Assembly (NCBI GenBank): GCA_964473825.1
Contig: CAYYQL010000004.1
Location: 32,001 to 96,000, forward strand
DNA: 64,000 bases
Source: an uncultured archaeon
GTDB taxonomy: Archaea; Asgardarchaeota; Thorarchaeia; Thorarchaeales; Thorarchaeaceae
Direction of reading: 5' to 3'
Shown here: in pieces, positions 1 to 64,000 of the stretch
Layout of the letters: the number at the start of each line of letters is the position of its first letter
How positions within the stretch are numbered: position 1 is the stretch's first letter
Notes under the pieces: generated by a model
The model's database searches: none
Told to the model about the DNA's origin: nothing
What the model saw: the letters and a program-made list of their open reading frames with translations, nothing else
Made by a program: the position numbers and the translations under genes

Positions 1-917
1 ACAAAATCCATGACCCGTCTGCCGAATTCCTTATCATCTTTGAATGACCAAGGGATTCTGAGAAACAGTTTTCTCGCTTTGTTTATTGCTTCCTCATCTC
101 TGCTGACATGTGCTCTGAAGACCAGTTTCGCCCACTGGAAGCAAACACTCTCTTGGAAACGGTCTCTGAAGCCGGAATTTGCCGCTGTCTCTGTCAGGTA
201 TGATATTCCCTCCTTTGGTTTACCTAGCATGAGGTCAGCTAGGGCTCCAAGACATGCAAAAGTCACTGCATTTTGGACTACTCCGGAGGCGACGAAAGTG
301 TCGGCACCCTCTTTATACTCCCTTGCTTTCTTGTTGTATAGCTGCCTTCCCTCGACAATAACCAGCTCGTTCTTCATTTCATCTCTCTTTACTCTCTTGA
401 GGGCAGCCCCACCTAGTACGGCCGCCTTCAGTTCCGCCTGCATCACTTGTACATCATCATCTTCAGCTGATTCCCTGGCCTTGGCCACCATCTTTTCTCC
501 CGCCTTTACTAGTTTCTCTCTTAGTGAGGATTCTGATAGGGCCGGGTCTTCGGTGGCAGTCCCTTTTTCGTAGACTGATCGGCCATAGCGGAAGACCTCA
601 TATGCTCTCTCAATCAGACCATTCTTTGTGGCAAGTTCAATGGCACGGATACAGGCAAGGATTGCATTATCTGTTTCTGCTAGGTTCTCGAATTGAGTGG
701 CCGATTCAATGAACCAGAGAATAGCATCTGTGCTGTTATCATCTGCTAGCTCTTTTCCCTTGTATAACGAGCTATAAGCGTCAATGCAGATCAGTGAGCG
801 GTCGAACCTAGTGCACTTGGCTTCCACTTCCGGACGTGGAAGTTCTTGCTTCCTCATCTCACAGTAGTTGCTCGAATCGTCTGACCTCAACCATGAACAT
901 GTTTCTTCTTCTGTCAA
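1..917 (-). CDS. SNAP (Sec17/gamma-SNAP)-like alpha-solenoid protein with N-terminal Cys cluster and internal WH2-like motif; runs off the window start
   Basis: Not in the ORF track. Manual translation from TTG at 917 (GGGAGG RBS upstream) is open for 305 codons to the window edge: MTEEETCSWLRSDDSSNYCEMRKQELPRPEVEAKCTRFDRSLIC...ESATQFENLAETDNAILACIRAIELATKNG...MQAELKAAVLGGAALKRVKRD...ACLGALADLMLGKPKEGISYL...FQESVCFQWAKLVFRAHVSRDEEAINKA. Confidence 0.75.
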   Translation of the reverse strand, partial: MTEEETCSWLRSDDSSNYCEMRKQELPRPEVEAKCTRFDRSLICIDAYSSLYKGKELADDNSTDAILWFIESATQFENLAETDNAILACIRAIELATKNGLIERAYEVFRYGRSVYEKGTATEDPALSESSLREKLVKAGEKMVAKARESAEDDDVQVMQAELKAAVLGGAALKRVKRDEMKNELVIVEGRQLYNKKAREYKEGADTFVASGVVQNAVTFACLGALADLMLGKPKEGISYLTETAANSGFRDRFQESVCFQWAKLVFRAHVSRDEEAINKARKLFLRIPWSFKDDKEFGRRVMDF

Positions 918-1023
918 GAGACAACCTCCCGAGTGTATCTGATTCACTGTTCATTTGGAATCTCTCAGTTGTCCCTAAAAAGGCAATGCTAGTTGTATCG
1001 ACATATTTAACTGAAAACGCAAT

Positions 1024-1440
1024 GTGCCTCGTTCTGAGGGAATACTCCTGAACGATGATGACGAACTCTCGATGATTCGGAGGAGAAAGATGGCTCAGCT
1101 GATGAAGAAGCAGGAGCAGCTGGAGGCCGACAGAGAAAAGAAGGAGAAAGCCTCAGAGCGGCAAGAAGCGATTCTAAAGAGATTCCTTGCCCAAGACGCA
1201 CAAGAATATCTCAAGACCCTAAAAGAATGCGAGCCTGCTGTTGGAGCGCGAGTTCAAGAGATCATTCTGTATCTGATAGTCTATCGCGAAATACGACAGG
1301 TCTTCTCTCAGATTGATGTAAGGTATATTGAACGCCAGATAAAGGGTGAGGAACCAAAGATTCGTGTTCACAGGGACGGGGAGACCTCAGACTTCGGGGA
1401 GTATGTTCGTGATGCAATCAAGAAAGATTCCAACGACTAA
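1024..1440 (+). CDS. PDCD5/TFAR19-family double-stranded DNA-binding protein
   Basis: N-terminal DDDELSMIRRRKMAQL and QEAILKRFLAQDAQEYL, typical of PDCD5/MTH1615; true start may be slightly downstream. Confidence 0.8.
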   Translation: MPRSEGILLNDDDELSMIRRRKMAQLMKKQEQLEADREKKEKASERQEAILKRFLAQDAQEYLKTLKECEPAVGARVQEIILYLIVYREIRQVFSQIDVRYIERQIKGEEPKIRVHRDGETSDFGEYVRDAIKKDSND

Positions 1441-2336
1441 CCGAGTGCCATTGCCCTTTGCTTCCACTCCCTGACTTTGTATTGTAACCCATCAATGTCC
1501 GCCGGTTTGGATTTCCATTTGTTGGCTGTTCGACGCATCTCAAAGATCAATGCTCCTCCTCGAGCAAGTTTCTGTTCTAGGATGTCCACTGCCTTTTCAA
1601 CCGCTTCTGCTATGTTCTCATGCCCCTCGGTCTTGCTTATTATCGTCCCGAGCTCATCAAAGATTTGAACGGGCTCTGCGGTCTTCCACTTGTCCAATGG
1701 AATCGGTGCTACCCGATACTTCTTGCTAGGGATCACCATCTGACCATCTTGGACTTCTATCTCCTCTGCATTCTGTAACTTGTCGATTATGCCCAGGGTC
1801 TCTGACATATCTGCAACTATGACTGCAGCAATCTCTTCGATGCTGATTTTCCTCTTGTTTAGAACGAGGTTGAGGACTTTGTACTTGGGATCTCCAACCT
1901 CCATGACCGTTTCTCTAAGCTTCTCTCTTGCCCCCTCTTCATCATTGAGCAGAGCCATTGCAGCACCGGAGAGCTTCTGAAGATCCTCCGAAAGCATGTC
2001 CGCCTTCCTCTTGGTCGCCTGCAGGCTTTCTTCCAACGTATGATTGCTCTCTGCTGGGCTTTTTTTGGAGTAGCTCTCTTTCTGACTCGATCTTATGTCA
2101 CGCATCTGCTGACCTACGCTATCTAGAGCGTCCTTTGTGCGACTTAGTTCGGACTGCAAGATTCGGATTTCATCGTCCTTTCTCTCAATAGTACGTTCCA
2201 ACTCTTCCACTTGCTGACCAAGAGCATGCGCTCGCTTCTGACTTCCAGAGAGTTGTGCTTGTAGCACCTCAAGCTTCTGATTCAATGATGCAATCTGCAG
2301 TGTCTTCTCTTTTAGTCGGTCATTGGAATCTGACAT
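1437..2336 (-). CDS. Long coiled-coil protein with central winged-helix and C-terminal helical domain
   Basis: 299 aa; heptad-rich N-terminal ~140 aa; PKYKVLNLVLNKRKISIEEIAAVI...IIDKLQNAEEIEVQDG resembles a wHTH. Confidence 0.65.
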   Translation of the reverse strand: MSDSNDRLKEKTLQIASLNQKLEVLQAQLSGSQKRAHALGQQVEELERTIERKDDEIRILQSELSRTKDALDSVGQQMRDIRSSQKESYSKKSPAESNHTLEESLQATKRKADMLSEDLQKLSGAAMALLNDEEGAREKLRETVMEVGDPKYKVLNLVLNKRKISIEEIAAVIVADMSETLGIIDKLQNAEEIEVQDGQMVIPSKKYRVAPIPLDKWKTAEPVQIFDELGTIISKTEGHENIAEAVEKAVDILEQKLARGGALIFEMRRTANKWKSKPADIDGLQYKVREWKQRAMALG

Positions 2337-2420
2337 TTCGCCTTCCCAGTGTTTAGGACACCGGTGACGATAAAAAGGAAATTGCGTGTGTATTCATAGG
2401 ACCTTGAGAGCGTTAATGAA

Positions 2421-3188
2421 ATGCGGCTATTTGACTCACATACACACTTAGATATGAAACACTACCAGCATGACCTCAATCAGGTCATTGAGCGTGCTGT
2501 CAATGCAGGCGTGGTCGGAATGGTCACGAGTTCAATCGGGCCCGGATCTTTTCGCCGCACCCTTGGTATCGTTGAAAAACACCCGGGTCTGGTCTATCAT
2601 ACTGCAGGGACATCTGTCTCGAGGCTCACTCGCGAAGAGGCCGATAAGATCATACATCTCGCCAAGAAATACCGAGATCAAATCATTGCAGTGGGCGAGG
2701 TCGGTCTTGACTATCACTGGGTAAGGGATGACGCAGGTCGAAGGGCTCAAGAGCCGCTGTTTGAGAGTTTCATTGATTTGGCAATGGAGTTGGAGTTGCC
2801 ATTGGTGATTCATTCCAGGAAAGCTGAGGCTCGGGCAACTGAGTTCATAGAGAAACGGTTTCATGGTTCAGTTTTGATGCATTGCTTCGAGGGTTCAGCA
2901 GAAGATACCAGACGCATCAGGGACAACGGTTGGTCGATTACGCTACCGGCGAATTTTGCTAAGTATAGAAAACGAGTGGAAGCAGCCAAGATTCTTCCCC
3001 TTGAACAGATCATGCTTGAAACCGATGGCCCGTATCTCTCTCCTGTCGAGGGGCGAAACGAACCCGCCAACATAATACATGGATGTGAGAGTCTTGCTGC
3101 GATACTAGACCAAGATATGAGCTTTATCGCAGAACAGACTACACGTAACGCTCTTTCCTTTTATGGTATCAAATCGGGCAACCGATAG
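2421..3188 (+). CDS. tatD: TatD family hydrolase/DNase
   Basis: DSHTHL, AVGEVGLDY, LVIHSR, HCF and LETDGPYL motifs. Confidence 0.93.
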   Translation: MRLFDSHTHLDMKHYQHDLNQVIERAVNAGVVGMVTSSIGPGSFRRTLGIVEKHPGLVYHTAGTSVSRLTREEADKIIHLAKKYRDQIIAVGEVGLDYHWVRDDAGRRAQEPLFESFIDLAMELELPLVIHSRKAEARATEFIEKRFHGSVLMHCFEGSAEDTRRIRDNGWSITLPANFAKYRKRVEAAKILPLEQIMLETDGPYLSPVEGRNEPANIIHGCESLAAILDQDMSFIAEQTTRNALSFYGIKSGNR

Positions 3189-3219
3189 TGCAATAACTGG
3201 AGTCGTCATAGGATAACCT

Positions 3220-4029
3220 ATGAATAACAGGAACCATCTCTACTCGCGGAAGTACCTAGATGTAGACTCATCCTCGTTGTCGAATCCTGTTGTCGTAATG
3301 GGTCTTCCGGGCATTGGAAATGTAGGCAGGATTGCTGTTGAAACCCTTGGGCAGATCATCGACGCACAGTTATTCATGGAAGTCTTTAGTCCAGATAATC
3401 CTCCAAAGGTGTTCGTGAAGGATGGTCTGTCACATTTCCCCAGGTCCTCCATCCATCTTTATAGGTCCGCCCCCGATGAGGAGCACGACCTACTGATTGT
3501 CATGGCTGATTTTCAGCCTGCAGGTGGCAGAGGCGTTTTCGAATACGCGGATTTCATGGCACAGCAATTCACGTTCTTGGGTGTAGAACAAGTGTACGCT
3601 TTGGCTGCGTATGAACAGGACTACAAGAGCTTCTTTGCTTCATACCCCTCTCAACCCAGAATCTTCCTGTCTGCGAGTGAGCAGGCGATCCTCTCCTCTC
3701 TGTTAGAGCTATCAGATACTGTGAAGACAGAGAACGGTATCATTACAGGTGCAAATGGAATCGTTCCGGTATGGGCATCAACTATGTACAACATGGAGAG
3801 TGCCTGTCTTCTTGGCGAGACAATCGGTATGATCAAGATGGATTATCGCTCTGCTAAGAAGGTCTTGGAGACCCTGTGTTCTCACCTTGGAGTCAAGGCT
3901 GACATCAGTGTTCTCGATGAAGGGGAAGCCAAGGTTGAGAAGTTCATCGACTGGGCCAAGAGTGAAATGGAAAACATAGAGTCTGTTTCGGAATCCGAGG
4001 AAAGCCCCTCAGATCGTTATATCGGCTAG
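3220..4029 (+). CDS. PAC2-family proteasome assembly chaperone
   Basis: GLPGIGNVGRIA, ITGANG, CLLGET and C-terminal RYIG (HbYX-like). Confidence 0.88.
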   Translation: MNNRNHLYSRKYLDVDSSSLSNPVVVMGLPGIGNVGRIAVETLGQIIDAQLFMEVFSPDNPPKVFVKDGLSHFPRSSIHLYRSAPDEEHDLLIVMADFQPAGGRGVFEYADFMAQQFTFLGVEQVYALAAYEQDYKSFFASYPSQPRIFLSASEQAILSSLLELSDTVKTENGIITGANGIVPVWASTMYNMESACLLGETIGMIKMDYRSAKKVLETLCSHLGVKADISVLDEGEAKVEKFIDWAKSEMENIESVSESEESPSDRYIG

Positions 4030-4030
4030 A

Positions 4031-4225
4031 CTAGCTCTCCACCGAATCCGGATGCAGTATATCCGTTACCCAAGCCCTGCTATCGAGGTTCACATAGAAG
4101 TAGTGATCCTTGTGGACTACCTTCACGGTAAACGGAAATCGAGTTGCATTATCCGTGATATTCTCAGGTATCCTCAATACAGTCTTGGCACCACAGACAG
4201 GACAGTCGGCATATCTATCGGGCAT
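4031..4225 (-). CDS. Small putative metal-binding protein (CPxC...HxxH)
   Basis: 64 aa MPDRYADCPVCG...VVHKDHYFYVNLDS; fills the space between two real genes. Confidence 0.65.
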   Translation of the reverse strand: MPDRYADCPVCGAKTVLRIPENITDNATRFPFTVKVVHKDHYFYVNLDSRAWVTDILHPDSVES

Positions 4226-4262
4226 TTAGCTCACATCGGTCCATTTCTCACTAGTGTTAAAC

Positions 4263-4667
4263 TCACTCAATGACCACAGAGGTTTCACTGATGACTAGTC
4301 TTGCATCATAGGAGGCGGGGTCTTCTAGGGGCTCCGTAAAGAGTTTGATGATGTCTTCAGGATTCCCCTCGCTCACAGCTTCATTGTCCGTCGCAACTAT
4401 TCTCAGGTTTTCGTAGACTTTCGCTTGAGCAAGAATCCTATAGGAGTCTAATCCGTTCTGGATCGATAAGATCAGATATCTATCGAAGTCCTTGAACTCA
4501 CTCTTCGGTCCCTTCAGAGTTGCCTTCATTCTATCGATGGCACCACTGGCTGTTATACGCTCAAGGAGGTATGCTCTCACAATCTGATTGCCCACTTTCT
4601 TCCTGATATCAATGAAGGTCTCTTCTTGACCATCTGCTCTCGTTAGGGTCCATGTCTTTCTAGTCAA
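4263..4667 (-). CDS. Hypothetical protein
   Basis: 134 aa ORF with protein-like composition, co-oriented with the small CPxC gene. Confidence 0.65.
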   Translation of the reverse strand: MTRKTWTLTRADGQEETFIDIRKKVGNQIVRAYLLERITASGAIDRMKATLKGPKSEFKDFDRYLILSIQNGLDSYRILAQAKVYENLRIVATDNEAVSEGNPEDIIKLFTEPLEDPASYDARLVISETSVVIE

Positions 4668-4815
4668 GGAATCATCAATCCTATGATTACATCGATGAGA
4701 TTAGACAAAACAGGTTATAGGAATTGCTTGCACTTATGTCTGTTATTACGCGGAATATCTTTATTTGTCGGTAACTCCTCATTTCTTCAGGTCCATCCTG
4801 TTAGGTGAAAGTCAG

Positions 4816-5535
4816 ATGATGCAGACAATTGACATGGCTATCCGAGAAGCCCATATCGGGCTTTGGTTTTTGGTCGTTGGTTACTATTTCTTCTTGTTCA
4901 TATTCCTGCTATTCTTTAGATGGCGGAACACAAGGAATCCCTTCCAATTCGCAATGGCCCTGTTCTTTCTGCTTCTGGCTCTTGGACGTGCTTTCTACTT
5001 CGTCGGTGACTTCTATGCAGACCCGACTTCCCTTTATGGAGGTCTTCCCGACCTTGGTGTCACTGTCTTCCTTCCTGATGCATCACCGTGGCTAGCTATG
5101 GGTGCTTTCCTCCAATGGATGGCCTTGGCAACCCTGTCTGCAACAGCAGGGTTCATGATATTCGGGAAGAGATGGGCGGAGATAGCTTTCGCTATTCCAG
5201 CGATTCTGATCGGTGTAGTTCTTGCTGCTGTACCTCTTGATTACTGGACAAGAACATCTCTAGCCGGGCTCGCCGGACTCGTCTATGCTCTCTTCATACC
5301 AGGCCTCTTCTGGTATCTATCATATGTTTCTGGAGGCCTCCTCCGAAGATCCAACTTTATGTTAGGTCTTGGATTCATGGTGCTCTTCGCAGGGCGGGTT
5401 GTGCATGCAGGACGACACTATCTTGCGGATATGATATTCGGCTCGTACACCGTTCCCGGTGTGCTTGCACCAGGCCTGATAGTCATTGCTCTCATTCTCA
5501 TAGCAGTAGGAAATGAGTGGTCCACAAAAGGATAG
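4816..5535 (+). CDS. Seven-transmembrane integral membrane protein
   Basis: ~7 hydrophobic helices; AGGTGA RBS before ATG 4816. Confidence 0.75.
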   Translation: MMQTIDMAIREAHIGLWFLVVGYYFFLFIFLLFFRWRNTRNPFQFAMALFFLLLALGRAFYFVGDFYADPTSLYGGLPDLGVTVFLPDASPWLAMGAFLQWMALATLSATAGFMIFGKRWAEIAFAIPAILIGVVLAAVPLDYWTRTSLAGLAGLVYALFIPGLFWYLSYVSGGLLRRSNFMLGLGFMVLFAGRVVHAGRHYLADMIFGSYTVPGVLAPGLIVIALILIAVGNEWSTKG

Positions 5536-5609
5536 GCATCTGCAGAATTGGCCGTCCTTGTAAGTTGAAAGGCCAAGCGGCTGACCTTGCACATGATAGT
5601 TGCAAGAAT

Positions 5610-6227
5610 TCATTCAGAACCGATTTCTTTCCATTCGAGCATCTGCATATCTTCCAAGTCGTGAAGAGCTTTCTGGACATCTCTTAGATGTTTACCAATC
5701 TGGTCGGCAATAGCACGAGTCGTCAGTTTTCCCTTGCACATCTCCGCCACCTCGAAAGTGGACTGCTCAAGCTGACCGAGCCTGACCAGCATGGGTGAAA
5801 CCCGCCCCTTGAGAACTGGAACTAGCACCTTCTTCTCAGAGGCTTTCCCCATCTTGGTTATCTCATCAATCTTGTCGGTGAATAGGTCAAAACGCTCAAG
5901 GTCTCCGTCCCAGTCCTTGATATCCTCCCCGTATTTCCGGACAAACGCGTTGTTCACATCGGCCAAGATGGCCATAGCTGCATTAGTGTCATCTGTCTTG
6001 TCAACAGAACCGGCCACAATCACGTCATTTCTCAGTGAAAGGCAGATATCGAAGGCCCCAAAGTCAATCACGTGGACTTTGTTGCCTGAGCTCAGCTCAC
6101 GGCCAAACTGAATGAGGGCTGTCAGAAATCCGCTGATCAGATTTGGATCCATTGTTGCTTCTCCATACTTCCGGTCAACAACGCACAACCCGCTCTCTGC
6201 AACTAGGACATATACTGCCTGAATCAA
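5610..6227 (-). CDS. Longin/roadblock-like domain fused to C-terminal winged HTH
   Basis: IQAVYVLVAESGLCVVDRKY...DPNLISGFLTALIQFGREL is the pattern of Asgard longin-like domains; C-terminal CKGKLTTRAIADQIG...ALHDLEDMQMLEW is wHTH-like. Confidence 0.75.
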   Translation of the reverse strand: MIQAVYVLVAESGLCVVDRKYGEATMDPNLISGFLTALIQFGRELSSGNKVHVIDFGAFDICLSLRNDVIVAGSVDKTDDTNAAMAILADVNNAFVRKYGEDIKDWDGDLERFDLFTDKIDEITKMGKASEKKVLVPVLKGRVSPMLVRLGQLEQSTFEVAEMCKGKLTTRAIADQIGKHLRDVQKALHDLEDMQMLEWKEIGSE

Positions 6228-6346
6228 TGAGTTAGTCTCCGCTCACTGGCTTGTCTTACGAGTATCGCATTTCGGTATATATCAGTTCGTGTGCTCTATT
6301 GGTTTGAAGAGCTAGCCTTATTATCCCATCAAGAGGGTAATGGTCG

Positions 6347-7054
6347 GTGACTTCCTTGGACACTGCAAAGGACGCGCGAGTTCTGGTCTTGGAAGAGTCT
6401 CTTGCGAGACTCAATGACATGATTGGAAATAGGAAGCTGAAGATGCATATTGACTACTCCAATCTCGCTGAATTGCTGAGCAGAGCAGGTCGTTTCCTCT
6501 ATGAGGTGAAGTATTCTTATCTTTCTGCGTCAGAGCTTGCTAACTTGGATGCTACGCAGCAGATGGTCTGTGCAGTCACGGAAATTGGGGAGCGATACAA
6601 TGATGCGGTTTCAACTACGGGTTTCAAACCCAAGACGACAAGAGAACGCCTTATCCATGCAGAAATGAACTACTGTATGCGTATCGCAAAGGGGTTTCAG
6701 AGACGTTTGAAACAGTACGATGATGATCCAGGACGTGCTGTTGATATCTTGGCGGTGGAGGTAAGCCAGGTGAAACCTGTGGCTGGCGCATCAAATCTGT
6801 CAGAATGCCGATGTACAGACGGAAAGAGAATCTGGAGTATTGTCACAAACATCTCTGGAGTCAAGTCATCGTTCGTTTTGGCATGTGCAGTTCTTCCTCC
6901 AGTTGAGATGATGGATAGTGTTAGCGAGGCAATGTTTCTGGGTGGTGAGCCACTTTCCGAGTCTATACCCTTAGGAATACTTGACCAGCCTTCTGAGAAG
7001 TACCTTGCTCAGGCTCGAGCTCAGGTCATGGCAATCATAAAGAGGATGAAGTAG
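6347..7054 (+). CDS. Archaeal RNA-binding protein with C-terminal EMAP/Trbp111-like OB fold
   Basis: AVDILAVEVSQVKP...NLSECRCTDG...IVTN...LPPVEMMDSVSEAMFLG. Confidence 0.8.
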   Translation: MTSLDTAKDARVLVLEESLARLNDMIGNRKLKMHIDYSNLAELLSRAGRFLYEVKYSYLSASELANLDATQQMVCAVTEIGERYNDAVSTTGFKPKTTRERLIHAEMNYCMRIAKGFQRRLKQYDDDPGRAVDILAVEVSQVKPVAGASNLSECRCTDGKRIWSIVTNISGVKSSFVLACAVLPPVEMMDSVSEAMFLGGEPLSESIPLGILDQPSEKYLAQARAQVMAIIKRMK

Positions 7055-7393
7055 ATGCATCTCAAGGACATTCAAGAGAGAATCCGCCAGTTCGATGAAG
7101 AGCGGGGATGGCAGAAGTTTCCTGCTTCGCAGGTCTTCGCCCATCTGATTGAAGAGCTAGGTGAGATATCCCGTCACATCACGGTTGAAGAAGGATACAA
7201 GCTGATTGGCCTAGGTCATGAGGCGCCTAACAGCGGCGAGATATCGCGAGAGTTCGCTCAGGTATTCTCATTGTTCGCTCAGCTTGCTAATCATTTCAAC
7301 GTGGACGTAGAAGAGAGTATTCTTCACGAACTTGAGATTATGGAGAATCGATTCCCGGCAAAGGAGTGGGCAGAAGAGATGAACAAGCGCTAA
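7055..7393 (+). CDS. MazG-like nucleotide pyrophosphohydrolase
   Basis: FDEERGW, LIEELGEIS, EFAQV and ENRFP motifs. Confidence 0.85.
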   Translation: MHLKDIQERIRQFDEERGWQKFPASQVFAHLIEELGEISRHITVEEGYKLIGLGHEAPNSGEISREFAQVFSLFAQLANHFNVDVEESILHELEIMENRFPAKEWAEEMNKR

Positions 7394-7644
7394 TCATGTC
7401 TGAGTGATTGAATCCCAAACGTTACCACAGTTCTTAGTACTCCTTCTGTACCCCTCACTTCGCTGTTTACAAACTCGTTTATCGTTTCTGTGTCTTCGCT
7501 CTTTACGATCAGAAGTACGTCAAACTCTCCTGTGGTCAGCCACGCTTCATCAACAATATCGTGCTTCACGAAATCTTTGACTATCTCCTCATCTGAACCC
7601 GGTGTGACTGACATACTCACAAACGCAGTAATCATGATGTACAA
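7390..7644 (-). CDS. Stand-alone Lrp/AsnC ligand-binding (RAM) domain
   Basis: EAWLTTGEFDVLLIV...EGVLRTVVT. Confidence 0.85.
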   Translation of the reverse strand: MYIMITAFVSMSVTPGSDEEIVKDFVKHDIVDEAWLTTGEFDVLLIVKSEDTETINEFVNSEVRGTEGVLRTVVTFGIQSLRHD

Positions 7645-7759
7645 AACCCCTTCTCTTGCAAACAGTGTGCACGCTCTAAATGCTATCTCATACCCTTACT
7701 AAACTTGTCCTGAGGGCAAGACACAGCTCATGGCTAGCAACAAGAAGAGCGAAGCGCCT

Positions 7760-8308
7760 CTATTTCATCTTTCGTTGCGCGTCGAGAGCCTTCTTGGCCA
7801 TTTCTTCAAGGTCTTTGGTTGCTGCAAGAAGTCCGAGTGCCTTGTTCTGAACAACCGTGATGTTCTTCTCATTGGCCCATTGAGCAAGACCCGTGACCAA
7901 TGGTGCAAGTGCTGTTCGCGCAGACTCAACTGTTCCAACAGCCTTCCCGAGGAGTTCAAGTGCGTCTTTCGGCTTCATCCCAGCCTCGGCTACTCTTAGC
8001 CAGACAAGGGCGTGGATCATGTAGAGTGAGTCCAGCATCAGCGTGGGCGATTTAGGATTCTCCTGAACCTTCCTGATTAGACGGTCCTGTCTGCTCTCAA
8101 AAACCTCTTTAAAGTAACCAAAAGCCTTCTTTTCATTCCCTTTATCCAACTCGATGATGCCTTTCTGTAGCTTCTCGTCGGTTTCACTCAACACTACTGC
8201 ACTCCTAAAGGCGAACCTCAACCTGCTGAGAAAGTCTACGGCATTATTATGACTTTCTACTGTAAAGGGCTTGCTGCCTTTGAGTATAGTCATGACAACA
8301 TCACTCAA
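7760..8308 (-). CDS. Hypothetical helical protein
   Basis: 182 aa ORF, amphipathic-helix composition, divergent from the CoA ligase gene. Confidence 0.7.
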   Translation of the reverse strand: MSDVVMTILKGSKPFTVESHNNAVDFLSRLRFAFRSAVVLSETDEKLQKGIIELDKGNEKKAFGYFKEVFESRQDRLIRKVQENPKSPTLMLDSLYMIHALVWLRVAEAGMKPKDALELLGKAVGTVESARTALAPLVTGLAQWANEKNITVVQNKALGLLAATKDLEEMAKKALDAQRKMK

Positions 8309-8373
8309 AACGTTTATTATTGGCGTTTCATTCGAGCGTTCAGAGTGTCGAAAATCAGTTCGGAGGCTGTCGA

Positions 8374-9966
8374 ATGACCAAGACCACGTTTACGTTCAAG
8401 GAACTGAAGAGAACAAATCATAGAGAGATAAAAGAACTCCAAGACAAGAAGTTCAAGGCCTTCATACGCTATCAGGTCTGGCCTAATCATCCCTATTATC
8501 GGCGTCTTTTCAAGGAGAATGATATTGATCCCTACAATATCACATGCATCGAAGACTGGGAAAAATATCAGGTTCCACTTATCAGGAAGGTTGACTATAA
8601 AGACAACCTCAGGGAGTTTGTGCTGAATCCCTCGGAGGTAGATGGTCAGGACCGCCCTCCAGCTGAGATTGTGAGGAACGTAATGGCCTATTCTAAAGCT
8701 GCAGGCTATAATGAGCAATACAAGATGCTACGGAATAATGGCATCAAGACAAAACTGAAGATTGGTGCCGAAGCAGCGAAGGAGCGAATCAAGGACCGCC
8801 TGACCTACAACTATGCACCTCTTCAGTTCTGGCTGAGTTCGGGTAGAGCATCAGGTCTTCCTGCTCCTGTGTTCCTGACGCGTCATGATAATGACCTGTT
8901 ATTCAAGAACTGTGTCAAGGTGGGTCAGATGGCTGTCGATCCTTGGGCAGCTGAAGGTTGGGAGCTTATCAGCATGAATCTGTTCCCATACGCGCCGCAT
9001 CTTGGATGGCATGCTGTGAATCTCGGTCTGAAGCAGATGTCGAAATTCTATGTCGCCACCAGTGCAGGGGGTGCTATTCCGAGCGCGAAGCTTGTAGAGA
9101 TCGCCAAGGGTTTCCATGTTAATGGCTTTGCAGGCATGCCCTCCTATCTACGAAATCGATTCTTCCGAGAGATGAAAGAAGCAGACTATGAGGCGCCAGA
9201 GAAGATAGTTCTTCTGCTTGCAGGTGAGAAGATTTACGGCCCAGTTGTCGATGATATGATAGAAACTCTTGAGAGCAAAGGCGCCAAGGAAGTTCGCGTC
9301 ATCGGTGGTTACGCCTCATCAGAGAGTAAGATATCCTTTGGAGTTCAGTGTTGCTACGATGGCCCCTACCACAACGTCAGTCCTCTGATGCTTTCATTCG
9401 AGTTTGTCAGGGTCAATGATGACGGGAGCTGGGAGTTCGTGGATGAAGATGAGTCTGGTCATGTCACGCTGTTCCATCTCGATGGCACCGGTACAATCTT
9501 CGAAGGCTTCCTCTTGGGTGATGTTGCTTCACGACACGAGAATGGTAAGTGCCCAATGTGTGGAATGGACGGCCCCTTCTTCTGGGATATCGGTCGACAG
9601 AACGATGCCCAGGCTCAGATAGAAATCATGGGCCTTAGCGAAAAGAAGGTCAAGGGTGCAACCGTCAACCTTACAGCACTGCGGAGCGATCTTCTCCAGC
9701 TAGGAGAGGTAGAAGAGATCCAAGTGGAAATTGCAAAGGAAGACATGGACGATCCATACAGCATGGATGTTCTCAATGTATATGTGGCTCCTAAGGGTTC
9801 AGCTGACGCCAACTACGATTCCTTGATTTCTGAAATCAAGCGGATCACCAAGAACTCGACAGAAGTGACTCCTAGTGTCTTCATCATGCCATTTGAGCAG
9901 TTGATGGAGAAGGCTGGTGGGATGAAGTTCATGGAGATATCCGATGTTCGGCCTAAGCCGGCCTAA
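8374..9966 (+). CDS. Phenylacetate-CoA ligase / coenzyme F390 synthetase-like adenylate-forming enzyme
   Basis: HPYYRRLF, SSGRASGLP (A3-like loop), AGEK, GYASSE, GD and KVKG; GGAGG RBS before ATG 8374. Confidence 0.8.
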   Translation: MTKTTFTFKELKRTNHREIKELQDKKFKAFIRYQVWPNHPYYRRLFKENDIDPYNITCIEDWEKYQVPLIRKVDYKDNLREFVLNPSEVDGQDRPPAEIVRNVMAYSKAAGYNEQYKMLRNNGIKTKLKIGAEAAKERIKDRLTYNYAPLQFWLSSGRASGLPAPVFLTRHDNDLLFKNCVKVGQMAVDPWAAEGWELISMNLFPYAPHLGWHAVNLGLKQMSKFYVATSAGGAIPSAKLVEIAKGFHVNGFAGMPSYLRNRFFREMKEADYEAPEKIVLLLAGEKIYGPVVDDMIETLESKGAKEVRVIGGYASSESKISFGVQCCYDGPYHNVSPLMLSFEFVRVNDDGSWEFVDEDESGHVTLFHLDGTGTIFEGFLLGDVASRHENGKCPMCGMDGPFFWDIGRQNDAQAQIEIMGLSEKKVKGATVNLTALRSDLLQLGEVEEIQVEIAKEDMDDPYSMDVLNVYVAPKGSADANYDSLISEIKRITKNSTEVTPSVFIMPFEQLMEKAGGMKFMEISDVRPKPA

Positions 9967-10004
9967 GATCCCTCGTATCGCTCTTCGCAGATGATATAAC
10001 CGGA

Positions 10005-10982
10005 ATGTACTTGCATACAGAGAGGAGAAGAAAAGTGGCACTAGAATCAAGTCCGGGTGCTAGACCCGTCGATAAAGTCCCAAGAGAGTATAGGCTTTCC
10101 GCGTTAGGTCTTGTTTCAAGGACGCTTTCCCTATACGGACGACGGATCTTAGAATATATCCTCCTGATAGGATTGCTTGGAATAATGTATACGCTTCTGA
10201 GTTATGCTGTTCTGTGGATCATATTCCCATCTCAGGCGCTCGATTTAATTGATCTGGTGGCAACGGACCCACTCAGTGTGGTACTAAATCTATTGCTATT
10301 TGCTGTAGCCCCCGAGGAGAGCGCGGCCATTTTGCTCATCCTGATGGTCGCTGGTATGATTATCTTAGCTGCTTCTGCAGGTGCAGCAATCCGCCTCACT
10401 CTATCCGACTACGCAGATCCCGGTTCTAGCTCAGTGAGCGGCAGTCTATCCTATTCCATTTCTCGTATAGCTCCATTGATTGGAGTACAGCTCGTAGTCG
10501 GACTTATCTCCCTGGCGATCTTCTTACCGGGAATTCTCTTTGCCTTCGGTATTTTGTTCTTGGTCCTTATCGGGCAGCAAGTGTCTATCGAGCTTCTTCT
10601 GCTAGCTGTGATCGCACTTATCGGATCATTGATAGTCGTCGTCTATGTGAATGTCCGATTGTCTCCAGCACTAGCTGTCTGTGTTGCTGAGAATAATGGG
10701 ACAGTGGACTCAGTCAAGAGGGCGTGGGGTCTCACAGGCGGCAACTTCTGGCATATAGTAGGTGCCCGTCTACTCCTTGGTCTCCTTATCGGTATGCTAG
10801 GGGCAGTAATTGCTTTCTTTTTCAATGAAACAGGAGTTCTTGGAGAATGGAGTTCCATAACATCTTCTCTTGTTGTAGCCTTGTTTTTCAACCCGATTGA
10901 TTATGTCTTTCAGGCTGTGCTGTATCGAGACCTCGAAGCTAGAGAATCCACTGAGCTCGAGCGGACCCAAGATTGGTGGTAA
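10005..10982 (+). CDS. Multi-pass membrane protein (GDPD membrane-domain-like)
   Basis: ~6-7 TM helices; SVKRAWGLTGGNFW and LYRDL motifs. Confidence 0.75.
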   Translation: MYLHTERRRKVALESSPGARPVDKVPREYRLSALGLVSRTLSLYGRRILEYILLIGLLGIMYTLLSYAVLWIIFPSQALDLIDLVATDPLSVVLNLLLFAVAPEESAAILLILMVAGMIILAASAGAAIRLTLSDYADPGSSSVSGSLSYSISRIAPLIGVQLVVGLISLAIFLPGILFAFGILFLVLIGQQVSIELLLLAVIALIGSLIVVVYVNVRLSPALAVCVAENNGTVDSVKRAWGLTGGNFWHIVGARLLLGLLIGMLGAVIAFFFNETGVLGEWSSITSSLVVALFFNPIDYVFQAVLYRDLEARESTELERTQDWW

Positions 10983-11048
10983 AAACGAGCGTCAGTGGAA
11001 AGACCATGCACGGTGCCTCTCACTGGCTCTATTGTCCAATTTTCATTT

Positions 11049-11432
11049 CTATCTGAAGACGCCCTTCGTGTTCGGTTCATTCAGATATATCACGATGATC
11101 AGGGACACCACGACGCTCCAGATACTGCCACCGATCAGACCTATTAGGATTCCCAAGATGTTCAGTATCATTGCCCATATCCAAGCCCAGGATTGGAGGT
11201 TCCAAAGGCCCAACCCTATATAGAACGAGAATAGGCCAATGAGTACTATGAATGCCCCTAAGGCTGTTCCTATAATCGGTAGAACAATACTCCCACCGAT
11301 CAGAACGACAACACCCGCCAGCAGCAGCGTTATTGCCTGCAGGAATTGGAGTAGGGCCAGGATGGTGACACCAAGAGGTCTTTCTCTGTCTGGCCGCTTG
11401 GTTGCATCTCCAGGTAGTGGTATCTCTGTCAT
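11049..11432 (-). CDS. Small 4-TM membrane protein
   Basis: RPLGVTILALL...GLWNLQSWAW...IYLNEP. Confidence 0.75.
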   Translation of the reverse strand: MTEIPLPGDATKRPDRERPLGVTILALLQFLQAITLLLAGVVVLIGGSIVLPIIGTALGAFIVLIGLFSFYIGLGLWNLQSWAWIWAMILNILGILIGLIGGSIWSVVVSLIIVIYLNEPNTKGVFR

Positions 11433-11510
11433 TTTTCAGTCTCCTTCATACCATGTCTGTTGAGCTATACCGATGCAGCTGCTAATATAGCATCTTCTTA
11501 TGCATCTCGC

Positions 11511-11545
11511 AAAGAAAAGAAAGGCATCCCGGGGGATTCCCGGGA
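11511..11545 (-). terminator. Hairpin plus pyrimidine tract downstream of the P-loop gene
   Basis: Minus strand TCCCGGG-AATC-CCCGGGA then TGCCTTTCTTTTCTTT. Confidence 0.6.
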
Positions 11546-11555
11546 CTGCAATGAA

Positions 11556-12890
11556 TTATCTGAGATTGTGTTTCTCAACGAACTCCTTGAGAATGTCCTC
11601 GAGATCGGGCTTGCCGATTTCTTGGAGGTCATACCGGACTCTGGTATTGGGCTTCTTGATATCGATCAGTTTCGCCAGGTCGATAGGAGTTCCGACCACA
11701 ACGGCATCTACATCAGCCTTGTCGATGGTCTTCTCTAGCTCTTTCATCTGTTCCTTGCCATAGCCCATGGCAGGCAGAACGTTCTCAAGGTGGGTGTACT
11801 TCTCGAAGGTGTCCTTGATACTGCCCACTGCAAAGGGGCGTGGGTCTACAATCTCGGCTCCAGCCTTCCTTGCTGCGATGTATCCTGCCCCGTAGGGCAT
11901 CTCACCGTGAGTAACAGTTGGACCATCCTCTATGACCAGCACTCTCTTACCTCGGATGATTGACATGTCATCCAATCCCACTGGTGAGGCCGCATCAACA
12001 ATGATGGCATCGGGATTGACTCTCTGAACATTCTCCCGTACCTTCTGTATGTTCTCATAGTCGGCTGTTTCTACTTTGTTAATGATGACCACATCTGCCA
12101 TCCTTAGGTTGGTTTCGCCTGGATAGTATGAGGTCTCGTGTCCCGGTCTGTGCGGGTCAACAAGAACTATCAACAGGTCCGGCTTGTAGAATGGGAAGTC
12201 ATTGTTGCCTCCATCCCATGTGATTATGTCTGCCTCCTCTTCAGCCTGTCTGACTATCTTCTCGTAGTCCACGCCAGCATAGAGGATTACTCCCATATCG
12301 ATCATGGGCTCGTACTCTTCCCGCTCCTCGATTGTGCAGTTGTACTTGTCCATGTCCTCTAACTTCTCGTAACGTTGGGCAATCTGTGTCGTGAGATCGG
12401 GATCGTACGGCATCGGGTGACGGATGTTCACCGGCTGCAGCCCCATGTCAACAAGAATCTGGTTCACACGACGTGAAGTCTGACTCTTCCCGCAACCCGT
12501 TCGAACAGCACACACTGCCACAACGGGCTTCTTGCTCTCAAGCATTGTCGTTTCCGTACCCATCAACCTTAGGTCTGGTCCCAATGAGTTGACCCATGCA
12601 GTCTTATGACCAACGTAGTCATAGGGAAGGTCTGAGTATGCAAGGATGCATTGCTCTGGCTTGAATTTCTCGACTAGTTCCGGAAGCTTCTCCTCCGGGT
12701 AGATCTTGATTCCGTCTGGGTATAGGTCACCACTGAGTTCAGGTGGATAGTCCCTATCACCAATTCCAGGAATCTGCTGTGCAGTGAACGCTACAACTTC
12801 ATAGTCTTCGTTATCACGAAAAAAGCTGTTGAAATTGTGAAAGTCCCGGCCCGCCGCGCCCATTATGATTACCTTTTTCCTGTTCTTCAT
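11556..12890 (-). CDS. Cyclic 2,3-diphosphoglycerate synthetase-like P-loop GTPase (COG2403-like)
   Basis: GAAGRDFHNFN, AVRTGCGKS, IRHPMPY, CTIEEREEYEP, WDGGNND and EDGPT; GGTGA RBS before ATG 12890. Confidence 0.88.
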   Translation of the reverse strand: MKNRKKVIIMGAAGRDFHNFNSFFRDNEDYEVVAFTAQQIPGIGDRDYPPELSGDLYPDGIKIYPEEKLPELVEKFKPEQCILAYSDLPYDYVGHKTAWVNSLGPDLRLMGTETTMLESKKPVVAVCAVRTGCGKSQTSRRVNQILVDMGLQPVNIRHPMPYDPDLTTQIAQRYEKLEDMDKYNCTIEEREEYEPMIDMGVILYAGVDYEKIVRQAEEEADIITWDGGNNDFPFYKPDLLIVLVDPHRPGHETSYYPGETNLRMADVVIINKVETADYENIQKVRENVQRVNPDAIIVDAASPVGLDDMSIIRGKRVLVIEDGPTVTHGEMPYGAGYIAARKAGAEIVDPRPFAVGSIKDTFEKYTHLENVLPAMGYGKEQMKELEKTIDKADVDAVVVGTPIDLAKLIDIKKPNTRVRYDLQEIGKPDLEDILKEFVEKHNLR

Positions 12891-13044
12891 TGAAATCACC
12901 GCAAAGAAGCATGGTAGTACTGCTTCCAAGAAGACTTGGAGTTTCTTAATAGCCTTACGGTATAGAGGAATCAAATTGAGAAGCATTTCAGCTTCCGCGT
13001 TCAGGCACATCACAACAGAACTGGAATCGGCGAGTGCCCCCGGA

Positions 13045-13667
13045 TTACTCTCCGCGCATCAAATGATTCAAGGCGCGCATTCTCATGTGAGGCCCTGTTG
13101 TTATACTTAGCAGACCAAGGCGGACAGAGCGGGGCAGGATTTTGTAGACCAGTTGGTTGAGTATTGCAATCACTCCACTTATCCTTGCCTTCTCCCCGAT
13201 ATTCACCATCCTCGGGTCCGAGTTCATGAAGCCGTACGGTCTAAGGGGTCTTGTCCCATGCAGTTTCGATGAGTACGTCACATTGTCCGAGTCATCCGGT
13301 GGGTCGATGAGAACTAGATCATACGTATCATCAAGGTTCGACCTGACCTGCCTCCTATCAGTCACATCCAGGCAGAAGGTCGGGTTCGCCTCCGGCTTGA
13401 TGTCCACCGTGTGTAGGGTCGGACGCTTCACCACACTCCCTCCGAAGGGGAACAGCATCATGGTCTTGTTGGGGTCGAAGTCTGGAACCAGCTGGAGCAC
13501 CAACAGGAGAGTTCCGAACCTCTCGATAAGCCAGCGGGGAACCTCCCACGATACGGTCCCATCGCCCCTCCGAATACCCACCTACCATCTATGATGGGGT
13601 GCTTGCCGATGGCTGGATGCTCGCGAAAGCCCGTGACAGCGTGTTCTGCTTGAGCTGTTCCACACAC
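13045..13667 (-). pseudogene. Frameshifted DNA amino-methyltransferase-like gene
   Basis: GRWVFGGAMGPYRGRFPAG in one frame continues as LIERF...LFPFGG...VDIKPEANP...DLVLIDPPD in another (shift near 13530); DPPY appears as DPPD. Confidence 0.55.
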
Positions 13668-14940
13668 TTCGGGTCGGGTGTCGGTCTCCCTCAGAGGTCG
13701 CTAAGTTCATACTCGTACATCCGCGAACCAGGCGGGGTCGGTCTTGGTGTCCGGGATATCGCCGCTCAATCACTAGACCCTGATCCAGAGGCGTAGTCCT
13801 AAGCCCGTATAAGCGCATCATGCATGGTTCTGTGAGGAAGCTCGACTCTCCTCCCATCCGAGACCGTGTCCTTCACAACCTTGAGAGGTACGAGGAGCTT
13901 GGCGGGCGTTCCGTTCGCAGAATGGTGACGGTGACTCTCAGAGATTGCTCAGAGCTGTGGGACTCCCAAACTGACCTCATACACTTGGAGTCGGTCTTCG
14001 AACAGCCCCTTCGGTTCCAGGTGACAAACCGCCTTCATCGACATGATCAACCTCGACGTCTGCGAGCCCCTACCCACCAACACCACCGGGAAGCCCTCTC
14101 GGAACTGGAAGAGTGCTGGTCAGCTCTATCCGAAAGGGGTGTGTATCGGTCACTGCTGGTCGCGCTATCATCAGTGTGTCTCTTGTGTGAGGTGCTGGTG
14201 ATGGGGCTCTCAGACTATGACCAACTGGCTCTCGTTCCAAGGACAAGAAGGGCATAGGCCGCAGACACAATCAAATGGAGGGTTTGTGAGCAAACTCTGC
14301 TGACAAAGAAGCGACTGGTATCAACTCAAGTCAAGCAGGATGAGCAATGGATAAGAACAACAGCGATGTTAGCTACTTGTTTGCAGTCCTCACAGAGTCG
14401 GCTGAAGCGAAAGAGCCTGGGCCAGCAGTCGAGGCACCTGCACTGGTCCACGGGTTGCCCGGTGTTCTCGCAGCGATGACTGGATGAGGTGTCATCGTTC
14501 ACGGCCTCTCTCCTCCTCGTCCATCGCTCAGTCTTCTGACAGTTCTCACATGGATAGCAGGCGCTTGCCTGTTTCCATCCCGCTGAGGATAGTCTTCAGG
14601 GTCATACTTGTTCGACTCATCCGTAATCCGCCGGATCGCATCCATGACAGCTGGTGTCTCCTCTTCAGTTCTGACCGGTCGGGACGCATTCCCAAACCGT
14701 GGGATAAGAATGGGTGGAAAGTATCATAAGTTGTACGTCGAACAGGTCCGGGCTCTCTTGGCGGTCTTCTCGATGCACACGAGGGTCAGGGCGTCGTGTT
14801 ATGGCTATGACGGCCTAAGAGTGCTCTGGTCGTTACAGATAATGTGGATAACCCTCATTACGTTCCTACCTTGGACAAAGGTATACACAACACGACCAAA
14901 TCCGATCATCTCCCGTGATGTCCGAAGAGAAGGTCATAGT

Positions 14941-15548
14941 CAGGGTGTCCTGACCAACCTTGTCGTGGTGTACGACAGGATGGGAAAGAGCGATGAGGTG
15001 ATAGCCATGTAGCGGCGGGCGGTCGGGTTGGAGTGCGAGAACCCGGAGGTCTGGTCGTACCTAGGACTTTTTCTCACAAATGCTCGCGAGGACGCTGAGG
15101 CTGACCGTGTGCTACACGAGGGCATCGAGTTGGATCCATCGAGCCATCGGCTTTCTACTGGCTGGCCTGCGTGTTGGAGCGGTTCGAGGAGTACGAGGAG
15201 GCACTGGACTGCATCACCGCGGCTATCGAGCTGGATCCTGACGAGCCAGAGTATCGACTGTTGCTTGCAGAGTGGTTGATGGCTGCTGGAGAGTTCGACG
15301 ATACTAAGGCACAGATGGCAATTGTACTATCGATAGATGTCTACAACCGCGAGGCAAAGGAGCTTGGGGACAGGGTGCGTATCCGTCGAGTCGCCGGGGG
15401 CGACCCGAACTTGACGGTCTTTGTGCATGACCGGTCTGAGCAGTTGATTGATCTGCTAAATCTCTTGATGAGGTGTCAGGCTATCATTGTCAGAGGGTGT
15501 GGACAGGTGGAGTTTGAACTGCTGACCGAAGGTGGAGAAGCGGATTAG
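14941..15548 (+). pseudogene. TPR-repeat protein pseudogene
   Basis: LTNLVVVYDRMGKSDEVIAM*(TAG 15010)RRAVGLECENPEVWSYLG...IELDP, then a frameshift to LERFEEYEEALDCITAAIELDPDEPEY. Confidence 0.7.
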
Positions 15549-15832
15549 GCCCACTATGCGGTGACTGGGATCTCACTACGGGGGCATCGCCCTATGGAGG
15601 ACATCCCGAACGACCTACATACTCTTCTGGGCGACCGGACGGGCCCACACAAACTGAGCAGAGAAGGTTCAGTCTTGGAGCTGGTGGTAAGCATGCGGGA
15701 TTATTGAACTCCCTCCCTGCACTCTGAAGACTCATGTACCAAAATGGCTTCCCACTATGAAGAAAAAAAGTAGTCTTATTAGATACTCCACGATGAATGT
15801 AACACATCCACTGATCTGACAGGGGTTTATTC

Positions 15833-16951
15833 ATGTTACAGAGAGAAACGTGGCTCGTCTGTGTTATGTTCGGTATACTTGTGGCGTCGATGGCCTTTGT
15901 TGGAGCGAATAGCATCCCAACGGAGACCAAGACCGGCTCTCTACCGATACATCAGACCGCCTTTGCAGATTATGTCAATGATTCCGCACGTGTGTTCCAA
16001 TTTCAGGACTTGGTCATCGATAACGGTTCATTCATTGTCGTTGATCCTGGTTCTGAGTACTACTCCATCAACGAGAGCCAGGCTCGCGAGAACGCAATAT
16101 CGTTCTTCCAATTGAACTACCCGGAGTGGGACTGGTCCTCATTTCATCTTATATATGCCAGTAGGGTCTCCCATATACCTGCGTGGCGCTTCTTCGTCCT
16201 GGAGAAGAGCATCTGGGTACAGGTGAGCGCGGCCTCAGGGGAGGTAATCATGTTTGAGTGTACAAGTGGCGCTCTCAGAGGTGTTCGGGAGAATCAGACA
16301 GAACCAATCACACTACCTGCTGCGGAGGCCTCTGCAATGGCCTTCCTCAGTCTGAACAACATCACATTGCCGGCGGATGCACACTACTGTGGGGCCATTC
16401 AATATCATCCATCCGATAACTACCGGATTGCGTTCGAACACATCTCTAATGGGATTCCTATCAAATCTCCTCCATCATTCTCATTGGGGTGCAGCGGGGA
16501 TGGCATCGTTGTTGAGGTCGATGCTCTGACAGGGCGGGTCTGCGGGTTCTATTACGTCTGGCGCAATCTCGGCGTTGTCACACTCAGTCGAACGATAAGT
16601 AAGTTCAGTGCGTATGACATAGCAGAACAGGTTACTGGGAAACGCGTTGTCATGTGCAACCTCACTGTGAGCGATACGGTGGACACAGACAATGTGTCAC
16701 ATCATATGCGCCTTGTCTGGTATGTTGTGACTTCTGGTAATGTATCACGATGTGATATGCTCATTGATGCGCGCACCGGTGAAGTCGTGCAGACTATACC
16801 GTACCGCGAGAGCCTGGACCTGGCAATCTTGGAGCGCCCCTCCGAAATGCTCTGGATTCTCTTTACGGTGACAAGTATAGCGGTTGCTGGTGCCGTGGCC
16901 CTCTCCACAGAGTACGCTCTAAGAAGATCCAATTGCCTAGTGGAAGCGTAG
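15833..16951 (+). CDS. Exported PepSY/YcdB-like repeat protein with C-terminal TM anchor
   Basis: Signal peptide; repeated V(S/D)AxxGEV motifs (VSAASGEV, VDALTGRV, IDARTGEV); C-terminal hydrophobic helix. Confidence 0.7.
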   Translation: MLQRETWLVCVMFGILVASMAFVGANSIPTETKTGSLPIHQTAFADYVNDSARVFQFQDLVIDNGSFIVVDPGSEYYSINESQARENAISFFQLNYPEWDWSSFHLIYASRVSHIPAWRFFVLEKSIWVQVSAASGEVIMFECTSGALRGVRENQTEPITLPAAEASAMAFLSLNNITLPADAHYCGAIQYHPSDNYRIAFEHISNGIPIKSPPSFSLGCSGDGIVVEVDALTGRVCGFYYVWRNLGVVTLSRTISKFSAYDIAEQVTGKRVVMCNLTVSDTVDTDNVSHHMRLVWYVVTSGNVSRCDMLIDARTGEVVQTIPYRESLDLAILERPSEMLWILFTVTSIAVAGAVALSTEYALRRSNCLVEA

Positions 16952-16979
16952 TAGTCGACAGTTCTCTGGGGTGCCAAGG

Positions 16980-17423
16980 ATGAACGCTCACGATGAAGAC
17001 CTTGACCTGCATAGGACCACCCTGCAGGTCTATCGTTGGCTCATCACACAGAGCGAGGGTAGGACCCGTCGCGAGGTGAGAGACGGGGCGCAACTGTCTA
17101 GCGTCAGCCTCGCATCGTATCACCTAAAGAAGCTGGAGTCTCTAGGGCTTGTGACTGAGAATCAGCTTGGCCGCTATTCGGTTGTACGACTGATGCCTCT
17201 GGGAGAGCTCAGGTTTTACCTTCTTCTGGGCAACAGGCTCGTACCGCGTTTCGTCTTGTACTTCTCTTTCTACGGCACCTTTCTCTTGCTCTACTTGTTG
17301 TTCATGATGCCATATGTCCCCATCGACTTTACAGCTCTGATGGCTGTCCTAGCACTATTTGGAGTTATCACCTCCGCAATTGAGATATACATACTCCTCA
17401 GGTCGAAGGTCGGTGGAATATGA
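16980..17423 (+). CDS. Winged-HTH transcription factor with two C-terminal TM helices
   Basis: TTLQVYRWL...REVRDGAQLSSVSLASYHLKKLESLGLV...PRFVLYFSF plus TMs. Confidence 0.8.
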   Translation: MNAHDEDLDLHRTTLQVYRWLITQSEGRTRREVRDGAQLSSVSLASYHLKKLESLGLVTENQLGRYSVVRLMPLGELRFYLLLGNRLVPRFVLYFSFYGTFLLLYLLFMMPYVPIDFTALMAVLALFGVITSAIEIYILLRSKVGGI

Positions 17424-17437
17424 GGGGTGAGAATCTC

Positions 17438-18170
17438 GGCTCTGTTACGAAACTGATGTAATACTCGGATAGAAGGAGGGGGGTGGGACTAACCCTGATC
17501 AACCATGACCCTGTCCTACGACCAGGCCTATGATATGGCAGTCATCCACCACTATGACGTTGTTCCCTCCCTCCTTATGTGCCTTTGTACTACCCTGTCT
17601 CTTCCAGCGAACCACACCGGCCGTCCTCGGGTCTATCCCCTCTCCGCTCTCATTGTCCTGCTGGCACTCATGGGTCACTCTGGCATGACCTATCGAGAGT
17701 TCTGTGCTCTTACCAACAGAGATGAGCAGCTGCTCGCTCAACTGAACATCCCTCGTGCGCCCCACTACTCCACGCTCAATCGCGCCATGGACAGAGTCCC
17801 TCCTGAAGTCCTTCACCGTATGGTCAGCCTGATCGCATCCACGCACCCTCCTCCTCGAAGAGTGGCAGTGGACTCCACCGGGATGAGTCACACCACCGGA
17901 GGCGAGTGGTTCTCTGTGAGGTGCCAGGAGGCCCGTAGAAGGCGTTTTCACGGCCTCCACGCAGCTGTTGATGTTGACACCCTGATGGTGGCCTCGGTCA
18001 TGGTGAGAGAGCGACCTGGAGGAGATGCAACGATGCTGGTCCCCCTGCTCAAGGGGATGTGGACAGATGCCCTTCAAGTGGTGTACGGTGACAAGGCGTA
18101 CCTGTCGAGGAGCAATGTGACCTACATTCACAGGCTGGGAGCACGAGCTGTGCTGGAACCGAAGAGGGGG
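17438..18170 (+). mobile_element. IS5-family element remnant (left end only)
   Basis: GGCTCTGTTACGAAAC at 17438-17453 resembles GGC-starting IS5/IS903-type TIRs; transposase downstream; no right TIR seen. Confidence 0.6.
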
Positions 18171-18203
18171 ATTACAGTAGCGCATCAATCCATGAATGTA
18201 TGA
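17505..18203 (+). pseudogene. Truncated IS5-family DDE transposase
   Basis: GRPRVYP, PHYSTL, VAVDSTG, LHAAVD and YGDKAY; ends after EPKRG without the Y-x2-R-x3-E-x6-K motif carrying the third catalytic residue. Confidence 0.8.
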
Positions 18204-18661
18204 CAACTTCGCATCTATATGACTTCCACGAATTTGCGACTCAGAGATTCATCCGTATGGAGCCGCCAGTGCCGTACACAGCTGATGTGCTGTGGAAAAC
18301 TGTTCTGTTACCACTGTATGGAAGACTGGGTGAGTATGAACTAAGAACTGAGTTGAACTACGCGGACATTATAGATGAGGCGAAGACCCAAGTTCGCAGC
18401 TGGGTGACAGACAGCGAGCATTTGGTCAGAGGATTTGTGAACAGCGCTCTGAGTTTTCTCAATGACATAGGATGGGCGGAATACTTCGGTCCAGAGAAGC
18501 CGGTTGTGTTCTATCCAAACAAGGGGATAGGACAGGGAGATCTCAAGGAGTTATTCTGTGAGAAATGGTACAATTCAAAGACTAAACAAAGAAGACCCAT
18601 TTCGTCAAAGAAAGAAGTAGACTATCTACAGCTTACATTTGACACGGATGAGGGTGGATGA
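18200..18661 (+). CDS. Hypothetical protein, probably the C-terminal remnant of a larger gene
   Basis: The frame stays open upstream to the transposase junction (DYSSASIHECMTTSH...). Confidence 0.45.
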   Translation: MTTSHLYDFHEFATQRFIRMEPPVPYTADVLWKTVLLPLYGRLGEYELRTELNYADIIDEAKTQVRSWVTDSEHLVRGFVNSALSFLNDIGWAEYFGPEKPVVFYPNKGIGQGDLKELFCEKWYNSKTKQRRPISSKKEVDYLQLTFDTDEGG

Positions 18662-19101
18662 AGCCATATGGGTTATGTCATCGGTTGATAGAACAATCAA
18701 ATATGGATGGGTAACGATAGCTGAAGCCGAACTCATGGTTTTCCTTGTTCACCACCGATGAAGGAATCCTCCTCGGAGAAGATCTGTCAAAGCCACACGC
18801 CTTTGTCGTCAAAGGAAGCCTCTTCTCCATTCCCTTGCGGGAATTCACTGAGCGAGCGAGGAAGATGATCAGCAGTGGCGAACTACGCACTATGATTCCT
18901 GCGGAGCAACTAGATAGCCAAGACGAGAGAATGCTTGATTGTCTGGAGATGTTCCTATTTTCAGAAGGGAATCAGGAAACGGAATCGGGGATGGAATCTC
19001 TTTTCGGAAAGGAGGACGTTCCACAGTTCCTGCAGAGGCACCCGATATTGTCCGTTTCCATCGAGAGAATCAGACTTGGAAGGCACGCCAAGACAAACTA
19101 G
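18658..19101 (+). pseudogene. Hypothetical protein pseudogene
   Basis: ATG 18658 overlaps the previous stop and is in frame with ORF 18745-19101, but TAA and TAG intervene near 18712-18720. Confidence 0.35.
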
Positions 19102-20303
19102 CGGTTCTGCAGGAATATGAAGGGGAGGATGTAGATACACTGCTGAAGAGATACGCCAACAATCTCAGCCTGCACACCGTACCGGCTCTGGCTGTGATGG
19201 TGTACAGACAGGACCCCACTATCAGGATGGACACCCTCAGTAGGCTCAGGAACCTCCTGTTTGCAGACAGCATGTACCTCAAGATGGAGTATGACTACGA
19301 CTACCTCGATACTTATAATGAGATCACCATCGACCTTGAGCAGGAGGGCGAGCGACTCAAGCCCTACATGTTGGCCCTGGGCGTGGGAATGATGGCGTCA
19401 ACCCCTCTGAACCCTGCAATGGCCGTCTGGGGCTTCGACATAATTTCCCAGACCCTTTGGAGCACGTCGGTCTGGGATACGGCAGCCCATGGAGTCATGC
19501 GCTTTGCCAACTGGCTCACACAAGGCAGGGCCTTCGACGAGCACTACATCGGCAACTTCAGCCTGTTCCACATCACCCACGACGAGGGCCTGAACCTGTT
19601 CCTGCAGGAGGCCCTGTCAGAGGTCCTCTCGTTCGGTATCAGCGCTGCGGCGCGGTATGTGGGCCACAGTGTCAAGGCACGGTGGTTTGGTATCGTGGAC
19701 GACGCCATGGACTCCTCCGGAAGTAGATGGTCGAGGATCCTGGGGAAGGGTCTTGCAGGAGACCTCTACAATGTCCTGACCAGTGACACCCCATGGTATC
19801 GAAAGGCCCTATGTGCGGCATGGGCCCTGACCAAGGAGTACGTCGAGCTGGTGGGGGAGGTGGTGTTCGAGATGTCCTTCGACAACATGCTGCGCCTGGA
19901 CCCGTCCGAGCGGCCACTGGGCGGGGGCGAGATGTTCCTCACCCTCATGACCCTGTACACCGTGACTCGCGCGGGCATCGATGGTCGCTTCGAGCCGGGC
20001 TCTCTTGACACGCCCGACCTGACCGCCGGGAAGAGGGCCCTGGATGTGTTCAGCAAGGGGCTGCTGGTGGGCCAGATGTTCGGCATGACGCCGGTCCTGC
20101 TTGCCAACTCACCGCAGCTGGGTATTCCGACCATGCTGTTTGTGACGGGCGTGGGCCTTATCCCTGTACCCACCCTATCGGGGATCGACATCCGGACAGA
20201 TTTCAGGGTGCTCTACCACGGCCTCGGAGGGACGATCTTACTGCCGATGTACTATCTCGATGACATCTTATTCACCGGGAGCCCCATATTCGTTGGAGGA
20301 TGA
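18939..20303 (+). CDS. Hydrophobic, likely N-terminally truncated portion of a large foreign protein
   Basis: 454 aa; strongly G/C-ending codons from ~19100; several hydrophobic and amphipathic segments; the first ~50 aa overlap another ORF. Confidence 0.6.
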   Translation: MSGDVPIFRRESGNGIGDGISFRKGGRSTVPAEAPDIVRFHRENQTWKARQDKLAVLQEYEGEDVDTLLKRYANNLSLHTVPALAVMVYRQDPTIRMDTLSRLRNLLFADSMYLKMEYDYDYLDTYNEITIDLEQEGERLKPYMLALGVGMMASTPLNPAMAVWGFDIISQTLWSTSVWDTAAHGVMRFANWLTQGRAFDEHYIGNFSLFHITHDEGLNLFLQEALSEVLSFGISAAARYVGHSVKARWFGIVDDAMDSSGSRWSRILGKGLAGDLYNVLTSDTPWYRKALCAAWALTKEYVELVGEVVFEMSFDNMLRLDPSERPLGGGEMFLTLMTLYTVTRAGIDGRFEPGSLDTPDLTAGKRALDVFSKGLLVGQMFGMTPVLLANSPQLGIPTMLFVTGVGLIPVPTLSGIDIRTDFRVLYHGLGGTILLPMYYLDDILFTGSPIFVGG

Positions 20304-20376
20304 GGGCCGTGTACTCAGGTCCATGTCCAGCTGAGCTTATATCTTCCTGCGAGAGACTAGGGTATGTGGTGATACG

Positions 20377-21120
20377 ATGAGGCCCGTGTCCAGGAAGCAT
20401 GCTGCACTGGTTGTCATGGTCATCGTGGTGATTGGAGCGGGGTCATTCTGTTTGTACGAGTCGAACCGCACCACTTTCCACTTCGAGGAGGAGTACTACG
20501 GGGGCAGACCGGCCCGTATCTTCATGTACATCAGGAGTCTTAAGGATGCCAACGTCACCATCTCCTTCGTGAACAACACCTCCTTGATGTGCCGGGTGGA
20601 TGTCGAGCTCTACGACCCGCAATCGGGATCAGTCAGGTTTGTGCGAGAGGTGGGGAATCAGGTGAACCTGGAGTTCACAGGGCGGCAGAGGCGTGTTGAC
20701 ATTGTTCTCGGAACCGCCGTACAGTACGACCTTCTCATCCATCTGGGAGAGAACCTGAACACTACCGTCTGGTTCGGCAACGGTGCAGTGCTGAACAACA
20801 CATCTCTTGAGGCATACCAGACAGGTATCATCAGGATTGCTGTGGACGAGAACGACGGGCTCACCACTCATGGCTCACTGAGTATGGGCGGAGGCATTCC
20901 ACGGTTGGCTGAGGGTCCCCTTCATGTCCTGTTGGACATAGACCTTCCAGAGGGCTACGGGGGCAGACTGACCACCTACGGCGCTCCCATCTCCTTCGTG
21001 GAGCGGGTGGGCTGGGGGTTCTATGGCAACGGGGTCTTTGCCACAGCAGCCACCGTGGAGCATCCCAGGGTGACTGTTGGATTCAGTTGCACCTCCATCA
21101 TCGCCCGCCTCATTGACTGA
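20377..21120 (+). CDS. Membrane-anchored beta-rich exported protein
   Basis: N-terminal TM; many N-x-S/T sequons; GGTGA RBS. Confidence 0.7.
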   Translation: MRPVSRKHAALVVMVIVVIGAGSFCLYESNRTTFHFEEEYYGGRPARIFMYIRSLKDANVTISFVNNTSLMCRVDVELYDPQSGSVRFVREVGNQVNLEFTGRQRRVDIVLGTAVQYDLLIHLGENLNTTVWFGNGAVLNNTSLEAYQTGIIRIAVDENDGLTTHGSLSMGGGIPRLAEGPLHVLLDIDLPEGYGGRLTTYGAPISFVERVGWGFYGNGVFATAATVEHPRVTVGFSCTSIIARLID

Positions 21121-21182
21121 TTACCTAAGCGACCCTCATCGAGTACATACGGGCATGGATTGCCGACACGACACAAGACAGC

Positions 21183-21577
21183 ATGAGGCATGTATCGTTA
21201 CTCAAGAAGCACGGTTTCAGCCCGACTGACACACAGCGGGCGGTATCCCGCATCGCCCACTTGGAAGATGTGACGGAGAGGGGCGACTTTGCCGTCTTTC
21301 TCCATCAGGAACACGTTATCGCACAGCACAGGGACAAGTGGTTCTCGACGCGTCCGGACGACCCCCGCAGGCCCTTCCTGAACCTGAACTACGCCATGAA
21401 TCAAAAGAACATATCGCGCCTTGTCCGCCGAAACAGGTCATTGACTTCCTGAAGCACTGGAATGGCTGGACCTGCATGAAGTGTGAGAGGCTGTTTCCTA
21501 TCAGTGAGAGCGAACAGGTGATGACAGCAGACTTCAGGAACGTGATTGTTGTACATCTCCCCGGGGACTATGGGTAA
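21183..21577 (+). pseudogene. Frameshifted hypothetical protein with CxxC
   Basis: ORF 21183-21452 and ORF 21338-21577 join into one plausible protein (...NYAMNQKNI/APCPPKQVIDFLKHWNGWTCMKC...). Confidence 0.4.
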
Positions 21578-21947
21578 TTTCTTTCCGGCTCGCTCCACGG
21601 AAACCTATCTTGTGCTGGGTCAGATTGCAGACCAAAGGGTACTGAGTTGTGCAAGGAGTTCGTCTGGATTGCGGTTTCTCAGTGTGCTGTCCCACAAGAG
21701 AAGACGGGGGACTGCCCTTGAGGAGTGGGCATACAAAATCTCAAGAATAGGAGAGGTCTATGCGCTTGAATGAGTGACCCCGCGTCAGGTTATGGAATTT
21801 GCGGTACAGTAGAATAAACTTGGAATGCCCTCCAAAGACAGACCCTAGAAACTGATTGTATTCCAAAAAAAGCAATAATCGAAAACATTGACTAAAAATC
21901 GAATACATGATTATATGGGCAGTCGTTCGAAAAATCGGGACATAACA

Positions 21948-22014
21948 CAAAGGTTTAAGTTTCAGATATGCGATACTAATTAGACGCGACTCAACTTAGT
22001 CTGAGAAAGGCGCG
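21948..22014 (+). promoter_or_regulatory. Putative BRE/TATA promoter of the E2F-like gene with downstream CGCG boxes
   Basis: CAAAGG-TTTAAG at 21948-21959 in an AT-rich spacer; GACGCG at 21983 and GGCGCG at 22009. Confidence 0.45.
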
Positions 22015-22031
22015 GATTCTGGGGTGCAACC

Positions 22032-22583
22032 GTGAAGCTGATCACTCTCGCCCGGGAGGCAGTTAGGATACTGAAGGAGAGTGGGGATGATGGTATTCGT
22101 AGCGACGAGGTCGCTGAATTTCTTGATGTCCCCAAGAGACGAATCTATGATGTTGTGGCTGTGCTAAGAGCATTGGAAACGGTCTCAACGACACGCAAGT
22201 TCGATGGTACGACTATCACATGGATTGATCGTTTCGAAGACTACATTCCTCGAAGTGAATATGATGCTGTTCGAAAGCAGCTGGATGAGGTCCTTGCTGC
22301 GAAACGAGAACTTCAAGTTCAGGTTGCCGAACAGAAACAACAACTCAGAAACATACGTGGCAGATTCAAGCATGATGGGGTGCCTGTCGAGAAGACCGAC
22401 AAGACCCAGTTCAATACCACTCAGCTCCGTGTGCGATGCCACTCGGGAACTGGTTTCAAGAGAGTGGTGGATTCAGGGGTGGAAGTACTCATTGAGACTG
22501 AGCAACCCGGCATGACTGTGGATCCGACTGAAACGGAATATGATGACAGTCGTGAGATACTGAGAAGCATACAGAAGATGTGA
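22032..22583 (+). CDS. E2F/DP-family winged-helix transcription factor with coiled coil and beta-rich C-terminus
   Basis: LITLAREAVRILKESGDDGI...EVAEFLDVPKRRIYDVVAVLRAL...TITW matches the E2F/DP RRxYD recognition helix; heptad repeat follows. Confidence 0.8.
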   Translation: MKLITLAREAVRILKESGDDGIRSDEVAEFLDVPKRRIYDVVAVLRALETVSTTRKFDGTTITWIDRFEDYIPRSEYDAVRKQLDEVLAAKRELQVQVAEQKQQLRNIRGRFKHDGVPVEKTDKTQFNTTQLRVRCHSGTGFKRVVDSGVEVLIETEQPGMTVDPTETEYDDSREILRSIQKM

Positions 22584-22961
22584 CTACCGCAATCTGATTG
22601 TGACTTGGCTTCCCCGTCGAACACTCTCCAGCTCATCTAGCAGACTGTCGGGGGATTTTACACTTCCAAGTAAGTTGACGGGGCTGAATGTCTTCATGTC
22701 CCTCACATAAATACAGAGCGAGTCCCCGAGGGGCATATATGCTACCTGTTCTCTCTTGACTTCCTTCGTGGCCTTTACATTACCTTTGCCGATTCCGAGA
22801 GTGATTTTCATCTCGCCCTTGATGAAGGCTGCCTTTCCTTGAATGGGCATTTTCGCTTTCATCTCTTCGACAATCAGGGGACCAAGAACTCTGTCGAGTA
22901 CTACGTCGAGCTTAAGCCCCCCTTCAAACTCGAGTACGATATTCACATCACTCTCGCTCAT
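22584..22961 (-). CDS. Cyclophilin-like fold protein (DUF369/TM1367-like)
   Basis: P..VE...KMPI.G, VAYMPLGDSLCIY and SPVNLLG. Confidence 0.75.
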   Translation of the reverse strand: MSESDVNIVLEFEGGLKLDVVLDRVLGPLIVEEMKAKMPIQGKAAFIKGEMKITLGIGKGNVKATKEVKREQVAYMPLGDSLCIYVRDMKTFSPVNLLGSVKSPDSLLDELESVRRGSQVTIRLR

Positions 22962-23039
22962 GATTCCACCAAAGGTGATACCAGGAATCCGCTATTAAAA
23001 CTCTCCCCATTCTCTTCTGAAAATGCTTAATTGGTGCTC

Positions 23040-24197
23040 ATGGAGTATACTAGTAGGAGTGATTCGAGGCTGCCACTAACACGTCTAGAAGTTGCATTTG
23101 TTGTTGACACGACCGGGTCCATGAAAGACGACATCAACGCGGTGCGCGACAGTCTGTTCGACATCGTCGATGACATCGTCAAGAAGACTTCGGAACTGGA
23201 GATTCGCTTTGCCGTAGTATCGTACAGGGATCATCCTCCTGAGGATAGGACCTATGTGACTGATGTCTTCGATTTCACTGACAATGTGAAGGACATTCAC
23301 CGCCGTATAGGCCGACTGAATCCGTCCGAGGGAGGCGACACTCCCGAAGCTGTTGCCGATGGCCTCGCCGATGCGAGAAGACGGCTTAGCTGGTCGCGTG
23401 ACGCCTACAAGATCTTGCTGTTGGTCGGTGATGCCCCCCCTCACGGAAGAAATTACAATACTCTAGGGGACGACCATTGGCCGGATGGTTGTCCTGAAGG
23501 CTTGGATCCAAGGGATGAGGTCAGAAAGATGAAGCGTGAGCACGGAACGAGTTTCTTCCTGTTTGCCTGTGGATGCAATCCGTTGGTTGAAGACTCATTC
23601 AGATCTATAGCCGAATCCATTAAGGGTGGGAAATACTACTCTCTGGTGGAGGCTCACCAACTGCCCATAGCTATCCTTGAGATTCTAGAGGGTGTGAGTG
23701 ATCTTATCGAGGGCGATAGACGAGTACTTGACATCTACAGAGCTAATGATGGTTCCTTTGATATCGCTGAGGCGGCCGCCCAACTCGGAATGGAACTGAG
23801 AGAGATGAAGACCTCATTGTCGCGTCTGCTGGAACTGGGTAAGATCTCACGGTGGCCAAGAGGTCGTCCTTTGAGTCATGATCGCCTTGGAGTTGAGGTG
23901 GTCCTTGGAGATATTCCTTCGGCCATTCTTCCAGGAAGGGCCTTCAATTACGAGATCCGTGCGAAGAATCCTAGCAGAACCACCGTGGGGATACGAATAG
24001 TCATATCTCTGGTTACCTCCGAAGGTGTCTCTGAGGTCACAAATGAGAACCATGACATTGCACCGCGAAGTGACAGGATTCTCAAGCTGCGCTTGACCCC
24101 CATGGTGGACGTCCCTGGAAAGGCGACAATCGGTGTTGAAGTTCTTCATGGCTCTATGTCAATAGAAACAGCAACATATCCTGTAAGGATTCACTGA
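23040..24197 (+). CDS. vWA domain (intact MIDAS) + winged HTH + C-terminal Ig-like domain
   Basis: AFVVDTTGSM, YRDHPP, GGDTPEAV and VGDAPPH; FDIAEAAAQLG...SLSRLLELGKI; beta-sandwich-like tail. Confidence 0.85.
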   Translation: MEYTSRSDSRLPLTRLEVAFVVDTTGSMKDDINAVRDSLFDIVDDIVKKTSELEIRFAVVSYRDHPPEDRTYVTDVFDFTDNVKDIHRRIGRLNPSEGGDTPEAVADGLADARRRLSWSRDAYKILLLVGDAPPHGRNYNTLGDDHWPDGCPEGLDPRDEVRKMKREHGTSFFLFACGCNPLVEDSFRSIAESIKGGKYYSLVEAHQLPIAILEILEGVSDLIEGDRRVLDIYRANDGSFDIAEAAAQLGMELREMKTSLSRLLELGKISRWPRGRPLSHDRLGVEVVLGDIPSAILPGRAFNYEIRAKNPSRTTVGIRIVISLVTSEGVSEVTNENHDIAPRSDRILKLRLTPMVDVPGKATIGVEVLHGSMSIETATYPVRIH

Positions 24198-24199
24198 GG

Positions 24200-25369
24200 G
24201 TGGGAGAACTGGAGATGCAGGCAATCCGAGGGAAGGACCAAAGAGGAATATCATTTGTCAGGCCAGAAGACTGGCTGTCAGATGATAAGGTCGCCAGTAT
24301 CTCCTGTCAAGGTCGCACCGTCTACACCGACATCAGAACGGCCCAGGCAGTACCCTTAGGCCATATCGTGATTGACTCCAAGTTATATGACAGCCTCTCG
24401 TGTTCAGGCAAAGATGGAGTCGAGGTCATCCCAGAGAGTATAGCGCCATCGGTCTGCAAGACTCTCACGATTGAAGTTCAGTCTCTTGCTGGAATAGGCA
24501 GCCGCAGGGTCAAAGAGGCAGTTTCCGAACGAATCCGCGACTTCGGTCCACATCTTGATGACCTCCTAGTCACAGAGGGTCAACAACTCAATCTACAGTC
24601 ACTCAATCTTCGTCTCACAGTTCTGGGTCTCTCCCTGTTTGATTCGCGCGGCACGATTGGACGAATCAGATGGCCTCGCTTGGAAAAGATTGAACTAGTT
24701 GGGGGCGAGACTCCCGATATGTGCGCATTTGTGATTCTGGTTGAAATGTCGCGCATCAGAGGTCTCCAGGATGAGGATGATGCTGCACAGTCTGGTGCGT
24801 GGGCCTCCACTCCGTTCTCTGAGATCTTGATACGTCTTCTTGCAGGTCTGAGAGCATTCTCTGCATCAAATCCAACCAACGTCGTTGTGTCAGTGATTGC
24901 ATATTCTTCTCAGACAGATATCTTCTTGACATACGAGCCGGATTCTGGACAGAAACGAAAATGGTCCGAGATTGATATGGAAGGTTATCTTGAAGCCCTG
25001 CAGAACTGGCTTGCAGACCAAAAGGGCATTCATGATTCGCAGCCTTCTGATCCAGGACTGGCACTGCAGACAGGTTTTGCCGTCGTAGATGAGATGAGAG
25101 ATGATGGTCTGTACCCCGTCTGTATCGCGCTGCTCTCAACAGGTCGGTATTCGATAGGACAGAATCCTGTTTCTGTGGTGCGTCGACAACCCGGTAATAT
25201 CACCACGTTTTCGCTCGGGCTTGAATCTGCATCTGATGAAGATATGCTCAAGGCGATTTCAGAAGCTGGACGGGGGAGAGCAATCATGATGTCTAGGATA
25301 ACTGACATGCAATTGATGGTTGAGGACATGATTCAGATGATGGGGCGTGAGGTGGCTGCAGATGACTGA
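24200..25369 (+). CDS. Cdc48-N/Ufd1-like domain + degenerate vWA
   Basis: N-terminal half aligns with the 31082 gene (...GHIVIDSKLYDSLSCSGKDGVEV...LDDLLVTEGQQL); vWA with EMSR in place of DxSxS, SDPGLAL, LLSTG and DEDMLKAISEAGRG. Confidence 0.7.
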   Translation: MGELEMQAIRGKDQRGISFVRPEDWLSDDKVASISCQGRTVYTDIRTAQAVPLGHIVIDSKLYDSLSCSGKDGVEVIPESIAPSVCKTLTIEVQSLAGIGSRRVKEAVSERIRDFGPHLDDLLVTEGQQLNLQSLNLRLTVLGLSLFDSRGTIGRIRWPRLEKIELVGGETPDMCAFVILVEMSRIRGLQDEDDAAQSGAWASTPFSEILIRLLAGLRAFSASNPTNVVVSVIAYSSQTDIFLTYEPDSGQKRKWSEIDMEGYLEALQNWLADQKGIHDSQPSDPGLALQTGFAVVDEMRDDGLYPVCIALLSTGRYSIGQNPVSVVRRQPGNITTFSLGLESASDEDMLKAISEAGRGRAIMMSRITDMQLMVEDMIQMMGREVAADD

Positions 25370-26561
25370 AGAATTCATAGAACTGCTTCAGACCATGCAG
25401 TCCAATGGCACACTTGAAGGGTTCCTCTGCTCCCAGATTCCAAGCGGCAGACTATCCTCTGGATGGATTGAGAACGGTCTTTTGTTCACGAGTATGGAGA
25501 CTTCACTTCGTTCAGAAGCAGTCACAACCACGTACATGATTCCAGCAGACCGATTTGTACGGTTCTTCAAGCAGCTGGATTCCTCGGCCAAATCGAGCAT
25601 ATGCTTCAGCATCACGGGCCCGGCCGGTCTTCGAGAGGAGAAATCGCTCGTGTTGGTTGGCGAGGTATGTCAATCAGGATCCCCCCAAGTTCTGGCAGCC
25701 AGATTCTCTTCGTCGACTGCCACAGAGATATGTCAATTCATTGCTTCTCAACTGCTGCGCATACCATCGGATGAGGATCACTGTGAGCCTTGTTTAGATT
25801 ATCTGGAAGAACTCAGAGAGTTGGTGTTGAGCGAGGAGACCAGTGCGGCCTTGTGCCTGAGCATCCCCAAAGCAACCACACTCGTAAGAGAGGTATTCTC
25901 GCAGGATTCTGATCAAGAGTCCATTGAAGGGATTCTACTGCGTTTGGGTCAGATATCTCAGCTTCAATCGTTTGCAACCAAGGCTGTCACTTGGCTTGAC
26001 CGAACAAAGAAGTTCCAGGGCCAATCGAGCGAGGCGGCAGCAATTGTGTTACGAACGTCTCACCGACTCCTCCTCTGTCTGTGGGACGGACCAAGAGGCG
26101 TAGTCTCTTTCGCTGACATGACAGGTATGTCTCTTGAGAAAATGTCAGTTTCGTTGCTCCTTCCCCTTTGGATTGTTAAAGGTGAGACGATGGATCTTCA
26201 GGACTATGCCCCTCGTGTTCTCATTGATAAAGAAAATGAGGGCATCAAATCTGGGGAAAGGGATGCGACCCCTATACGGCGCGTCGAGAGTTTCGAAACC
26301 ATATCTCAAGAACTTGCTGCCTTAGAAAGTCGTTTGAACAGTGTTTCCCTTAGAGACCTCAGCAAGAGAGTGATGGATTTGGAGGATCGGTTTGATAGTA
26401 TCAAAAGGTTTACACAGAATGCTTCGTCTGATGAGAAGCGAATCAGTGCTGCTTATTCGAATATCGATGACCTTATATCTCGTCTGGAAAAAATATCTGG
26501 GCGGCTTGATAAGATAGCAGACGACCTCGAGATAGTCAGCGATCGACTGAAGGAGGAATGA
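25362..26561 (+). CDS. Hypothetical protein: two alpha/beta (roadblock/profilin-like?) domains plus C-terminal coiled coil
   Basis: Translationally coupled (ATGACTGA overlap, GAGGTG RBS); heptads in the last ~90 aa. Confidence 0.7.
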   Translation: MTEEFIELLQTMQSNGTLEGFLCSQIPSGRLSSGWIENGLLFTSMETSLRSEAVTTTYMIPADRFVRFFKQLDSSAKSSICFSITGPAGLREEKSLVLVGEVCQSGSPQVLAARFSSSTATEICQFIASQLLRIPSDEDHCEPCLDYLEELRELVLSEETSAALCLSIPKATTLVREVFSQDSDQESIEGILLRLGQISQLQSFATKAVTWLDRTKKFQGQSSEAAAIVLRTSHRLLLCLWDGPRGVVSFADMTGMSLEKMSVSLLLPLWIVKGETMDLQDYAPRVLIDKENEGIKSGERDATPIRRVESFETISQELAALESRLNSVSLRDLSKRVMDLEDRFDSIKRFTQNASSDEKRISAAYSNIDDLISRLEKISGRLDKIADDLEIVSDRLKEE

Positions 26562-26839
26562 CATACTTGTCGGGTTTAGAGGATCAATTGGAGCAGCTCC
26601 GAACGAAGCTGATGATGATTGAGTCTCTCGGCAACCGGATTAAGGACCTCGAAAGACATCTTGGGCCGATCGAGAATACCAGGGCTGAGAACCAGAGTGA
26701 TGATGTATACGAGTCAAGAATCTGGCGAGAACTTGATGAGCTACGTGGGTTTGTCGAAAGGCTATCTATTGCAGTCACTCAACTTGAATCTGAAGTTCAG
26801 ACGATGGCTTTGTCTACAAGTCATCTTGAAGATGATTGA
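26558..26839 (+). CDS. Small two-segment coiled-coil protein
   Basis: ATGA overlap with the upstream stop, GGAGG RBS, heptad pattern. Confidence 0.7.
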   Translation: MTYLSGLEDQLEQLRTKLMMIESLGNRIKDLERHLGPIENTRAENQSDDVYESRIWRELDELRGFVERLSIAVTQLESEVQTMALSTSHLEDD

Positions 26840-29445
26840 CCCCTGTCTAAACGGCGAAGAGCACTTGCTAACTCCTCTACCAGTTTCTGGACTGAGAGTG
26901 CATCCAGACTCACCGTACTTCTGTTCGCTGTCCTTGGCGAGTCAACGGAGCTCCGTGTTTCGAGTCTTAGAAGTTCAAAGCATTGGCTAGGAAGCACATC
27001 GATGAATCCCTGAGCCGCGTCATCTGAAGTGTCCCCTGAATCTCCGATGAGAATTGCCAGTGTCGGGCGCGACATACCAAAGTCATCTGTGTATTCGCCA
27101 ATCGCCCGATACGAGTTGGCAATTGCCTGGTCAGATTTCTCCTCTTGTAGGGCATCAAGTACGAATAGCTTCAGCGCGGTCTTCACCTCAGGGGACTCCA
27201 AATCTCTGTCAAAGTCGACGAAATCCTGAATGTCTTGGCCGTGTTGAATAGAGAACTTCCTCAGCCGCTCTCCGGCTATGCAGAGACCTAACCTTCCCTC
27301 TGACCTGTTCTCCTCTAATGATCCAAGGATGAGCAGTGCCGATACTACAGCTCCTTGGAAACGAGATGTATACGCTTCCGAAATGTCGAGAAGATCTGAG
27401 TAGCTTCCTAACCCCTGAAGGATGTCTTTGAGTTTCAAGGAAACAGAATATGGAGCCTCTATCCTCAAATCCTTGACAGTCATCTGTCTACTGAGCGCGA
27501 TACAGATTATGACATCAACATCCAGAAGGAATTCAGGCTGTGTGACAACTATTTCTGCCTTTGTCAAATCTGCCGTTTCGCCTGTCTTTATGGGGGGGTT
27601 CGTTCTGATCAGCTCAAGCGACAGACTTTCCCGAGTTGTAAACGGGTACACCTTACTGCCCCTTCCCAGAAGAAGCGGTCGGATAGTTTCTTCTGTCTGG
27701 TTTGATTGCAGATGAAGATATGACGACATCTCTCCTGGATCTACATTTTCTTGCGCTCTTGTGACGAAGATAGCTCTGTCAACCTTGGTTATGTTCTCCT
27801 GATATTCGGTTAGATCTATCTCCTCGCCAGACTCCAGACCGAGGCCTCTTCGATCGTCATCGGAGATAACTGCTGTTCTAGGTGCTATATCATGGCCCGG
27901 CAGACTTCTTGCCACCCACCATTGCCCCTTTCTCTGACTCTGGGCCAGAAGATTGTCTGCTGTCCTGCCAAGCGCGTCGATGTTCACATCAGCAAGACGC
28001 AGATATCCGCGCGGTACATCGCCGGTATCGAGTCGATATCTCAATGCAGCCAGTAGCTCCTGTGGTCTTCTAACGTTGAGGCATTTGGTCAGAGCGGTAA
28101 CATACGCGTTGAGTTGAATTGGCGAATCAAACACGATTGACGAAGTTCTAGAGTGCGATTTCACGAGGGTTCTCAAAGCGTTCGGGTCTTCAGAAACATC
28201 CGCCACATCAAACCGAGGACTCCAGGTGCAGATCTCAAGGCTACTGTTCGGATTCTCTCTTACAATCAGTGTTGTCCCACTCTTTGCCTGTTCATCCAAG
28301 AGCGTAAGGACATAGGTTGAGGTGTCAACTGTCCCTGATTCTTCATCATACAAGTAGTTGAACGATTCGAGTCTGTAATCTCTGCTAGAGGTGAGTATCT
28401 TAATCACTCTCTGCAGTTCTTGCATGGCAGGCCTACCTAGATGCCCTTCTGCAACTACACCCCCCTCTCGATCTTGGTATTTGAGATGTGGCGGTCTGAG
28501 TGGGATAACGGACAGAATGTTTCCGCTGAGCATTCGCTGGATGTCTTCTGGTGATGCATCGAGGTTCTTGCTCAGAAGATAGCTGAGTATCTCAGGTATT
28601 CCATCCCCCACGTTGGTCTCAGGGTAGTTCGTTCCAAATATTATGCGTTCAGACCAGCGGTTTCCGAGCTTCGTTTTCAGGGCTCTAATCAGTGAAGAGA
28701 GAGAAACAATGGTTGCCCCTGCTGTCAATATACGTGAATTGGGGATCTCAACAAGTTTTTCGATTTTATCAGCCCACTTCTTATGGTCGAGAACGTGAAG
28801 GATTACTGCTGGAGTTCCCAGCTTGGCGTCTTTCAGGAGGATGAGCCACTTCAGAACCTCATCCAGTTCATCAGACTCATCGAGTTGGATGAGTATTGCC
28901 CTTCCCCTCTTAACTAGACGAAGAATGTCGTTCCGGTATGCACCCTCCATCGTCTGCGCGATTTCGTTTGCTCTAACTGAGCTAGTGAAGCCCTCCTGCG
29001 ATCCTCTCTCCCTGGTCTCTTGAATTCTGAAGAATCGTCCTCCGTATTGGCCGTCTCTCGTTAGTTCTCTCACCATTCTTGAACTCTTCTCTTGGTTCCT
29101 CCTTGATAGATCCAGACCTCCAACGCTAAGAAGTGGTTTGACGGAGAACTGATCGACAAACCATTCGGTATCTCGTGCTCCAGCTGGTCCTCCGCACAGG
29201 CGAGCCAAGAAAGGTGGTTTCTTGAGATGGGCATAGGCCCTTCGAGGTAGATAACGGTACGAATGCTTGTAGTTGGCAACCAAGGAAAGAAGCTGTCCCT
29301 CCACTCGCGACACGTATGCAAGAGCTCTGTCAGGGTCGAAAGTCTTCTCGTGGCTGTTGAGGCTGACTACACCGAGCTGCATACAACCATCTACGACAAG
29401 GAACCGATAGATCTCTCTTGTCTTGAGGTCTTCAACAACCAGCAT
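26821..29445 (-). CDS. Degenerate amidohydrolase + linker domain + Cdc48-N-like + degenerate vWA fusion
   Basis: Colinear similarity to 29591-31078 (RWSERIIFGTNYP...YLLSKNLDASPEDIQRMLSGNI) and to 31082-32440 (DVIICIALSRQMTVKDL...SRFQGAVVSALL); metal ligands lost. Confidence 0.8.
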   Translation of the reverse strand: MLVVEDLKTREIYRFLVVDGCMQLGVVSLNSHEKTFDPDRALAYVSRVEGQLLSLVANYKHSYRYLPRRAYAHLKKPPFLARLCGGPAGARDTEWFVDQFSVKPLLSVGGLDLSRRNQEKSSRMVRELTRDGQYGGRFFRIQETRERGSQEGFTSSVRANEIAQTMEGAYRNDILRLVKRGRAILIQLDESDELDEVLKWLILLKDAKLGTPAVILHVLDHKKWADKIEKLVEIPNSRILTAGATIVSLSSLIRALKTKLGNRWSERIIFGTNYPETNVGDGIPEILSYLLSKNLDASPEDIQRMLSGNILSVIPLRPPHLKYQDREGGVVAEGHLGRPAMQELQRVIKILTSSRDYRLESFNYLYDEESGTVDTSTYVLTLLDEQAKSGTTLIVRENPNSSLEICTWSPRFDVADVSEDPNALRTLVKSHSRTSSIVFDSPIQLNAYVTALTKCLNVRRPQELLAALRYRLDTGDVPRGYLRLADVNIDALGRTADNLLAQSQRKGQWWVARSLPGHDIAPRTAVISDDDRRGLGLESGEEIDLTEYQENITKVDRAIFVTRAQENVDPGEMSSYLHLQSNQTEETIRPLLLGRGSKVYPFTTRESLSLELIRTNPPIKTGETADLTKAEIVVTQPEFLLDVDVIICIALSRQMTVKDLRIEAPYSVSLKLKDILQGLGSYSDLLDISEAYTSRFQGAVVSALLILGSLEENRSEGRLGLCIAGERLRKFSIQHGQDIQDFVDFDRDLESPEVKTALKLFVLDALQEEKSDQAIANSYRAIGEYTDDFGMSRPTLAILIGDSGDTSDDAAQGFIDVLPSQCFELLRLETRSSVDSPRTANRSTVSLDALSVQKLVEELASALRRLDRGQSSSR

Positions 29446-29590
29446 TAATCGTTCCCTCTTATCACTACGTATTTACTCTGGGCTCTACAGATATATGCAT
29501 AATGCGGGTGTTTAAGGAGCAATTCTTTGGAACGTACAGTAACAGTTTATGAGGGTCATCTACGTGCATCTCTACGGAGAGAAACTATCG

Positions 29591-31078
29591 ATGCTCATCG
29601 TCCGAGCTGTAGAGAATATCCCAGAACATGGTATCAAGCGAGACGACGAGTTCTCTTTGTATATAGTCGATTCTCACCATCATATGGGCCGCGAAGGTGG
29701 CCATCAGAACACCCCTTCTTCTGCCTACGAATTCTACACGTTGCTCTGGTTTGAACTGAAGAGCGCCGCTGAGAAGTACATGGATGCTGACTCTCTTCTT
29801 TTCGAACCGGTTGGCACAACACCTGTTCCTCTGACAGAGCAAGTACTCCAGGCAAGGGAATCTTGGTCATCTATGGGCCATGGTTGGCTTGTGGACCGAA
29901 CCGTCGTGTTTCCCTTTACTGATGACTACGCCAAATCAGGAGTGCCCGATTCTCCATCGTTCAGTGTATCTAATAACAAGATCTCGGGTTGGACCAGCCG
30001 TGCTCCACATTCTAGTCGTCTCATCGGCTTCGGCAGAGTCGACCCCACTGATGCTAGATATGGGAAACCCAACATCGCGGTGAGCGAGATCGAACGATGC
30101 CGAGATGTGCTAGGCCTTAGAGGTCTCAAACTACATCCACTTGCCCAGTTGTTTGTTGAGGAGATTGAGAATGAATCGACACGGGAAGTTGTTATGCGTG
30201 CTACCGAACTCTTCATGCCCATAGTTTTCGACACAAGGAATTCTAAGACTGTTGAACGAATCATGCGTCTAACTGAGGATATCATATCGACAGAGAAAGT
30301 GGGGATTCCCACAGTCATACTGGCTCATTGTGGGATGAGTCCCGGGAGTGAGTTTCTCTACGACGCCCTGTCAAGAACGTCTCTTTACGGTGACACATCA
30401 TCGCTACATGGAAATGATGTACCGGTGCTCTTCGAGACTGCCCACGAGCGGATCAAGTCTGATGCCTTCCGATGGTCTGAGAAGCTTCTATTTGGAACTG
30501 ATTATAGTTTCTTGACTACACAGGCGATAGATGTCATATTGTACCTCCTATCGAGAGACTTTCCCGGCACTCCAGCTGATATTCAAAGGATTCTCGGCGG
30601 CAACATCATGGGAGTCATCAACAGACCGTATCACACTAGGCATTACAGCAAAACTAAGCCTCGTCATCTCATCTCGACGAACTACCAGACGTCTCGTGAT
30701 GTAATCCAGAGGGCTTTGTGCAAGCAGCTGTCTGATGGTGATGTTGAGCTTCTGTCCATTGACTATATGATTCCACCCAAGCATACCTGGCCTGATATAC
30801 CAACGTCTAAGATGGGAAATGGGTTTCATCTCGACAACCTCTTCATCACCGTGCGTGCTGCATCGTCTGATGCTGTGATACACATCTGGTTGCGTCGTCT
30901 CCCTGATGATACAATGAGTCTTGCGTTAATAGACAGTGGGAGTGAACTCTCACCACGGACTCTTGAACTATCATCAGAAACAATGCCTCTGGCGCTAGAA
31001 GAGTGGCTCTTCGAGAAAGTTGAGAGGGCTAATGAGCATCAAGAATTGAACTCCCTCCTAGAACAGGCTCTTGCATAG
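29591..31078 (+). CDS. Amidohydrolase_2-family metal-dependent hydrolase with C-terminal extra domain
   Basis: VDSHHHMG, FGRVDP, GLRGLKLHP, ILAHCG and LLFGTDY. Confidence 0.85.
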   Translation: MLIVRAVENIPEHGIKRDDEFSLYIVDSHHHMGREGGHQNTPSSAYEFYTLLWFELKSAAEKYMDADSLLFEPVGTTPVPLTEQVLQARESWSSMGHGWLVDRTVVFPFTDDYAKSGVPDSPSFSVSNNKISGWTSRAPHSSRLIGFGRVDPTDARYGKPNIAVSEIERCRDVLGLRGLKLHPLAQLFVEEIENESTREVVMRATELFMPIVFDTRNSKTVERIMRLTEDIISTEKVGIPTVILAHCGMSPGSEFLYDALSRTSLYGDTSSLHGNDVPVLFETAHERIKSDAFRWSEKLLFGTDYSFLTTQAIDVILYLLSRDFPGTPADIQRILGGNIMGVINRPYHTRHYSKTKPRHLISTNYQTSRDVIQRALCKQLSDGDVELLSIDYMIPPKHTWPDIPTSKMGNGFHLDNLFITVRAASSDAVIHIWLRRLPDDTMSLALIDSGSELSPRTLELSSETMPLALEEWLFEKVERANEHQELNSLLEQALA

Positions 31079-31081
31079 AGA

Positions 31082-32440
31082 TTGATGCCACCACTCTTTA
31101 TAACGACACAGGCACTATTCAAGACGAATTCGACTTTGGAGGCCGCAGCAATAACGAGAAAAATCGAAGTTGAGATTCTGGACGGTGGTAATCAAAGAGG
31201 CTTTGCCCTGCTGAATCCAGAAACCATGAAACAGTTGGATGCTGAGATTGGTTCAATAGTCCTGTTTGAAGATCCTCAGAGCAGTTTCTGGGGAGCAGCT
31301 GAGGTTAGAAAGAATGAGGATCTGGATGAAGGGAAGATAGAGGTCGACACTCTTGTCTTGGAGGCATCTCTCTTGATGGAAGGAGATTTGGTCGATCTAC
31401 AACTCTATGATGAAGATATGATCGCGCTAGAATACGTCGAGTTCGGGCTCAAACCCTTGACCGAGGATGCAAACACTGATGACCTTGTTTCTCGAGCATC
31501 TAAGAGGGTGAAGAGTCTAGAGCAGTTGGTGGGTGGGCGTCTCGTATATCCGGGAATGTCGTTTAGCTGGCCTGAAATGGAAGTTAAAGTTGAGATTCTG
31601 AAGACTCGTCCCTCATTAACAGGCAAGAATTTCGCAAAGCTCGCCTTTGAGGCTCTGAGAGAGAAGACTGGCTACCAATTCAAGACCGTTGGCATTGCTA
31701 GCCCATTCAATGCTATTCTCTGCATTGACACAAGTGGGTCAATGAAGACAACTGATGTACCCGTTCAGGACATAGCTCATGCAAGAGAGGGTCTGAAAGA
31801 TTTGGCTGGTGATAATCCAGAGGTCCATAGTTTTCTGAACCGCTTCGATGAAGGAGCCAGAGTGAGCCGGGCTGAGGCGGCAGCAATGGCTGTCTTGCTG
31901 TATCTGGCAGAGAAAGTTGGGCGAGGTTACGGTGAGAAGGTGGGAGTCATCACGTTCGAAAAAGAAGTGAGCGAGATGACCTTCCTTGACTCCGAGACTG
32001 GTGCCGTGAAACCATATGTTGAATGCACGGGTCGGGAGAAGGCTCTAGGGTTGCAGATAATCAGCACCCACGTTGTAGACAAAGTAGAGGAGGGTGGCAC
32101 GCTTACTGACATGGGAACCGCACTGCTCAAGACACGAGAAATCCTCGATGCATTTGGAGATGAGTCTAAACCCGCCATGTTGATTATGCTCACTGATGGA
32201 ATGACGACAGCTGGGTCTCCTCCTCTGAAGGTGCTGAAGGAGCATTTTCCCAACAGAGATAGACTGGTGATTTACTGCATTGGTTTAGGCGAGAGAAGTG
32301 AGATTGATGAGGAGCTGATGCTGGCCATGGCTCAATACGGTAACGGCACATATCGCCATGTTGACAACATGAGGGATCTTCTAGAGTGGTATGGAAGGCT
32401 TGCTAGTGAGTTCGCAGTGGTGATACGAGGACGCGACTAA
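31082..32440 (+). CDS. Cdc48-N/Ufd1-like domain + vWA with intact MIDAS
   Basis: RGFALLNPETMKQLDAEIGSIV (double-psi barrel as in Cdc48/VAT-N), GGRLVYPG...VEILKTRP; ILCIDTSGSM, TDMGTAL, MLTDG and IYCIGLG; start probably ~31136-31151. Confidence 0.8.
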   Translation: MMPPLFITTQALFKTNSTLEAAAITRKIEVEILDGGNQRGFALLNPETMKQLDAEIGSIVLFEDPQSSFWGAAEVRKNEDLDEGKIEVDTLVLEASLLMEGDLVDLQLYDEDMIALEYVEFGLKPLTEDANTDDLVSRASKRVKSLEQLVGGRLVYPGMSFSWPEMEVKVEILKTRPSLTGKNFAKLAFEALREKTGYQFKTVGIASPFNAILCIDTSGSMKTTDVPVQDIAHAREGLKDLAGDNPEVHSFLNRFDEGARVSRAEAAAMAVLLYLAEKVGRGYGEKVGVITFEKEVSEMTFLDSETGAVKPYVECTGREKALGLQIISTHVVDKVEEGGTLTDMGTALLKTREILDAFGDESKPAMLIMLTDGMTTAGSPPLKVLKEHFPNRDRLVIYCIGLGERSEIDEELMLAMAQYGNGTYRHVDNMRDLLEWYGRLASEFAVVIRGRD

Positions 32441-32441
32441 G

Positions 32442-33623
32442 TCATTCATGACTCATGGCGTCAGCGAGCCCCCTGAGGCTTTCCTCATCCATTTCTCTTA
32501 TCTGGTCCTCAGGGAGGCCTGCGAGTACATCTTCTGGTATGCTTCTGAGGAGTTTTGCCTTTTTCCTGCCGTATTTCTGAACCAGTTCGTCGCTTTCTTC
32601 TTCCTTGCTTGACTTGACCAGTTCCTGAAGCTCGTCCCTAGTCAGCTTCGCTATTGCTGCATCCGTCATTGACTCTTTGACATCATCTGGTAGTTCAGAA
32701 ATCAGCTTGTCTTTTTCATCTTGATCTTCTGCCTCTTCAGCAGAGCCCACCAAAGCTTCTAGTTCCTCGATGCTCAAATCATTCAGAGTTTCTTCCGGTA
32801 CAGAATCGAGAACTTCCTTCGGTATCTTTGCAAGTAGTTGCTTTCGAGTGGGTCCTTTTCTAACACGCTTGACCCTCTTGACCTTGCGAACCTTTACTTT
32901 CTTTTTCGCTGGCTTCTTTTTCGCCTTCTCATCTGATGGCTCTTGTAGAGAGTCTACCAGCTCTCTTGCAGTCTTGGCTGTGAGCCGTCGGATATCTTCT
33001 ATCGGCAGGGATTCTCTCACGTCACTCGGCAGTTCTGATAGAATCTCCTCTACTTCAGGGTCAAGTGAGGGGCCCTTTTTCCGAGATGGTGATTCAAGAT
33101 CATCCTTCTTCTCTTCTAGGATGATTGGAGTTTCCATATCCTCAATGAACTCCTCAACATCGACCTCGATGTCGAATTCCTCCTTTCTCCATCTCATGTA
33201 TTGATCTATGGCCTTGGGTCGAACCTTCAACGAGAGAAGATACGTACGAATCTCGTCTTCCAACATTTCGGGAAAGTCGGCCATGACCCTCTCGATGTCC
33301 TCTTCGGGAAGTCGCGCCCATATCGGGCCACTTACAAGCTTGGATAGCCCGGCGGCACAATGAGAACGCACCCAAGTGTTCTCGTCCTTGAGTCCTTTGA
33401 GAAGGTCGGGGATTGTCTTGGGCTGATGATACCATGCCAGCGTCTGAGCAGCTGCTATCCGTACGTCTACTTCGTCATCATCAAGTGATTTTGCTATCTC
33501 GTCCACTATGTTGGGGTCATTCATATCTGCCGCGGCCAGCAGTGCTCTCTCTCGTATTGTCTCTGATGGATCCGAGAATGCCTTGACAAGAGCATTTCTC
33601 ACTCTCTTGTCCTCCCGTGCCAT
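32442..33623 (-). CDS. HEAT-repeat protein with four C-terminal ~33-aa helical repeats and a Lys-rich patch
   Basis: D.SETIRERA, D.EVDVRIAAA and D.NTWVRSHCA HEAT repeats; repeats of (L/I)PxDV/(I)PKEV; KKKPAKKKVKVRKVKRVKRVRK; start set at MAREDK. Confidence 0.85.
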   Translation of the reverse strand: MAREDKRVRNALVKAFSDPSETIRERALLAAADMNDPNIVDEIAKSLDDDEVDVRIAAAQTLAWYHQPKTIPDLLKGLKDENTWVRSHCAAGLSKLVSGPIWARLPEEDIERVMADFPEMLEDEIRTYLLSLKVRPKAIDQYMRWRKEEFDIEVDVEEFIEDMETPIILEEKKDDLESPSRKKGPSLDPEVEEILSELPSDVRESLPIEDIRRLTAKTARELVDSLQEPSDEKAKKKPAKKKVKVRKVKRVKRVRKGPTRKQLLAKIPKEVLDSVPEETLNDLSIEELEALVGSAEEAEDQDEKDKLISELPDDVKESMTDAAIAKLTRDELQELVKSSKEEESDELVQKYGRKKAKLLRSIPEDVLAGLPEDQIREMDEESLRGLADAMSHE

Positions 33624-33846
33624 TCTACCCACTTTTTCGGTTTCAAACTCCAACAGCAACCGACGTGTTTCCGACAATCGAGCTCTCTCCTGACGATACT
33701 CTGTCTTCCTATAGGTAATATACATAGTGGCTCTCTATAGTCTAACGTAATCAATTCTTGACAGATACTTAAATCACTTGGCTGAATGTATCTATATACA
33801 CCCGATATAATCCTGGTGTTACGCACCACACAAGATTTAGGAGGGA

Positions 33847-34710
33847 ATGAATCTCACAGAAATGATATCCATGAGTGATGAGCAAAAGGACAAGCTGTTT
33901 CGGGTCTTGCTTTTCGTGTTACTCATAACTGGCATCATTGAGATTCAACCACTTCTCAGGGCGTTTCTGTCGGGCGACTTGCTTTCCCTCTCAATGACTC
34001 TTGCTTTCTTTGGTGTTCTATTCCTGATGTATGGCCTTGTGGTCAAATTCTTGGAGATGGAAGGAAAGAACGACTTGTCAACCGTGGGCGTAGATATAGA
34101 CGGTGATGTTTCGCTTGAACTTCTGCTGGGGGGCATAGCGGGAGGTCTAGCTGCTGCATCTGTGTGGGGCATAGGATACGCATTTGGTGCGGATCTCAGA
34201 GACCTAGCACAGATATCAATGGGCCTGATTATCGGCCAGGTATTGATTGGCACCCTTGTCGCTTTCTTCGAAGAACTGGCCTACCGTGGATATATGATGA
34301 CACGGATGTCTGACCTCTGGGGCAGAGGAACAGGAATAGTATTGTCCTCCCTCATTTTCTCACTTCTCCACTTCAGCTGGTGGACTCCTCTTGGTCGTGT
34401 TCCCTTCTCTCTCATACTTCTGTTCACCTTCAATCTCTTCTTGGGTGGTGTAGTCCTTGGAACATCGTACTATCTCTCCGGTGAACGCCTATGGGTTCCG
34501 GTGGGTTTCCATTTCTTATGGAATGTGGTAGCATATGTTTCGTTCCCCACATTCCCTCTAGAACCAGTTTCTAAGCCTGAGTTGTTCCAGATTGAGTGGG
34601 GCATCACTACTATTGTGGGATTTCTGGTTGGCCTAGCGATAGTATACTCTCTACTGCGAGCATTCCACCGAGGGAAGAGTAAGGGACTGCTGCAAGTAGG
34701 TCCCGACTAG
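33847..34710 (+). CDS. CPBP/Abi (CAAX protease-like) intramembrane metalloprotease
   Basis: EELAYRGY, FSLLH and HFLWN. Confidence 0.88.
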   Translation: MNLTEMISMSDEQKDKLFRVLLFVLLITGIIEIQPLLRAFLSGDLLSLSMTLAFFGVLFLMYGLVVKFLEMEGKNDLSTVGVDIDGDVSLELLLGGIAGGLAAASVWGIGYAFGADLRDLAQISMGLIIGQVLIGTLVAFFEELAYRGYMMTRMSDLWGRGTGIVLSSLIFSLLHFSWWTPLGRVPFSLILLFTFNLFLGGVVLGTSYYLSGERLWVPVGFHFLWNVVAYVSFPTFPLEPVSKPELFQIEWGITTIVGFLVGLAIVYSLLRAFHRGKSKGLLQVGPD

Positions 34711-34712
34711 AT

Positions 34713-35507
34713 CTATTCGTTCTCCGGATCAATTCCGGAAGGCTTTGGCTCTTCGTCTTCAGGTGTCGAGCTTAGAAAGTCAGTATTTGTCTGTATCATT
34801 GCAGCCCTAACGACTACATACAGTGATGCAACTATGAGGGCAGCAATCAGCCTCTCGACAGGATAGAGAAAAAGAACCCCTAGGAATATACCTGTCATCG
34901 CTGTGACATCGGCACCGATGATATGAATGAAATACATTGCCGCCAACGAATTGCCTACAGCATTGTCAACCATAACAGCGACGAAGCTAAGAGGATAGAT
35001 CTTCAGACCTTTGGATAGACCGTTCGTATTGTTTCCTGTTTCCCACGGCATTCGAGACGTCAGATTCGGATGTAGTAGGAGTATGATGATGCTGAGGCTT
35101 ACAATGTGAGGTAGAAGAAACGGATAAGCGATGCCCCCGAGAGGCCCTACAAGAAAAGCAACAAGTGACGCGAGGTATACTGCTAAGACCGGGAGTACTC
35201 TACGGGTTCTAAGCCCTCCCGCAGCGAGGGCGCCTGCTCCAGTGGCCAACGGTGTAAATGGCCCAATCACCGCGATTGCGGGATCGAGCATGATAGCAAG
35301 ATATGACCCCATCAGAACTGATATCGGGCCATATATCGGGCCGAGAATGAAACCTATCAATGGGCCGCTGATAATTCCCAGAGATATAATCCCCGTAGTG
35401 CCAAGAACGATGCTGTAGGGGATTAGCGATATCACCAGATGGAGTGCGGCAAATACTCCAGTCAATGCCCAGTGGACTGAGGTCGATTTCTTCAAGGTTT
35501 TACCCAC
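34713..35507 (-). CDS. ECF transporter S-component-like membrane protein
   Basis: ALTGVFAAL, PLIGFILGPIYG and YPVER; ~6 TM. Confidence 0.7.
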   Translation of the reverse strand: MGKTLKKSTSVHWALTGVFAALHLVISLIPYSIVLGTTGIISLGIISGPLIGFILGPIYGPISVLMGSYLAIMLDPAIAVIGPFTPLATGAGALAAGGLRTRRVLPVLAVYLASLVAFLVGPLGGIAYPFLLPHIVSLSIIILLLHPNLTSRMPWETGNNTNGLSKGLKIYPLSFVAVMVDNAVGNSLAAMYFIHIIGADVTAMTGIFLGVLFLYPVERLIAALIVASLYVVVRAAMIQTNTDFLSSTPEDEEPKPSGIDPENE

Positions 35508-35597
35508 ACCTCGAAAACGTAGGAATCCTGGTGATATGTTTGCCTCTTAGTTCTATCTGAACCTGTACTCTATCAGTCAGAGTGAACCTTAGATGGG

Positions 35598-36527
35598 TCA
35601 ATTACTCGATGATGCTAGTAACCAGAAGAACAATCCACCGAGTATCCATACAAAGAGCCCGGCTCCCAATACAACTCCCAGTGCTGCTCCCATCCCTGAA
35701 GAGCCAAAGTTGACATGCATATTCGTGAATCTCTTGAATCCGCCTACGTACTTGGTCTCATAGCCGCAGTGGAACTCCTTGTCTATGATGGCTCCACAGA
35801 TATCACATACGAATCTGTTCTGAGCTACGGCACCAATCAGGCTATCGAGATTGCATCCAATGAACGCAGTCAATATCGATAGGGGCAGGACAAAGAGCAT
35901 CTGGGCTGGATTAGAGATAGGCAGTACTCCCGGAGCGAACGTCGCATATATCAGTGCAATCAGGCCAATAGCAAATCCTGCAAAAATCGCAACAGCCTCT
36001 CCCAGGAGGGAAACCCCGCCAATCGTTCCTGCAGGAACCTTCCTTCGGAGATTGGTAATCAACCTAGGTTTGCTCTTGCTGAATACTCCAACTTCACTAG
36101 CAAGGGTGTCTGCAGAAGTTGTGGCTACAGCTCCGATGAATCCTCCAAACATCCAGAAGGGAATCGACGGATCCACCAATCCTTGGTCTGCGAATGCCTG
36201 ACTCACGTAGATTCCAATGGAGAAAAGCATGGGTATCAGTCCACTACCAAAGACGTTCTTCCAAGATCTCTTGCCTTTTCCTTCTTGAGCCAGATTCCTC
36301 TTGGCCTTTGCCTTGTATTTGAACTTCGTTGCCAGTCCTGCACTAACGAAGAAGAAGAGAAGAATCGTGAATGCGCCGACGCCACCAGTATACCAGACTG
36401 TAAAACCGACTACGAAAGCGCTGATGAGCCCAGAAATGTCAACAAACCCGAGTCTGTAGGTAAGGGCACCAATAATACCCATGACAATGAGCCCCGAAAC
36501 AGCTGGGTGGACCAGTATTTGCATCAT
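35598..36527 (-). CDS. DUF92/TMEM19-family membrane protein
   Basis: RSWKNVFG, ADTLASEVG, PRLIT, GTIGGVSLLG and DSLIGA. Confidence 0.9.
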   Translation of the reverse strand: MMQILVHPAVSGLIVMGIIGALTYRLGFVDISGLISAFVVGFTVWYTGGVGAFTILLFFFVSAGLATKFKYKAKAKRNLAQEGKGKRSWKNVFGSGLIPMLFSIGIYVSQAFADQGLVDPSIPFWMFGGFIGAVATTSADTLASEVGVFSKSKPRLITNLRRKVPAGTIGGVSLLGEAVAIFAGFAIGLIALIYATFAPGVLPISNPAQMLFVLPLSILTAFIGCNLDSLIGAVAQNRFVCDICGAIIDKEFHCGYETKYVGGFKRFTNMHVNFGSSGMGAALGVVLGAGLFVWILGGLFFWLLASSSN

Positions 36528-36886
36528 CAGTATTCACATCCTTTCGTAGTAGTCCGCGGATATAACAGAATCTCTCCTCATCTAACCACGAACTATTCTA
36601 TCAGCATATATCATCTGCTAGTAGTTGTGTTCTATTACAATCACGGCTCGTTGCATTCAATTTATACCTTTCCTATTGACATCAAAGGATGTCGAAGTGT
36701 TTTTCGCTGTTTGGCTATCGGTTTATAAGCAAGGGACGGTTCCTAGTAAGCTGTACAATACGGATACTAGGGTGTTTTGCATCAATACAACGTCCATGAA
36801 GCAACTAGAGGTCCTATCAGTTCTTCCCTGCATTTGGCTGGTCGCTTTAGAACTTTCACGAAGCTGTCAAAGGACCACGAAATCTC

Positions 36887-39800
36887 TTAGTAGACTGTGA
36901 ATTGCTTCTTTTCAACTTCGAAGGCTCTTGATGGAAGCTGTCTTCCATACTGTGACATAACAACATCGAGGTAGAAGTTCGTAATAACATCAACAGGCGG
37001 GGTCGTCCAATCAATCTCTGTATGGAGTATTCCGTCGTTTAATGTGTCAAAGGGGATATGAAACTCAGCAGAAAGATCTCGCCGAGTCATAATTCTCAAG
37101 GAAATGTGAAGCTTGTCAAGATCAAGACTTCTTGAGATGATTTCTACGGCTATCTTCACAGGTGTTACACGGGGAACTAACCCGGGTATCGGTCTACCCC
37201 TTTCATCCCTCACATCGAGTTTGACCATGAAGACTGGATTATCGATAGCCTTCACTTTGAACTGTTTCTTGTGTGATGACTTGGAGTCTGCATAGTTAAG
37301 ATCAACTATCAGATGGGCTGTACTCATCTCCGCCGATATTGGTACCCTGAATTCCACGGGCAACAGGCTGAATCTATCTGGTTCCAAGAGAACCTCACGG
37401 GTCATCAATGGCTCTATTCCCACAACGGTTTCCAGCTTCACACTAACTTCAGCCCGCTCTGGATTCTCTGTCTGATTAATCAGGTGAATCACAGACGATA
37501 CCTTCTGATCTGGTTTCACAAAACTTGGAATCCCACTGAACGAGACTAGTGTTCTGGCCAAGGTTCTCTCCTTAAGCATAACGAACGCGCTTCGTCGGTC
37601 CAGAAGCATACCACCATATAGTATCTCTGCGATTATTTCGACTTGATTGCTTTCCGAGGCATCAGGCTCCGGGATTTCAAGGGGGCCAAAGGCAAGTGAC
37701 AGGTTTCTGGCTTGATTGACTGGCTGTTCGATTGCTAGAATGGGTTCAGACTCACTATAATTGAACCACAGCTTCAGTGTAGCCGGCTCGCCTTCTTCCA
37801 CGTTTCTGCGGATTCTTAACCATCCGCTGATCTCCTCACCAACTCTGGCTTGTTCTGGAATGCGGAGTGAGTCAATATTCATCAATACTCCTTGGTCACT
37901 AACCATGAATCGTTCTGATTCGGTGACAGAGACTTCTCGTGAGTCCTCCCAGAGAGTTGCTCTAATGACTCCGCTTCTAGCCTGGGGTGAACCTTCAAGC
38001 GCGGGAACTCGCCAATGAATTACCGCCGGTCTTTCCAAGGCATTTGACATTGAAGATGATTCGATCCTATGATTCTGTCCGGAATCTGCCACGAAGCTCA
38101 CATCAAGCTTTGCATCATCGAGTTTCTTTGTCCCCTGTGTTGTCATACTGAGCTCAATAGGGACTGTGTCTCCGGGATGTACTACCGTGCCAATGGTGGT
38201 GCTGAGTGAAATATGAACTGGTCTTCCAGTGAAGCCTACATAGAACGGCTTTGAGATATTTGAAGATATTCGCGTTCCTTGTCTGTCATCGATGGTCATC
38301 CTAAGACGACACCTTTCCACACCCTCTAATGCATCTGCGGGTATTATCAGGGGTGAAAAGTCGCTGCTGTGTAACAGAAGGATACCACTTCCACCCAGGA
38401 CCATCCTCTTTTGTGTTTGAGTAAGACTCATCTCCTTGGCAGGGGCGATAACTTCAATCGTCGAATCAATCTCAATAGGCGCAGGATAGTTGGTTTCGAT
38501 TTCTCCCTCAAAAAAGACCGGAGCTTTTCCGTCTGCGAATTGCGTGGTTGTTGTAGGTCGTAGGCTTGCTTTAACCCAATATGTATTGAGAGTCGCTGAT
38601 ACTGGGATTTCTCTTCCTGCCACTCCGACGTTGGCTATGACATTGTACGCAGTAATTCCTGGCCTCGTCTTGAAGGATACATCGATGATGTGGACCTCCC
38701 CGCTTTCTATCCTCGTTATAGGGTGTATATTTTGTGCGACGAGGTTCCTGTCAGAGTCTTCGACAGAATAGTTCACCCCAATCCCCGCAATCTCATGTTC
38801 GGATGAGTTCATCACGGTGATCTTGAACTCCGCCTCTTGACCTGCAAACACTCTGTCTCTGCCTACGACTATCTCAGGTTCGATGCCTTTCCACCAACAA
38901 AGCCATGTCGGGAGCTTGGGCATCCCCTCTAGTGGATCATATAGCCAGTTTGTACAGCATTCTCTCGTTATCTCGGCCAGCTTCTTGAGGAGAACAACCA
39001 TGTTGTTGTCGGACTGGGCGAAGACATCAAGCTGGAAATCAGCACCTGTTGTCTTGTTGGCAGTTGTTTCACTTCCAAAGACAGTGACAAAGAGTGGTTG
39101 CATGAATGGGTTGTCTATTAGTCCAAGTTCTTCGATTTCATCTCTGATGAGATAGAGCATCGATACTACTGCATCACCAATGAAACGGTTTCTCTTTGAG
39201 GAGTGCAGACGGCCTGATTCATCAATCTGTCTGTTATATACATCGATGAACTCGTTCGAGTCCTCGGATTCGGAAGTGTGAAAGGGTCCCCACATGCCAG
39301 CAACCACCGCGTTCTCACGATTGGCTGAGAGGCAGTCAGGCCCCACATCAGGAATCTCTACACCTCTTTCCACCATCCTCTTGGCCTTCAGTGCTAAGGC
39401 CTGCAGTAGCAACGCTATACCCACTCGCCGAGGAATCGAGAGTTGGGTGTCGAAGACTCGGAGTTCAATGGTATTATAGTCAGTAAACGGATACATGTCA
39501 ACCATGCGGGCAAAAGACCGGTTTACGTGCTTTGCAAATGCATCTTTGTCCGGTGTTCTCAGGTAGGGTATGAATTCGAACTGACTAGTTGGACCCAGCT
39601 GTGTGGTGTTCTTCAGAAGCCGAATTGACCTCTTGCATTTAGGAGCTCTCGTGTTACCCTCATCATCTAACTCAACCACATCTGTGGGCATCTTATTCTC
39701 GAAAGGCGAGTTTACTGACAGGGCGATCAGATGCGGAATGAAATTCCTAATCATATTGTACACGCCTATCTTCACATCAGGTGAAACCTCTGGACCAAGG

Positions 39801-40315
39801 ATGTGATGATGTTCTCCGAATGAGAGATTCTTCAGGTACTCTTGAGTGGGATTGAGGCCCGTGGAGACCATTATTGCCTGAGTGTCAGGTGGAATCGAAT
39901 CATAAGAGACCGCTATGAGCGTCTGTATCCACCAGGCGAGTTCTTCGATAGTTGTACAAGGCGGTGTGGCTATCTCTAGTATCCACGTGATTGAAGTGAC
40001 ATTGGGGTCATGGCCTATGAGGGTATAGTCCTTTACGATTCCGTTTGGTGCTTCATAGCTGGCAACAATTCTTGACCCCCTTTCGCCCTCTTCTGTCTGA
40101 GTTGACTGTTTGTACTTTCTCTTAACCGAAGCAATCTGAGCTGACTGAATTCGTTTGTCCAGGGTTCCTTTTGCACGGGACACCACTCTGTCGAAAACAC
40201 TAAGGATTTCTTCTCCCTGAATCCAGCTCCCATCGCGTTTTATGACCTGTAGCTCGACCTCAATTCCGTGGGGAAATGGAAGTTCCGTTTCTTCTTTCAT
40301 CATGGATGATTCCAT
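36887..40315 (-). CDS. Glutamate-cysteine ligase (GCS2)-fold carboxylate-amine ligase fused to multiple Ig-like domains
   Basis: GIEVELQV, LEIATPP, GLNP, GEHHHI, ALSVNSPF and TIELRVFD in the first ~470 aa; ~670 aa of beta-sandwich-type repeats follow; no signal peptide. Confidence 0.8.
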   Translation of the reverse strand: MESSMMKEETELPFPHGIEVELQVIKRDGSWIQGEEILSVFDRVVSRAKGTLDKRIQSAQIASVKRKYKQSTQTEEGERGSRIVASYEAPNGIVKDYTLIGHDPNVTSITWILEIATPPCTTIEELAWWIQTLIAVSYDSIPPDTQAIMVSTGLNPTQEYLKNLSFGEHHHILGPEVSPDVKIGVYNMIRNFIPHLIALSVNSPFENKMPTDVVELDDEGNTRAPKCKRSIRLLKNTTQLGPTSQFEFIPYLRTPDKDAFAKHVNRSFARMVDMYPFTDYNTIELRVFDTQLSIPRRVGIALLLQALALKAKRMVERGVEIPDVGPDCLSANRENAVVAGMWGPFHTSESEDSNEFIDVYNRQIDESGRLHSSKRNRFIGDAVVSMLYLIRDEIEELGLIDNPFMQPLFVTVFGSETTANKTTGADFQLDVFAQSDNNMVVLLKKLAEITRECCTNWLYDPLEGMPKLPTWLCWWKGIEPEIVVGRDRVFAGQEAEFKITVMNSSEHEIAGIGVNYSVEDSDRNLVAQNIHPITRIESGEVHIIDVSFKTRPGITAYNVIANVGVAGREIPVSATLNTYWVKASLRPTTTTQFADGKAPVFFEGEIETNYPAPIEIDSTIEVIAPAKEMSLTQTQKRMVLGGSGILLLHSSDFSPLIIPADALEGVERCRLRMTIDDRQGTRISSNISKPFYVGFTGRPVHISLSTTIGTVVHPGDTVPIELSMTTQGTKKLDDAKLDVSFVADSGQNHRIESSSMSNALERPAVIHWRVPALEGSPQARSGVIRATLWEDSREVSVTESERFMVSDQGVLMNIDSLRIPEQARVGEEISGWLRIRRNVEEGEPATLKLWFNYSESEPILAIEQPVNQARNLSLAFGPLEIPEPDASESNQVEIIAEILYGGMLLDRRSAFVMLKERTLARTLVSFSGIPSFVKPDQKVSSVIHLINQTENPERAEVSVKLETVVGIEPLMTREVLLEPDRFSLLPVEFRVPISAEMSTAHLIVDLNYADSKSSHKKQFKVKAIDNPVFMVKLDVRDERGRPIPGLVPRVTPVKIAVEIISRSLDLDKLHISLRIMTRRDLSAEFHIPFDTLNDGILHTEIDWTTPPVDVITNFYLDVVMSQYGRQLPSRAFEVEKKQFTVY

Positions 40316-41025
40316 CTGCCCACCCCGAGTTTGAACATCGCTGAAATCATTCCAGTCAGAATCTCTTCTTTGTATGTATATCGCAGGGGCAATGTAGCCT
40401 CCAAGACCATCTCTAAATTGGACATGTTCATTACCGAGATTAGGTCATGGGTGAGTCTACCTCCTCCATAGAGCCCCGCGTCCTTGTAGACTGTGACTCC
40501 GATTTCCTCTAGCTTTGAAGTTATGTCTTTCATCAAGTCGTCCGTGATGTGAATGTACCGCTCGCCAACAACTATGGATTCCGCATTCCCCATTGCATCA
40601 ATGCTGTGCGACCATGTAAGAACAGCAATCCTGCATTTCCTCGCTTCTCCTAGGATTGACTTTGCAGTGTAGGGAATTCTTGTGATGCTGTTTGATAATC
40701 CATCTCTCTGATTGACAAGGATGAGTGATGGAAATCCCGTGGACTTTTGCCGAATTCGTGTCAGGGCATCCCAAAGCGGGTCTGGTTGGGCTCTTGCAAG
40801 AACACAGATGAGCGAGTCTGATTTGCCTGCCTGGAAAGATCCCTCGTCATCGAGTCTCTTGGCTTGAGCATGGCTTTCTAGTTTGCGGACCAGTGTGCGA
40901 ATATGTGCGACTCTCTGGGTAAGACCTTGTGTGATGCTTAAGACCTCTGAAATTTTCTCACTGATGTTCCTGGGCTTCGGGGAGTTCATTGCAATCCTAC
41001 CAGTAGAAACTGTCACATCCATCAC
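40300..41025 (-). CDS. Divergent N-formylglutamate amidohydrolase-like (Zn-exopeptidase fold) protein
   Basis: VLTWSHS...IVVG...LEEIGVTV...YGGGRLT...LEATLPLR resembles the FGase pattern (D.HS, I.LG, PF.GG.IT, Q.EI); overlaps the ligase start. Confidence 0.5.
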   Translation of the reverse strand: MMDVTVSTGRIAMNSPKPRNISEKISEVLSITQGLTQRVAHIRTLVRKLESHAQAKRLDDEGSFQAGKSDSLICVLARAQPDPLWDALTRIRQKSTGFPSLILVNQRDGLSNSITRIPYTAKSILGEARKCRIAVLTWSHSIDAMGNAESIVVGERYIHITDDLMKDITSKLEEIGVTVYKDAGLYGGGRLTHDLISVMNMSNLEMVLEATLPLRYTYKEEILTGMISAMFKLGVGRWNHP

Positions 41026-41080
41026 TAGTCATGATTATAGTGATATTATACTTGCTGCGCCATCTTCTGGGTGACAGTTC

Positions 41081-41509
41081 CTAGTCTCTTGCTACTTGTT
41101 GGTAGACTTCTTTGCATTTTCCGCTTGTTTCTCTTAGCCGATACCAGACGGACTCGCGGCCCTCTCTTCGAGAGATTCTCTTGATTAGTATCTCGTATTC
41201 GAAGTTGACTAGATCGCGAAGTAGGTTCATCGCCTCTTCGTTCTGGAAGTGACTCTCATTTACTCTTCCATCTCTGACACGAATAGCTAATGGCTTGAGT
41301 GATTTTTCTGCGGAGTCGAGCTCTATCAAGGCCCTGCGATATCTATCGGCTGGATCCTCCATTCCATACCCACCTACAAGTGGTGTCATTCCAGTACCGA
41401 TCGAGCCGCGTCCTATCTCATCAAGGGCGTCCATTGCATTCTGAAAATGGTCGTAGGCATCTGAGAGGCATATCCTGATTGCCTTCAAGATTACTTGACG
41501 TTCGCTCAT
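41081..41509 (-). CDS. Hypothetical helical protein
   Basis: 142 aa ORF with protein-like composition. Confidence 0.65.
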   Translation of the reverse strand: MSERQVILKAIRICLSDAYDHFQNAMDALDEIGRGSIGTGMTPLVGGYGMEDPADRYRRALIELDSAEKSLKPLAIRVRDGRVNESHFQNEEAMNLLRDLVNFEYEILIKRISRREGRESVWYRLRETSGKCKEVYQQVARD

Positions 41510-41522
41510 TTTGTTGCACCAC

Positions 41523-41567
41523 GGAAGAAGAAGAATAGAGGTGACAGCGTGGCCTCTGTCACCATCT
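41523..41567 (-). terminator. Hairpin plus pyrimidine tract after the ABC ATPase
   Basis: Minus strand GGTGACAG-AGGCCACG-CTGTCACC then TCTATTCTTCTTCTTCC. Confidence 0.55.
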
Positions 41568-41579
41568 TATTTCTCTATA

Positions 41580-42641
41580 CTAGAACTGGGGGGCGTCCTC
41601 AAGCTCACCTGCGAAGTGACAGGCCGCAAAATGGCCGTCGCCCATATCTCTGTCCTCGGGCATCTCTCGCACACAGATTTCCTGCGCATACGGGCACCGG
41701 GGGTGAAAGCGACAACCAGATGGAACGTTGATTGGGCTTGGTGGTTCTCCCTTGAGAGATTCCACACGTCGCTTCACAGTTGGGTCACCAGACGGGACTG
41801 CAGATATGAGCGCCCGAGTGTAGGGGTGATATGCGTTGAAGGCAACTTCGTGCGCGGGTCCCAACTCCACGAGCTTCCCAAGGTACATGATTCCGATTCT
41901 GTCTGCGATATATGTTGCGACAGCCAGGTCGTGGGTGATGAAGAGGTATGTCAGACCCATTTCCTTTCTGAGATCCAGCAGGAGGTTCAGAATCTCTGCA
42001 CGAATGGATACATCAAGCATCGAAACTGGCTCATCCGCAACCATGAACTCTGGATGAAGGATGAGCGCTCGGGCCGTTGAAATCCTCTGTCGCTGACCCC
42101 CTGAAAGCTCGTGGGGATAGCGATCGATATAGTCTTCTGCCGGTGTTAGTGCAACACTTTCGAGAGCCTCAAGTACCCTCTCTCTTCGCTGACTTGGAGT
42201 AAGCGGAAGTTTGTGTACAGACAGTGGTTCTGCCACTATGCTGTAGATGCTCTGTTTTGGATTCAGCGACTCATAAGGATCTTGGAACGTGATCTGCATC
42301 CTCTTGCGAAGCTCCTTCATCTCATTCCGGTCAAGCTCGTCTAGGCTCTGTCCTGCGTAGATGACTTCTCCATCAGTTGGTTCTTCAAGATAGAGAATGG
42401 TGCGTCCTGCTGTGGTCTTGCCGCATCCTGACTCACCTGCAAGTACGAGAATCTCTCCCTTCTTGATATCAAGAGTTATTCCGTCGACTGCACGTACATA
42501 GAGTTCCTGTTTATAGAGCAGCGATGACAGGAATCCTGTGTTGACAGGGAACCATTTTGTCAGGTTTCGTATCTCGATGAGGGGCTCCCCTTCCGAAACA
42601 TCTGCTAGTCCTGTGAGGTGTCTACTTTCTTGCAATGTCAT
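41580..42641 (-). CDS. oppF: Oligopeptide/dipeptide ABC transporter ATP-binding protein
   Basis: GESGCGKT, LSGGQRQR, VADEPVSMLD and GCRFHPRC. Confidence 0.93.
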   Translation of the reverse strand: MTLQESRHLTGLADVSEGEPLIEIRNLTKWFPVNTGFLSSLLYKQELYVRAVDGITLDIKKGEILVLAGESGCGKTTAGRTILYLEEPTDGEVIYAGQSLDELDRNEMKELRKRMQITFQDPYESLNPKQSIYSIVAEPLSVHKLPLTPSQRRERVLEALESVALTPAEDYIDRYPHELSGGQRQRISTARALILHPEFMVADEPVSMLDVSIRAEILNLLLDLRKEMGLTYLFITHDLAVATYIADRIGIMYLGKLVELGPAHEVAFNAYHPYTRALISAVPSGDPTVKRRVESLKGEPPSPINVPSGCRFHPRCPYAQEICVREMPEDRDMGDGHFAACHFAGELEDAPQF

Positions 42642-42647
42642 CTTTCA

Positions 42648-43637
42648 TCACTCCAGATCTACCGTCAATTGACCCTTGAGCTTCTCAGCAAAGTGGCATG
42701 AAACCCACCTACCTGGGTCAACCTCATCAAATGAGGGCTCTTCACGCGTACAGATTTCCTGCGCGTAAGGGCACCTAGGATGGAATCTACAACCAGTTGG
42801 CGGGTCTATGAGGTCAGGAGGTATGCCCGGAATAGACGTGAGTGTCTTCTTCTCCGCTTTCACCATGCTTGGAATCGCACCAACAAGGCCAGTTGCGTAG
42901 GGATGTATTGGATCCTTGTATACTGAAACGACATCTGCGAGTTCTGCGATACGTCCTGCATACATGATTGCCGTCTTATCACAGGTCTCTGCAATAACGC
43001 TAAGGTCATGAGTAATCAGAATCAATGAGAGGCCAAGGTCTTTCTGTAGCTTCTGCATGAGCTTCAGAATCTGTGCCTGGATTGTGACGTCAAGCGCAGT
43101 AGTTGGCTCGTCTGCAATCACAAGGTCCGGATTGCATGCCAGAGCCATAGCAATCATGGCTCGTTGACGCATTCCTCCTGAGAACTCGTGTGGATAGTTA
43201 TGTATCCTTCCTGGGTCCAGACCGACCATCTCGAAGAGTTTGGCGCATCTGTCAAGCGCCTCTTCTTCTGTCACATTCTCGTGCATCAAAATGGCCTCGG
43301 CAATCTGCTCGCCGATTTCGAACACAGGATTGAGTGCGTTCATTGCGCCTTGGAAGACTATGGCCACATTTTTCCATCTGATGTCTCGCATCTCTCTTGC
43401 ACTTTTGCGCAGTAGGTCTTCTCCCTTGAAGTAGACGTTTCCACCGACAATGTTGGCAGCCGGCGGTAGCAGCTGCATGATCGAATATGCAAGACTGCTC
43501 TTTCCACACCCGCTCTCTCCTGCAAGTCCAAGAGACTCGCCTGATTCAAGCTGAAGGGAGACGTTGTCTACTGCTTTTACCAGACCCCTCTGGGTCTGAT
43601 AATACATGCGCAGGTTCCTAATATCTAACAATGGCAT
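42648..43637 (-). CDS. oppD: Oligopeptide/dipeptide ABC transporter ATP-binding protein
   Basis: [26 protein letters not shown] and GCRFHPRC. Confidence 0.93.
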
Positions 43638-43951
43638 GATACTGATCTCCGCCGGAGCTTCTCTAGTCCGGGTCTGTTCGTTACCCTTCGAGCTGAGGTT
43701 CCTCTTGAGTGGGCTTAAATATGTTGCTTTCTAAGAGAGCGACGACATCGAGGTACCTGCTCAAGTACGGACCTGTGCTATTTTGTTTATAGTGTTGAGG
43801 TATGGGAAATCATGACGGGAACCTAGTACACGAAAATGCAGGCACTCATGAACGCCTTCTGTCCATGAGCCGGCAATCCCGCCGACCAGACGATACCGGA
43901 TGGCACAGGTCGAAAACATGAAAAGCCCTCGGTTGGTTTCTAGGAATTGCA

Positions 43952-44281
43952 GTGATTCCGATGTCTGTGAGGTCGTTTCCTGAAAACAGAGATGAACCAA
44001 GAAAGCGGGTTCTCCTTATACCTGTGATTTTACTGGTTGGCGGCGGACTTTTGATGTGGCTTCACCCGGTGCTATCAACTGGATTCATCGGGGCCGTTGT
44101 TGCCCTCACGGGGGTCATGTCAATCTTCTTGGTGGGCATGGTCTACGCTGATTTGTGGGTGGCGCATCGCAGGACGAAGCAGATGATCAAAGAGCGTCAG
44201 GCCTCGTTTCAAGAAGAAGAGTCTGACGCAATGGATGACTATGACCCATTCATGGACAAGCTTGAAGATGAGAGCGAATGA
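43952..44281 (+). CDS. Small 2-TM membrane protein with acidic tail
   Basis: Two hydrophobic helices, acidic C-terminus. Confidence 0.6.
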   Translation: MIPMSVRSFPENRDEPRKRVLLIPVILLVGGGLLMWLHPVLSTGFIGAVVALTGVMSIFLVGMVYADLWVAHRRTKQMIKERQASFQEEESDAMDDYDPFMDKLEDESE

Positions 44282-44448
44282 GATACAATAGGCAATGGTT
44301 TTATCAAATATACGCAGACCATGACCTTTTTTAGGGTTTTCTTGCGGGTTTTGATATCGGAAGAATAAGTGAAAGGAGCGATTCTCACTGATTCGGGATG
44401 TAGATTTCCGGACTCGAGGTTGTCGTTCCTGAAAACGGAGGTCAGTGT

Positions 44449-46023
44449 TTGTCCCAAAAAACCGAAAAGAGTTGGAAAGACAGCAATTGGTATGTAAGCA
44501 TTACAGGTTTCTGGAAGGAGTATAGAAAACACCGCATGGGAATTATTGGTCTTGCTATAATAGCCCTTTATGTTGGGATTGCCGTCGGTGCTCCCTTGAT
44601 TGCCCCATACGACCCATCTCCGAGCAACAAGATTGCCCCAAGTTTTCTTGCTCCTGGGTGGATGCAGGTCTTCGATCCTACAGGTGTGCAGTCTGGCGAG
44701 TTTCTACCTGATACCAATATCACAAACCCGAATGAGAACTCCGTAGAGGTCTTCGGGAGCGATACGTACGGCGCAGGATCGTCTTTTGAGGCAGCGCACA
44801 ACTCAGAAGAGAACTACATGGATCTCACGTGGAACCATCAAGCCGGAGACAATCCTGGGTTCATCATTATGCCCGACAGTGATATGCCTGATACTGAGAA
44901 CTTCATCTACTTCTACCAGGAGTTCGAATGGTTGTTCAACGGACTTCCTTCGGATGGCAATCTCACTCTTGAACTATCGGTCAAGCTGGAGGGCTCTTTC
45001 GCAAATGAATCATCTGGCGGTCTGATGTTCAAGATATATGTCTGGTTCATTGACCCCTCTGGCAACTTCAGAAAGGTATACGATTCATCACCCCCCTACC
45101 GCGAAGATTGGATACAGCGAAGGATTGGCATCAACTACTTCGACATAGCTGAGGTATTCGGCGGAATGGTTCCCGATGAAGAAGGGAACATCGAGGATCC
45201 TGACAGGATTGTCAGATTCGCTGTGGGTATTGCACCCACGAGAAACTTCCGATTCTTTGATAGCAGGTATCCGTATCAAGAATACAGTGGGTCTGTTAAA
45301 GTAAGTGTCCGTAGGGTAGGCGCAATAATATATGGGAACTACTTCGGGATTCTCGGTACTACTGACAAGGGCGCCGATGCGTTCAGTCAGTTGATTTACG
45401 GGGCACAGATATCACTTATCATAGGCGTTCTCGCAACTGGTCTCTCCACGGCTGTTGGTGTAATTGTTGGAATGACTGCAGGATACTTCGGTGGAAAGGT
45501 CGATGAGGCTTTGATGAGAGTTGTTGACTTCCTCTTGGTCATTCCAGGATTGCCCCTGATGATGGTCCTTGCGGCCTTTCTGGGCCCAAGCATCGGAAAT
45601 ATCATCCTTGTGATCTCTATTCTGGGGTGGACAGGGACCTCAAGGTTGATACGCTCACAGGTGCTTGCAGAGAAGAACAAGGCCTACGTTGAATCTGCGA
45701 GAGCAATAGGCGCGTCGGATACGTACATAATATTCCGACACATCTTACCAAACGTAACTCCAATCCTCTTTGCAAACATCACACTCGGTGTTGTTGGAGC
45801 AATCCTATCAGAAGCAGGTCTCTCATTCCTCGGTCTCACTGACCCCAGTGTGGCCAGTTGGGGGCGAATGCTGGCTGATGCCCGAGACTCTGGAGGGTTC
45901 AGCAGCGGTGCATGGTGGGTTGTCGTCTTCCCAGGAATGATGATCACCGCGTTGTCACTGGCTTTCACCTTCGTAGGGCATACCCTGGATCAAGTACTGA
46001 ATCCACGACTTCGGGAGCGATAA
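44449..46023 (+). CDS. oppC: Oligopeptide ABC permease (OppC/DppC) with large extracellular insert
   Basis: LGTTDKGAD, YVESARAIGAS (EAA loop), HILPN, LSFLGL and SWG. Confidence 0.9.
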   Translation: MSQKTEKSWKDSNWYVSITGFWKEYRKHRMGIIGLAIIALYVGIAVGAPLIAPYDPSPSNKIAPSFLAPGWMQVFDPTGVQSGEFLPDTNITNPNENSVEVFGSDTYGAGSSFEAAHNSEENYMDLTWNHQAGDNPGFIIMPDSDMPDTENFIYFYQEFEWLFNGLPSDGNLTLELSVKLEGSFANESSGGLMFKIYVWFIDPSGNFRKVYDSSPPYREDWIQRRIGINYFDIAEVFGGMVPDEEGNIEDPDRIVRFAVGIAPTRNFRFFDSRYPYQEYSGSVKVSVRRVGAIIYGNYFGILGTTDKGADAFSQLIYGAQISLIIGVLATGLSTAVGVIVGMTAGYFGGKVDEALMRVVDFLLVIPGLPLMMVLAAFLGPSIGNIILVISILGWTGTSRLIRSQVLAEKNKAYVESARAIGASDTYIIFRHILPNVTPILFANITLGVVGAILSEAGLSFLGLTDPSVASWGRMLADARDSGGFSSGAWWVVVFPGMMITALSLAFTFVGHTLDQVLNPRLRER

Positions 46024-46033
46024 GGCTCTTCAC

Positions 46034-46080
46034 GGAAGAGAGGTCACTATGACCTGTCTTCCTTCTTCCTTTTCTTGTTT
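46034..46080 (+). terminator. Hairpin plus pyrimidine tract after oppC
   Basis: GGAAGAGAGGTCA-CTA-TGACCTGTCTTCC then TTCTTCCTTTTCTTGTTT. Confidence 0.6.
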
Positions 46081-46268
46081 GATTCTTCACTTCGGGTTGT
46101 CAAGAATGAAATGAGAACCCTAGACTCTGAAGACTCTCGTGTTCTAAGGTGATTGTGTGCAAACACAGCTTGTAATCGCCCAGAGCATTAGGCTTATATT
46201 GTGGAAGAGTGGTGACTTAACTAGCTACGCTACTTAGTGATACTAGGTACTTAAACAACTATACTGAA

Positions 46269-47336
46269 GTGATTAGAACCATGGGATTAAGAGAGTATGT
46301 AATTAGACGGTCCATCTACATGTTCCTGCTTGTAGTTGCTGTGGTGTGTTTCAACTTCTTCCTCTTCAGACTCCCCACATTTATACTCGGCATCAGCCCT
46401 GTAGACCTCATGATCGATGACAATCTCAGGCGGAATCTCACGAGGCAGGCGCTGGAAGAGCTCTACTTTCGATTCGGTCTGGTTCCCGACCCTGATATGT
46501 TTGATTGGATCTACATGTTTTGGCGCTATCTTGTCAACATGTTCACCGGCAACTTCGGTGTTTCATTTGTCAGTCAGAAGCCTGTTATCGATGAAATAAT
46601 GCTGAGGCTTCCAAACACACTCCTACTCATGGGCACCTCGTCCATTGTTGCTATCATTTTGGGTATCTGGACTGGAGTGAGGGTGGCTGCCGACCCCGGC
46701 TCCCGAAAGGATGTCAGTGCCGTCACTGTGGCATTGTTTATCTACGCGCTGCCCGTCTTCTGGATGGGAATGATGTTGTTAATGGTATTCTCATTCTATC
46801 TGAATACCGTCACTGGTGGTTTGATTGGCTTTCCTCTGAAAGGGACAATAGATCCTTACCTGTGGTTGGAAGTAAAAGCCTCAAACAATCCCTTCGGAGG
46901 GATAATCATGGCGTTCGACATCCTCCATCATCTCTTCTTGCCGATGATCACTCTAGGTGTTGGTGGATATGGTGGATACTTCCTATATATGCGCAACAAT
47001 CTCATTGACGTAATGACGGAGGACTACATCCTCACAGCACGTGCAAAGGGCCTTGATGAGAATCAAGTGCTGTACAAGCATGGCCTAAAGAATGCCCTTC
47101 TGCCCATGGTGACTATAATCGCAATGACCTTTGGATTCTTGATCAATGGGGCGACGCTTACAGAAACGGTGTTCAACTGGAATGGGTTGGGGCGTTTCAT
47201 ATTCCGAAGTCTCTTCCGTCTGGACTACCCAGTTGTACAGGCAATCTTCATGATCATTGCTATCACCGCTATCTTGGCCAACTTCGTGGCGGACTTGCTT
47301 TACGGAGTACTTGATCCAAGAATCAAGTACGGGTAG
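46269..47336 (+). CDS. oppB: Oligopeptide ABC permease (OppB/DppB)
   Basis: RLPNTL, PVFWMG, EDYILTARAKGL, TETVFNWNGLG and DPRI. Confidence 0.92.
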   Translation: MIRTMGLREYVIRRSIYMFLLVVAVVCFNFFLFRLPTFILGISPVDLMIDDNLRRNLTRQALEELYFRFGLVPDPDMFDWIYMFWRYLVNMFTGNFGVSFVSQKPVIDEIMLRLPNTLLLMGTSSIVAIILGIWTGVRVAADPGSRKDVSAVTVALFIYALPVFWMGMMLLMVFSFYLNTVTGGLIGFPLKGTIDPYLWLEVKASNNPFGGIIMAFDILHHLFLPMITLGVGGYGGYFLYMRNNLIDVMTEDYILTARAKGLDENQVLYKHGLKNALLPMVTIIAMTFGFLINGATLTETVFNWNGLGRFIFRSLFRLDYPVVQAIFMIIAITAILANFVADLLYGVLDPRIKYG

Positions 47337-47806
47337 TGAACAACTCCTAAGAAACCTGCTTGAGCTGAGCATCAACTGGTGTTTCCAACAGAGGAAAGTG
47401 CGTCAGAGGCGGCGCGCTACTACCATGGAAGAACGAGACTGATGCTCAGTCTTGCAGGTGTGACAGGTTCAGGGAATGTAGTTTCATCGAACCCCAGCAT
47501 GAACTTGTCCGAGAGCACCTTTTTCATCATGAATGGCATACACGCATTATCCTCCCCGCAGTTGAGGTAACGCCGTCGGGAGGCATCAAGAACCCCGAGG
47601 ACAATCGGTGTTCCTGAGGGAGTTGTCGGTTCTCTCTCAGAAGCGGATCTTGGTCCAACTTCTAGTTATCATCTGCCAGAAAGAACACTCACAGCATCAA
47701 TATCCGGTATCTCCTATGTGTATCCAATCGCAGCATAACGCTTTTATCATCCACATGACAAAATCAGAACAATCCGATTTCGACTCGGAAGGAGATAGAG
47801 AGAATA

Positions 47807-49681
47807 ATGATAAGCAATCGTGCAAAGCGAATACTTGCTCTTGCGTTCGTTGCTGCCTTCACGTTTATGGCAATGTCACCGATGTTTGCCAAGGCACAGA
47901 CTTTTGACTACGGACTGAAAGAAGGTCCGTTTGTCGACAATCTTGTGTTCAACGTGATAGAGGGCGACGACCAGCAGGTTCTCGCACTGCAAAACAATGA
48001 GATTGACCTCATCGGAGACATGGTCGATCCTGTCCACCTGCCGACTCTGGACGCAGCTGAAAATATCGAGGTTGCAAACGTGCAGCGGAACGGGTACGGA
48101 TATGTCACGATCAACACTGCCAAGTATCCTATGAACGTCACGGCATTCAGAAGAGCTCTTGCCTTTGCTCTGGACAAGTATGCAATCTCGGAAGATGTCT
48201 GGGAGGGTCTCTCCCTGCCACAGGACTCCCCTGTCCCACAGGTCAACCCCTGGTCAAGTGAGGGACTCTTGGACTACACCTACTACGAGTCCAATGTTGC
48301 CCTGGGAAAGGAACTGCTTGAGGCTGCTGGCTTCAACGATACCGATGACGATGGTTGGTATGACACTGGTCCAAATGGTCCCTGGGAGAACAGAGGCCCC
48401 AATGGCGAGATCCTCGTCGAGTGCGCTCAGTCCTCCAACATCGCTATCGAAGTTGGATCTCTTGTTGCCGAGGCACTCAATAACCTCGGGATACCGGCTG
48501 TTTCACAGCCAACAGACTTCTACGAGTACCTTGTCCGGCTGTACTTCCACGGCGACTACGACATGACCTTCCTCGGTTCCAGCTTCGGCAGCTTCAATGT
48601 TGACTGGCTGGCCTACGAGTACTGGTCAGAGTACGCAGATGAGGACTATTGGAACTTCCCCAACTTCAGGAACGCAACCTTTGATAGCTGGAGAGATCAG
48701 CTGCTATATTCGACTGAGTATGATGACGTCTATGAGGCAGCCTTTGAGATGCAGAAGATCTGGGTCTATGAGAGCCCGATGGTCATCTGCTACTCGAACA
48801 CCCTGCTCTCGGCCTACAGGACCGATCGGTTCGAGGGTTACGTCAACGATGTCAGCGGTGGTGTGCCTGGATGGTGGACGAACTACAAGGTTCATCTGAA
48901 GGACGATGTGGGTGGTCCGTTTGGTGGATCATTCCGCTGGAGCAATCCCCTTGACCTTGACACCTTCAACTTCATGGCAAGCTCTTCAGCTTACACCATG
49001 AACGTCTTGGCCCAGCTATACGACGGCTTGCTCACCCTGGATCCAAATGGTGAAGACTTGCTATGGCTTGCTGAGAGCTTCACTGTAGAGACCCACGATG
49101 ACAATGATGCGATTCCTGAAGGTCATACGAGGTTCGTCTTCAATATGGTCCAGAATGCAACCTGGACTGATGGAGAACCTCTGACCGCCTTTGATGCTGC
49201 CTTCTCGCTGAACTTCTATCGTGATGCGCCAGGCAACCCATACGGTGTCGATCTAGTTGACGTGACCGCAGCCTTCGCTCAGACGGACTACACACTGGTT
49301 GTTGAGTTCAACACTGAGTCATACTGGCACCTGACCAACATTGCATACAAGCCGATCATCCCGAAGCACGTCTTCGAGTTGATTCCGCTTGACGAGTGGA
49401 CCCAATGGAATCCCAATCCTCCGAGTGAGGCCATGGTGACCTCCGGCCCATTCAACATATCTGAGTATGTTGCAGGTGAGTTCACAGAGATGGCTCGCTT
49501 CGACGACTACGTCTTTGCTCCATCTGAGCCCACAGACACCACAACCACCACTACAACTACAACCACAACCACCACGGTCGAGCCGACTGAAGTTGACTTC
49601 ACCATGGCTATCGTGGCTGGTGCTGTTGGTGCAGCAGTTGTGATTCTGGTTGGCGGCTACGTGCTCATGAGACAGAGATAG
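47807..49681 (+). CDS. oppA: Family-5 peptide-binding protein with Thr-rich linker and C-terminal TM anchor
   Basis: Signal peptide, FRRALAFALD, ATWTDGEPLTA.D, SGPF, poly-Thr and C-terminal TM. Confidence 0.9.
   Translation: MISNRAKRILALAFVAAFTFMAMSPMFAKAQTFDYGLKEGPFVDNLVFNVIEGDDQQVLALQNNEIDLIGDMVDPVHLPTLDAAENIEVANVQRNGYGYVTINTAKYPMNVTAFRRALAFALDKYAISEDVWEGLSLPQDSPVPQVNPWSSEGLLDYTYYESNVALGKELLEAAGFNDTDDDGWYDTGPNGPWENRGPNGEILVECAQSSNIAIEVGSLVAEALNNLGIPAVSQPTDFYEYLVRLYFHGDYDMTFLGSSFGSFNVDWLAYEYWSEYADEDYWNFPNFRNATFDSWRDQLLYSTEYDDVYEAAFEMQKIWVYESPMVICYSNTLLSAYRTDRFEGYVNDVSGGVPGWWTNYKVHLKDDVGGPFGGSFRWSNPLDLDTFNFMASSSAYTMNVLAQLYDGLLTLDPNGEDLLWLAESFTVETHDDNDAIPEGHTRFVFNMVQNATWTDGEPLTAFDAAFSLNFYRDAPGNPYGVDLVDVTAAFAQTDYTLVVEFNTESYWHLTNIAYKPIIPKHVFELIPLDEWTQWNPNPPSEAMVTSGPFNISEYVAGEFTEMARFDDYVFAPSEPTDTTTTTTTTTTTTTVEPTEVDFTMAIVAGAVGAAVVILVGGYVLMRQR
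49538..49576 (+). repeat. ACN codon run encoding a poly-Thr linker
   Basis: acc aca acc acc act aca act aca acc aca acc acc acg. Confidence 0.8.
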
Positions 49682-49690
49682 ATATAGCTC

Positions 49691-49723
49691 AGGGGACCAC
49701 GGTCCCCTTTTTCCTTTCTTTTC
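49691..49723 (+). terminator. Hairpin plus T-rich tract after oppA
   Basis: AGGGGACC-AC-GGTCCCCT then TTTTCCTTTCTTTTC. Confidence 0.7.
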
Positions 49724-49791
49724 TGACTGAAGATTGCATTGAACCTATCTTCTTTAACGGTTGAATAGCAGCAACACTAGGTGCTGGGCCG

Positions 49792-50661
49792 ATGAATATC
49801 CACAGGGATCATCTCACAGTCATTGCTTTATCTTCCCTTCCGATAGTTGTGGGTTCTCTAGTGGCTGGAGCCGTAAAGAATACCGCATTGATTGGAGAGG
49901 TGATCGGGAATACTTCCGGGTTCACAATCATCGATCTTGCCGTTCAAGCTCTTGTCTCGACAGTATTGGGGGTAATGGTCGTATACGCTCTCTTCTATCT
50001 GATGAAGCAGAGTGGCCGAGGGGGTAGGAAACTTGTGGTTGCCCTTGTTGTGTCACCCATTCTGGGATTTGTGTCCATCTTCATAGGGCAGGCATTCCTG
50101 CTCATTCTGTTCAAGGGCAGTACCAGTGTGCTTGAAGGGATTCTGCTCGCAGTTTCTGTGGGGGTATCGATGATGTCTCTGGCGCTTGTGATCATAGATG
50201 TCATTCCACCGCTGCTCAGGAATCTGTTTGTAGCCTTCTACGGCAGTATCTTTGGCACCTTTCTCGGTGTGACCATGGTCACCACGAGCATGGTTGTTCT
50301 GATTGTATCATTGGTAATCGAGGACTATCTCCTGACTGCACACTCACCAATGGCAGACGATGAGTTCATGAGCGATGCCATCGGCTCGGATCCGTTCGAC
50401 TACACTCGAATAAAGTCCGAACAGGTCATGATTGGCGTGGGTGATTTTGTTGCGTATTCTCTGATTGGCGCACATGCCATGGTGTTTTTCCCAATATATG
50501 TCTGGATGCTTTCAGTTGTCCTTGCAGTTTTGGGGATTTTCATCAATACAGTGGTCTTTGCCAAAGCTGAAGAGGTCTTACCTGCTATTCCACTTCCCGC
50601 CATCCTTTCCGTGTTTCCTTGGATTGTTCACCTGGTGACACTATCAGTTCTCTCAGCATAG
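49792..50661 (+). CDS. Presenilin/signal-peptide-peptidase-like GxGD intramembrane aspartyl protease
   Basis: ~9 TM; IED (YD position), IGVGDF and LPAIP (PAL motif). Confidence 0.75.
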   Translation: MNIHRDHLTVIALSSLPIVVGSLVAGAVKNTALIGEVIGNTSGFTIIDLAVQALVSTVLGVMVVYALFYLMKQSGRGGRKLVVALVVSPILGFVSIFIGQAFLLILFKGSTSVLEGILLAVSVGVSMMSLALVIIDVIPPLLRNLFVAFYGSIFGTFLGVTMVTTSMVVLIVSLVIEDYLLTAHSPMADDEFMSDAIGSDPFDYTRIKSEQVMIGVGDFVAYSLIGAHAMVFFPIYVWMLSVVLAVLGIFINTVVFAKAEEVLPAIPLPAILSVFPWIVHLVTLSVLSA

Positions 50662-50708
50662 CGGTGCGCAGAGCAAAAACAAGATATTGACAAGACCAAT
50701 GGAATACA

Positions 50709-51260
50709 GTGTGGATGGATATGATATCCGATACGAGACCCCAGAATGCGATTGTCGTTATAACAATCATTGCGGGAATAATAGGAGCGACGAGCCTCTA
50801 TTCTGCTGCATCATACTATGGTGGTAGTTATGTACTTGTGCAGCGTTTGGATGTTGAACTCACAGAGATGCGCCTTGGGAATTTTGATCCGCTCAATATG
50901 AGTGTGGACCCCGCACTGTCAGCATTCTTTCAGTTTACAGCTCCTGAGATTGCAAGCGGCAAGACCCGTTTAGAATCTCTGACCGCCTCGATATACCTAA
51001 ATGGTGAGTCTTTCAACTATGCCAATTTCAGAAGGAACATCCCCGCCGAAGACAAGCTTGTCACCTCTGGATACAATAAGACGTTCTCAGTGGGCTCTAC
51101 TCTGGAATTAGACCAAGACAAACAGCTAATCTATGACGCTTACATAGCTGAAGACTGGACATTCAGTGTCACATTGTCGATATTCTACACAGTCTTCGAA
51201 AGCCGTGCCCAATCAGTACGTGTCATGACATTCGTCTATTCTGCGAATTTTACTTTCTGA
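50709..51260 (+). CDS. Membrane-anchored LEA_2-like beta-sandwich protein
   Basis: N-terminal TM; LESLTASIYLNG pattern. Confidence 0.55.
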   Translation: MWMDMISDTRPQNAIVVITIIAGIIGATSLYSAASYYGGSYVLVQRLDVELTEMRLGNFDPLNMSVDPALSAFFQFTAPEIASGKTRLESLTASIYLNGESFNYANFRRNIPAEDKLVTSGYNKTFSVGSTLELDQDKQLIYDAYIAEDWTFSVTLSIFYTVFESRAQSVRVMTFVYSANFTF

Positions 51261-51270
51261 CCAACCAAGA

Positions 51271-52308
51271 TCATTCGGCCAGCAGAGCCTTCAATTCGGA
51301 TATTCTATCCACACTGGCCGCATCGACTCCCCTTAGGTCAGCTAACTCAAGCGAGACGGTGTCGAGGTAGAAGGTGAGTGCAAGCATCTCCTCCAATTTG
51401 CTCTCACTTGGAATGTTCAACGTGTTTTGTTCCTGTGATGCCATCACAATCTTTGTGGCATCAAAACGCCGTCCCATGCGCGCACTCTCAAAAGTACTGT
51501 CCAGGAAGATCGTGCGAATTGAGAGGCGTTTGTACGAAGATGACGCCTCTATCTCGTTGTGGTTTGCCTCGGGCATCTCCAAGGAAAAGGCAACATGCTT
51601 TGCGTTCTCATTGAATTGACACTTGGCTCTGTATGCCACAGGAAGCAGGTGCCCGTGGGCAATGAAGACCGGCACCGAGTCGGTCAGTTTGGATGCTAGT
51701 ACCTCTGGGCTGTCTAGATCTTTCCCCCACTTACTTCGACTCAACGCCACTCGCCTGGAGATATCATTGAAGTCGGTATGTGTAAGATTGAGAAGGCGCT
51801 GGGTGAGTCCCAGAGTCAAGGATAGAAGTAGGGGAAGAGCAGCCCTCGGCTGAAGTCCTGTAGGGATTCGCTGAGTATACCCGGTTTCCGAAATGGCTGC
51901 TAGCTCTCCTCCAGTTGTTATGGAGAACACCTTGCAAGGGCGTCTCCTCGCCTCTTGGTAGGCCGAGAGCGTTTCCTCAGTGTTGCCGGAGTAGCTGACT
52001 GCAAGAACGACCCAGTTTTTGTCAACAAAGGCGGGGAGCGAATAGTCTCTCGTGACCACGATAGGAATCTCTGAGATCTCGGAAAGCAGTGCTCTGACGT
52101 ACTCACCTGAAATCGAGCTGCCACCCATGCCCACGAAGCAGAGTCCTCTCGGCCCTTCCTTCGAAACCTCTTCTGCAGATTCTATTATTTCTCTGTCTGG
52201 GCGAACGATACGGAGGAGGTCTGGAAAAGATCGAATCATCTCTCTCATGTCATTCTCTGGTATGTCAGCTATTCTCAATGCTTTCACTTCAAATCCATCC
52301 TCAGTCAT
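51271..52308 (-). CDS. Bifunctional phosphoglucose/phosphomannose isomerase
   Basis: GMGGS, SYSGNTEET, QPRAA, QFNENAK and PEANHNEIE. Confidence 0.92.
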   Translation of the reverse strand: MTEDGFEVKALRIADIPENDMREMIRSFPDLLRIVRPDREIIESAEEVSKEGPRGLCFVGMGGSSISGEYVRALLSEISEIPIVVTRDYSLPAFVDKNWVVLAVSYSGNTEETLSAYQEARRRPCKVFSITTGGELAAISETGYTQRIPTGLQPRAALPLLLSLTLGLTQRLLNLTHTDFNDISRRVALSRSKWGKDLDSPEVLASKLTDSVPVFIAHGHLLPVAYRAKCQFNENAKHVAFSLEMPEANHNEIEASSSYKRLSIRTIFLDSTFESARMGRRFDATKIVMASQEQNTLNIPSESKLEEMLALTFYLDTVSLELADLRGVDAASVDRISELKALLAE

Positions 52309-52486
52309 ATCCAGCTTATCACGATTTCGAAAGACGTCTGTATCTCAGAGGTTACACCTTCAGACATATTTGGGACAACTCACACTACTATGAACGATTG
52401 AAGAATCTATCCCCAAGGGAGAAGACTAATACGACACTCTTGCAGTGCATGCTCCTAGACAAAAGCAATGAGAGATGTGATAGAAC

Positions 52487-52984
52487 ATGGGAGTAATGAA
52501 AGCCGCAGCTACCAGGGGTCTAATACCTGCAGGTAACAAGGTCAGTGAGCTCCGTGACAACCTGACTAGGCTAATGACTCAGATGGCCTTGGTTTTGGAG
52601 AACCGATTCGGTCAAGAGGGACTCGATGCAATCGCTGAGATATTCCCCAATCTTGGGACAGAAGACGCAAAGAACATGAAAGAACGTCTTGGTCTCGGGG
52701 ACACCTTGTCGGATGCTGTTGATGCATGGAAGATAGTAGGTCACGTGATGGGAGCCAAGATGGAGGCAAGAAAGGTCTCTCCTGATCGTGTCGAAACTGT
52801 CCATCCCTTCTGTCCTCAGTATGAGGCATTCAAAGATGCTGGGAAACTGTACTGTGAGTCTGTCTGTCTCCCCTATGTTCGAGCAATAGGAGAAGGTATC
52901 GGTGATGGTGTGACAATGGAAGTTGTTCGCCCAGCTGATACGGATTCAACCTGTATCAAGGCACTTGTGTTCACACGAGAGTAG
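52487..52984 (+). CDS. V4R/ATC-hydrolase-like Cys-ligand domain protein
   Basis: HPFCPQY...LYCESVC...TC. Confidence 0.65.
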   Translation: MGVMKAAATRGLIPAGNKVSELRDNLTRLMTQMALVLENRFGQEGLDAIAEIFPNLGTEDAKNMKERLGLGDTLSDAVDAWKIVGHVMGAKMEARKVSPDRVETVHPFCPQYEAFKDAGKLYCESVCLPYVRAIGEGIGDGVTMEVVRPADTDSTCIKALVFTRE

Positions 52985-53173
52985 ACTCATTGAACTTGCA
53001 CCAATCTGACTCAATGAGCTTGCGGTCTTAGTAGTATACGTGCCGCTGGGTCTTTACTACGAAGGCCCTCCTGACAGAAGGCAACTCCACTCATATCGTA
53101 CACTGGAAGAATGGCACGTTGTACAAGAAGAGTCTTAAACTGCTTTCCTAAGATTCGGCTCCAGGTAACTGCG

Positions 53174-53857
53174 ATGTTGAAGGGTGCAGTCTTCGATCTT
53201 GATGGTACCATTACTGTTCTCGAACTTCCACTAGATGCAATGAGGGAAGATGCTAAGACCTATTTCGTATCACGGGGACTGCCGCCAGGGATTCTGGAAC
53301 CCGCAGATGGCATCTCCAGTTCTACGCTGAAAGCCAAGAGATACTTCAGAGAACATGGAGCATCTGAAGAAGAGTGGGGAGACATGATGCGTGAACTTGA
53401 TGACGTCCTAAACCAGCATGAGGGCGACGCTGCACGTGATGTTCGCGTTATCGAAGGCGCCTTTGATGCGGTCGAGAGGGTGAGATCAATGGGACTGAAG
53501 ACAGCCATCCTTACAAACAATGGCCGCCATGCAGTTGATATTGTGTTGAAGAACATCCCTCTCAATCATTACTTCGATGTGATTCAGACACGAAATGAGT
53601 CCCCCAATCCCAAGCCCTATCCAGATGGCATACTCTTGGTAATTGAGAGACTTGGGCTGTCTCTTGACGAAGCAATATACATCGGAGATGCAAGGATAGA
53701 TGGAGCCGCTGCAGAAAAGGCCGGTATTGAGTTCTGGGGTGTCACCACAGGAGAAACAGACGCAGACGAGCTCTATGCGACTGGAGCCAGTCGAGTGTTT
53801 CAATCGTTGAGTGACATTCCCGATGCAATCAAGGAGCGAAACAAACCGCGCCGCTGA
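53174..53857 (+). CDS. HAD-superfamily (IA) phosphatase
   Basis: FDLDGT, LTNN, KPYP and IGDARIDG. Confidence 0.9.
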   Translation: MLKGAVFDLDGTITVLELPLDAMREDAKTYFVSRGLPPGILEPADGISSSTLKAKRYFREHGASEEEWGDMMRELDDVLNQHEGDAARDVRVIEGAFDAVERVRSMGLKTAILTNNGRHAVDIVLKNIPLNHYFDVIQTRNESPNPKPYPDGILLVIERLGLSLDEAIYIGDARIDGAAAEKAGIEFWGVTTGETDADELYATGASRVFQSLSDIPDAIKERNKPRR

Positions 53858-53999
53858 TGGCCATTTGTTAAGATTCAATACCCCTTAACTGTACAGTTTT
53901 TTGGTTATCCGCTGTTTCATATTCTGTTTCCTTTCGAATCTTGATATCTCTCAGTTTTGACGTCAGGTTCTCAGTCAAATCGTCGTCTAGGAGTCGCCT

Positions 54000-54533
54000 A
54001 TGAAGGGGCTTCCTTTCGGTCCTGATTGCGGTCAGTTATATGCCTTAGATATATCCTATTCAAATATGTCAGGACTTGCTCCCATGTCTAGGACATACTT
54101 TGATAGCTCAGAGGAAAATGAAACAATGATGATTGATGAAGGCATGTACCTTGTGCTTAGATCTGCTGCGGGGGCCTTTATCTGTCGATCACCACCTCTT
54201 CCCAAGTACTGGAATGGTATTGACAGGCCGCATGTTGCAGTCCTGGTCCCTTCAGATGACCACGTGTTTCGGGTCTATCTCTCTTCTCCCTCTTCCGATA
54301 TTGAAAGCGATGGCGGCTTTCACATCTTTGAGCTTGACGCGCTTCCGAACGAATCAATCATTGAGATTCGTCACGATGCTGTTGAGTATAGCTATTATAG
54401 GAAAGAGAACGAGGGGGCATGGACCAAAGTCGCTGAGGCACAGAACCCATTTCTTGTTGAGGTCTTCTCATATGGCCTCAGTCCGATTGTCATGAATATG
54501 TCTGAGCAGTTCAGTTTCACCTATTCGGACTGA
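54000..54533 (+). CDS. Hypothetical protein
   Basis: 177 aa ORF, GGAG before ATG; possibly N-terminally truncated. Confidence 0.5.
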   Translation: MKGLPFGPDCGQLYALDISYSNMSGLAPMSRTYFDSSEENETMMIDEGMYLVLRSAAGAFICRSPPLPKYWNGIDRPHVAVLVPSDDHVFRVYLSSPSSDIESDGGFHIFELDALPNESIIEIRHDAVEYSYYRKENEGAWTKVAEAQNPFLVEVFSYGLSPIVMNMSEQFSFTYSD

Positions 54534-54559
54534 GAAATCCTGACTGGCATGTAACTCGC

Positions 54560-54990
54560 AGTGGTTAGGAGGGACCTCTAACCGGTGATGCAATAATCAA
54601 GTTGAGATGCGATTGAAGGTGCGAGGAGACCCCGAAAAGCAATGTTTCGCTCGTGGTTCTTTGAGGAGGAGAGGAGATCTGCACCTAACATGCAACCGGG
54701 TCTGGGAGCACTCACCAGTCAATCGCACGAGTAGTGCTGGGGCCTCCTCAGCACACTTTCAACTGTTTAGATATCCTCGCAAGATAAGATGATTGTGATA
54801 CTTTCAATATTGTACCACCAGAACCTTGATGACTGCAGTGCTGAGCCAATAGAGTCTGTCCGAGCTTTAGTTAAAAGAAAAGAATCCCATGCATCTTTGA
54901 AGTGTTCGGGGGTTCACATCTCGTAGCAATCTTCTCTCCTCCTCCTTCCAGCGTTCTTTGAAAGCCCCCGGCCACTCGTCTTTTTCCGTT
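54560..54990 (+). ncRNA. Candidate multi-stem structured RNA (unassigned)
   Basis: Nested inverted repeats with G-U pairs on the + strand; see findings. Confidence 0.35.
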
Positions 54991-55296
54991 CTCTTTCAAT
55001 CCCAAAGCAGCCGTCTAGTGTCATTTCTATGTCTCTGTAGTATTGAAATCAACGATTCCTGGCTTCTGGTCTTGATTGATCGAGCGGACACGCAGAGGAG
55101 CAGAATAGATTAGATACACTTATATTATATGATGTACTATTATCTCTTGTTGGGGACCTCCCGCAAACAACCGCTATAACTCTCTCTCATCTGACGTCTG
55201 CACCCTCCCGGCGACTCATTGTCGGTCCCCACTCCTCTTTTCTTGCCGACAAGGTTTATAGGAGTAGGATTGCCGCGTTGAGTTGGAGACAAACGA

Positions 55297-55599
55297 ATGT
55301 CGTCGGCGAAGAAGGCTATCGATAGCACAGTCAAGAGAATTCTCCTCTATACCGCGGAGATAATAATGTCCGTCATTCTCTTAGTGATAATCTGTCTGCC
55401 ACTTGCCTTTGTGGTACCAATGTGGATTCAACAGATAGCATTGGAAGTTCCAGCCTCGAACCTTGCGGTGAATCCTGTGTCATGGTTTGGAATCACTGGA
55501 GCTGTTGTTATCACCTGCTTACTGGCGATTGCTGGAGCTTTGGTTGCAATCGTATACACACAGCGTTTCCTTGCGTCTGATGCATCTGAAGAAAAATAG
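55297..55599 (+). CDS. Small 2-TM membrane protein
   Basis: TTTATA promoter-like box at ~55255; GGAG RBS; two hydrophobic helices. Confidence 0.65.
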   Translation: MSSAKKAIDSTVKRILLYTAEIIMSVILLVIICLPLAFVVPMWIQQIALEVPASNLAVNPVSWFGITGAVVITCLLAIAGALVAIVYTQRFLASDASEEK

Positions 55600-55690
55600 T
55601 TGATTTGCGCGCATTTACTATTAGCTAGTCAGCCGAGATGGCATATGCTGGATTTCACCACGCAATGTTAAATACTTCTAGTCCTTTGAT

Positions 55691-56560
55691 TTGACGAAGT
55701 GGAAGCTCTTGGATATAGCACAGAAAACGCGCTACTGGCAGATTGGGAATCTACTCTCACCGCTCTTTCTCGGTGTTCTTGGTGCTTTGTTGAGTATTCC
55801 CGCGGGCGACGTCGGAAATGTGTTCTCCACATCGGATTATCCTAAGTTGCTCTCTCCTGCGCCACTCACTTTTGCCATTTGGGGTCCGATCTTTATCTTC
55901 TTGGCCCTGTTCTACTTCTATCAGGCCAAGGGGGTTGTTTCAGGCGAAACACCAGAGGACGTTGTAAAGGTTGTTCAGAGCGTGGGGCCTTTCTTCATTC
56001 TGTCATCTGCGGCGACTACAGCATGGTATGTGCTTTGGCTGTATCAAATCATCTGGGCATCAGTGGTTTCCATGTTTCTCTATCTGGTCTTCATTCTCGG
56101 GGCATACCTGAGTCTTGGTATCAACAGAAGAGATAGGCCGTTTCGGGAGCACCTCTTCGTCACAGTTGGCTGGAGCATGTACGCAGGATGGGTTACCGTT
56201 GCGGCAATAGTAAATGCAACCACTGGGTTAGTGGCTGCTGGTTTCACAGGACCAGTCATCGGAGAGGTCGGTTGGACGACCTTGGTTCTCCTGATGGCTC
56301 TTGGGATCTATCTGCTGGTTCTGTTCACGCGGAACGATTTTGTCTATGCAGGGGTGGGGGTCTGGGCCCTTGTCGGTTCTCTGATCACTTGGACAACACC
56401 AAGTGCTATTCCAAATGTGACGCTCGCATCAGTCGCACTTGTGGGAATAGTGGCATTGGTGGTAGCAATGGCGTATCGTTTCTACTCGATGTCAAAGAGC
56501 GGCCAACTGAAGATTCTCCAGAAGTTTGGCCTCCATAGGTCAGAAGAACCCAGAATGTAA
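55691..56560 (+). CDS. TspO/MBR-related tryptophan-rich membrane protein
   Basis: Y.KLLSPAPLTFAIWGPI and SMYAGWVTVAAIVN. Confidence 0.75.
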   Translation: MTKWKLLDIAQKTRYWQIGNLLSPLFLGVLGALLSIPAGDVGNVFSTSDYPKLLSPAPLTFAIWGPIFIFLALFYFYQAKGVVSGETPEDVVKVVQSVGPFFILSSAATTAWYVLWLYQIIWASVVSMFLYLVFILGAYLSLGINRRDRPFREHLFVTVGWSMYAGWVTVAAIVNATTGLVAAGFTGPVIGEVGWTTLVLLMALGIYLLVLFTRNDFVYAGVGVWALVGSLITWTTPSAIPNVTLASVALVGIVALVVAMAYRFYSMSKSGQLKILQKFGLHRSEEPRM

Positions 56561-56568
56561 GTCTTGGA

Positions 56569-57378
56569 TCACTTGATGCCGGTCTTCTGGGCTATATTTT
56601 CGACCAGCTTCTCGAACTCTTTGGCTGCCTTTGATTCGGAATCACTTATGACAAAGGGGGTTCCCTCGTCACTAAGCTTGACTATTCGTGGGTCCAGCGG
56701 GAGGGTACCGAGTACGTCTACTCCGTACTCTTCAGAGGCCTTCTTTGGACCGCCGCTTCCGAAGATATTGTACGATTCACCACAGTTTGGGCATATGAAT
56801 TCAGACATATTCTCGACAATTCCGAGTATCGGCACTTCCATCTTGTTCACGAGTCGAATTGCTCGTCGGGCATCGAGAATGGCTACATCTTGAGGCGTAC
56901 TCACAATGATGACGCCATCGATGTCGGGAATCGTTTGCAAAATACTGAGTATCTCATCCCCCGTTCCTGGAGGCAGGTCTACCACAAGAACATCAAGCTT
57001 GCCCCACTTGACGTTTCCTAGGAATTGACTTATTGCTTTTGCGACCAAAGGGCCTCTCCAAGCAACTGCATCGTCCGTGTTGCGGAGTAGGAACGCCATG
57101 CTCATGACTTTTGTTCCCAGAGGACCAATGATTGGATTTATCATCTCTCCCTCTGCAGTTGGATGTTGCCCTTCTAGGCCCAGTAGTTTCGGCACATTTG
57201 GACCGTAGATGTCTACATCTAAGACACCTGCCTTGAGGTCCTGATTGGCGAAGGATATAGCGAGGTTCGTAGCTACTGTTGTCTTACCCACTCCACCTTT
57301 TCCTGAGAGTACAACAATCTTATGCTTGATATCTTTCATTGCCTCGATGACTTCTGGGGGAATCATTGGCTTGGACAC
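56569..57378 (-). CDS. mrp: Mrp/NBP35 Fe-S cluster carrier ATPase
   Basis: SGKGGVGKT, WRGP, DLPPGTGD and ENMSEFICPNC. Confidence 0.93.
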   Translation of the reverse strand: MSKPMIPPEVIEAMKDIKHKIVVLSGKGGVGKTTVATNLAISFANQDLKAGVLDVDIYGPNVPKLLGLEGQHPTAEGEMINPIIGPLGTKVMSMAFLLRNTDDAVAWRGPLVAKAISQFLGNVKWGKLDVLVVDLPPGTGDEILSILQTIPDIDGVIIVSTPQDVAILDARRAIRLVNKMEVPILGIVENMSEFICPNCGESYNIFGSGGPKKASEEYGVDVLGTLPLDPRIVKLSDEGTPFVISDSESKAAKEFEKLVENIAQKTGIK

Positions 57379-57413
57379 TGATTATTCCTCGAAGTGAATC
57401 GAACGGATTCAGG

Positions 57414-58244
57414 TTATAAATCGTTAGATGTAGCTAAGTTACGAAATCGCGACAGTATGTCTTCTGCCAGTTTTGCATTGGATGCAGCAACAAAGCTCAT
57501 TGTTTCTGACATGTCAATTGGGAGGACAAGTTTCTGTCCATTCACCCCCATGACATATCCCCCAGCTTCTTCTACTATATGCGTTCCCGAAACATGGACA
57601 ATAGGCAGGATGCCTCGAAGATCTATCATCGCGTCAAGACCTCCGCTTGCCACCCAACACAGGTCCAGTAGATTGCTGGCAGTCCGACGAATGTCATGAA
57701 CAGCGTGGATTGCTCTCATGGACTTCTGAAGAAACTCCTGATTCTGCGAATCATTGGTGTCAAAAGAGATGATTGTTTCCCTCATCGGGGCAGGTCTTCT
57801 GACTGATACAGAATTTCCGTTGCGTTTCACACCCATCCCCCTCATGGCAGTGTATGTTTCATCCGTAAATAACGAGATGATAATACTATGTTCTATGTCT
57901 TGGGTGGATGGTGTTTCACTATAGGGCAGAGTTGTTATGCCCACACAGCAGAGGGGTATACCACGTTCAAGGTTCGCTGACCCATCGATTGGGTCAACTA
58001 TCGCAATGTAATCTGGCCTCTCCGCAAGGAAGATTTCTCCTTGCTCCTCTGTTAGGACCAAGAACGACTCACCGGAGTCAGCGAGTTTCTCGATAATTGT
58101 TTCCTCACACATTTTATCCAGCACTAGGGTCTTATCACCGAAGGGATTCGTTGTTCCTGTCAGTTCATCTGCTCGGTTGAGATTGCTGAGAACGAGCTCC
58201 TTGGCGCTTTCAGCAGCTTTGCTCAATATTTTCTCCATGTTCAT
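57414..58244 (-). CDS. suhB: Inositol monophosphatase / FBPase (archaeal IMPase family)
   Basis: LTEE, VDPIDGSAN, LDLCWVASG and IVEEAGG; the canonical WD position reads VH. Confidence 0.8.
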   Translation of the reverse strand: MNMEKILSKAAESAKELVLSNLNRADELTGTTNPFGDKTLVLDKMCEETIIEKLADSGESFLVLTEEQGEIFLAERPDYIAIVDPIDGSANLERGIPLCCVGITTLPYSETPSTQDIEHSIIISLFTDETYTAMRGMGVKRNGNSVSVRRPAPMRETIISFDTNDSQNQEFLQKSMRAIHAVHDIRRTASNLLDLCWVASGGLDAMIDLRGILPIVHVSGTHIVEEAGGYVMGVNGQKLVLPIDMSETMSFVAASNAKLAEDILSRFRNLATSNDL

Positions 58245-58360
58245 TTTGTGGTCTCCTTGTTCGTCAAGAGTATTGCTGCATCAAGTCCTGCAGCATCTTG
58301 CAATTGTTTAAATGCTTCAGATACCGACATCTCCTTGTAAGGGCTAACCCGGTGGATGAA

Positions 58361-59023
58361 ATGGGCTTTCTGAGCGGCAAGAAAAAGGTTGACACTGAAC
58401 GTGGGATGTTAGAGATCAAGGGCACTATGAATGCCATGACTCTCAGAATCAGGCGCCTTGAAACAAGAATGGCTGAGGAACAGAAGGCTGCCAAGGAGGC
58501 TATGGCACGTGGAGAGAGAACTATCGCTCGTTCTCATCTCAGTATAGTGGTTGACCTCGAAAACAGGAAATCGAGATATCAACAGCAGTATCTTACTCTT
58601 GAAACGGCTTTGCTTAACATTGAGGAGGCAAAAGACCAGGCTGAAGTCCTCAAGGCATTTAGCATCGCCAATGAAGCACTAGCAGACGCGCGAAAGCTAT
58701 TGAGTCCCACAGAAATCCAGATGCAGCTTGACAAATTATCGGAGTCTTTTGAACACATCTCCGTCGCCGGTGATCTTCTCTCGGAAGACCTCAGTTCAAC
58801 TGGCTCTACCATCGAGGATGATGAGAAGATTGATCGCCAGCTGGATGCTATGGAAGCAGAGATATTGCTGGAGAAGGAGGGTGTCCTACCCCCTCTTGAA
58901 ATCAAAGATGGCAAGGTGGAAACGGCTGTCGAGGGAGATCGTGAAGAGAAGCGCATCGATGAGCTTCTTGCCGACCTAGAGCGAGAAGCTAAGGAAGAGC
59001 GAGAGAGAGAGGCACAGAGTTAA
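58361..59023 (+). CDS. Snf7-family ESCRT-III protein
   Basis: MGFLSGKKK N-terminus, AKEAMARGERTIAR, LETALLNIEEA...VLKAFSIANEAL, acidic C-terminus with VLPPLE and IDELLADLERE. Confidence 0.85.
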   Translation: MGFLSGKKKVDTERGMLEIKGTMNAMTLRIRRLETRMAEEQKAAKEAMARGERTIARSHLSIVVDLENRKSRYQQQYLTLETALLNIEEAKDQAEVLKAFSIANEALADARKLLSPTEIQMQLDKLSESFEHISVAGDLLSEDLSSTGSTIEDDEKIDRQLDAMEAEILLEKEGVLPPLEIKDGKVETAVEGDREEKRIDELLADLEREAKEEREREAQS

Positions 59024-59054
59024 CCCCCGTTTCACATTATATTGTTATCCGAAC

Positions 59055-59708
59055 GTGATATTCATGACTTACGATCTTGTAGTGTTCGATGTAGACGGCA
59101 CCTTGACAAAACATAACAGCATCTGGTGGCGGCTGCACGAAGTATTCGAAACCACGGAAGAAGGAAAGGAGTTCTACGATCAGTTCTTCGCAGGGGAGAT
59201 TAGCTATCAAGAGTGGGCAGATCTAGATGCAGGGCTGTGGAGGGGTCGCAGTGTAGAGGAGATAATGGCCATTGTACATACAACTGAACTGGTCCCCGGT
59301 GCTGTGGAGACCATCGCCGAGATTCGTAATCGAGGCTTGGAGGTAGCGATTCTCTCTGGCGGAATCAATTTCCTTGCAGATGATATCGCTCGACGTGTCA
59401 ACATAAGTTACGTGCTAACAAATGAACTGGAGTCCAAAAACGGTATCTTAACGGGCAGAGTCAGAGTACGAGTTGGATGGGGCGAGAAAGTCGAAGAGAT
59501 CAAGGAGATTCTCGACCACTTTGAAACCGGTTTTGAGCGGACCATATTCGTAGGCGACGGGCGCAATGATGTCAGCGTTCTGAAAAAGGTAGGCCTAGCC
59601 ATCGCTTTCAGGCCGGAGCATCCGGAGGTAGAACGTTCTGCCGATATTGTTGTCAATGAAGAGGATCTCCGGGCGATATTGCCTCATATACCTCCAAGAC
59701 CAAACTGA
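59055..59708 (+). CDS. HAD-IB phosphoserine phosphatase-like hydrolase
   Basis: FDVDGTL, LSGG, K and GDGRND. Confidence 0.88.
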   Translation: MIFMTYDLVVFDVDGTLTKHNSIWWRLHEVFETTEEGKEFYDQFFAGEISYQEWADLDAGLWRGRSVEEIMAIVHTTELVPGAVETIAEIRNRGLEVAILSGGINFLADDIARRVNISYVLTNELESKNGILTGRVRVRVGWGEKVEEIKEILDHFETGFERTIFVGDGRNDVSVLKKVGLAIAFRPEHPEVERSADIVVNEEDLRAILPHIPPRPN

Positions 59709-59735
59709 TTTGAGCTCCCCATCTTTCCATCTAAG

Positions 59736-60881
59736 CTACGTGTACCGGAGATTGGTTCCTGTGTTCAACAGGACTACTTCTTCATCAAAGTCTATGTCGC
59801 CAGCCTCCACAAGATTTCGGAGTCCTGCTAAGCCAACTGCTGCTTCTGGTCCCATCATAATGCCCTCCATTCTTGCGACCATGACCTGAGTCGGTCGAAT
59901 CTCATTCTCAGCGACAGCGACGGCGGAACCACCCGATCGCCTTATGGCACTCAGTATCAGTCTTCCGGCAAATGGGTTTGGAACACGAAGACCCAATGCT
60001 TCTGTGCGAGGGTTCTTCCAAGGCTCCAGTGTATCCAATCCCTTTTCGATAGATCGAACTATGGGGGCGCAATTCTCAGTCTGTGCGGCATATAACTTGG
60101 GTCGCTCACTCCCAATAGCTCCAATGCCCTCAAGCTCGTCTAGGGCCTTCCATATTCCTATCAAGGCAGTACCTCCACCAGTTGGACAGATTATTGCATC
60201 AGGAACTTCCCAGTTCAACTGCTCAATTATCTCAAATCCTATCGTTTTCTTTCCTTCAACCCGATAGGGTTCTTTTGTTGTGGATAGGTCTATCCAGTCT
60301 CCCTTTGTCGCTGTCATCCTCATGGCTGCGTCTGAGATTGTACCTTCGACGCGATGAGTCAACGCTCCGTACATCTCGCAATCCCTGAAGAAGGGCTCCG
60401 GCGTGTCATCTGGCATGAATATGGAAGCCTTTGCCCCCGCTGCAGCACAGTAGGCCGATGTTGATACCGCCGCATTCCCTGCTGAGGGAAGAGCGAAGCT
60501 CCTTGCGCCAAGTTCGAGATGCTTCGATATCGCGCTACAAAGACCACGGTCCTTGAAGGACCCCGTCGGATTCAGAGTTTCATTCTTGATACGGAGCAAT
60601 CGAAGCCCAACTCTCTGTCCAAGCCTTCGAGCAGTCAACATCGGTGTCCAGCCCTCTCCCAGACTCACTACGAATGAGAGTGACTTCACCGGGAGTAATT
60701 GAGAATACCGCCACATGCTATTGATATCTGTCGGGAATCCTCCACATCTGAAGGCATCACGGACTCCACCAAGATTATAGGTCGCCATTAGAGGCGAACC
60801 ACAAATGCAGTGGTCCGCAGGTCTATCTGCCGAGTACTTCGTTGCGCACTCGGGACATTCGAGATGAGTTATGTTTGACAT
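59736..60881 (-). CDS. thrC: Threonine synthase-like PLP enzyme
   Basis: SLGEGWTP, NPTGSFKDRG, SAGNA, EGKKT and PTGGG. Confidence 0.88.
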   Translation of the reverse strand: MSNITHLECPECATKYSADRPADHCICGSPLMATYNLGGVRDAFRCGGFPTDINSMWRYSQLLPVKSLSFVVSLGEGWTPMLTARRLGQRVGLRLLRIKNETLNPTGSFKDRGLCSAISKHLELGARSFALPSAGNAAVSTSAYCAAAGAKASIFMPDDTPEPFFRDCEMYGALTHRVEGTISDAAMRMTATKGDWIDLSTTKEPYRVEGKKTIGFEIIEQLNWEVPDAIICPTGGGTALIGIWKALDELEGIGAIGSERPKLYAAQTENCAPIVRSIEKGLDTLEPWKNPRTEALGLRVPNPFAGRLILSAIRRSGGSAVAVAENEIRPTQVMVARMEGIMMGPEAAVGLAGLRNLVEAGDIDFDEEVVLLNTGTNLRYT

Positions 60882-60963
60882 CAAAGAGGGCACTCACATT
60901 TTTACATTCAAGCACAGACTTATTTGTCTATACGATTTCATTTTGAAGATGGAGGACTTTTCC

Positions 60964-62154
60964 TTGAGCGGTCTGGAACAACGTGTAATGCCTTTCACGG
61001 CATTTGTTGGTCTTGAGCAGCTCAAGCTTGCATTGATTCTCAATGGGGTTAATCCTCGTATAGGCGGTGTGCTGGTTTCTGGACCTAAAGGAACTGGCAA
61101 GACCACCATCGTCAGGGCTTTCGCATCTCTTCTACCGGAGGTTGAGGTTGTGAAGGGTTGCCGATTTGGGTGCAATCCGCACCGCGATGCTGTACTCTGT
61201 GCTGAGTGTGAGGCGCGCCTTGAACGAGGCGAAGATCTTGCGACCGTCGAGCGAAAGATGCGGGTTGTCAACCTGCCATTATCCACAACTGAGGACCGTC
61301 TGATCGGTGCTCTTGATATCGAGCAGGTGTTGCAGGAAGGCATTCAAGCACTAAAGCCCGGGATTCTGGCGGAGGCCAATCAGAATGTTCTGTACGTGGA
61401 TGAAGTCAATCTCCTTCCTGACCACCTTGTTGATGATCTACTGGATGCAGCAGCTACCAAGGTGAACGTCATAGAGCGAGAAGGCATTTCTGTCCGTCAC
61501 GCCTCAGATTTCATTCTTATCGGAACGATGAATCCTGAGGAGGGTGAGCTAAGACCTCAGCTTCTCGACCGGTTTCCATTGCATGTGTCCGTTGGAGGTT
61601 CGCACACGATTGAAGGCAGGATGGCTCTTGTCAGAAGGAATCTGGAATTCGAGCGTGATCCGGATGCATTTGCCAAACAATGGCAGGATGAACAAGAATC
61701 CCTGCGAGAGAGGATAATGACGGCAAGAAGGATCCTTTCTGATGTTCAACTCCCCGAGAGCAACCTAAGAGCAATTGCCATGGCATGTGACGCATTGGAG
61801 GTTGACGGTGTTCGTCCAGATATCATCATCAGCAAAGCCGCCATCACTAATGCGGCGTTTGAGGGCCGTATAGAAGTAAATGTGCATGATATGCAGCTTG
61901 CTGCACAGCTAGCACTGAGTCATAGAACTCGGCGTGGAGGTCTTCTAGAGCCTTCTTCACCTGATGATATCGATCTTGCCATAACGAAGGCGGCCAAAGT
62001 GGCAGAAGCGAGTGATAACCGAAAGTCACCTACGGAGGTTCCGGCATCCGGGGAGGAAACTGAACGTAGAATGAGTGGCGGCAAGTTTGGTCGGGGTTCG
62101 AGGTATGCCGAGAGCGGTTTATCAGATGGCAAAAAAAAACTCCGAAGAAAGTGA
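60964..62154 (+). CDS. chlI: Mg/Co-chelatase subunit I-like AAA+ ATPase
   Basis: PFTAFVG, GPKGTGKT, LYVDEVNLL, MNPEEGELRPQLLDRF and ALSHR. Confidence 0.9.
   Translation: MSGLEQRVMPFTAFVGLEQLKLALILNGVNPRIGGVLVSGPKGTGKTTIVRAFASLLPEVEVVKGCRFGCNPHRDAVLCAECEARLERGEDLATVERKMRVVNLPLSTTEDRLIGALDIEQVLQEGIQALKPGILAEANQNVLYVDEVNLLPDHLVDDLLDAAATKVNVIEREGISVRHASDFILIGTMNPEEGELRPQLLDRFPLHVSVGGSHTIEGRMALVRRNLEFERDPDAFAKQWQDEQESLRERIMTARRILSDVQLPESNLRAIAMACDALEVDGVRPDIIISKAAITNAAFEGRIEVNVHDMQLAAQLALSHRTRRGGLLEPSSPDDIDLAITKAAKVAEASDNRKSPTEVPASGEETERRMSGGKFGRGSRYAESGLSDGKKKLRRK
62131..62139 (+). promoter_or_regulatory. Putative -1 frameshift/slippage site (A9)
   Basis: GGC AAA AAA AAA CTC, 12 nt before the chlI stop codon; the -1 frame is open into the vWA ORF. 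Confidence 0.7.
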
Positions 62155-63629
62155 GAAACCCGCGCGGTGACCCAATCAAAGGCACAATCTGCGCAATTAT
62201 GGGCTTCATCGGGCTAGTATACGGTGTGTGGATGCTTCTCAGCCCACTGAATTTGCTCTTTGTTTCATATTTGGGAGTGTTTCCGGGTTTGACCGGTTTC
62301 TTGCTAAACACTATCCTATTCATTCCTTTCGGATATCTCTTGGTTCGAAAATGGCTCCAGACAATGCAGAAGAGAACGAGCGGTCCCGCCGCTGGAATTG
62401 ACGTCCTTGAGCCCGTTGGTGGAGTGCCCGAGAGCGGCGACGAATGGGGCCGGGCAACCAGACCATACACCAAGAAGGCTGCTCCTCAGATTCTTGGCTC
62501 CAAGTCCGAGATACGCGAAGCCCCGCTAGGCATTGATGATGGCTTCTTTGTGAAGATGCCTGATCTTGATACCGGCGAGGCACTCTTTGACGCTGATGAA
62601 CTCAGGTCAAGGGCTATGACTCGCTCAAAGGTGTCCTCAGGCGGCTGGATACGGAAGCGAGCGAGTTCCCGAGGGTCGGGAAGCCTGAAGTCTTCTGAGA
62701 CTGAGAAGCATGGACGGCCACGACGCTCAAAGACTCCTAGGGGAGAGGTTGGCAGTATTGATATTCCCGCAACGGTTGTAGCCGCAGTTTCCCGTATGGG
62801 CAAGAAGAAAGGTGCTCCTCTGGAGATTAAAGCAGAAGACATTCGGGAGAAGTCCTTCACGGGCAGGATACCTCTCACTGTGATCTTGGTCATTGACGTC
62901 AGCATGTCGATGAAAGGCAGTATGATTCAAGTGCGTAGACTCGTGGAACGAATGGAACGAGAGATTCGGGGTTCTCGTGATCGAGTAGGCATCATAGCCT
63001 TCAAGGATAGTGGTGCAGTTGAGGTTCAAGCACCCACGACAAATTGGAACAAGGTGTACGGAGCTCTCTCAAGACTGAGAATATCTGGTCTGACCCCCTT
63101 GGCAGAAGGCCTGATGAGAGCCATGGAGACAATCAAACGGGAACGGATGCGGAACCCTGACATAGAGCCTCTTGTAGTAATCATATCTGATTTTTCTCCC
63201 AATATCCCTCTTGCTCAGTCAGTTGGTCCCGGTCATGCGCGGTACACACCTGTTCGCGATTTGGTGAAGGCAGCTCGCCTTGCTCGGAAAGAGAATATTC
63301 GGTTGGCTGCTGTCAATGCTGATGTGAATCAGAAGAACTGGGTCAAGTTCTTGAAGCGCCGCTATCATGATGCCCTCGAACTGGCTACATTGCTGCGGAT
63401 GAGAAAGGAGGGATACAAGGATCCAGTTGCAACTATTCTTGCAGTTCCCGAGTTCAGGAAGACCTTTGGGGCCTATCTCATTGCACGGATCGCAGGTGGG
63501 CGCTGCTATCTTTCGCAAGAGGTGTTGGCGATGGATTCAGTCATTGGTGAGTTTCTAGAGGGGAGCACCCGGAGGACCCGAATCAGCGAACAGGATTTGA
63601 AACAGGTTGATGCCTACCTCCCGGAGTAA
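62151..63629 (+). CDS. chlD: Chelatase subunit D-like C-terminal part: TM hairpin + linker + vWA
   Basis: IDIPATV.AA, EDIREK, VIDVSMSM, RDRVGIIAF, GLTPLAEGL and IISD; -1 frame relative to chlI. Confidence 0.8.
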   Translation: MRNPRGDPIKGTICAIMGFIGLVYGVWMLLSPLNLLFVSYLGVFPGLTGFLLNTILFIPFGYLLVRKWLQTMQKRTSGPAAGIDVLEPVGGVPESGDEWGRATRPYTKKAAPQILGSKSEIREAPLGIDDGFFVKMPDLDTGEALFDADELRSRAMTRSKVSSGGWIRKRASSRGSGSLKSSETEKHGRPRRSKTPRGEVGSIDIPATVVAAVSRMGKKKGAPLEIKAEDIREKSFTGRIPLTVILVIDVSMSMKGSMIQVRRLVERMEREIRGSRDRVGIIAFKDSGAVEVQAPTTNWNKVYGALSRLRISGLTPLAEGLMRAMETIKRERMRNPDIEPLVVIISDFSPNIPLAQSVGPGHARYTPVRDLVKAARLARKENIRLAAVNADVNQKNWVKFLKRRYHDALELATLLRMRKEGYKDPVATILAVPEFRKTFGAYLIARIAGGRCYLSQEVLAMDSVIGEFLEGSTRRTRISEQDLKQVDAYLPE

Positions 63630-63681
63630 ATCTTCTGTTCCTTTCTCGATTACATTATTAACGAGAAAGTCAAGGGTTGGA

Positions 63682-63788
63682 GTGCGCACAGGGCCTGTAT
63701 TGCTCTGATGGCATAGTGAGCATGGAGTGCCCCGCTGGGGTTCAATGAAATCGCTTTTCATACATCATGACACAAGGTCTGTGCGCAC
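63682..63788. ncRNA. Candidate multi-branched structured element upstream of the AIR-synthase-like gene
   Basis: Perfect 10-bp closing stem GTGCGCACAG/CTGTGCGCAC with three inner hairpins. Confidence 0.4.
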
Positions 63789-63808
63789 CATCTCTGGAGT
63801 GAACAGTC

Positions 63809-64000
63809 ATGAAACCCGGAAAGATACCACCGGAAATCCTGGAGAAACTCGTCTTCACCCATCTTGGACGAACTGATCCTGACCTGCTTCTCGGTCCAGG
63901 AATAGGACAGGATGCCTCAGTTATCAGGATTGGCGAATCGATCATCATTGTATCAACGGATCCGATCACCGGTTCTGTTGAGGATATTGGCTGGCTGGCG
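63809..64000 (+). CDS. AIR synthase/HypE-related protein (PurM-like family), partial
   Basis: Not in the ORF track; MKPGKIPPEILEKLVFTHLGRTDPDLLLGPGIGQDASVIRIGESIIIVSTDPITG runs off the window end. Confidence 0.85.
   Translation, partial: MKPGKIPPEILEKLVFTHLGRTDPDLLLGPGIGQDASVIRIGESIIIVSTDPITGSVEDIGWLA

Follow-up and report, generated by a model that had tools for sequence, protein, structure and literature searches.

A conserved WH2-like hinge peptide in a Cys4- and TPR-like scaffold protein of Thorarchaeales

The locus and its gene neighbourhood

A minus-strand gene for a 312-aa protein, referred to below as the scaffold protein, crosses the left edge of the window, by which we mean the whole 64,000-nt stretch of DNA that was analysed. 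The last 7 codons and the stop codon lie 1–21 nt beyond the edge, and the complete ORF is found on genome contig C4 at L001:1482-2417:- (1479-2417 with the stop). TTG at window position 917, with GGAGGT 6 nt upstream, was chosen as the start because the N-termini of homologues (MSEEETCSWL) match there. The features of the protein are collected in Table 1. As the first-pass annotation had proposed, the minus strand at 390–443 encodes a WH2-like peptide, MQAELKAAVLGGAALKRV, which has charged flanks (ESAEDDDVQV and KRDEMKNE) and is placed between two helical halves in AlphaFold2 (AF2) models.

Table 1. Features of the scaffold gene and its product (positions in the window; residue numbers refer to the 312-aa protein)
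Feature	Position	Strand	Evidence
Gene for Cys4 + TPR-like two-half scaffold protein, 312 aa	1..917	-	ORF, TTG start, GGAGGT ribosome-binding site
N-terminal Cys4 module (C7, C19, C35, C44)	786..917	-	Invariant Cys; AF2 strands and helix
N-terminal TPR-like array, helices 38-59, 64-78, 82-98, 102-121, 132-150	468..806	-	AF2 pLDDT 78-94
Amphipathic helix 153-167, DDDVQVMQAELKAAV, first half of WH2-like motif	417..461	-	AF2 pLDDT ~63
WH2-like motif MQAELKAAVLGGAALKRV, aa 159-176	390..443	-	Conservation; PDB profile matches; sub-threshold Pfam WH2 on orthologues
Predicted disordered hinge, aa 168-189: G170, L173-K-R-V, variable charged spacer with indels	351..416	-	pLDDT 30-39
Second conserved island ELVIVEGR, at hinge end	345..368	-	2.8-4.3 bits per position
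C-terminal helical half, aa 190-312	1..350	-	AF2 pLDDT 84-95; homologues of the C-terminal half only

No Pfam model reaches its cut-off on the scaffold protein or on members of its family, and the Cys4 module has no match in a Pfam search. The four cysteines are spaced C-x11-C-x15-C-x8-C and are invariant throughout the family, even in a 20%-identical homologue from Sifarchaeia. AF2 places strands at 10–12, 17–19 and 24–26 and a helix at 28–35, and the module is probably a zinc-binding knuckle. At the other end of the protein, the C-terminal half finishes in an invariant IPWSFKDDxEFxRR bundle.

The scaffold gene is flanked on one side by a divergent PDCD5-like dsDNA_bind gene (window 1024–1440, +) and on the other by a convergent gene for an RsmB/NOP2-type methyltransferase (L001:140-1489, +), the 3' end of which overlaps the 3' end of the scaffold gene by ~10–17 nt. 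This gene order is kept down to a 35%-identical homologue. Genes for TatD and for a coiled-coil protein are located nearby, and the neighbourhood contains no cytoskeletal gene and no operon structure. Since the scaffold gene is co-oriented with neither of its flanking genes, the neighbourhood gives no clue to function, and the link to the cytoskeleton suggested earlier gains nothing from a context of translation/RNA genes. The coiled-coil neighbour (window 1437–2336, −; 299 aa) has an N-terminal coiled coil, with weak matches to tropomyosin, ADIP and ATG16 of the sort typical for coiled coils, followed by a C-terminal domain without assignment; a 299-aa gene occupies the same place in another Thorarchaeote (L003 4589-5488).

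Distribution of the scaffold family

The scaffold protein has 225 homologues, and every named one comes from Thorarchaeota. Six-frame searching of 400 Asgard genomes recovered the full-length protein, always in one copy, from 73 of the 85 genomes in the host's GTDB family and from the only genome of the sister family, with no full-length match outside Thorarchaeales; the genomes lacking a match are mostly incomplete. Given this single-copy presence in both families, the scaffold gene is a single-copy core gene under selection in one Asgard order. Longer or fused forms were searched for and none was found, which is weak evidence in itself.

Partial counterparts exist in other Asgard groups. The Sifarchaeia homologue (393 aa) retains the four cysteines, both helical halves and the residues MQVE, and its linker is ~100 residues long, acidic, Pro/Thr-rich and devoid of LKK. 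Thus, the design of two halves plus a tether is older than the LKK peptide. Odin/Baldr-type proteins of 166–182 aa (open frames up to 203 aa) match the C-terminal half only. By eye, these short proteins (G009:C60:5835-6332, G397:C20:15573-16181, P0129 and P0130) show a helix-G-x-x-[IL] element, lacking the basic pair, ahead of the C-terminal half, and so the helix-Gly skeleton may likewise predate the LKK peptide.

Structure models and fold

Two AF2 runs, based on alignments of 34 and 122 sequences, gave results that agree: a beta/alpha Cys4 module is followed by five confident helices (38–150), helix 153–167, a hinge and seven confident helices (190–311). Helix 153–167 received a pLDDT of ~63 both times, compared with 86–92 for the preceding helix, and residues 170–189 have pLDDT values of 30–39 in both models. 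The pTM values are only 0.46–0.52, and so the models do not fix how the two halves are placed against each other. As modelled, the fold is a TPR-like alpha-solenoid, consisting of stacked antiparallel helical hairpins. In VIA-align comparisons, in which Z below about 13 is common among helical repeats, dozens of TPR domains superpose on residues ~40–171 (Z 9–12, rmsd 2.5–5 Å), among them three-TPR domains (rmsd 3–5 Å), and the alignments extend to residues 169–172; AF2 thus packs helix 153–167 into the N-terminal array as its final helix. In this arrangement, the hydrophobic face of the motif helix would be buried unless the helix undocks, and a pLDDT of ~63 would suit a loosely docked capping helix as well as one that folds only conditionally. 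The earlier description of the motif as an inserted element therefore does not agree with the models, in which the TPR array includes its helix half. The accompanying expectation that the motif is not buried holds for the LKK half, located in a linker with pLDDT<50, and is less certain for the helix half.

The scaffold protein had also been called SNAP-like, and the top Foldseek matches were indeed Sec17, alpha-SNAP and gamma-SNAP (E 2.6e-3, TM 0.35–0.40). SNAP-type proteins likewise ranked first in VIA-align, with Z of 13.5 and 11.9 and 230 residues aligned at an rmsd of 16; no more than one or two Z units separate them from LGN, Get4, the proteasome lid and numerous TPR proteins. By language-model features the nearest named clusters are SNAP (0.84–0.88, under the 0.9 line), and the Atlas shape search returned the protein's own cluster and then generic TPR clusters. 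Residues 150–190 alone had no usable match among language-model look-alikes, and the full-length family profile, searched against PDB sequences, matched only designed TPR proteins, with E of at least 0.056. Pfam SNAP (PF14938, cut-off 25 bits) does not match the scaffold protein, none of its 12 matches in the whole host genome is at the scaffold gene, and among 34 family members it matched three (E 0.011–0.3); it also gives matches in 11 of 14 control prokaryotes. Like alpha/gamma-SNAP and Sec17, the scaffold protein has ~290–310 aa, is all-helical and in the models appears to combine an N-terminal TPR-like sheet with a C-terminal bundle. However, SNAPs have neither a Cys4 module nor a long disordered hinge, the Foldseek E is only ~3e-3, and a Z of 13.5 falls within the generic helical-repeat range. 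The SNAP resemblance is accordingly weak and unproven, and what the models suggest is a generic TPR-like solenoid.

Other helical-repeat proteins are similar to about the same degree. Get4/TRC35 aligns over the full length (Z 9–11). The N-terminal half superposes on TPR domains made of three repeats and a capping helix (Hop TPR1, 1elw; PP5, 1a17; designed CTPR3, 1na3) with an rmsd of 2.5–5 Å over 85–135 residues, but unlike these domains the scaffold protein stays under every TPR Pfam cut-off and peptide-clamp residues are not evident. The weak Pfam matches among family members (TPR, MIT, Vps35 and SNAP) are all below cut-off. Vps35 was matched in 11 of 34 members, at best with E 3.6e-5 and 22.9 bits (cut-off 35), and these matches were treated as cross-matches between helical repeats.

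A different 286-aa host protein (C11:17448-18077, −) scores above the PF14938 cut-off, with 41.6 bits, or 45.8 with the neighbouring stretch included. If the host has a SNAP-family member, this protein would be the better candidate, with the caveat that PF14938 cross-matches TPR proteins in ordinary prokaryotes.

Conservation of the motif

Conservation was analysed in 122 family sequences with a mean identity of 58%. K164, G170 and L173 are invariant in all 122, and Q160 and E162 are kept in 121. Position 174 is K/R in 120 sequences and position 175 in 117, whereas position 176 is occupied by A (81), T (23) or V (18). L163 and V/I167 of the motif helix are conserved as well, giving the family consensus MQAELKAAVLGGVxLKKAE. 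The conservation in orthologues that the first-pass annotation had called for checking is thus present, and we consider the sequence conservation of the motif to be beyond chance. QAELK...G..LK..E is kept even in a 33%-identical protein of the sister family, and the order's most divergent members still have the motif core, as LQAELKQSLMQGIKLKPAE, LQAELKASIMEGLNLKKVE and LQAELKASIMGGLSLKTVE. Among homologues, the second basic residue of LKK varies (K/R/T/S/P/E).

The motif (159–176) averages 3.6 bits, and its flanks (141–158 and 177–184), which contain indels, have 1.2–2.8 bits and are the least conserved stretches of the protein. Linker positions next to the motif reach only 1.2–2.4 bits, those of the hinge spacer have 1.2–2.0 bits with gaps, and the motif helix is variable over its opening one and a half turns (153–158). 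However, against a whole-protein mean of 3.0 bits the motif window ranks 37th of 295 windows, and since the family alignment is shallow, at 58% mean identity, the conservation contrast is of limited power. Unlike that of the neighbouring helices, the conservation of the motif is uniform and without helical periodicity, which suggests contacts on more than one face.

Resemblance to WH2 motifs

A WH2 motif comprises 17–20 residues, of which the N-terminal helix inserts into the barbed-end cleft of G-actin while the LKKT segment follows the actin surface; three Leu residues are critical (PMC11589041). The scaffold motif resembles WH2 (PF02205) and the second WH2 of N-WASP in its predicted amphipathic helix, Gly stop, two-residue spacer and L-[KR]-[KR]-[VTA]-E. 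The Gly stop, the canonical spacing and L-K-K-[AVT]-E all fit the WH2 definition. The register, claimed earlier to be exact, is gapless against N-WASP KAALLDQIREGAQLKKVEQ and against Pfam positions 10–26, but where WH2 has the second Leu of its 'LL' pair, the scaffold motif has an invariant Lys (K164); M159 could supply the third hydrophobic residue of a WH2-type triad at i-4. The fourth LKKx position is mostly Ala (81/122). WH2 variants are known at this tetrapeptide, namely LRST in WIP (PMC7407642) and LKSV in N-WASP, the latter seen in the PDB match described below. As for accessibility, the LKK half (pLDDT 30–39) lies in a region predicted to be disordered, as in WH2, whereas AF2 packs the helix half into the TPR array. 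This packing differs from WH2, and so do the WH2-model scores, which are below cut-off.

The statistical support for this resemblance was assessed in several ways. The host genome's six-frame ORFs contain a single instance of the pattern L...[VIL]..G..L[KR][KR][VTA]; in residue-shuffled ORFs it occurs 0.5 times on average and at least once in 45% of shuffles, and therefore its bare presence is not beyond chance. In the reverse direction, a 31-column or 22-column motif profile was searched against 177,635 distinct PDB sequences and gave exactly two matches at E<=10, both of them N-WASP WH2 constructs: 2vcp (E 0.17–0.32) and 3m3n (E 6.5e-7 to 5.5e-6), where the E-value is lower only because the construct has three near-identical tandem WH2 copies. 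Against the host's six-frame ORFs the same profile retrieved only the motif itself, with 6 bits for the best non-self match, and missed the LRKV linker of the host gelsolin. The Pfam WH2 model (PF02205, gathering cut-off 23.1 bits) has no match on the scaffold protein at E<=10, none on the excised linkers of four members and, at E<=10, none in the whole host genome; it matched two out of 34 family members, with E of at least 0.079. Membership of WH2, as originally proposed, is thus not borne out by the Pfam model.

Among 400 Asgard genomes, six genomes of one genus have the scaffold motif (ASILSGVSLKKTEEALR) as their best WH2-model match, aligned without gaps to model positions 10–26 with 15.7–17.4 bits (E 0.02–0.06 per genome). 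Sub-threshold false positives of the model reach 16–19.5 bits. One of them, with 19.5 bits, lies inside the DUF460 domain of a 740-aa family (ERDALFGAIRAFNSLK; L007:379-2598, +), another lies inside the GH113 glycosidase domain of a 392-aa protein (L020:1378-2553, +) and scores close to the orthologue motifs, and several junk frames are matched at the same threshold. In total, the model matches 25 of the 400 genomes at E<=0.1, no more than the E-value predicts. Since the orthologue scores fall below both the cut-off and the DUF460 false positive, the WH2 likeness is not statistically significant and is no evidence of homology. As a pattern, the likeness in sequence is nevertheless real, and the WH2 of N-WASP is the closest resemblance.

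Actin and known actin-binding elements

In agreement with the expectation that the host encodes actin and an actin regulator, both genes were found. The actin (379 aa; L002:1474-2613, +; contig C53) scores 437 bits with PF00022 and is 58–61% identical to eukaryotic actins. A two-domain gelsolin (207 aa; PF00626, E 2.8e-25; L002:3133-3756, −) is encoded ~500 bp from the actin gene, and its inter-domain linker is LRKV, which is the gelsolin motif published for Asgard as 'WH2-like'. Asgard actin regulators known from the literature are profilins and gelsolins, and the only WH2-like elements described for Asgard are four-residue linkers inside gelsolins (PMC7444086, PMC9433394, bioRxiv 10.1101/2025.11.30.690169). 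Such LKKT-like linkers of two-domain gelsolins read LRRV in Thor, LKHV in Heim and LVDV in Loki (PMC9433394, PMC7444086), and they contact actin in crystal structures (PMC9433394). Because the host has both actin and a gelsolin with LRKV, and linkers of this kind touch actin, an actin-directed peptide in this organism is plausible by analogy.

The scaffold motif resembles the gelsolin linker in having, in the same organisms, a four-residue L-basic-basic-V/T directly after a helix of a folded domain. In gelsolin, however, the helix of the domain sits in the actin cleft in crystal structures, whereas the scaffold domain is TPR-like and has no known actin affinity. A further likeness, that of an amphipathic helix plus a basic stretch beside a helical-repeat domain, is to formin DAD or WH2-DAD elements (INF2, mDia1; PMC11589041). 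The formin DAD can be an intramolecular latch and in INF2 is also a WH2 (PMC11589041). In contrast to formins, the scaffold protein lacks an FH1/FH2 context, and the models do not dock its peptide on one half or the other.

Three further classes of short motif, a MIT-interacting motif (MIM1), a SUMO-type psi-K-x-E site and a ubiquitin-like LxGG site, were considered by inspection and rejected because of unsuitable spacing or conservation, G169 not being invariant.

Possible functions of the motif

We tentatively favour, with confidence a little short of even, the reading in which the motif is a conserved hinge/docking element of an adaptor specific to Thorarchaeales. This protein would be built, in order, of the Cys4 module, the TPR-like half, a flexible linker and the second helical half. 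The amphipathic helix M159–L168 would cap the N-terminal TPR array, the invariant G170 would terminate this capping helix, and the exposed L173-K-K-[A/V/T]-E would start a ~22-residue disordered tether toward the C-terminal half. The motif might then be a latch that docks back on either solenoid half of the same protein, by analogy with the formin DAD on the armadillo DID; alternatively, it might be a short linear motif recognised by a partner protein. Conservation of nearly all of 159–176, polar positions included, argues for a contact surface rather than a spacer, and the fact that the WH2 model scores the motif no higher than false positives speaks for a hinge/docking role over a WH2. Several points weaken this reading. 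No model puts the LKK peptide on either half and no latch contact is predicted; the neighbours (PDCD5-like, RsmB/NOP2 and TatD) offer no hint of a putative partner; and the low pLDDT of the modelled helix would be equally expected for a WH2 helix that folds upon binding.

The motif might instead be a true WH2-type G-actin binding motif, with L173-K-K-V/A/T lying along the actin face and the TPR scaffold tethered to Thorarchaeal actin, which we consider unlikely but a serious contender. The gapless I/V-x-x-G-x-x-L-K-K-T/V-E register against N-WASP WH2 and Pfam positions 10–26 is consistent with it, as are the retrieval of only N-WASP WH2 constructs from the 177,635 PDB sequences, the genome-best WH2-model match in six genomes of one genus and the disordered, exposed context predicted by AF2. 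The variation of the second basic residue, moreover, mirrors the known variants LKSV and LRST (LRST: PMC7407642). The host supplies an actin ~60% identical to the eukaryotic protein and, adjacent to it, a gelsolin with an LRKV linker, and in Asgard gelsolins such LKKT-like motifs touch actin in crystals (PMC9433394). On the other hand, Pfam WH2 misses the scaffold at E<=10 and finds two of 34 members at E of at least 0.079; orthologue scores of 15.7–17.4 bits, similar to that of GH113, stay under the 23.1-bit cut-off and the 19.5 bits of DUF460; and 25 of 400 genomes at E<=0.1 is the chance level, just as the pattern itself is expected ~0.5 times per proteome by chance. The second of the three crucial Leu residues of WH2 (PMC11589041) is an invariant Lys, the fourth LKKx position is mostly Ala (81/122), the models pack the motif helix into the TPR array, and neither actin-related synteny nor a fused form was found. 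An improbable third explanation is purely structural: helix 153–167 would cap the TPR array, GG..LKK would be a helix stop plus passive tether, and the likeness to WH2 would be a coincidence. The superposition of TPR domains through residue ~171 fits this explanation, and so do the small residues A161, A165, A166, G169 and G170, typical of tight helix packing, the chance-level WH2 similarity and the good conservation of the whole protein (mean 3.0 bits), in which the island ranks only 37th of 295 windows. Yet packing alone hardly explains an invariant L173 and K/R174 in a segment with pLDDT<40 or the near-invariant polar residues Q160, E162 and K164, and the variable helix start (153–158) and an AF2 confidence far below that of neighbouring helices also argue against it.

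The strongest form of the actin hypothesis, in which an order-specific Cys4 plus TPR/SNAP-like scaffold binds the organism's own actin through a bona fide WH2-type hinge motif, is doubtful in our estimation. Were it true, archaea would have a stand-alone WH2-bearing adaptor, and a trafficking-type helical scaffold would have been coupled to actin before eukaryogenesis. If the hinge peptide does bind actin, archaea would have a WH2-type motif carried by a scaffold other than gelsolin, which would give a concrete handle on how Asgard actin is linked to other machinery. Testing would be inexpensive, given that gelsolins of Thorarchaeota have been assayed successfully on rabbit actin. Even without actin binding, this is an uncharacterised, single-copy and nearly universal Thorarchaeales protein of distinctive architecture, and a search for partners would naturally start from its exposed, sharply conserved peptide.

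A second conserved island lies at the end of the hinge, ELVIVEGR in the host protein, with the family consensus DLIISHGR and G190 kept in 121 of 122 sequences. It displays a strand-like alternation of hydrophobic residues, yet its pLDDT is ~36.

Follow-up and report, generated by a model that had tools for sequence, protein, structure and literature searches.

What could be the task of a compact archaeal gene cluster that combines vWA domains, Cdc48-N modules, amidohydrolases, coiled-coil proteins and a HEAT protein, and that includes no AAA ATPase? Such a cluster is found in the window analysed here, a stretch of 64,000 nucleotides from an uncultured archaeon of the Thorarchaeota. The original prediction pictured a complex of active and pseudo-subunits that couples a metal-dependent hydrolase to substrate handling by AAA or proteasome-type machines. 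Another answer is given below, namely that a scaffolded pair of ligase and hydrolase, acting on a carboxylate substrate, is likely. Although it had been missed, the ligase is the third core component beside the hydrolase g6 and the Cdc48N-vWA protein g7. Since the system includes this gene, which lies 3 kb downstream, the unit of study has been corrected (Table 1).

Organization of the locus

The eight genes are packed as tightly as first described, with gaps or overlaps of 2–23 nt between same-strand neighbours in the list of open reading frames. The domain inventory was likewise borne out. Four vWA domains are present, the MIDAS being intact in g1 and g7 and lost in g2 and g5, and three Cdc48-N modules, in g2, g5 and g7, each lie immediately 5' of a vWA domain (AF2 model and hhalign). 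Pfam, residue conservation and hhalign agree on one intact amidohydrolase (g6) and one apparently dead one (g5), while the HEAT protein and the two coiled-coil proteins correspond to g8 and to g3 and g4. The proteins look cytoplasmic, as had been supposed, with TM-like segments in none of the eight by a segment scan. A hydrophobic run occurs only in g5, where it corresponds to a core strand of the vWA domain. PADLOC models for anti-phage defence gave only a generic HEAT match on g8.

Table 1. Genes of the cluster and the associated ligase gene, with positions in the window
Gene	Position (nt)	Strand	Product and features
g1	23031/23040-24197	+	vWA protein, 388 aa, ATG at 23040
g2	24200-25369	+	Cdc48N-vWA paralog of g7, MIDAS lost
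g3	25347-26561	+	Orphan, 404 aa, coiled coil at C-terminus (~310-404)
g4	26558-26839	+	Coiled-coil protein, 93 aa; start overlaps g3 stop (ATGA)
g5	26821-29445	-	874 aa, fusion of putatively dead amidohydrolase and Cdc48N-vWA
g6	29549-31078	+	Amidohydrolase superfamily (Amidohydro_2 group), metal site intact
g7	31082-32440	+	452 aa, Cdc48N and MIDAS-intact vWA, without ATPase
g8	32442-33725	-	HEAT-repeat protein
Ligase	36887-40315	-	YbdK/GCS2-type carboxylate-amine ligase, 3 kb beyond the span first reported

Distribution of the trio in Asgard archaea

Presence of g7, the ligase and g6 was scored in 400 Asgard genomes. The three co-occur in families f1–f3, f11, f13 and f15–f23 and are all missing from the remaining 19 families sampled, including f4–f10, f12, f14 and f24–f30; g7 was detected in 253 genomes, the ligase in 252 and g6 in 250. 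The full trio is adjacent in f3, f15, f16 and f19, g7 adjoins the ligase in f23, and the ligase adjoins g6 in f11, f17, f18, f21 and f22. Two genomes (G115 and G117) carry two complete trios each, and the trio has been duplicated there as a unit. In f22, the largest family, the vWA gene lies away from the ligase-hydrolase pair and adjoins gelsolin and Roadblock genes. Natural fusions were also found, joining vWA and ligase in P0190 (E = 4e-69) and g7-like and g1-like parts in P0154. None of the literature found by full-text searches mentions the trio, an undescribed gene set that, within the present sampling, is confined to Asgard archaea.

The expectation of conserved synteny held in part. 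Ten further genomes, which represent nine genera and two families, keep the Thorarchaeota block, whereas all eight genes were never found together outside Thorarchaeota. Synteny of g1, g3, g4 and g8 inside this group could stem from common descent alone.

The carboxylate-amine ligase

The family profile of the ligase matches YbdK structures (1r8g at 8e-14 and 1tt4 at 3e-13), and the family retains the ExE, HxH and ExR motifs of YbdK. Against NCBIfam TIGR02050 the ligase reached an E-value of 5.5e-15, with 55 bits compared with a curated cut-off of 176, and its NCBIfam and Pfam scores both fall under the cut-offs; it is therefore regarded as a member of the superfamily, not as an equivalog. Its chemistry may differ, since the score is far under the curated YbdK cut-offs. 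The catalytic core motifs are those of YbdK/GCS2 (1r8g, 1tt4), but this ligase is tied to a vWA protein and, in Thorarchaeota, an N-terminal core of ~470 aa is followed by a C-terminal extension of ~650 aa.

By analogy only, the Pup system (PafA/Dop and Mpa) may be compared, which likewise unites an amide ligase of the glutamine-synthetase fold with an enzyme that reverses its action and with a module for docking. In contrast to that system, no ATPase lies nearby on the contig, no Pup-like gene was noticed and the hydrolase has an unrelated fold. The Pup_ligase family gave no match on the ligase at E ≤ 0.5.

The hydrolase g6 and the fusion protein g5

The g6 protein scored 35.5 bits against Pfam Amidohydro_2, over the cut-off, and is a TIM barrel with HxH on beta-1, His on beta-5, His on beta-6 and Asp on beta-8. 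D41, H43, H45, H196, H260 and D318 are invariant among 31 sequences of the family, and the AF2 model (pLDDT 85) contains an alpha/beta domain at the C-terminus (372–508). Foldseek returned LigW, IDCase, gamma-resorcylate decarboxylase and LigJ at ~1e-9. The barrel and the HxH, His, His, Asp arrangement are shared with these Amidohydro_2/cog2159 enzymes and with LigI at an identity of 10–17%, while the additional C-terminal domain sets g6 apart. As the closest solved relatives are decarboxylases, hydratases and lactonases, not amidases, the proposal of a 'de-modifying enzyme' therefore stays conjectural.

The same neighbours, being small-molecule enzymes, speak for a metabolic pathway, in which the ligase and then g6 would act on a small molecule, for example an organic-acid amide conjugate that is afterwards decarboxylated or hydrolysed, with the vWA proteins assembling or regulating the enzymes. 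Such a pathway would agree with the annotation of YbdK/GCS2 relatives as glutamate-cysteine ligases and with the pairing of ligase and g6, an adjacency tighter than any other in the trio and one that lacks the vWA gene in f22. Nevertheless, the vWA protein shows the family-level distribution of the enzymes, lineages exist in which it is fused to one enzyme or the other, no other metabolic genes occur among the conserved neighbours, and Cdc48-N and MIDAS vWA domains are generally known to bind proteins. A purely metabolic role is considered possible, though rather unlikely.

The g5 protein is predicted from its residues to be a catalytically dead fusion of a g6-like and a g7-like half. Residues 1–392 match g6 (hhalign E = 8e-35) and residues 468–851 the g7 family (1e-40), and the consensus of the g5 family lacks the HxH, the beta-8 Asp and the MIDAS Asp. 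Similar fusions are also present in Jord/Freyarchaeota. This fusion, together with the conserved adjacency of g6 and g7, favours a physical g6-g7 complex. For this pair, structure prediction yielded a median ipSAE of 0.32 versus 0.00 for the best control. In a benchmark, the same mark was cleared by 58 of 80 solved complexes and by 2 of 110 mismatched pairs; those that cleared it at ≤0.60, the range of the g6-g7 value, were only 7 of the solved complexes and both of the mismatched pairs. The runs share at least 63% of contacts, and partner pLDDT is at least 74. Modelling thus lends weak support to a physical g6-g7 complex. Of the predicted assembly of active and pseudo-subunits, the paired sets of active and pseudo-copies (g6/g5 and g7/g2) are present.

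The Cdc48N-vWA family

The best-conserved gene of the cluster is g7, with ~80% identity between Thorarchaeota genera. Its AF2 model (pLDDT 88) consists of a double-psi barrel (28–125), a second N subdomain (126–205) and a vWA domain (207–450). The barrel fold, which had been proposed before, is confirmed by this model and by profile matches, the profile of the g7-family N domain alone matching designed DPBBs at 3e-6 and Cdc48 at 2e-5 to 5e-5; the p97 N domain aligns to g7 over 188 columns with a TM of 0.73 by target (Foldseek). The barrel and the second subdomain are thus shared with Cdc48/p97/VAT, whereas in g7 a vWA domain stands at the place of the D1 AAA ring and Walker motifs are absent. 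The vWA domain, which matches Pfam VWA_2 at 3e-8, superposes on those of the MIDAS proteins ITIH1, TFIIH p44/Ssl1, ArnB, Sec24 trunk and BatB over ~180 residues (Z 19–22, rmsd ~2 Å); unlike g7, these have neither a Cdc48-N module nor a link to a ligase-hydrolase pair. Among 50 sequences of the family, the MIDAS residues D216, S218, S220, T342 and D372 show no or almost no variation. Only 143 clusters in 1.8 billion representatives match g7, the named ones sampled being all Asgard, and in the ESM Atlas one archaeal cluster was the only full-length structural match.

The g2 protein is a fast-evolving paralog of g7. Its family aligns with that of g7 over the whole length of g2 (hhalign E = 3e-30, 375 columns), and the MIDAS Asp and Ser are absent from its sequence. 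It was found in 52 of 86 genomes of the family and 8 of 16 genera, with 25–34% identity beyond the genus.

Resemblance to DEPDC5/Iml1

The top nine PDB matches of g7 in Foldseek are chains of DEPDC5/Iml1 (Sea1), a subunit of the eukaryotic nutrient-signalling complex GATOR1/SEACIT (9v0j_C, 9xzy, 9o5e_H, 8fw5_A, 7t3a_A and 8ae6_W among the entries matched), with E-values of 3e-14 to 2e-11 over ~430 columns, ahead of p97 N-D1; the superposition, however, is poor, with a TM of 0.37–0.40 and an rmsd of ~10 Å. The N-domain profile matches DEPDC5 residues 40–123 at 2e-5, but Cdc48 N equals this sequence score. In DEPDC5, the NTD has been described as NSF-N-like and the SABA domain as Sec23-trunk-like (PMC8534245). 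The same layout is seen in g7, where a Cdc48/NSF-N-type barrel is followed by a vWA/Sec23-trunk-like domain, again without an ATPase. To our knowledge, g7-type proteins are the only prokaryotic case of this front-half layout, and the origin of the GATOR1 scaffold therefore becomes testable.

These likenesses could mean that the family is a forerunner of the DEPDC5/Iml1 NTD-SABA half, serving as a scaffold for small-GTPase regulators (Roadblock, longin), with the enzymes as a side association. Genomic context offers some further points in its favour. Roadblock/LC7 and gelsolin genes adjoin the long form in 13 of 15 loci examined in f21 and f22, the other two ending at a contig edge, and most Thor genomes have been reported to hold NPRL2-like longin proteins (bioRxiv 10.1101/2020.10.19.343400). 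In the present genome, however, the gelsolin-Roadblock pair is on a different contig and the NPR2 model gave no match. Pfam IML1 did not match g2, g5 or g7 at E ≤ 0.1, a six-frame search of the genome with PF12257 yielded only a 12-bit match on a different contig, and no DEP domain was matched on g7 by Pfam. Unlike DEPDC5/Iml1, g7 stops after the vWA domain, without SHEN, DEP and CTD; its MIDAS is intact and invariant, and in contrast to GATOR1, the genes that accompany it across the phylum encode the ligase and hydrolase rather than NPRL2/3 or GTPases. Such a scaffold for GTPase regulators is judged quite improbable, and direct ancestry of the DEPDC5/Iml1 NTD-SABA half in the Asgard Cdc48N-vWA family is just as doubtful. 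If ancestry were true, the GATOR1 scaffold would go back to a docking subunit in an archaeal machine of ligase and hydrolase, and Loki-type lineages would already have had the docking-subunit gene beside Roadblock and gelsolin genes.

Nothing in the analysis ties the cluster to AAA or proteasome machines. AAA machines are known to use Cdc48-N-type and vWA domains as adaptor modules, and Cdc48-like and MoxR-like ATPases are encoded elsewhere in this genome. Still, it is very unlikely that the cluster encodes, as originally predicted, substrate adaptors that feed host Cdc48, PAN or MoxR and are coupled to a de-modifying hydrolase, a model that ignores the ligase: Pfam matched an AAA domain in none of the eight proteins, the contig is free of AAA and MoxR genes (including PF00004 matches), as are the conserved neighbours in the lineages examined, a PF07726 search located MoxR-like genes on other contigs only, none adjoining the cluster, and the phylum-wide partners are the ligase and the hydrolase.

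Proposed mechanism and significance

The chances are about even that the cluster is the version, found in Thorarchaeota, of an Asgard-wide module with three parts, ligase, g6 and g7, scaffolded and ligating or processing a carboxylate substrate. Proteins are the usual ligands of Cdc48-N and MIDAS vWA domains, and the MIDAS metal site typically grips a carboxylate of the partner protein. With its peptide-binding barrel and carboxylate-gripping site, g7 can therefore be viewed as the docking or scaffold subunit, and the hydrolase-vWA and vWA-ligase fusions argue for physical contact of the vWA protein with both enzymes. The g7-type protein would hold the substrate, most likely a protein or peptide; the ligase would then activate a carboxylate of the held substrate and join an amine to it in an ATP-dependent manner, and g6 may reverse this step or further process the product.

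Should the trio add a protein modification and also remove it, the closest relatives of eukaryotes would possess a new post-translational system of archaea. The mix is unusual in any case, comprising an amide-bond ligase, a metal hydrolase, Cdc48N-vWA docking proteins without an ATPase and ancient dead-enzyme fusions. The natural fusions may serve as guides for reconstitution.

Additional proteins of the Thorarchaeota cluster

Thorarchaeota have gained g5 (a putatively dead copy of g6 plus g7), g2 (a MIDAS-less copy of g7), g1 (a second MIDAS vWA), g8, g3 and g4, which are probably non-catalytic structural or regulatory subunits. Among the lineages examined, g1, g5 and g8 stand beside the trio in Thorarchaeota only. 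The g1 protein matches Pfam VWA_4 at 1e-13 and VWA at 4e-11, and it is syntenic in 10 further Thorarchaeota genomes. Its MIDAS, read by eye without a reference alignment, looks intact (D-T-T-G-S, T, D; DxTxS, T, D). About 170 aa at its C-terminus carry no assigned domain.

Family searches with g3 gave only weak coiled-coil matches and no usable match in the protein atlas. A heptad scan marked residues 310–404 of g3 and the full length of g4 as heptad-like. In other Thorarchaeota genera g3 follows g2, and both are patchy inside the Thorarchaeota family; g4 was detected in this window alone and in no other genome examined. Finally, g8 matches Pfam HEAT_2 at 2e-13, and four helical repeats of ~35 aa can be read from the sequence at its C-terminus.

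Conservation of the trio

The amidohydrolase g6, the Cdc48N-vWA protein g7 and a YbdK/GCS2-type carboxylate-amine ligase encoded outside the eight-gene cluster (g1–g8) form one functional unit, and some lineages join the vWA protein physically to each of the two enzymes. Mapping the genes of the window onto the loci of other Asgard families revealed a consistent neighbour pattern: in lineages other than Thorarchaeota, g7 keeps two neighbours, g6 and a homolog of the 1142-aa ligase. The family profile of the latter retrieved the YbdK carboxylate-amine ligase structures 1r8g (8e-14) and 1tt4 (3e-13), and the ExE, HxH and ExR motifs are retained in the family; its match to NCBIfam TIGR02050 (5.5e-15) lies far under the cut-off of that model.

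Using g7, the ligase core and g6 as queries, a search of 400 Asgard genomes recovered them in 253, 252 and 250 genomes, respectively. All three are present in families f1–f3, f11, f13 and f15–f23, and none of them occurs in the remaining 19 families of the sample; within f1, two genera (genus codes g8 and g15, not genes) have none of the three. All members of the trio sit side by side in f3, f15, f16 and f19, g7 adjoins the ligase in f23, and the ligase adjoins g6 in f11, f17, f18, f21 and f22. Two genomes, G115 and G117, contain two complete trios each. In addition, two metagenomic proteins are fusions, P0190 of the ligase with a vWA part (E 4e-69) and P0154 of g7-like with g1-like parts, and Jord/Freyarchaeota have fusions of the g5 kind, in which g6-like and g7-like halves are combined. 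The literature on Asgard archaea, searched for DEPDC5, for GATOR1, for von Willebrand together with Cdc48 and for carboxylate-amine ligase, yielded no description of such a module.

The gene upstream of the ligase was excluded from the system because other lineages do not conserve it alongside the ligase. The P0190 gene lies at one end of a metagenome contig of 100 kb, beside a 7-deazaguanine DNA-modification set (TGT, QueC, QueF), DNA methyltransferases and TIR and SLATT genes, surroundings that look like a defence island. The metagenome contigs of P0121, P0124 and P0129 are short and offer little context.

Organization of the cluster in Thorarchaeota

The original prediction described eight tightly packed genes, and indeed eight ORFs are separated by gaps or overlaps of only 2–23 nt on each strand. 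Its start coincides with the ATG of g1 (23040), and its end (33623) falls on a Met inside g8. In Pfam, g1 and g7 match vWA, g6 matches Amidohydro_2 over the cut-off and g8 matches HEAT; weak matches link g2 to vWA, g5 to Amidohydro_2 and g7 to CDC48_N. The anticipated cytoplasmic location agrees with the lack of TM-like segments in all eight sequences (0/8), and the two expected coiled-coil proteins were recovered as heptad-like stretches in g3 (residues 310–404) and throughout g4. The HEAT protein g8 carries its helical repeats as predicted: four C-terminal copies of ~35 residues each, in which an L-P...D/E...L pattern recurs, are set apart by charged linkers, of which one is very basic; the repeats were assigned to no family. 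A protein atlas search with g3 gave no usable match, and nothing useful was found for g1 among PDB sequences.

Coordinates of the cluster and of neighbouring and related loci (window positions unless a contig or locus is named)
Feature	Position	Strand	Remarks
E2F/DP-type winged-helix gene	22032-22583	+	upstream of g1; Pfam E2F_TDP 1e-9
Cyclophilin-like gene	22584-22961	-	directly upstream of g1
Cluster g1-g8	23031-33725
Unit 1, g1-g2-g3-g4		+
Unit 2, g5		-	103 bp from g6-g7, divergent
Unit 3, g6-g7		+	g6 at 29549-31078
Unit 4, g8		-	convergent with g7
Segment with cross-genus identities	24200-32440
C-terminal half of g8	32442-33065	-	helical repeats
CAAX/Rce1-like protease, 264-aa multi-TM protein, DUF92	33847-36527		between cluster and ligase
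Carboxylate-amine ligase	36887-40315	-
Gene upstream of ligase	40300-41025		excluded
Long g7-family forms	L007 8462-10642; L008 7417-10455; L011 8322-10628		650-1013 aa
Gelsolin-Roadblock/LC7 pair	L007 6924-10645		also L011, L019-L021, L023-L029, L031
Gelsolin-Roadblock pair of this genome	C1:295100-296453 (L042 8101-9469)
Two-ring Cdc48-like AAA gene	C1:304356-305567
P0190 fusion gene	L081 8001-10889

The closest homologs bear source names that put this genome in Thorarchaeota. Synteny, proposed as a check of the cluster, holds within Thorarchaeota, where the block recurs in ten further genomes (nine genera, two families) in the order E2F/DP-like gene, cyclophilin-like gene, g1, [g2, g3], g5, g6, g7, g8, CAAX protease, 264-aa membrane protein, DUF92 and ligase. 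At the loci examined outside this group, the trio is what is conserved, and none of g1, g5 and g8 was detected next to it. Block synteny within one family may reflect common descent alone, and the weight for function is carried only by the trio and the fusions. The gene g2 occurs in 52 of 86 family genomes, and g4 was detected in none of the other genomes examined. Cross-genus identity is ~80% for g7, ~50% for g6, ~30% for g5 and 25–34% for g2, a striking spread of evolutionary rates for a single cluster. The E2F/DP-type and cyclophilin-like genes hold the same position in the ten other genomes, and the three membrane-protein genes before the ligase keep their place across Thorarchaeota genera.

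Active and degenerate subunits

The AF2 model of g7 (pLDDT 88) comprises a double-psi barrel (28–125), a second small subdomain (126–205) and a vWA domain (207–450). The vWA part is matched by solved vWA domains at Z 19–22, and an alignment with the p97 N domain spans 188 columns (TM 0.73 by target). Among 50 aligned relatives, D216, S218, T342 and D372 show no variation and S220 almost none, indicating a complete MIDAS. Profile-profile comparison showed g2 to be paralogous to g7 over its full length (E 3e-30) and residues 468–851 of g5 to be a further paralog (E 1e-40); both have lost the MIDAS site. Hence the three Cdc48-N modules that had been counted, each preceding a vWA, are real, and two of the vWA domains are degenerate as had been noted. 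A protein atlas search with g7 returned vWA clusters only; in the ESM Atlas, an archaeal cluster was the sole one to match the g7 structure over its full length, and the named taxonomic range of the family comes from a few cluster names. Loki-type and related lineages have long forms of the g7 family, and the three forms scanned bear an extra CDC48_N-like barrel at the N-terminus.

The presence of one intact and one degenerate amidohydrolase was likewise upheld. The metal-site residues D41, H43, H45, H196, H260 and D318 are invariant in 31 relatives of g6. Residues 1–392 of g5 align to g6 (profile-profile, E 8e-35) and the metal ligands are missing; with the MIDAS also lost, g5 is a doubly dead fusion. 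These dead and degenerate paralogs are Thorarchaeota additions. The g6 family profile gave only weak matches to LigW and decarboxylases among PDB sequences (E ~0.01), so a fold search was needed. The AF2 model (pLDDT 85, pTM 0.89) places an alpha/beta domain after a TIM barrel, and its closest solved structures are Amidohydro_2 enzymes of 10–17% identity (LigW, IDCase, gamma-resorcylate decarboxylase, LigJ, LigI-like), that is, decarboxylases, hydratases and lactonases rather than amidases. The alpha/beta domain (residues 372–508) is modelled confidently and is retained in g5.

A hetero-oligomeric complex had also been suggested. Complex prediction, which covered the g6–g7 pair, weakly supports a physical association: the median ipSAE was 0.32 (runs 0.60, 0.17 and 0.32) against 0.00 for the best control, with at least 63% of contacts in agreement between runs and partner pLDDT of at least 74. 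The mark was cleared by 58 of the 80 solved complexes and by 2 of the 110 mismatched pairs; at ≤0.60, those passing were no more than 7 solved complexes, along with both of these mismatches.

Proposed function and alternatives

The vWA protein would hold a substrate, which is probably either a carboxylate of a protein, bound at the MIDAS, or a peptide, bound on the barrel; the ligase would amidate it, and g6 might reverse or process the amidated product. The main alternative is that the trio serves a small-molecule pathway instead of a protein substrate.

A role as a proto-GATOR1 scaffold is less likely. DEPDC5 and yeast Iml1 supply the nine best Foldseek PDB matches of whole g7, ahead of p97 N-D1 (E 3e-14 to 2e-11, ~430 columns, TM 0.36–0.40), and g7 has the same two-domain layout as the NSF/Sec18-N-like NTD and Sec23-like SABA of DEPDC5 (PMC8534245). 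Nevertheless, DEPDC5/Iml1 membership fails on sequence, where the IML1 family model gave chance-level matches only in this genome, and on domains, since SHEN, DEP and CTD are missing from g7; for GATOR1 partners, the NPR2 family model likewise gave nothing above chance level. The g7 N barrel is by sequence equally close to Cdc48 and DEPDC5: the profile of the N part alone retrieved designed double-psi barrels (3e-6) along with DEPDC5, archaeal Cdc48 and yeast Cdc48 (2e-5 to 5e-5). Papers on Asgard GATOR-like proteins describe longin/NPRL2-like proteins and no DEPDC5-like ones (including bioRxiv 10.1101/2020.10.19.343400).

An AAA-adaptor role, originally proposed as coupling to AAA/proteasome-type substrate handling, is also less likely, since the reported absence of an AAA ATPase from the cluster extends to the whole contig, where neither an AAA nor a MoxR gene, and hence no partner in cis, was found. 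A defence system was rejected, PADLOC giving a generic HEAT match only.

Gelsolin and Roadblock neighbours

In f21/f22, long g7-family forms (650–815 aa) adjoin a conserved pair made up of a Roadblock/LC7 gene and a two-domain Asgard gelsolin matching PDB 7whg at 8e-14. Both accompany the long form in 13 of 15 loci examined, the other two ending at a contig edge, and the pair usually follows a YjeF gene. In f16, a gelsolin gene stands beside a trio. The pair of the present genome is located on another contig, ~8 kb from a two-ring Cdc48-like AAA gene, a proximity that may be coincidental.

Follow-up and report, generated by a model that had tools for sequence, protein, structure and literature searches.

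A fused and probably inactive relative of an adjacent amidohydrolase-vWA gene pair, conserved across Asgard archaea

Here we have analysed a 64,000-nucleotide stretch of a Thorarchaeaceae contig (the window), in which an 874-aa protein, F, encoded on the minus strand (26821-29445), faces two plus-strand genes across a divergent spacer (29446-29590). The first, A (29549/29591-31078), looks like an active metal hydrolase of the Amidohydro_2 family and ends in an extension domain; the second, V (31082-32440), combines a Cdc48N domain with a vWA domain whose MIDAS is intact. F itself consists of an apparently dead amidohydrolase (beta/alpha)8 barrel (residues 1-320; 28486-29445), an alpha/beta middle domain homologous to A's C-terminal extension (321-468; 28042-28485), a Cdc48/p97 N-domain-like module that hhalign matches to V from residue 27 (469-634; 27544-28041) and a vWA fold predicted to lack a functional MIDAS (635-874 plus stop; 26821-27543). 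Further out lie L (36887-40315, minus strand), a GCS2/YbdK-type carboxylate-amine ligase of ~480 aa followed by ~660 aa of beta-rich repeats, and w389 (24200-25369, plus strand), a third paralogue of the Cdc48N-vWA-like type, encoded separately, whose MIDAS is degenerate and whose operon converges with F. This paralogue is syntenic in the family and matches the V-family profile at E 4.7e-5 and V itself at E 4e-4 (BLASTP), with a weak Pfam VWA match. A HEAT-repeat neighbour (32442-33725) was considered as a system member; it persists in genomes without F or A-V and is thus probably outside the system.

The spacer carries two conserved TATA-like boxes (gatatatgc, 29490-29498; cagtttatga, 29543-29552), both present in most of 19 orthologous spacers, which we infer to be back-to-back promoters. 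In all orthologues A starts at the ATG equivalent to 29591, for which the spacer measures the 145 bp of the original prediction, and the coordinates given there for F, A and V hold as well; the upstream ATG of A (29549) falls within a conserved TATA-like box. V probably starts at TTG 31136, with a TATA-like tttataa (31097-31103) upstream of it; the A|V junction has a conserved TATA-like motif, and V residues 1-24 are disordered in the predicted model. An in-frame TAG lies between A and V in genome G000 and in three genera. We rejected read-through joining the two and take the TAG to be there by chance: of 17 A|V junctions, 12 put the genes in different frames or contain further stops, a conserved TATA-like box lies between the genes, and G000 (95.7% complete) yields no PylB match above cut-off and no PylS match.

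Profile-profile alignment (hhalign) places F 1-406 on A 1-450 (probability 98.9, E 1.3e-17) and F 469-872 on V 27-452 (probability 99.4, E 8.9e-22), a significant relationship to an active family of the kind that defines a pseudoenzyme. The claim that F reproduces the two genes across the spacer in order is thereby borne out, and each motif pair originally quoted for it sits in aligned columns. With single sequences (pairwise BLASTP), F 263-326 and A 308-368 are 41% identical (E 9e-12). The match between F and V is weak, with 22% identity across 296 aa (E 0.043), and a V query finds the F orthologue of genome G021 at E 1.4e-19. In phylogenetic trees, A separates from the F N-halves by a single-branch split (SH-aLRT 99), as does V from the F C-halves (SH-aLRT 100); judging from these sequences, F probably arose by one old duplication of the A-V pair. 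Among 1.84 billion representative proteins the A family comprises 66 clusters at E<1e-30, all of <=650 aa and Asgard in every named member looked up; none of these strong clusters is an active fused A-V form.

The two halves of F differ sharply from their counterparts in the residues that matter for catalysis and metal binding. A scores 35.5 bits against Pfam PF04909 (cut-off 26.4) and keeps its His/Asp metal ligands (DxHxH, His182, His246, Asp304) in 25/25 sequences; V scores 34.6 bits against VWA_2, with its MIDAS likewise invariant in 25/25. F reaches 14.7 bits against Amidohydro_2 (PF04909), under the same 26.4 cut-off. None of the 25 F orthologues examined has the HxH, KLHP His, AHCG His or FGTD Asp, and none has the complete MIDAS set (DxSxS, Thr, Asp), so that the originally predicted loss of HxH, the LHP His, the catalytic Asp and DxSxS extends to the family. 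The four canonical metal-site positions vary across F with no one conserved substitute; the Jordarchaeial form P0231 retains HxH only, among metal and catalytic residues. The folds themselves persist: the barrel is (beta/alpha)8, as in the amidohydrolase superfamily, and the C-terminal domain has the Rossmann-like vWA fold without the DxSxS...T...D of a MIDAS. NCBIfam has no match for F or A, and their profiles found nothing useful by sequence among solved structures.

F is intact, in a frame of ~875 codons, in 62 Thorarchaeota species, and the mirror arrangement, with F beside divergent A-V, recurs in 52 of 54 Thorarchaeota loci with enough flank. F-type proteins occur in four of the sampled genome families (f1, f2, f6 and f7), at least three of them Asgard families other than that of F itself, as well as in Jordarchaeia. 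F lies 5-11 kb from A-V on the same strand in f6 and f7; the inverted layout is a feature of Thorarchaeia (f1, f2). Of the ancient inverted duplication first proposed, the age is therefore upheld, by the single-branch splits and the breadth of this distribution, and the inversion fails outside Thorarchaeia. F is also closely linked to A-V in genome G025. A and V are neighbours wherever found except in G032, where they stand ~40 kb apart on one contig; G032 has A, V and L, and no F was found there. Conversely, four genomes (G006, G012, G017 and G041) have an intact F although their A and V are absent or survive as remnants; the search for L covered G006, G012 and G017, and in each it is missing or diverged. 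F therefore cannot be merely an obligate partner of A and V, and must have some role independent of them.

F evolves fast, at 25-34% identity across the family, and under purifying selection: at dS of ~0.3-0.4, F has a dN/dS of 0.20, compared with 0.115 in A and 0.06 in V. The intact but highly diverged frame of the original prediction is thus found throughout the family, and the check on orthologues proposed there shows F to be neither neutral nor strain-specific. The F alignment holds ~59 invariant columns. The dead barrel is its most constrained part, above all in the loops that follow strand 7 and strand 8, the latter carrying an F-specific invariant YPETxxGD; the F-specific invariant polar residues of the barrel include D19, R68, Y71, D98, R137, Y274, E276, D281 and E285. 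Conserved residues map to the catalytic face, a placement read from sequence and secondary structure rather than coordinates.

L brings a ligase into the picture. Its profile aligns with E. coli YbdK (1r8g; E 2.7e-12) in three blocks that are collinear and cover the catalytic blocks, and Pfam GCS2 matches 15/15 L members (best 8.9e-11). It occurs in exactly the genomes that hold A and V (41 genomes searched) and adjoins A-V in f6, f7 and f9. By these sequence criteria L is a probable third active member of the module, which the original prediction missed. Since the A-V pair travels with an amide-bond ligase, the whole may well be a modification system not described before that includes its own pseudoenzyme. 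We found no description of the family in the literature on Asgard, ligases, vWA and DEPDC5, and no MoxR-type AAA+ partner among the cluster genes scanned with Pfam.

The AlphaFold2 model of F folds as a single body (pTM 0.73), with a confident middle domain (pLDDT mostly 84-93) of a helix, four strands and then helices. Together with A-V adjacency everywhere except G032, this fits the original Rosetta-stone argument that A works with V. In Foldseek, the N-domain-like module matches the p97 N domain (4kdl_A) at TM 0.59 on target, and V at TM 0.71. The top match of both V and the F C-half is DEPDC5/Iml1, for V at E 1.6e-12 over ~430 columns with an rmsd of ~11 A; these top matches, at E 1e-10 to 1e-12, have TM of 0.16-0.33, and p97 N-D1 scores nearly equal.

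We propose, with a probability of about one half, that F is an ancient pseudoenzyme selected as a non-catalytic binder in a pathway of L, A and V. An ancestral Asgard pair, A as metal amidohydrolase and V as Cdc48N-vWA/MIDAS adaptor, would have duplicated once, and in one copy the two genes would have fused and lost both metal site and MIDAS, giving F. L may form an amide bond of isopeptide or gamma-glutamyl type at the expense of ATP, and A may cleave it, a plausible ligase/hydrolase pairing by analogy; PF04909-type enzymes are often lactonases or decarboxylases, not amide hydrolases. V could recognise the target, making contact by its MIDAS and its Cdc48N domain. F would most likely bind with its dead barrel, on the face that once formed the active site and that carries the YPETxxGD loop, and might hold A's ligand or a shared partner uncleaved, as reader, protector or regulator. 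Pseudoenzymes that regulate active paralogues are well known in eukaryotes.

F could instead be an obligate structural or allosteric subunit in a pseudo-symmetric complex, its dead barrel paired with A and its dead vWA with V. Heteromers of an enzyme and its dead paralogue are common (for example, Rpn11-Rpn8), and the conserved, putative back-to-back promoter boxes and mirror synteny would suit such a partner, as would the terminal branches of the F C-half, which are among the longest in the three A/V-loss lineages (G012 1.75, G017 1.14, G006 1.06), G006 evolving twice as fast as its sister G021. We nevertheless regard this as unlikely, given the four genomes with intact F and no A or V, the distant, non-divergent F of f6 and f7, and the apparent lack of F in G032 beside A, V and L. 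That F outlasts the loss of A and V would be explained were it a neofunctionalised, independent scaffold or regulator outside the L/A chemistry, perhaps a DEPDC5/Iml1-like platform with the barrel as interaction module; the top Foldseek match of V and the F C-half points the same way, and NPRL2-like longin proteins are present in Thorarchaeota (bioRxiv 10.1101/2020.10.19.343400). Against it stand the tight A-V linkage in Thorarchaeota and G025, constraint that is strongest in the barrel rather than the DEPDC5-like half, and an F without SHEN, DEP or C-terminal DEPDC5 domains, so that we hold this possibility at similarly low odds.

The many F-specific invariant polar residues might also form a new, metal-independent active site, leaving F an enzyme still, as metal-independent members of the superfamily such as LigI exist; variable canonical positions with no single conserved replacement, and a dN/dS above that of A, make this quite improbable. 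Rapid divergence could even suggest a decaying pseudogene or annotation artefact, a reading that has next to no chance and is refuted by the intact frame in dozens of species, the dN/dS, the invariant columns and the confident model. A bolder extension of the binder hypothesis, which we consider improbable, would make L, A, V and F, with the vWA paralogues nearby, a system specific to Asgard archaea that tags proteins or peptides reversibly, with F as tag reader and the Cdc48N-vWA part of F as an archaeal forerunner of the N-terminal half of eukaryotic DEPDC5/Iml1 (GATOR1).

As a non-catalytic binder, F would be a clean and very old archaeal pseudoenzyme of unusual origin, two adjacent genes having apparently been copied and fused with loss of both sites. 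Its conservation spans lineages of the Asgard archaea, the nearest relatives that eukaryotes are known to have. The case points to an undescribed module of three candidate components, a ligase, a hydrolase and a MIDAS adaptor; the adaptor, V, may resemble DEPDC5/Iml1 in fold and has 75-97% identity across its family, with 54% of columns >=90% conserved. The fusion offers a ready hypothesis, that A and V act as one unit, and natural experimental contrasts are at hand between active and dead copies, between fused and split forms, and between lineages that have A-V and those that do not.

Each part of F has well-known relatives. Amidohydro_2 proteins (PF04909; COG3618/COG2159; e.g., 4dlf, 3cjp and the LigI-like 4i6k) are metal-dependent TIM-barrel hydrolases, whereas F has no metal ligand left, and in both A and F, unlike those hydrolases, the barrel is followed by an additional alpha/beta domain. 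In contrast to other vWA/MIDAS domains (CMG2, Rpn10, TFIIH p44/Ssl1, NorD), that of F appears to have a non-functional MIDAS. F and V share with Cdc48/p97/VAT a two-lobed N-domain fold placed before an alpha/beta domain (TM 0.59-0.71 on p97 N), but here there is no AAA+ ATPase, the next domain being vWA rather than D1, and the Pfam CDC48_N match (17.3 bits) is below its cut-off of 35.1. The NTD-SABA region of DEPDC5/Iml1 (GATOR1/SEACIT) fits better in rmsd than p97 N-D1 (15-20 A), although at 12-13% identity any likeness would be one of fold and architecture only: V has a seemingly intact MIDAS and, at 452 aa, ends after the vWA, the SHEN, DEP and C-terminal domains are absent, and neither F nor V has DEP or IML1 Pfam matches. 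Among the ligases of GS/GCS2 fold are PafA, which attaches a protein tag, and the hydrolase Dop (PMC2588565). As in pupylation, an enzyme of carboxylate-amine-ligase fold is genomically coupled to a hydrolase in L and A, a functional analogy in which A is a TIM-barrel amidohydrolase and no paralogue of the ligase; neither a Pup-like tag nor a link to the proteasome was identified for L/A. A further parallel is offered by Rpn11-Rpn8 and CSN5-CSN6, in which an active metallohydrolase likewise stands beside a conserved dead paralogue under selection, except that here, where the pairing is known from genes, two neighbouring genes are fused in the dead copy, and some lineages have kept F after losing A.

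Profile-profile comparison settles that the 874-aa ORF F (minus strand, 26821-29445) is collinear with the amidohydrolase A (plus strand, 29549/29591-31078) and then the Cdc48N-vWA protein V (plus strand, 31082-32440), as the original prediction had held in calling F a fused, inactivated copy of the two. Specifically, F 1-406 corresponds to A 1-450 (probability 98.9%, E 1.3e-17) and F 469-872 to V 27-452 (probability 99.4%, E 8.9e-22); between single sequences, F matches A over 64 residues at 41% identity (BLASTP, E 9e-12) and V marginally (E 0.043). Against F orthologues of other genera, A aligns across ~420 residues and V reaches a best E of 1.4e-19. By Pfam, A is an Amidohydro_2 member (35.5 bits, cut-off 26.4) and V a VWA_2 member (34.6 bits, beside a sub-threshold CDC48_N match), and the sole match of F is a sub-threshold one to Amidohydro_2. 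The AlphaFold2 model of F, from a 70-row alignment (pLDDT 87.2, pTM 0.73), has four domains, among them an alpha/beta middle domain (residues 321-468) whose counterpart is the C-terminal extension of A, and a Cdc48/p97 N-like domain (residues 469-634; TM 0.59 on 4kdl_A). We conclude that F is a paralogue of A and V that arose long ago, joins two pseudo-domains in one fusion and has been kept by selection.

The predicted loss of both metal sites extends throughout the F sequences compared. DxHxH, the KLHP and AHxG histidines and the FGTD aspartate are invariant in 25/25 A, distant Asgard families included, and give way to variable residues in 25/25 F; likewise, the MIDAS set of the vWA domain (DxSxS, Thr, Asp) is invariant in 25/25 V and complete in none of 25 F. 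A Jordarchaeial F (P0231, 889 aa) keeps HxH and D-x-S and has lost the remaining site residues, a pattern consistent with stepwise decay following fusion. Nor is F strain-specific: in the genome collection it is present in 62 Thorarchaeota genomes, counted at species level, and it occurs in 22 of the 24 sampled genomes of the family, in a further family within the order (G025), in families f7 (G030 and G040, 847-848 aa) and f6 (G029, as an 846-aa frame) and, as an F-type protein, in Jordarchaeia. The source genome, G000, is itself a Thorarchaeote (Asgard; 3.27 Mb, 95.7% complete), and named homologues come from Thorarchaeota or Promethearchaeota. Maximum-likelihood trees bear out an ancient duplication, with A fully separated from the F N-halves across one branch (SH-aLRT 99) and V from the F C-halves across another (SH-aLRT 100), which fits one event predating the divergence of F-bearing lineages. 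Furthermore, when 1.84 billion representative proteins were searched by profile, 66 strong clusters of the A family came back, none above 650 aa, and the long matches were F-type only; the fused architecture is therefore restricted to the dead lineage.

The mirror-image layout holds in part. At 52 of 54 Thorarchaeota loci with enough flank, A-V sits immediately upstream of F in opposite orientation, and in f6 and f7 the two share a strand, 5-11 kb apart; the layout is therefore Thorarchaeial and not necessarily ancestral. All A orthologues have an MLVVRA-type start, equivalent to ATG 29591, which sets the F|A spacer at 145 bp; the alternative ATG 29549 falls within a conserved TATA-like box. 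Two spacer boxes conserved across genera (gatatatgc, 29490-29498; cagtttatga, 29543-29552) are probably back-to-back TATA elements. A and V are adjacent and in constant order in every genome with both, except the distant Asgard G032, where V has 722 aa with ~300 extra at the N-terminus (L034 1733-3901) and about 40 kb of one contig separates it from A. At the A|V junction (31076-31078) a single TAG separates the two genes in one frame, as at loci L009, L010, L017, L020 and L021; these six in-frame junctions, from three genera in all (g1, g9 and g13), use TAG without exception. Read-through joining A and V was considered; the in-frame TAG is probably chance, because the 95.7%-complete G000 yielded no Pyl machinery and the two genes are separated by a TATA-like box.

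A third active gene accompanies the pair. L (36887-40315, 1142 aa) carries an N-terminal GCS2/YbdK carboxylate-amine ligase domain, with its profile matching E. coli YbdK (1r8g) in three collinear blocks (E 2.7e-12) and Pfam GCS2 matching 15/15 members. Across 41 genomes L is present with A and V and missing without them, save for a diverged copy in G006; it abuts A-V in f6, f7 and f9, and G030 has two A-V pairs with one L apiece. The ligase domain is followed by ~660 aa of beta-rich repeats, and a 241-aa gene lacking a Pfam family match overlaps the L start, the two genes together spanning 36887-41025; G030 has a 248-aa gene at the equivalent position, of marginal similarity (E 0.048). Convergent with F, and syntenic in most of the family, is a four-gene operon (23031-26839) that encodes a 388-aa vWA protein whose MIDAS is intact, a 389-aa protein of the Cdc48N-vWA-like type, the third here, in which the MIDAS is degenerate, and two coiled-coil products of 404 and 93 aa. 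No orthologue of the 388-aa protein was found in five genomes without A-V, and the G030 cluster includes a coiled-coil protein sharing the operon's weak DUF7310 match. An E2F/DP winged-helix gene (22032-22583; Pfam E 1e-9), a conserved cluster neighbour, still sits beside F in genomes without this operon. Our literature search found no published description of the F/A/V/L family or module.

The reading we favour, at a probability of about 0.5, is that F is a binding component of the L-A-V pathway, in which L would form an amide bond, A would reverse it, V would serve as a MIDAS/Cdc48N adaptor, and the dead barrel of F would hold the ligand or a shared partner. The orthologue check proposed at the outset gave F a dN/dS of 0.20, beside 0.115 for A and 0.06 for V (Nei-Gojobori, G000 vs congener G002, dS about 0.26-0.40). 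The F barrel averages 39% identity to other genera with 15% of columns ≥90% conserved, the remaining three domains 21-26% and 3-5%; such columns make up 24% of A and 54% of V. F-specific invariant residues concentrate after strands 1, 7 and 8, including a YPETxxGD loop after the position of the former catalytic Asp. In amidohydrolase-type barrels the loops after strands form the catalytic face, where sequence and predicted secondary structure, rather than coordinates, would place these residues. A re-invented active site in F seems highly improbable. An obligate pseudo-symmetric heteromer of F with A and V is also unlikely. In G006, G012 and G017 (95-98% complete) F is intact and directly adjoins the HEAT-repeat gene, neither A nor V was found, and L is missing (G012, G017) or diverged (G006). 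The Thorarchaeote chromosome CP070658.1 (G041) retains intact F next to the first 73 codons of A (L116 9634-9852), with the last 70 codons of V 1.5 Mb from F (G041:C1:2070710-2070919), which suggests that a rearrangement or deletion removed A-V as a working pair and left F untouched. F thus outlives its active paralogues. The terminal branches leading to the F proteins of G006, G012 and G017 rank among the longest, the C-half especially, and the G006 rate is twice that of its sister G021, suggesting some relaxation in this small sample.

That F is an independent DEPDC5-like scaffold we consider doubtful. For the V model (pLDDT 83), Foldseek ranks GATOR1 DEPDC5 and yeast Iml1 highest (E 1.6e-12, ~430 columns, rmsd ~11 A), with p97 N-D1 fitting less well (15-20 A); the F C-half (26821-28041) likewise matches DEPDC5 (GATOR1) and Iml1 (SEACIT) ahead of p97 N-D1. 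On these models, V and the F C-half are possibly archaeal Cdc48N-vWA relatives of the N-terminal half of DEPDC5, a likeness of fold and architecture only. Thorarchaeota have been reported to encode NPRL2-like proteins, in an account that does not mention a DEPDC5 homologue (bioRxiv 10.1101/2020.10.19.343400). Under the binding role that we prefer, the L-A scheme would find its analogue among tag ligases of the GS/GCS2 fold, for example PafA with Dop (PMC2588565).

Follow-up and report, generated by a model that had tools for sequence, protein, structure and literature searches.

No closer relatives of eukaryotes are known than the Asgard archaea, whose protein handling is studied for the origins of eukaryotic regulation. 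In the window analysed here, a stretch of 64,000 nucleotides from an uncultured member of the Thorarchaeia (contig CAYYQL010000004.1), a gene coding for a GCS2-type carboxylate-amine ligase (P0001) carries a long array of Ig-like domains and is overlapped at its start by a second gene (P0002). The original prediction held that the array recruits a macromolecular substrate and that P0002, an N-formylglutamate amidohydrolase (FGase)-like protein, is a peptidase reversing the bond made by the ligase. What is joined by this ligase, and which protein would undo the bond? The features of the locus are listed in Table 1.

Table 1. Features of the ligase locus, numbered along the window. The limits of D1 to D6 are approximate and were taken from the AlphaFold2 (AF2) model.
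Feature	Position	Strand	Evidence
Amidohydro_2-type metal hydrolase	29549..31078	+	Pfam PF04909, E 1.2e-8; homologues by the ligase in distant Asgard families
Cdc48N-vWA protein	31082..32440	+	Pfam VWA_2 E 3.2e-8, weak CDC48_N; adjoins the ligase in L032-L036
P0001, carboxylate-amine ligase with Ig-like tail, 1142 aa	36887..40315 (stop codon included)	-	ORF list and translation, homologues, AF2 model
Ligase domain, YbdK/GCS2-like fold, residues 8-475	38891..40294	-	VIA-align, TIGR02050, motif alignment to YbdK, invariant columns
D1, beta-sandwich, residues 476-588	38552..38890	-	AF2 secondary structure, VIA matches
D2, beta-sandwich, residues 589-700	38216..38551	-	AF2, VIA, alignment
D3, beta-sandwich, residues 701-811	37883..38215	-	AF2, identity to orthologues, hhalign
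D4, beta-sandwich, residues 812-920	37556..37882	-	AF2, alignment, hhalign
D5, beta-sandwich, residues 921-1027	37235..37555	-	AF2, VIA, hhalign
D6, beta-sandwich, residues 1028-1142	36890..37234	-	AF2, alignment
P0002, FGase / pyroglutamyl-peptidase-fold partner, 229 aa	40300..40989	-	Orthologue lengths, AF2, VIA, hhalign
142-aa helical protein	41081..41509	-	Directly upstream of P0002; conserved across Thorarchaeota

Results

The ligase gene and its catalytic core

The two predicted ORFs were confirmed at 36887-40315(-) and 40300-41025(-). The overlap of the ligase start by a divergent, FGase-like gene was also borne out: it measures 16 nt, or takes the form ATGA if the ligase starts at M5 instead, and the P0002 gene adjoins the ligase in 30 of 30 Thorarchaeota loci. 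More than 120 full-length homologues of P0001 were found (1141-1146 aa, about 50-55% identity) and, because of these homologues and of the constant gene adjacency, the features of the ligase and its partner are not due to chance. In the AlphaFold2 model (pLDDT 85), an alpha/beta ligase domain is followed by six all-beta domains. Neither signal peptide nor transmembrane segment was detected in P0001 (Kyte-Doolittle 19-residue window, maximum hydropathy 1.22), in agreement with the expected lack of a secretion signal.

Every motif of the core named beforehand was present. E19-x-E21, E114, H169-H170-H171, N202-S203-P204-F205 and E284-x-R286 match up in alignment with those of E. coli YbdK, and eight residues (E21, E114, H169, H171, S203, E284, R286 and R190) are invariant in an alignment of 45 homologues with identity down to 26%. 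In VIA-align comparisons, the top structural match of the core was 1tt4 (Z 33.4, rmsd 2.9, 331 of 354 residues, 23% identity); the values for plant GCL 2gwc, Dop and PafA were Z 26.0, 20.3 and 19.4, respectively. The ligase core has the YbdK/GCS2 fold with the metal, ATP and acyl-phosphate motifs intact, and P0001 is apparently an active ATP-dependent amide-bond ligase. The curated profiles recognized it below their cut-offs: PF04107 gave 18.9 bits for a cut-off of 21 (or 23.7 with the adjoining in-frame pieces included), TIGR02050 gave E 5.5e-15 with a score of 55.5 against a cut-off of 176.4, and the ligase fell far below all equivalog models, those of YbdK and GCL included.

P0001 is the sole GCS2-like gene of the source genome, in which no GshA-type gene was found. 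The ligase family is small, with 146 clusters in a set of 1.84 billion representatives. Of the 80 best genome loci, 79 bear Asgard or uncultured-archaeon titles, and the named records of the family are nearly all Asgard. Giant members of 2200-3800 aa and varied fusions also belong to it. In public records the ligase is annotated as 'glutamate-cysteine ligase family protein' or 'hypothetical protein', labels that are probably misleading.

The Ig-like tail

Parsing of the predicted structure yielded six cytoplasmic beta-sandwich domains (residues 476-1142) C-terminal to the ligase core, with VIA matches to Ig-like domains, where about six had been anticipated. D1 resembles the Ig-like domains of glycosidases, CARDB, the MG domain of alpha-2-macroglobulin and the arrestin N-lobe (Z 10-12.7), and D5 the Ig-like domains of complement C4 and TRAP (Z about 11). 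The hhalign comparison between tail domains related D3 to D4 (74% probability) and to D5 (84%). D3 is the least conserved domain, with 27% identity to Thorarchaeota orthologues. C669 of D2 is kept in 11 of the 11 sequences compared, type-B paralogues included, and the C-terminal F-T-x-Y of D6 is invariant within the family; conservation of the GWLRIRR motif of D4 is limited to the Thorarchaeota family. Ig-like arrays are also present in enzymes acting on small molecules, such as the GH2 glycosidases.

Conservation of the tail, on which the original prediction leaned, held in part: the tail is present in the homologues of 1141-1146 aa, but five other Asgard families have tail-less ligases of about 470-590 aa. 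Since it is absent from many family members, this distribution indicates that the Ig-like tail is dispensable for the ligase chemistry.

P0002, a probable non-catalytic partner

The longest ORF of P0002 opens with GTG and codes for at most 241 aa; the start is probably M13, giving 229 aa, because the orthologues measure 222-230 aa. The 142-aa neighbour varies at its C-terminus and is not Pup-like. In the AF2 model of P0002 (pLDDT 82), a long N-terminal helix (residues 9-49) precedes an alpha/beta domain. The best structural match of this model by VIA was the pyroglutamyl peptidase 2ebj (Z 12.4, rmsd 2.8, 143 of 192 residues); the FGases 2q7s and 2odf gave Z 10.2 and 9.5, and the poly-gamma-glutamate hydrolases 3a9l and 5onj Z 8.2-8.5. 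By hhalign, P0002 was aligned to Asgard FGases with 40.7% probability over 174 columns spanning the whole domain, and weakly to the C15 peptidase (3%, 58 columns). Its language-model features reached 0.90 to FGase clusters, and a Gamma_PGA_hydro cluster was also among the matches. P0002 had no sequence match in Pfam, NCBIfam or the PDB, none of 32 family members matched Pfam at E <= 10, and the PF05013 profile returned nothing at E <= 1 from the source genome. The predicted FGase-like character is supported by the fold comparison and weakly by the profile comparison, but not by Pfam.

The invariant residues of the P0002 family are P87, G142, R144, D170, G175-G177 and T199; none of them is a His, Cys, Ser, Lys or Glu. 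The FGase motifs PH, DxHG and QxE face 'sA', 'LRW' and 'ELT' of P0002 in a profile alignment whose probability is only 41%, and the His, His and Glu positions are taken there by Ala, Trp126 and Thr199. Cys142 of the Asgard C15 peptidases corresponds in alignment to Gly176, within a loop where the C15 sequence AGxYGCN is echoed by xGxFGGG. A genuine C15 peptidase is encoded elsewhere in the source genome.

Outside the Thorarchaeota, a P0002-type gene lies beside the ligase in three further loci, one from each of the families f2, f7 (Jordarchaeia) and f19 (Freyarchaeota). Genome-wide, the P0002 family was detected in 67 of 301 Asgard genomes, all within those four families, and it accompanies one ligase clade (SH-like support 0.83). 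Identity within the P0002 family is 20-25% as against about 53% for the ligase, so that the partner evolves far faster, and the gene is gone from Thorarchaeota genera g2, g13 and g15, where the full-length ligase is intact. The bond-reversing role foreseen for P0002 was not sustained, as no His, Cys or Glu is invariant, the catalytic positions are replaced and three genera lack the gene. Its fast evolution and its loss suggest that P0002 is probably a non-catalytic helper rather than a bond-reversing enzyme, even if the invariant R144, D170 and T199 could form an unconventional active site.

The amidohydrolase and the Cdc48N-vWA protein

In the window, the genes of an Amidohydro_2-type hydrolase and of a Cdc48N-vWA protein lie 4.4-7.3 kb from the ligase. 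Both occur together with the ligase in four loci of distant Asgard families (L032-L035), and the vWA gene alone stands beside it in L036. Amidohydro_2 homologues adjoin the ligase or lie near it in L032-L035 and L038-L044, and abut short ligase forms in L038-L042 and L044. Fusions were also found: in the 962-aa protein P0174, a vWA domain (219-393) related to the vWA protein of the window (E 4e-22) is joined to a ligase (452-899), and in L043 the approximately 600-aa partner of the tail-less lineages is fused to the ligase. These neighbourhoods indicate that the Amidohydro_2 hydrolase and the Cdc48N-vWA protein are deeply conserved partners of the ligase across distant Asgard families. As it stays beside the ligase in those families, the Amidohydro_2 enzyme is the likely candidate for the 'eraser'. 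No publication on the ligase / Amidohydro_2 / vWA gene set was found.

Discussion

A proposed ligase system and its alternatives

The overall best explanation, in which we place middling confidence, is that the locus encodes the Thorarchaeota form of an ATP-dependent carboxylate-amine ligase system confined to the Asgard archaea. The ligase would phosphorylate a carboxylate, most likely that of a glutamate-type side chain or terminus, and then join an amine to it. The substrate is probably peptide- or protein-bound and could be docked by the Cdc48N-vWA protein, whereas the bond would be reversed by the TIM-barrel amidohydrolase. P0002 may be a non-catalytic subunit in which an N-acyl-glutamate-type pocket is kept, serving as specificity or regulatory adaptor, and the tail may be a scaffold whose place is taken by the separate approximately 600-aa partner in tail-less lineages. 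A macromolecular substrate is plausible, as it fits the vWA/Cdc48N context and the vWA-ligase fusion.

More specifically, the system might carry out a reversible protein modification built on a GCS2-type ligase and convergent with pupylation and TTLL/CCP glutamylation. The ligase would activate a protein-bound Glu, for example one that is C-terminal and N-acylated, as recognized by an FGase pocket; the dead FGase-fold partner would read and present this residue, Cdc48N-vWA would dock the target, Amidohydro_2 would erase the mark and a platform would be formed by the six Ig-like domains. We put this version forward tentatively and consider it doubtful. The ligase family is tied to a metal hydrolase and to a vWA/Cdc48N protein with a presumed docking role; some lineages add a putative pseudo-enzyme subunit and a possible platform of Ig-like domains. 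Should the ligase modify proteins, ATP-driven protein tagging or side-chain ligation would have arisen independently for a third time, in addition to the ubiquitin-type and the Pup-type systems; if the product is a small molecule instead, the ligase would define an unknown Asgard metabolite.

The latter case, in which gamma-glutamylcysteine or some other free gamma-glutamyl amide or metabolite is the product of P0001, with a tail serving only oligomerisation or stability and with neighbours that are metabolic helpers, is rather unlikely in our estimation. It would account for YbdK and plant GCL being the top structural matches, for the forms without tail and for a genome whose sole GCS2-like gene is P0001 and where GshA is not found, and such genes are counted as GshA-type by public records and a review. 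The scores, which stay far under the curated cut-offs for YbdK and GCL, the giant members and the varied fusions argue against it; moreover, the Cdc48N-vWA linkage and fusion are unexpected in a thiol pathway and a glutathione synthetase context was not seen.

The original proposal that P0002 is an active hydrolase, removing the mark of the ligase by means of non-canonical catalytic residues, appears improbable. Enzymes of the FGase, gamma-PGA-hydrolase and pyroglutamyl-peptidase fold do cleave glutamyl amide bonds, R144, D170, G175-177 and T199 sit at their active-site positions and the two genes overlap tightly; however, the family keeps no invariant His, Cys or Glu, has Ala, Trp, Thr and Gly at the FGase His/His/Glu and peptidase Cys positions, evolves fast, was lost from three genera and is not the conserved hydrolase partner, which is Amidohydro_2. 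Very improbable is the synthesis of a cytoplasmic gamma-glutamyl-type oligomer or modified peptide, whose chain would be held by the dead partner and trimmed by the amidohydrolase. The likeness of P0002 to poly-gamma-glutamate hydrolases (YndL, PghP; the Gamma_PGA_hydro cluster) and the suitability of gamma-glutamyl bonds for the ligase chemistry speak for it, but the known poly-gamma-glutamate synthetases and peptide ligases have folds other than that of the ligase, and neither a precursor peptide nor export genes accompany the ligase across families.

Relation to known systems

P0002 has pyroglutamyl peptidase I (Peptidase C15, PF01470; 2ebj, 3rnz) as its top structural match and shares the echo of the nucleophile loop, but does not keep the Glu-Cys-His triad, the Cys being replaced by Gly176. 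With FGases (PF05013; 2q7s, 2odf) and the hydrolases of poly-gamma-glutamate (PF05908; 3a9l, 5onj) it appears to have the alpha/beta fold in common, and also a GG-x-x-T motif; it differs from them by the absence of a Pfam-level match, by the replaced FGase His/His/Glu positions and by an added N-terminal helix of 40 residues.

P0001 shares with YbdK/GCS2 enzymes (PF04107, TIGR02050; 1tt4, 1r8g; plant GCL 2gwc) the fold and the ExE, E, HxH, SPF/SPY and ExR motifs. In contrast to these enzymes, its core is about 100 aa longer and is extended by the 670-aa Ig-like tail, it has a dedicated, probably pseudo-hydrolase partner and the amidohydrolase and Cdc48N-vWA linkage, and its family scores under the curated cut-offs, with named records that are nearly all Asgard.

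The superfold of P0001 is common to the actinobacterial ligase PafA and the deamidase/depupylase Dop (Z 19.4 and 20.3), but YbdK (Z 33) and GCL (Z 26) are much the closer structural matches of P0001. With Z 19-20 against 33.4 for YbdK, and no Pup-ligase Pfam match in P0001 at E <= 0.01, PafA/Dop was ruled out as its closest relative. Among the neighbour genes of the ligase, no candidate for a Pup-like tag (C-terminal Glu/Gln) and no proteasome linkage were found, and the candidate eraser is a TIM-barrel Amidohydro_2 instead of a ligase paralogue. In pupylation, gamma-glutamyl phosphate chemistry is carried out on a protein, with writer and eraser encoded together (PMC2588565), and by analogy we infer that the Asgard ligase system would follow a pupylation-like logic.

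The ligase core

Family models recognized the 1142-residue ligase P0001 poorly: Pfam GCS2 matched below threshold only, and the NCBIfam YbdK model gave E 5.5e-15, far under its cut-off. When P0001 was aligned with YbdK of E. coli, none of the four motif blocks (GIEVE, GEHHH, SVNSPF and ELRVFD) was missing, and E21, E114, H169, H171, R190, S203, E284 and R286 are invariant in an alignment of 45 family members with identities down to 26%. By its motifs P0001 is an intact acyl-phosphate-forming ligase, in agreement with the intact-looking core of the original prediction. The AlphaFold2 model (pLDDT 85) was best superposed on 1tt4, the YbdK homologue of Salmonella (Z 33.4, 331 residues); plant GCL (Z 26.0) and GshF (Z 20.7) came behind, and weaker matches were obtained with GshA (Z 17-19) and glutamine synthetases (Z about 15). 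From alignment and model, we conclude that P0001 is a predicted catalytically competent carboxylate-amine ligase. It is the sole GCS2-like gene of its genome, in which no GshA-type gene was found.

The ligase core is present in 174 of the 301 sampled Asgard genomes, and the family forms 146 clusters among 1.84 billion representatives (87 at E <= 1e-30). Among the best 80 genome loci, the record titles name Thorarchaeota, 'Promethearchaeota', Hermodarchaeota, 'Ca. Asgardarchaeum', Jordarchaeia, Freyarchaeota or an uncultured archaeon, with one record labelled Thermoproteota. Ligases of the Thorarchaeota type (about 1140-1190 aa) occur in families f1 (Thorarchaeota), f2, f6, f7 (Jordarchaeia) and f19 (Freyarchaeota); f7 and f19 possess a second paralogue of 1230-1410 aa, and tail-less forms of about 470-590 aa are found in five further families (f9, f22, f24, f27 and f28). 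Seven giant proteins of 2232-3804 aa (P0139, P0146, P0147, P0153, P0154, P0169 and P0191) carry the core near the C-terminus; apart from an additional helix-hairpin-helix domain in P0146, no Pfam match was detected in their remaining sequence. Another of the varied fusions is P0176 (1239 aa), with a double zinc ribbon C-terminal to the core.

The Ig-like tail

Residues 476-1142 are all-beta in the AlphaFold2 model and make up six sandwich domains, as many as had been proposed, each some 110 residues long. Neither a signal peptide nor a hydrophobic segment was detected in P0001 or in the product of the upstream gene, P0002, as had been anticipated for the ligase, and the tail is a cytoplasmic Ig-like array. 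Single domains matched Ig-like domains of glycosidases, CARDB, macroglobulin MG, arrestin/VPS26 and FN3 (Z 10-12.7), which we read from the model as generic similarity. When the entire model was submitted to Foldseek, alpha-2-macroglobulin and complement MG arrays dominated with very low TM-scores; homology to these arrays was rejected in favour of a generic resemblance between beta-sandwich arrays. Domains D3, D4 and D5 are mutually related (hhalign probability 74-84%).

Within Thorarchaeota the length of the tail is fixed and its per-domain identity is 27-47%, versus 70% for the core. A search for deeply conserved tail motifs was negative: conservation of GWLRIRR, AEMST and the FTVY at the C-terminus does not extend beyond Thorarchaeota. 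Conservation of the tail, a lack of which the original prediction listed among its possible refutations, does not hold across the family, the tail being absent in f9, f22, f24, f27 and f28.

Gene arrangement at the locus

Positions of the genes discussed (without locus or genome handle, in the window)
Feature	Position	Strand	Length	Remark
Ligase P0001	36887-40315	-	1142 aa
Upstream ORF P0002	40300-41025	-	<=241 aa
Helical neighbour	41081-41509	-	142 aa
Amidohydro_2 gene	29549-31078	+
Cdc48N-vWA gene	31082-32440	+
About 600-aa partner	L038:2997-4727			upstream of tail-less ligase
About 600-aa partner	L039:6820-8622			upstream of tail-less ligase
About 600-aa partner	L041:6726-8624			upstream of tail-less ligase
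About 600-aa partner	L042:2866-4728			upstream of tail-less ligase
About 600-aa partner	L044:1630-3417			upstream of tail-less ligase
About 600-aa partner fused to ligase N-terminus	L043:3338-6247		969 aa	one genome
EAP30/Vps36 protein	L031:1962-4379		805 aa	f2 genome
Pyroglutamyl peptidase I	L059, G000:C8:86701-87291			same genome as P0001
Decayed-looking ligase	L011, G242:C1:1477734-1481153			Thorarchaeota
Decayed-looking ligase	L045:4945-8432			Thorarchaeota, G152
Decayed-looking ligase	L037:5014-7140			Thorarchaeota, G055

As predicted, the upstream gene overlaps the start of the ligase gene. The overlap measures 16 nt, or shrinks to an ATGA with M5 as the ligase start, and makes translational coupling plausible. 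Since its orthologues, 222-230 aa long, start where P0002 has M13, P0002 likely extends over 40300-40989 (229 aa).

The helical neighbour has a strongly conserved GRGSxGxGMTPLVGGY motif and is encoded between the P0002 homologue and Opp/Dpp ABC ATPase genes at nearly all Thorarchaeota loci examined. It had no family match, and a Pup-like tag was ruled out because its C-terminus is variable. Three Thorarchaeota ligase genes look decayed: one contains an in-frame TAA, another is broken up into ORFs of 364, 795 and 79 aa, and the third, which lacks a partner gene, is cut to 708 aa. Either genuine decay or faulty assembly could account for these defects.

Fold and distribution of the small partner

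In the AlphaFold2 model of P0002 (pLDDT 82), an N-terminal helix of 40 residues accompanies an alpha/beta domain. Pyroglutamyl peptidase I (2ebj, Z 12.4) ranks first among its structural matches, followed by the N-formylglutamate amidohydrolases (FGases) 2q7s (Z 10.2) and 2odf (Z 9.5) and by zinc exopeptidases and nucleoside phosphorylases (Z 8-9.5); poly-gamma-glutamate hydrolases are also among the matches. Language-model features placed it with the FGase and Gamma_PGA_hydro clusters (score 0.90). Aligned to genuine Asgard FGases, P0002 gave an hhalign probability of 40.7% over 174 columns spanning the entire domain, versus 3% over 58 columns for Asgard pyroglutamyl peptidases (C15). By profile P0002 thus appears nearer to FGase than to C15, a new point of this analysis together with the residue mapping. 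Pfam scans of all 32 family members returned nothing meaningful, the profile search of PDB sequences returned no more than coiled-coil noise due to the N-terminal helix, and public records name the family 'hypothetical protein' only, no member having a Pfam domain.

In the 40.7% alignment, the FGase PH, DxHG and QxE positions are occupied by Ala, Trp126 and Thr199, and in the 3% alignment the C15 catalytic Cys corresponds to Gly176. The GG-x-x-T loop is retained. Invariant residues of the family are P87, G142, R144, D170, G175-177 and T199, with no invariant His, Cys or Glu. P0002 is a coupled hydrolase-fold protein devoid of the standard catalytic residues. With the fold kept, the FGase and C15 catalytic positions replaced and His, Cys and Glu all missing from the invariant set, it is probably a pseudo-enzyme with a retained pocket; it may otherwise be an enzyme with an unconventional active site. 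The FGase-like nature attributed to this gene is borne out by the fold and, weakly, by the profile comparison, but not by any Pfam domain or by the catalytic positions. A true pyroglutamyl peptidase I (PF01470, E 3.8e-50; Glu/Cys/His intact) is encoded elsewhere in the same genome, so the ligase-linked protein is not the C15 peptidase of the cell.

The predicted association of the small gene with the ligase was confirmed by synteny: a P0002 homologue lies directly upstream, on the same strand, at 30 of 30 Thorarchaeota loci and at one locus each in f2, f7 and f19. The family was detected in 57 of 76 f1 genomes, 1/1 of f2, 3/5 of f7 and 5/6 of f19, and in no other family among the 301 genomes. 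It co-occurs with a single split of the ligase-core tree (SH-like support 0.83). This tree is unrooted and has no outgroup, the YbdK-like sequences having been dropped for insufficient coverage, so the 'type-A clade' is a split and not a rooted clade. P0002 diverges fast, with 20-25% identity between Thorarchaeota genera, and is absent from genera g2, g13 and g15, in which the ligase is full-length and intact and directly adjoined by the next gene. This absence and the missing catalytic residues speak against the bond-reversing peptidase proposed for the upstream gene. Comparison of ligases from lineages with and without P0002 revealed 38 changed positions, scattered and mostly conservative, with no cluster that would indicate an interface. 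No P0002-ligase fusion occurs among 145 family representatives, and for the 214-aa gene that precedes the ligase in 'Ca. Asgardarchaeum' (L032) membership of the P0002 family could not be demonstrated. At the f2 locus, the partner-ligase pair is immediately preceded by an ESCRT-II type EAP30/Vps36 gene, which overlaps the start of the partner gene.

The wider module

Homologues of the Amidohydro_2 and Cdc48N-vWA genes of the window are immediate neighbours of the ligase in 'Ca. Asgardarchaeum', Jordarchaeia and Freyarchaeota. Both Jordarchaeia paralogues have their own copies of the two genes, and the vWA gene alone was found adjoining the ligase at one Freyarchaeota paralogue locus (L036). 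In Thorarchaeota the pair lies 4.4-7.3 kb from the ligase, and the intervening genes encode HEAT, CPBP-protease, membrane and DUF92 proteins. In tail-less families the amidohydrolase precedes or follows the ligase on the same strand, and one representative has this vWA type fused to the ligase. The ligase is therefore linked, as a module, to the amidohydrolase and the vWA/Cdc48N protein. Because the amidohydrolase adjoins the ligase across Asgard families, this TIM-barrel protein, and not P0002, is by gene order the conserved hydrolase partner.

Directly upstream of tail-less ligases in other Asgard families, a conserved protein of about 600 aa was found that has no confident Pfam match. Its first 85 or so residues weakly match tail domain D5 (hhalign probability 51%), a lead rather than a result.

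Proposed mechanism and comparison with known systems

The ligase would use ATP to form an amide bond at a glutamate-type carboxylate of a peptide or protein substrate, which the vWA/Cdc48N protein would dock; the amidohydrolase might reverse the bond, P0002 could be a substrate-reading or regulatory subunit and the Ig-like tail a platform. Action on a small molecule is a less probable alternative, kept in view since YbdK and GCL are the nearest matches of the core and other lineages dispense with the tail.

No published description of the family or module was found in the literature on Asgard carboxylate-amine ligases, vWA/Cdc48/amidohydrolase and pupylation; one review counts Asgard matches to GshA-type InterPro families and goes no further. 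New here are the repeated loss of P0002, its confinement to one ligase group (the unrooted split), and the 600-aa partner of tail-less forms with its fusion to the ligase. As to pupylation enzymes, Dop (Z 20.3) and PafA (Z 19.4) are also among the structural matches of the core, but well below the YbdK homologue 1tt4. Sequence and model together lead us to conclude that P0001 belongs to a putative sister family of YbdK/GCS2, not to the PafA type.
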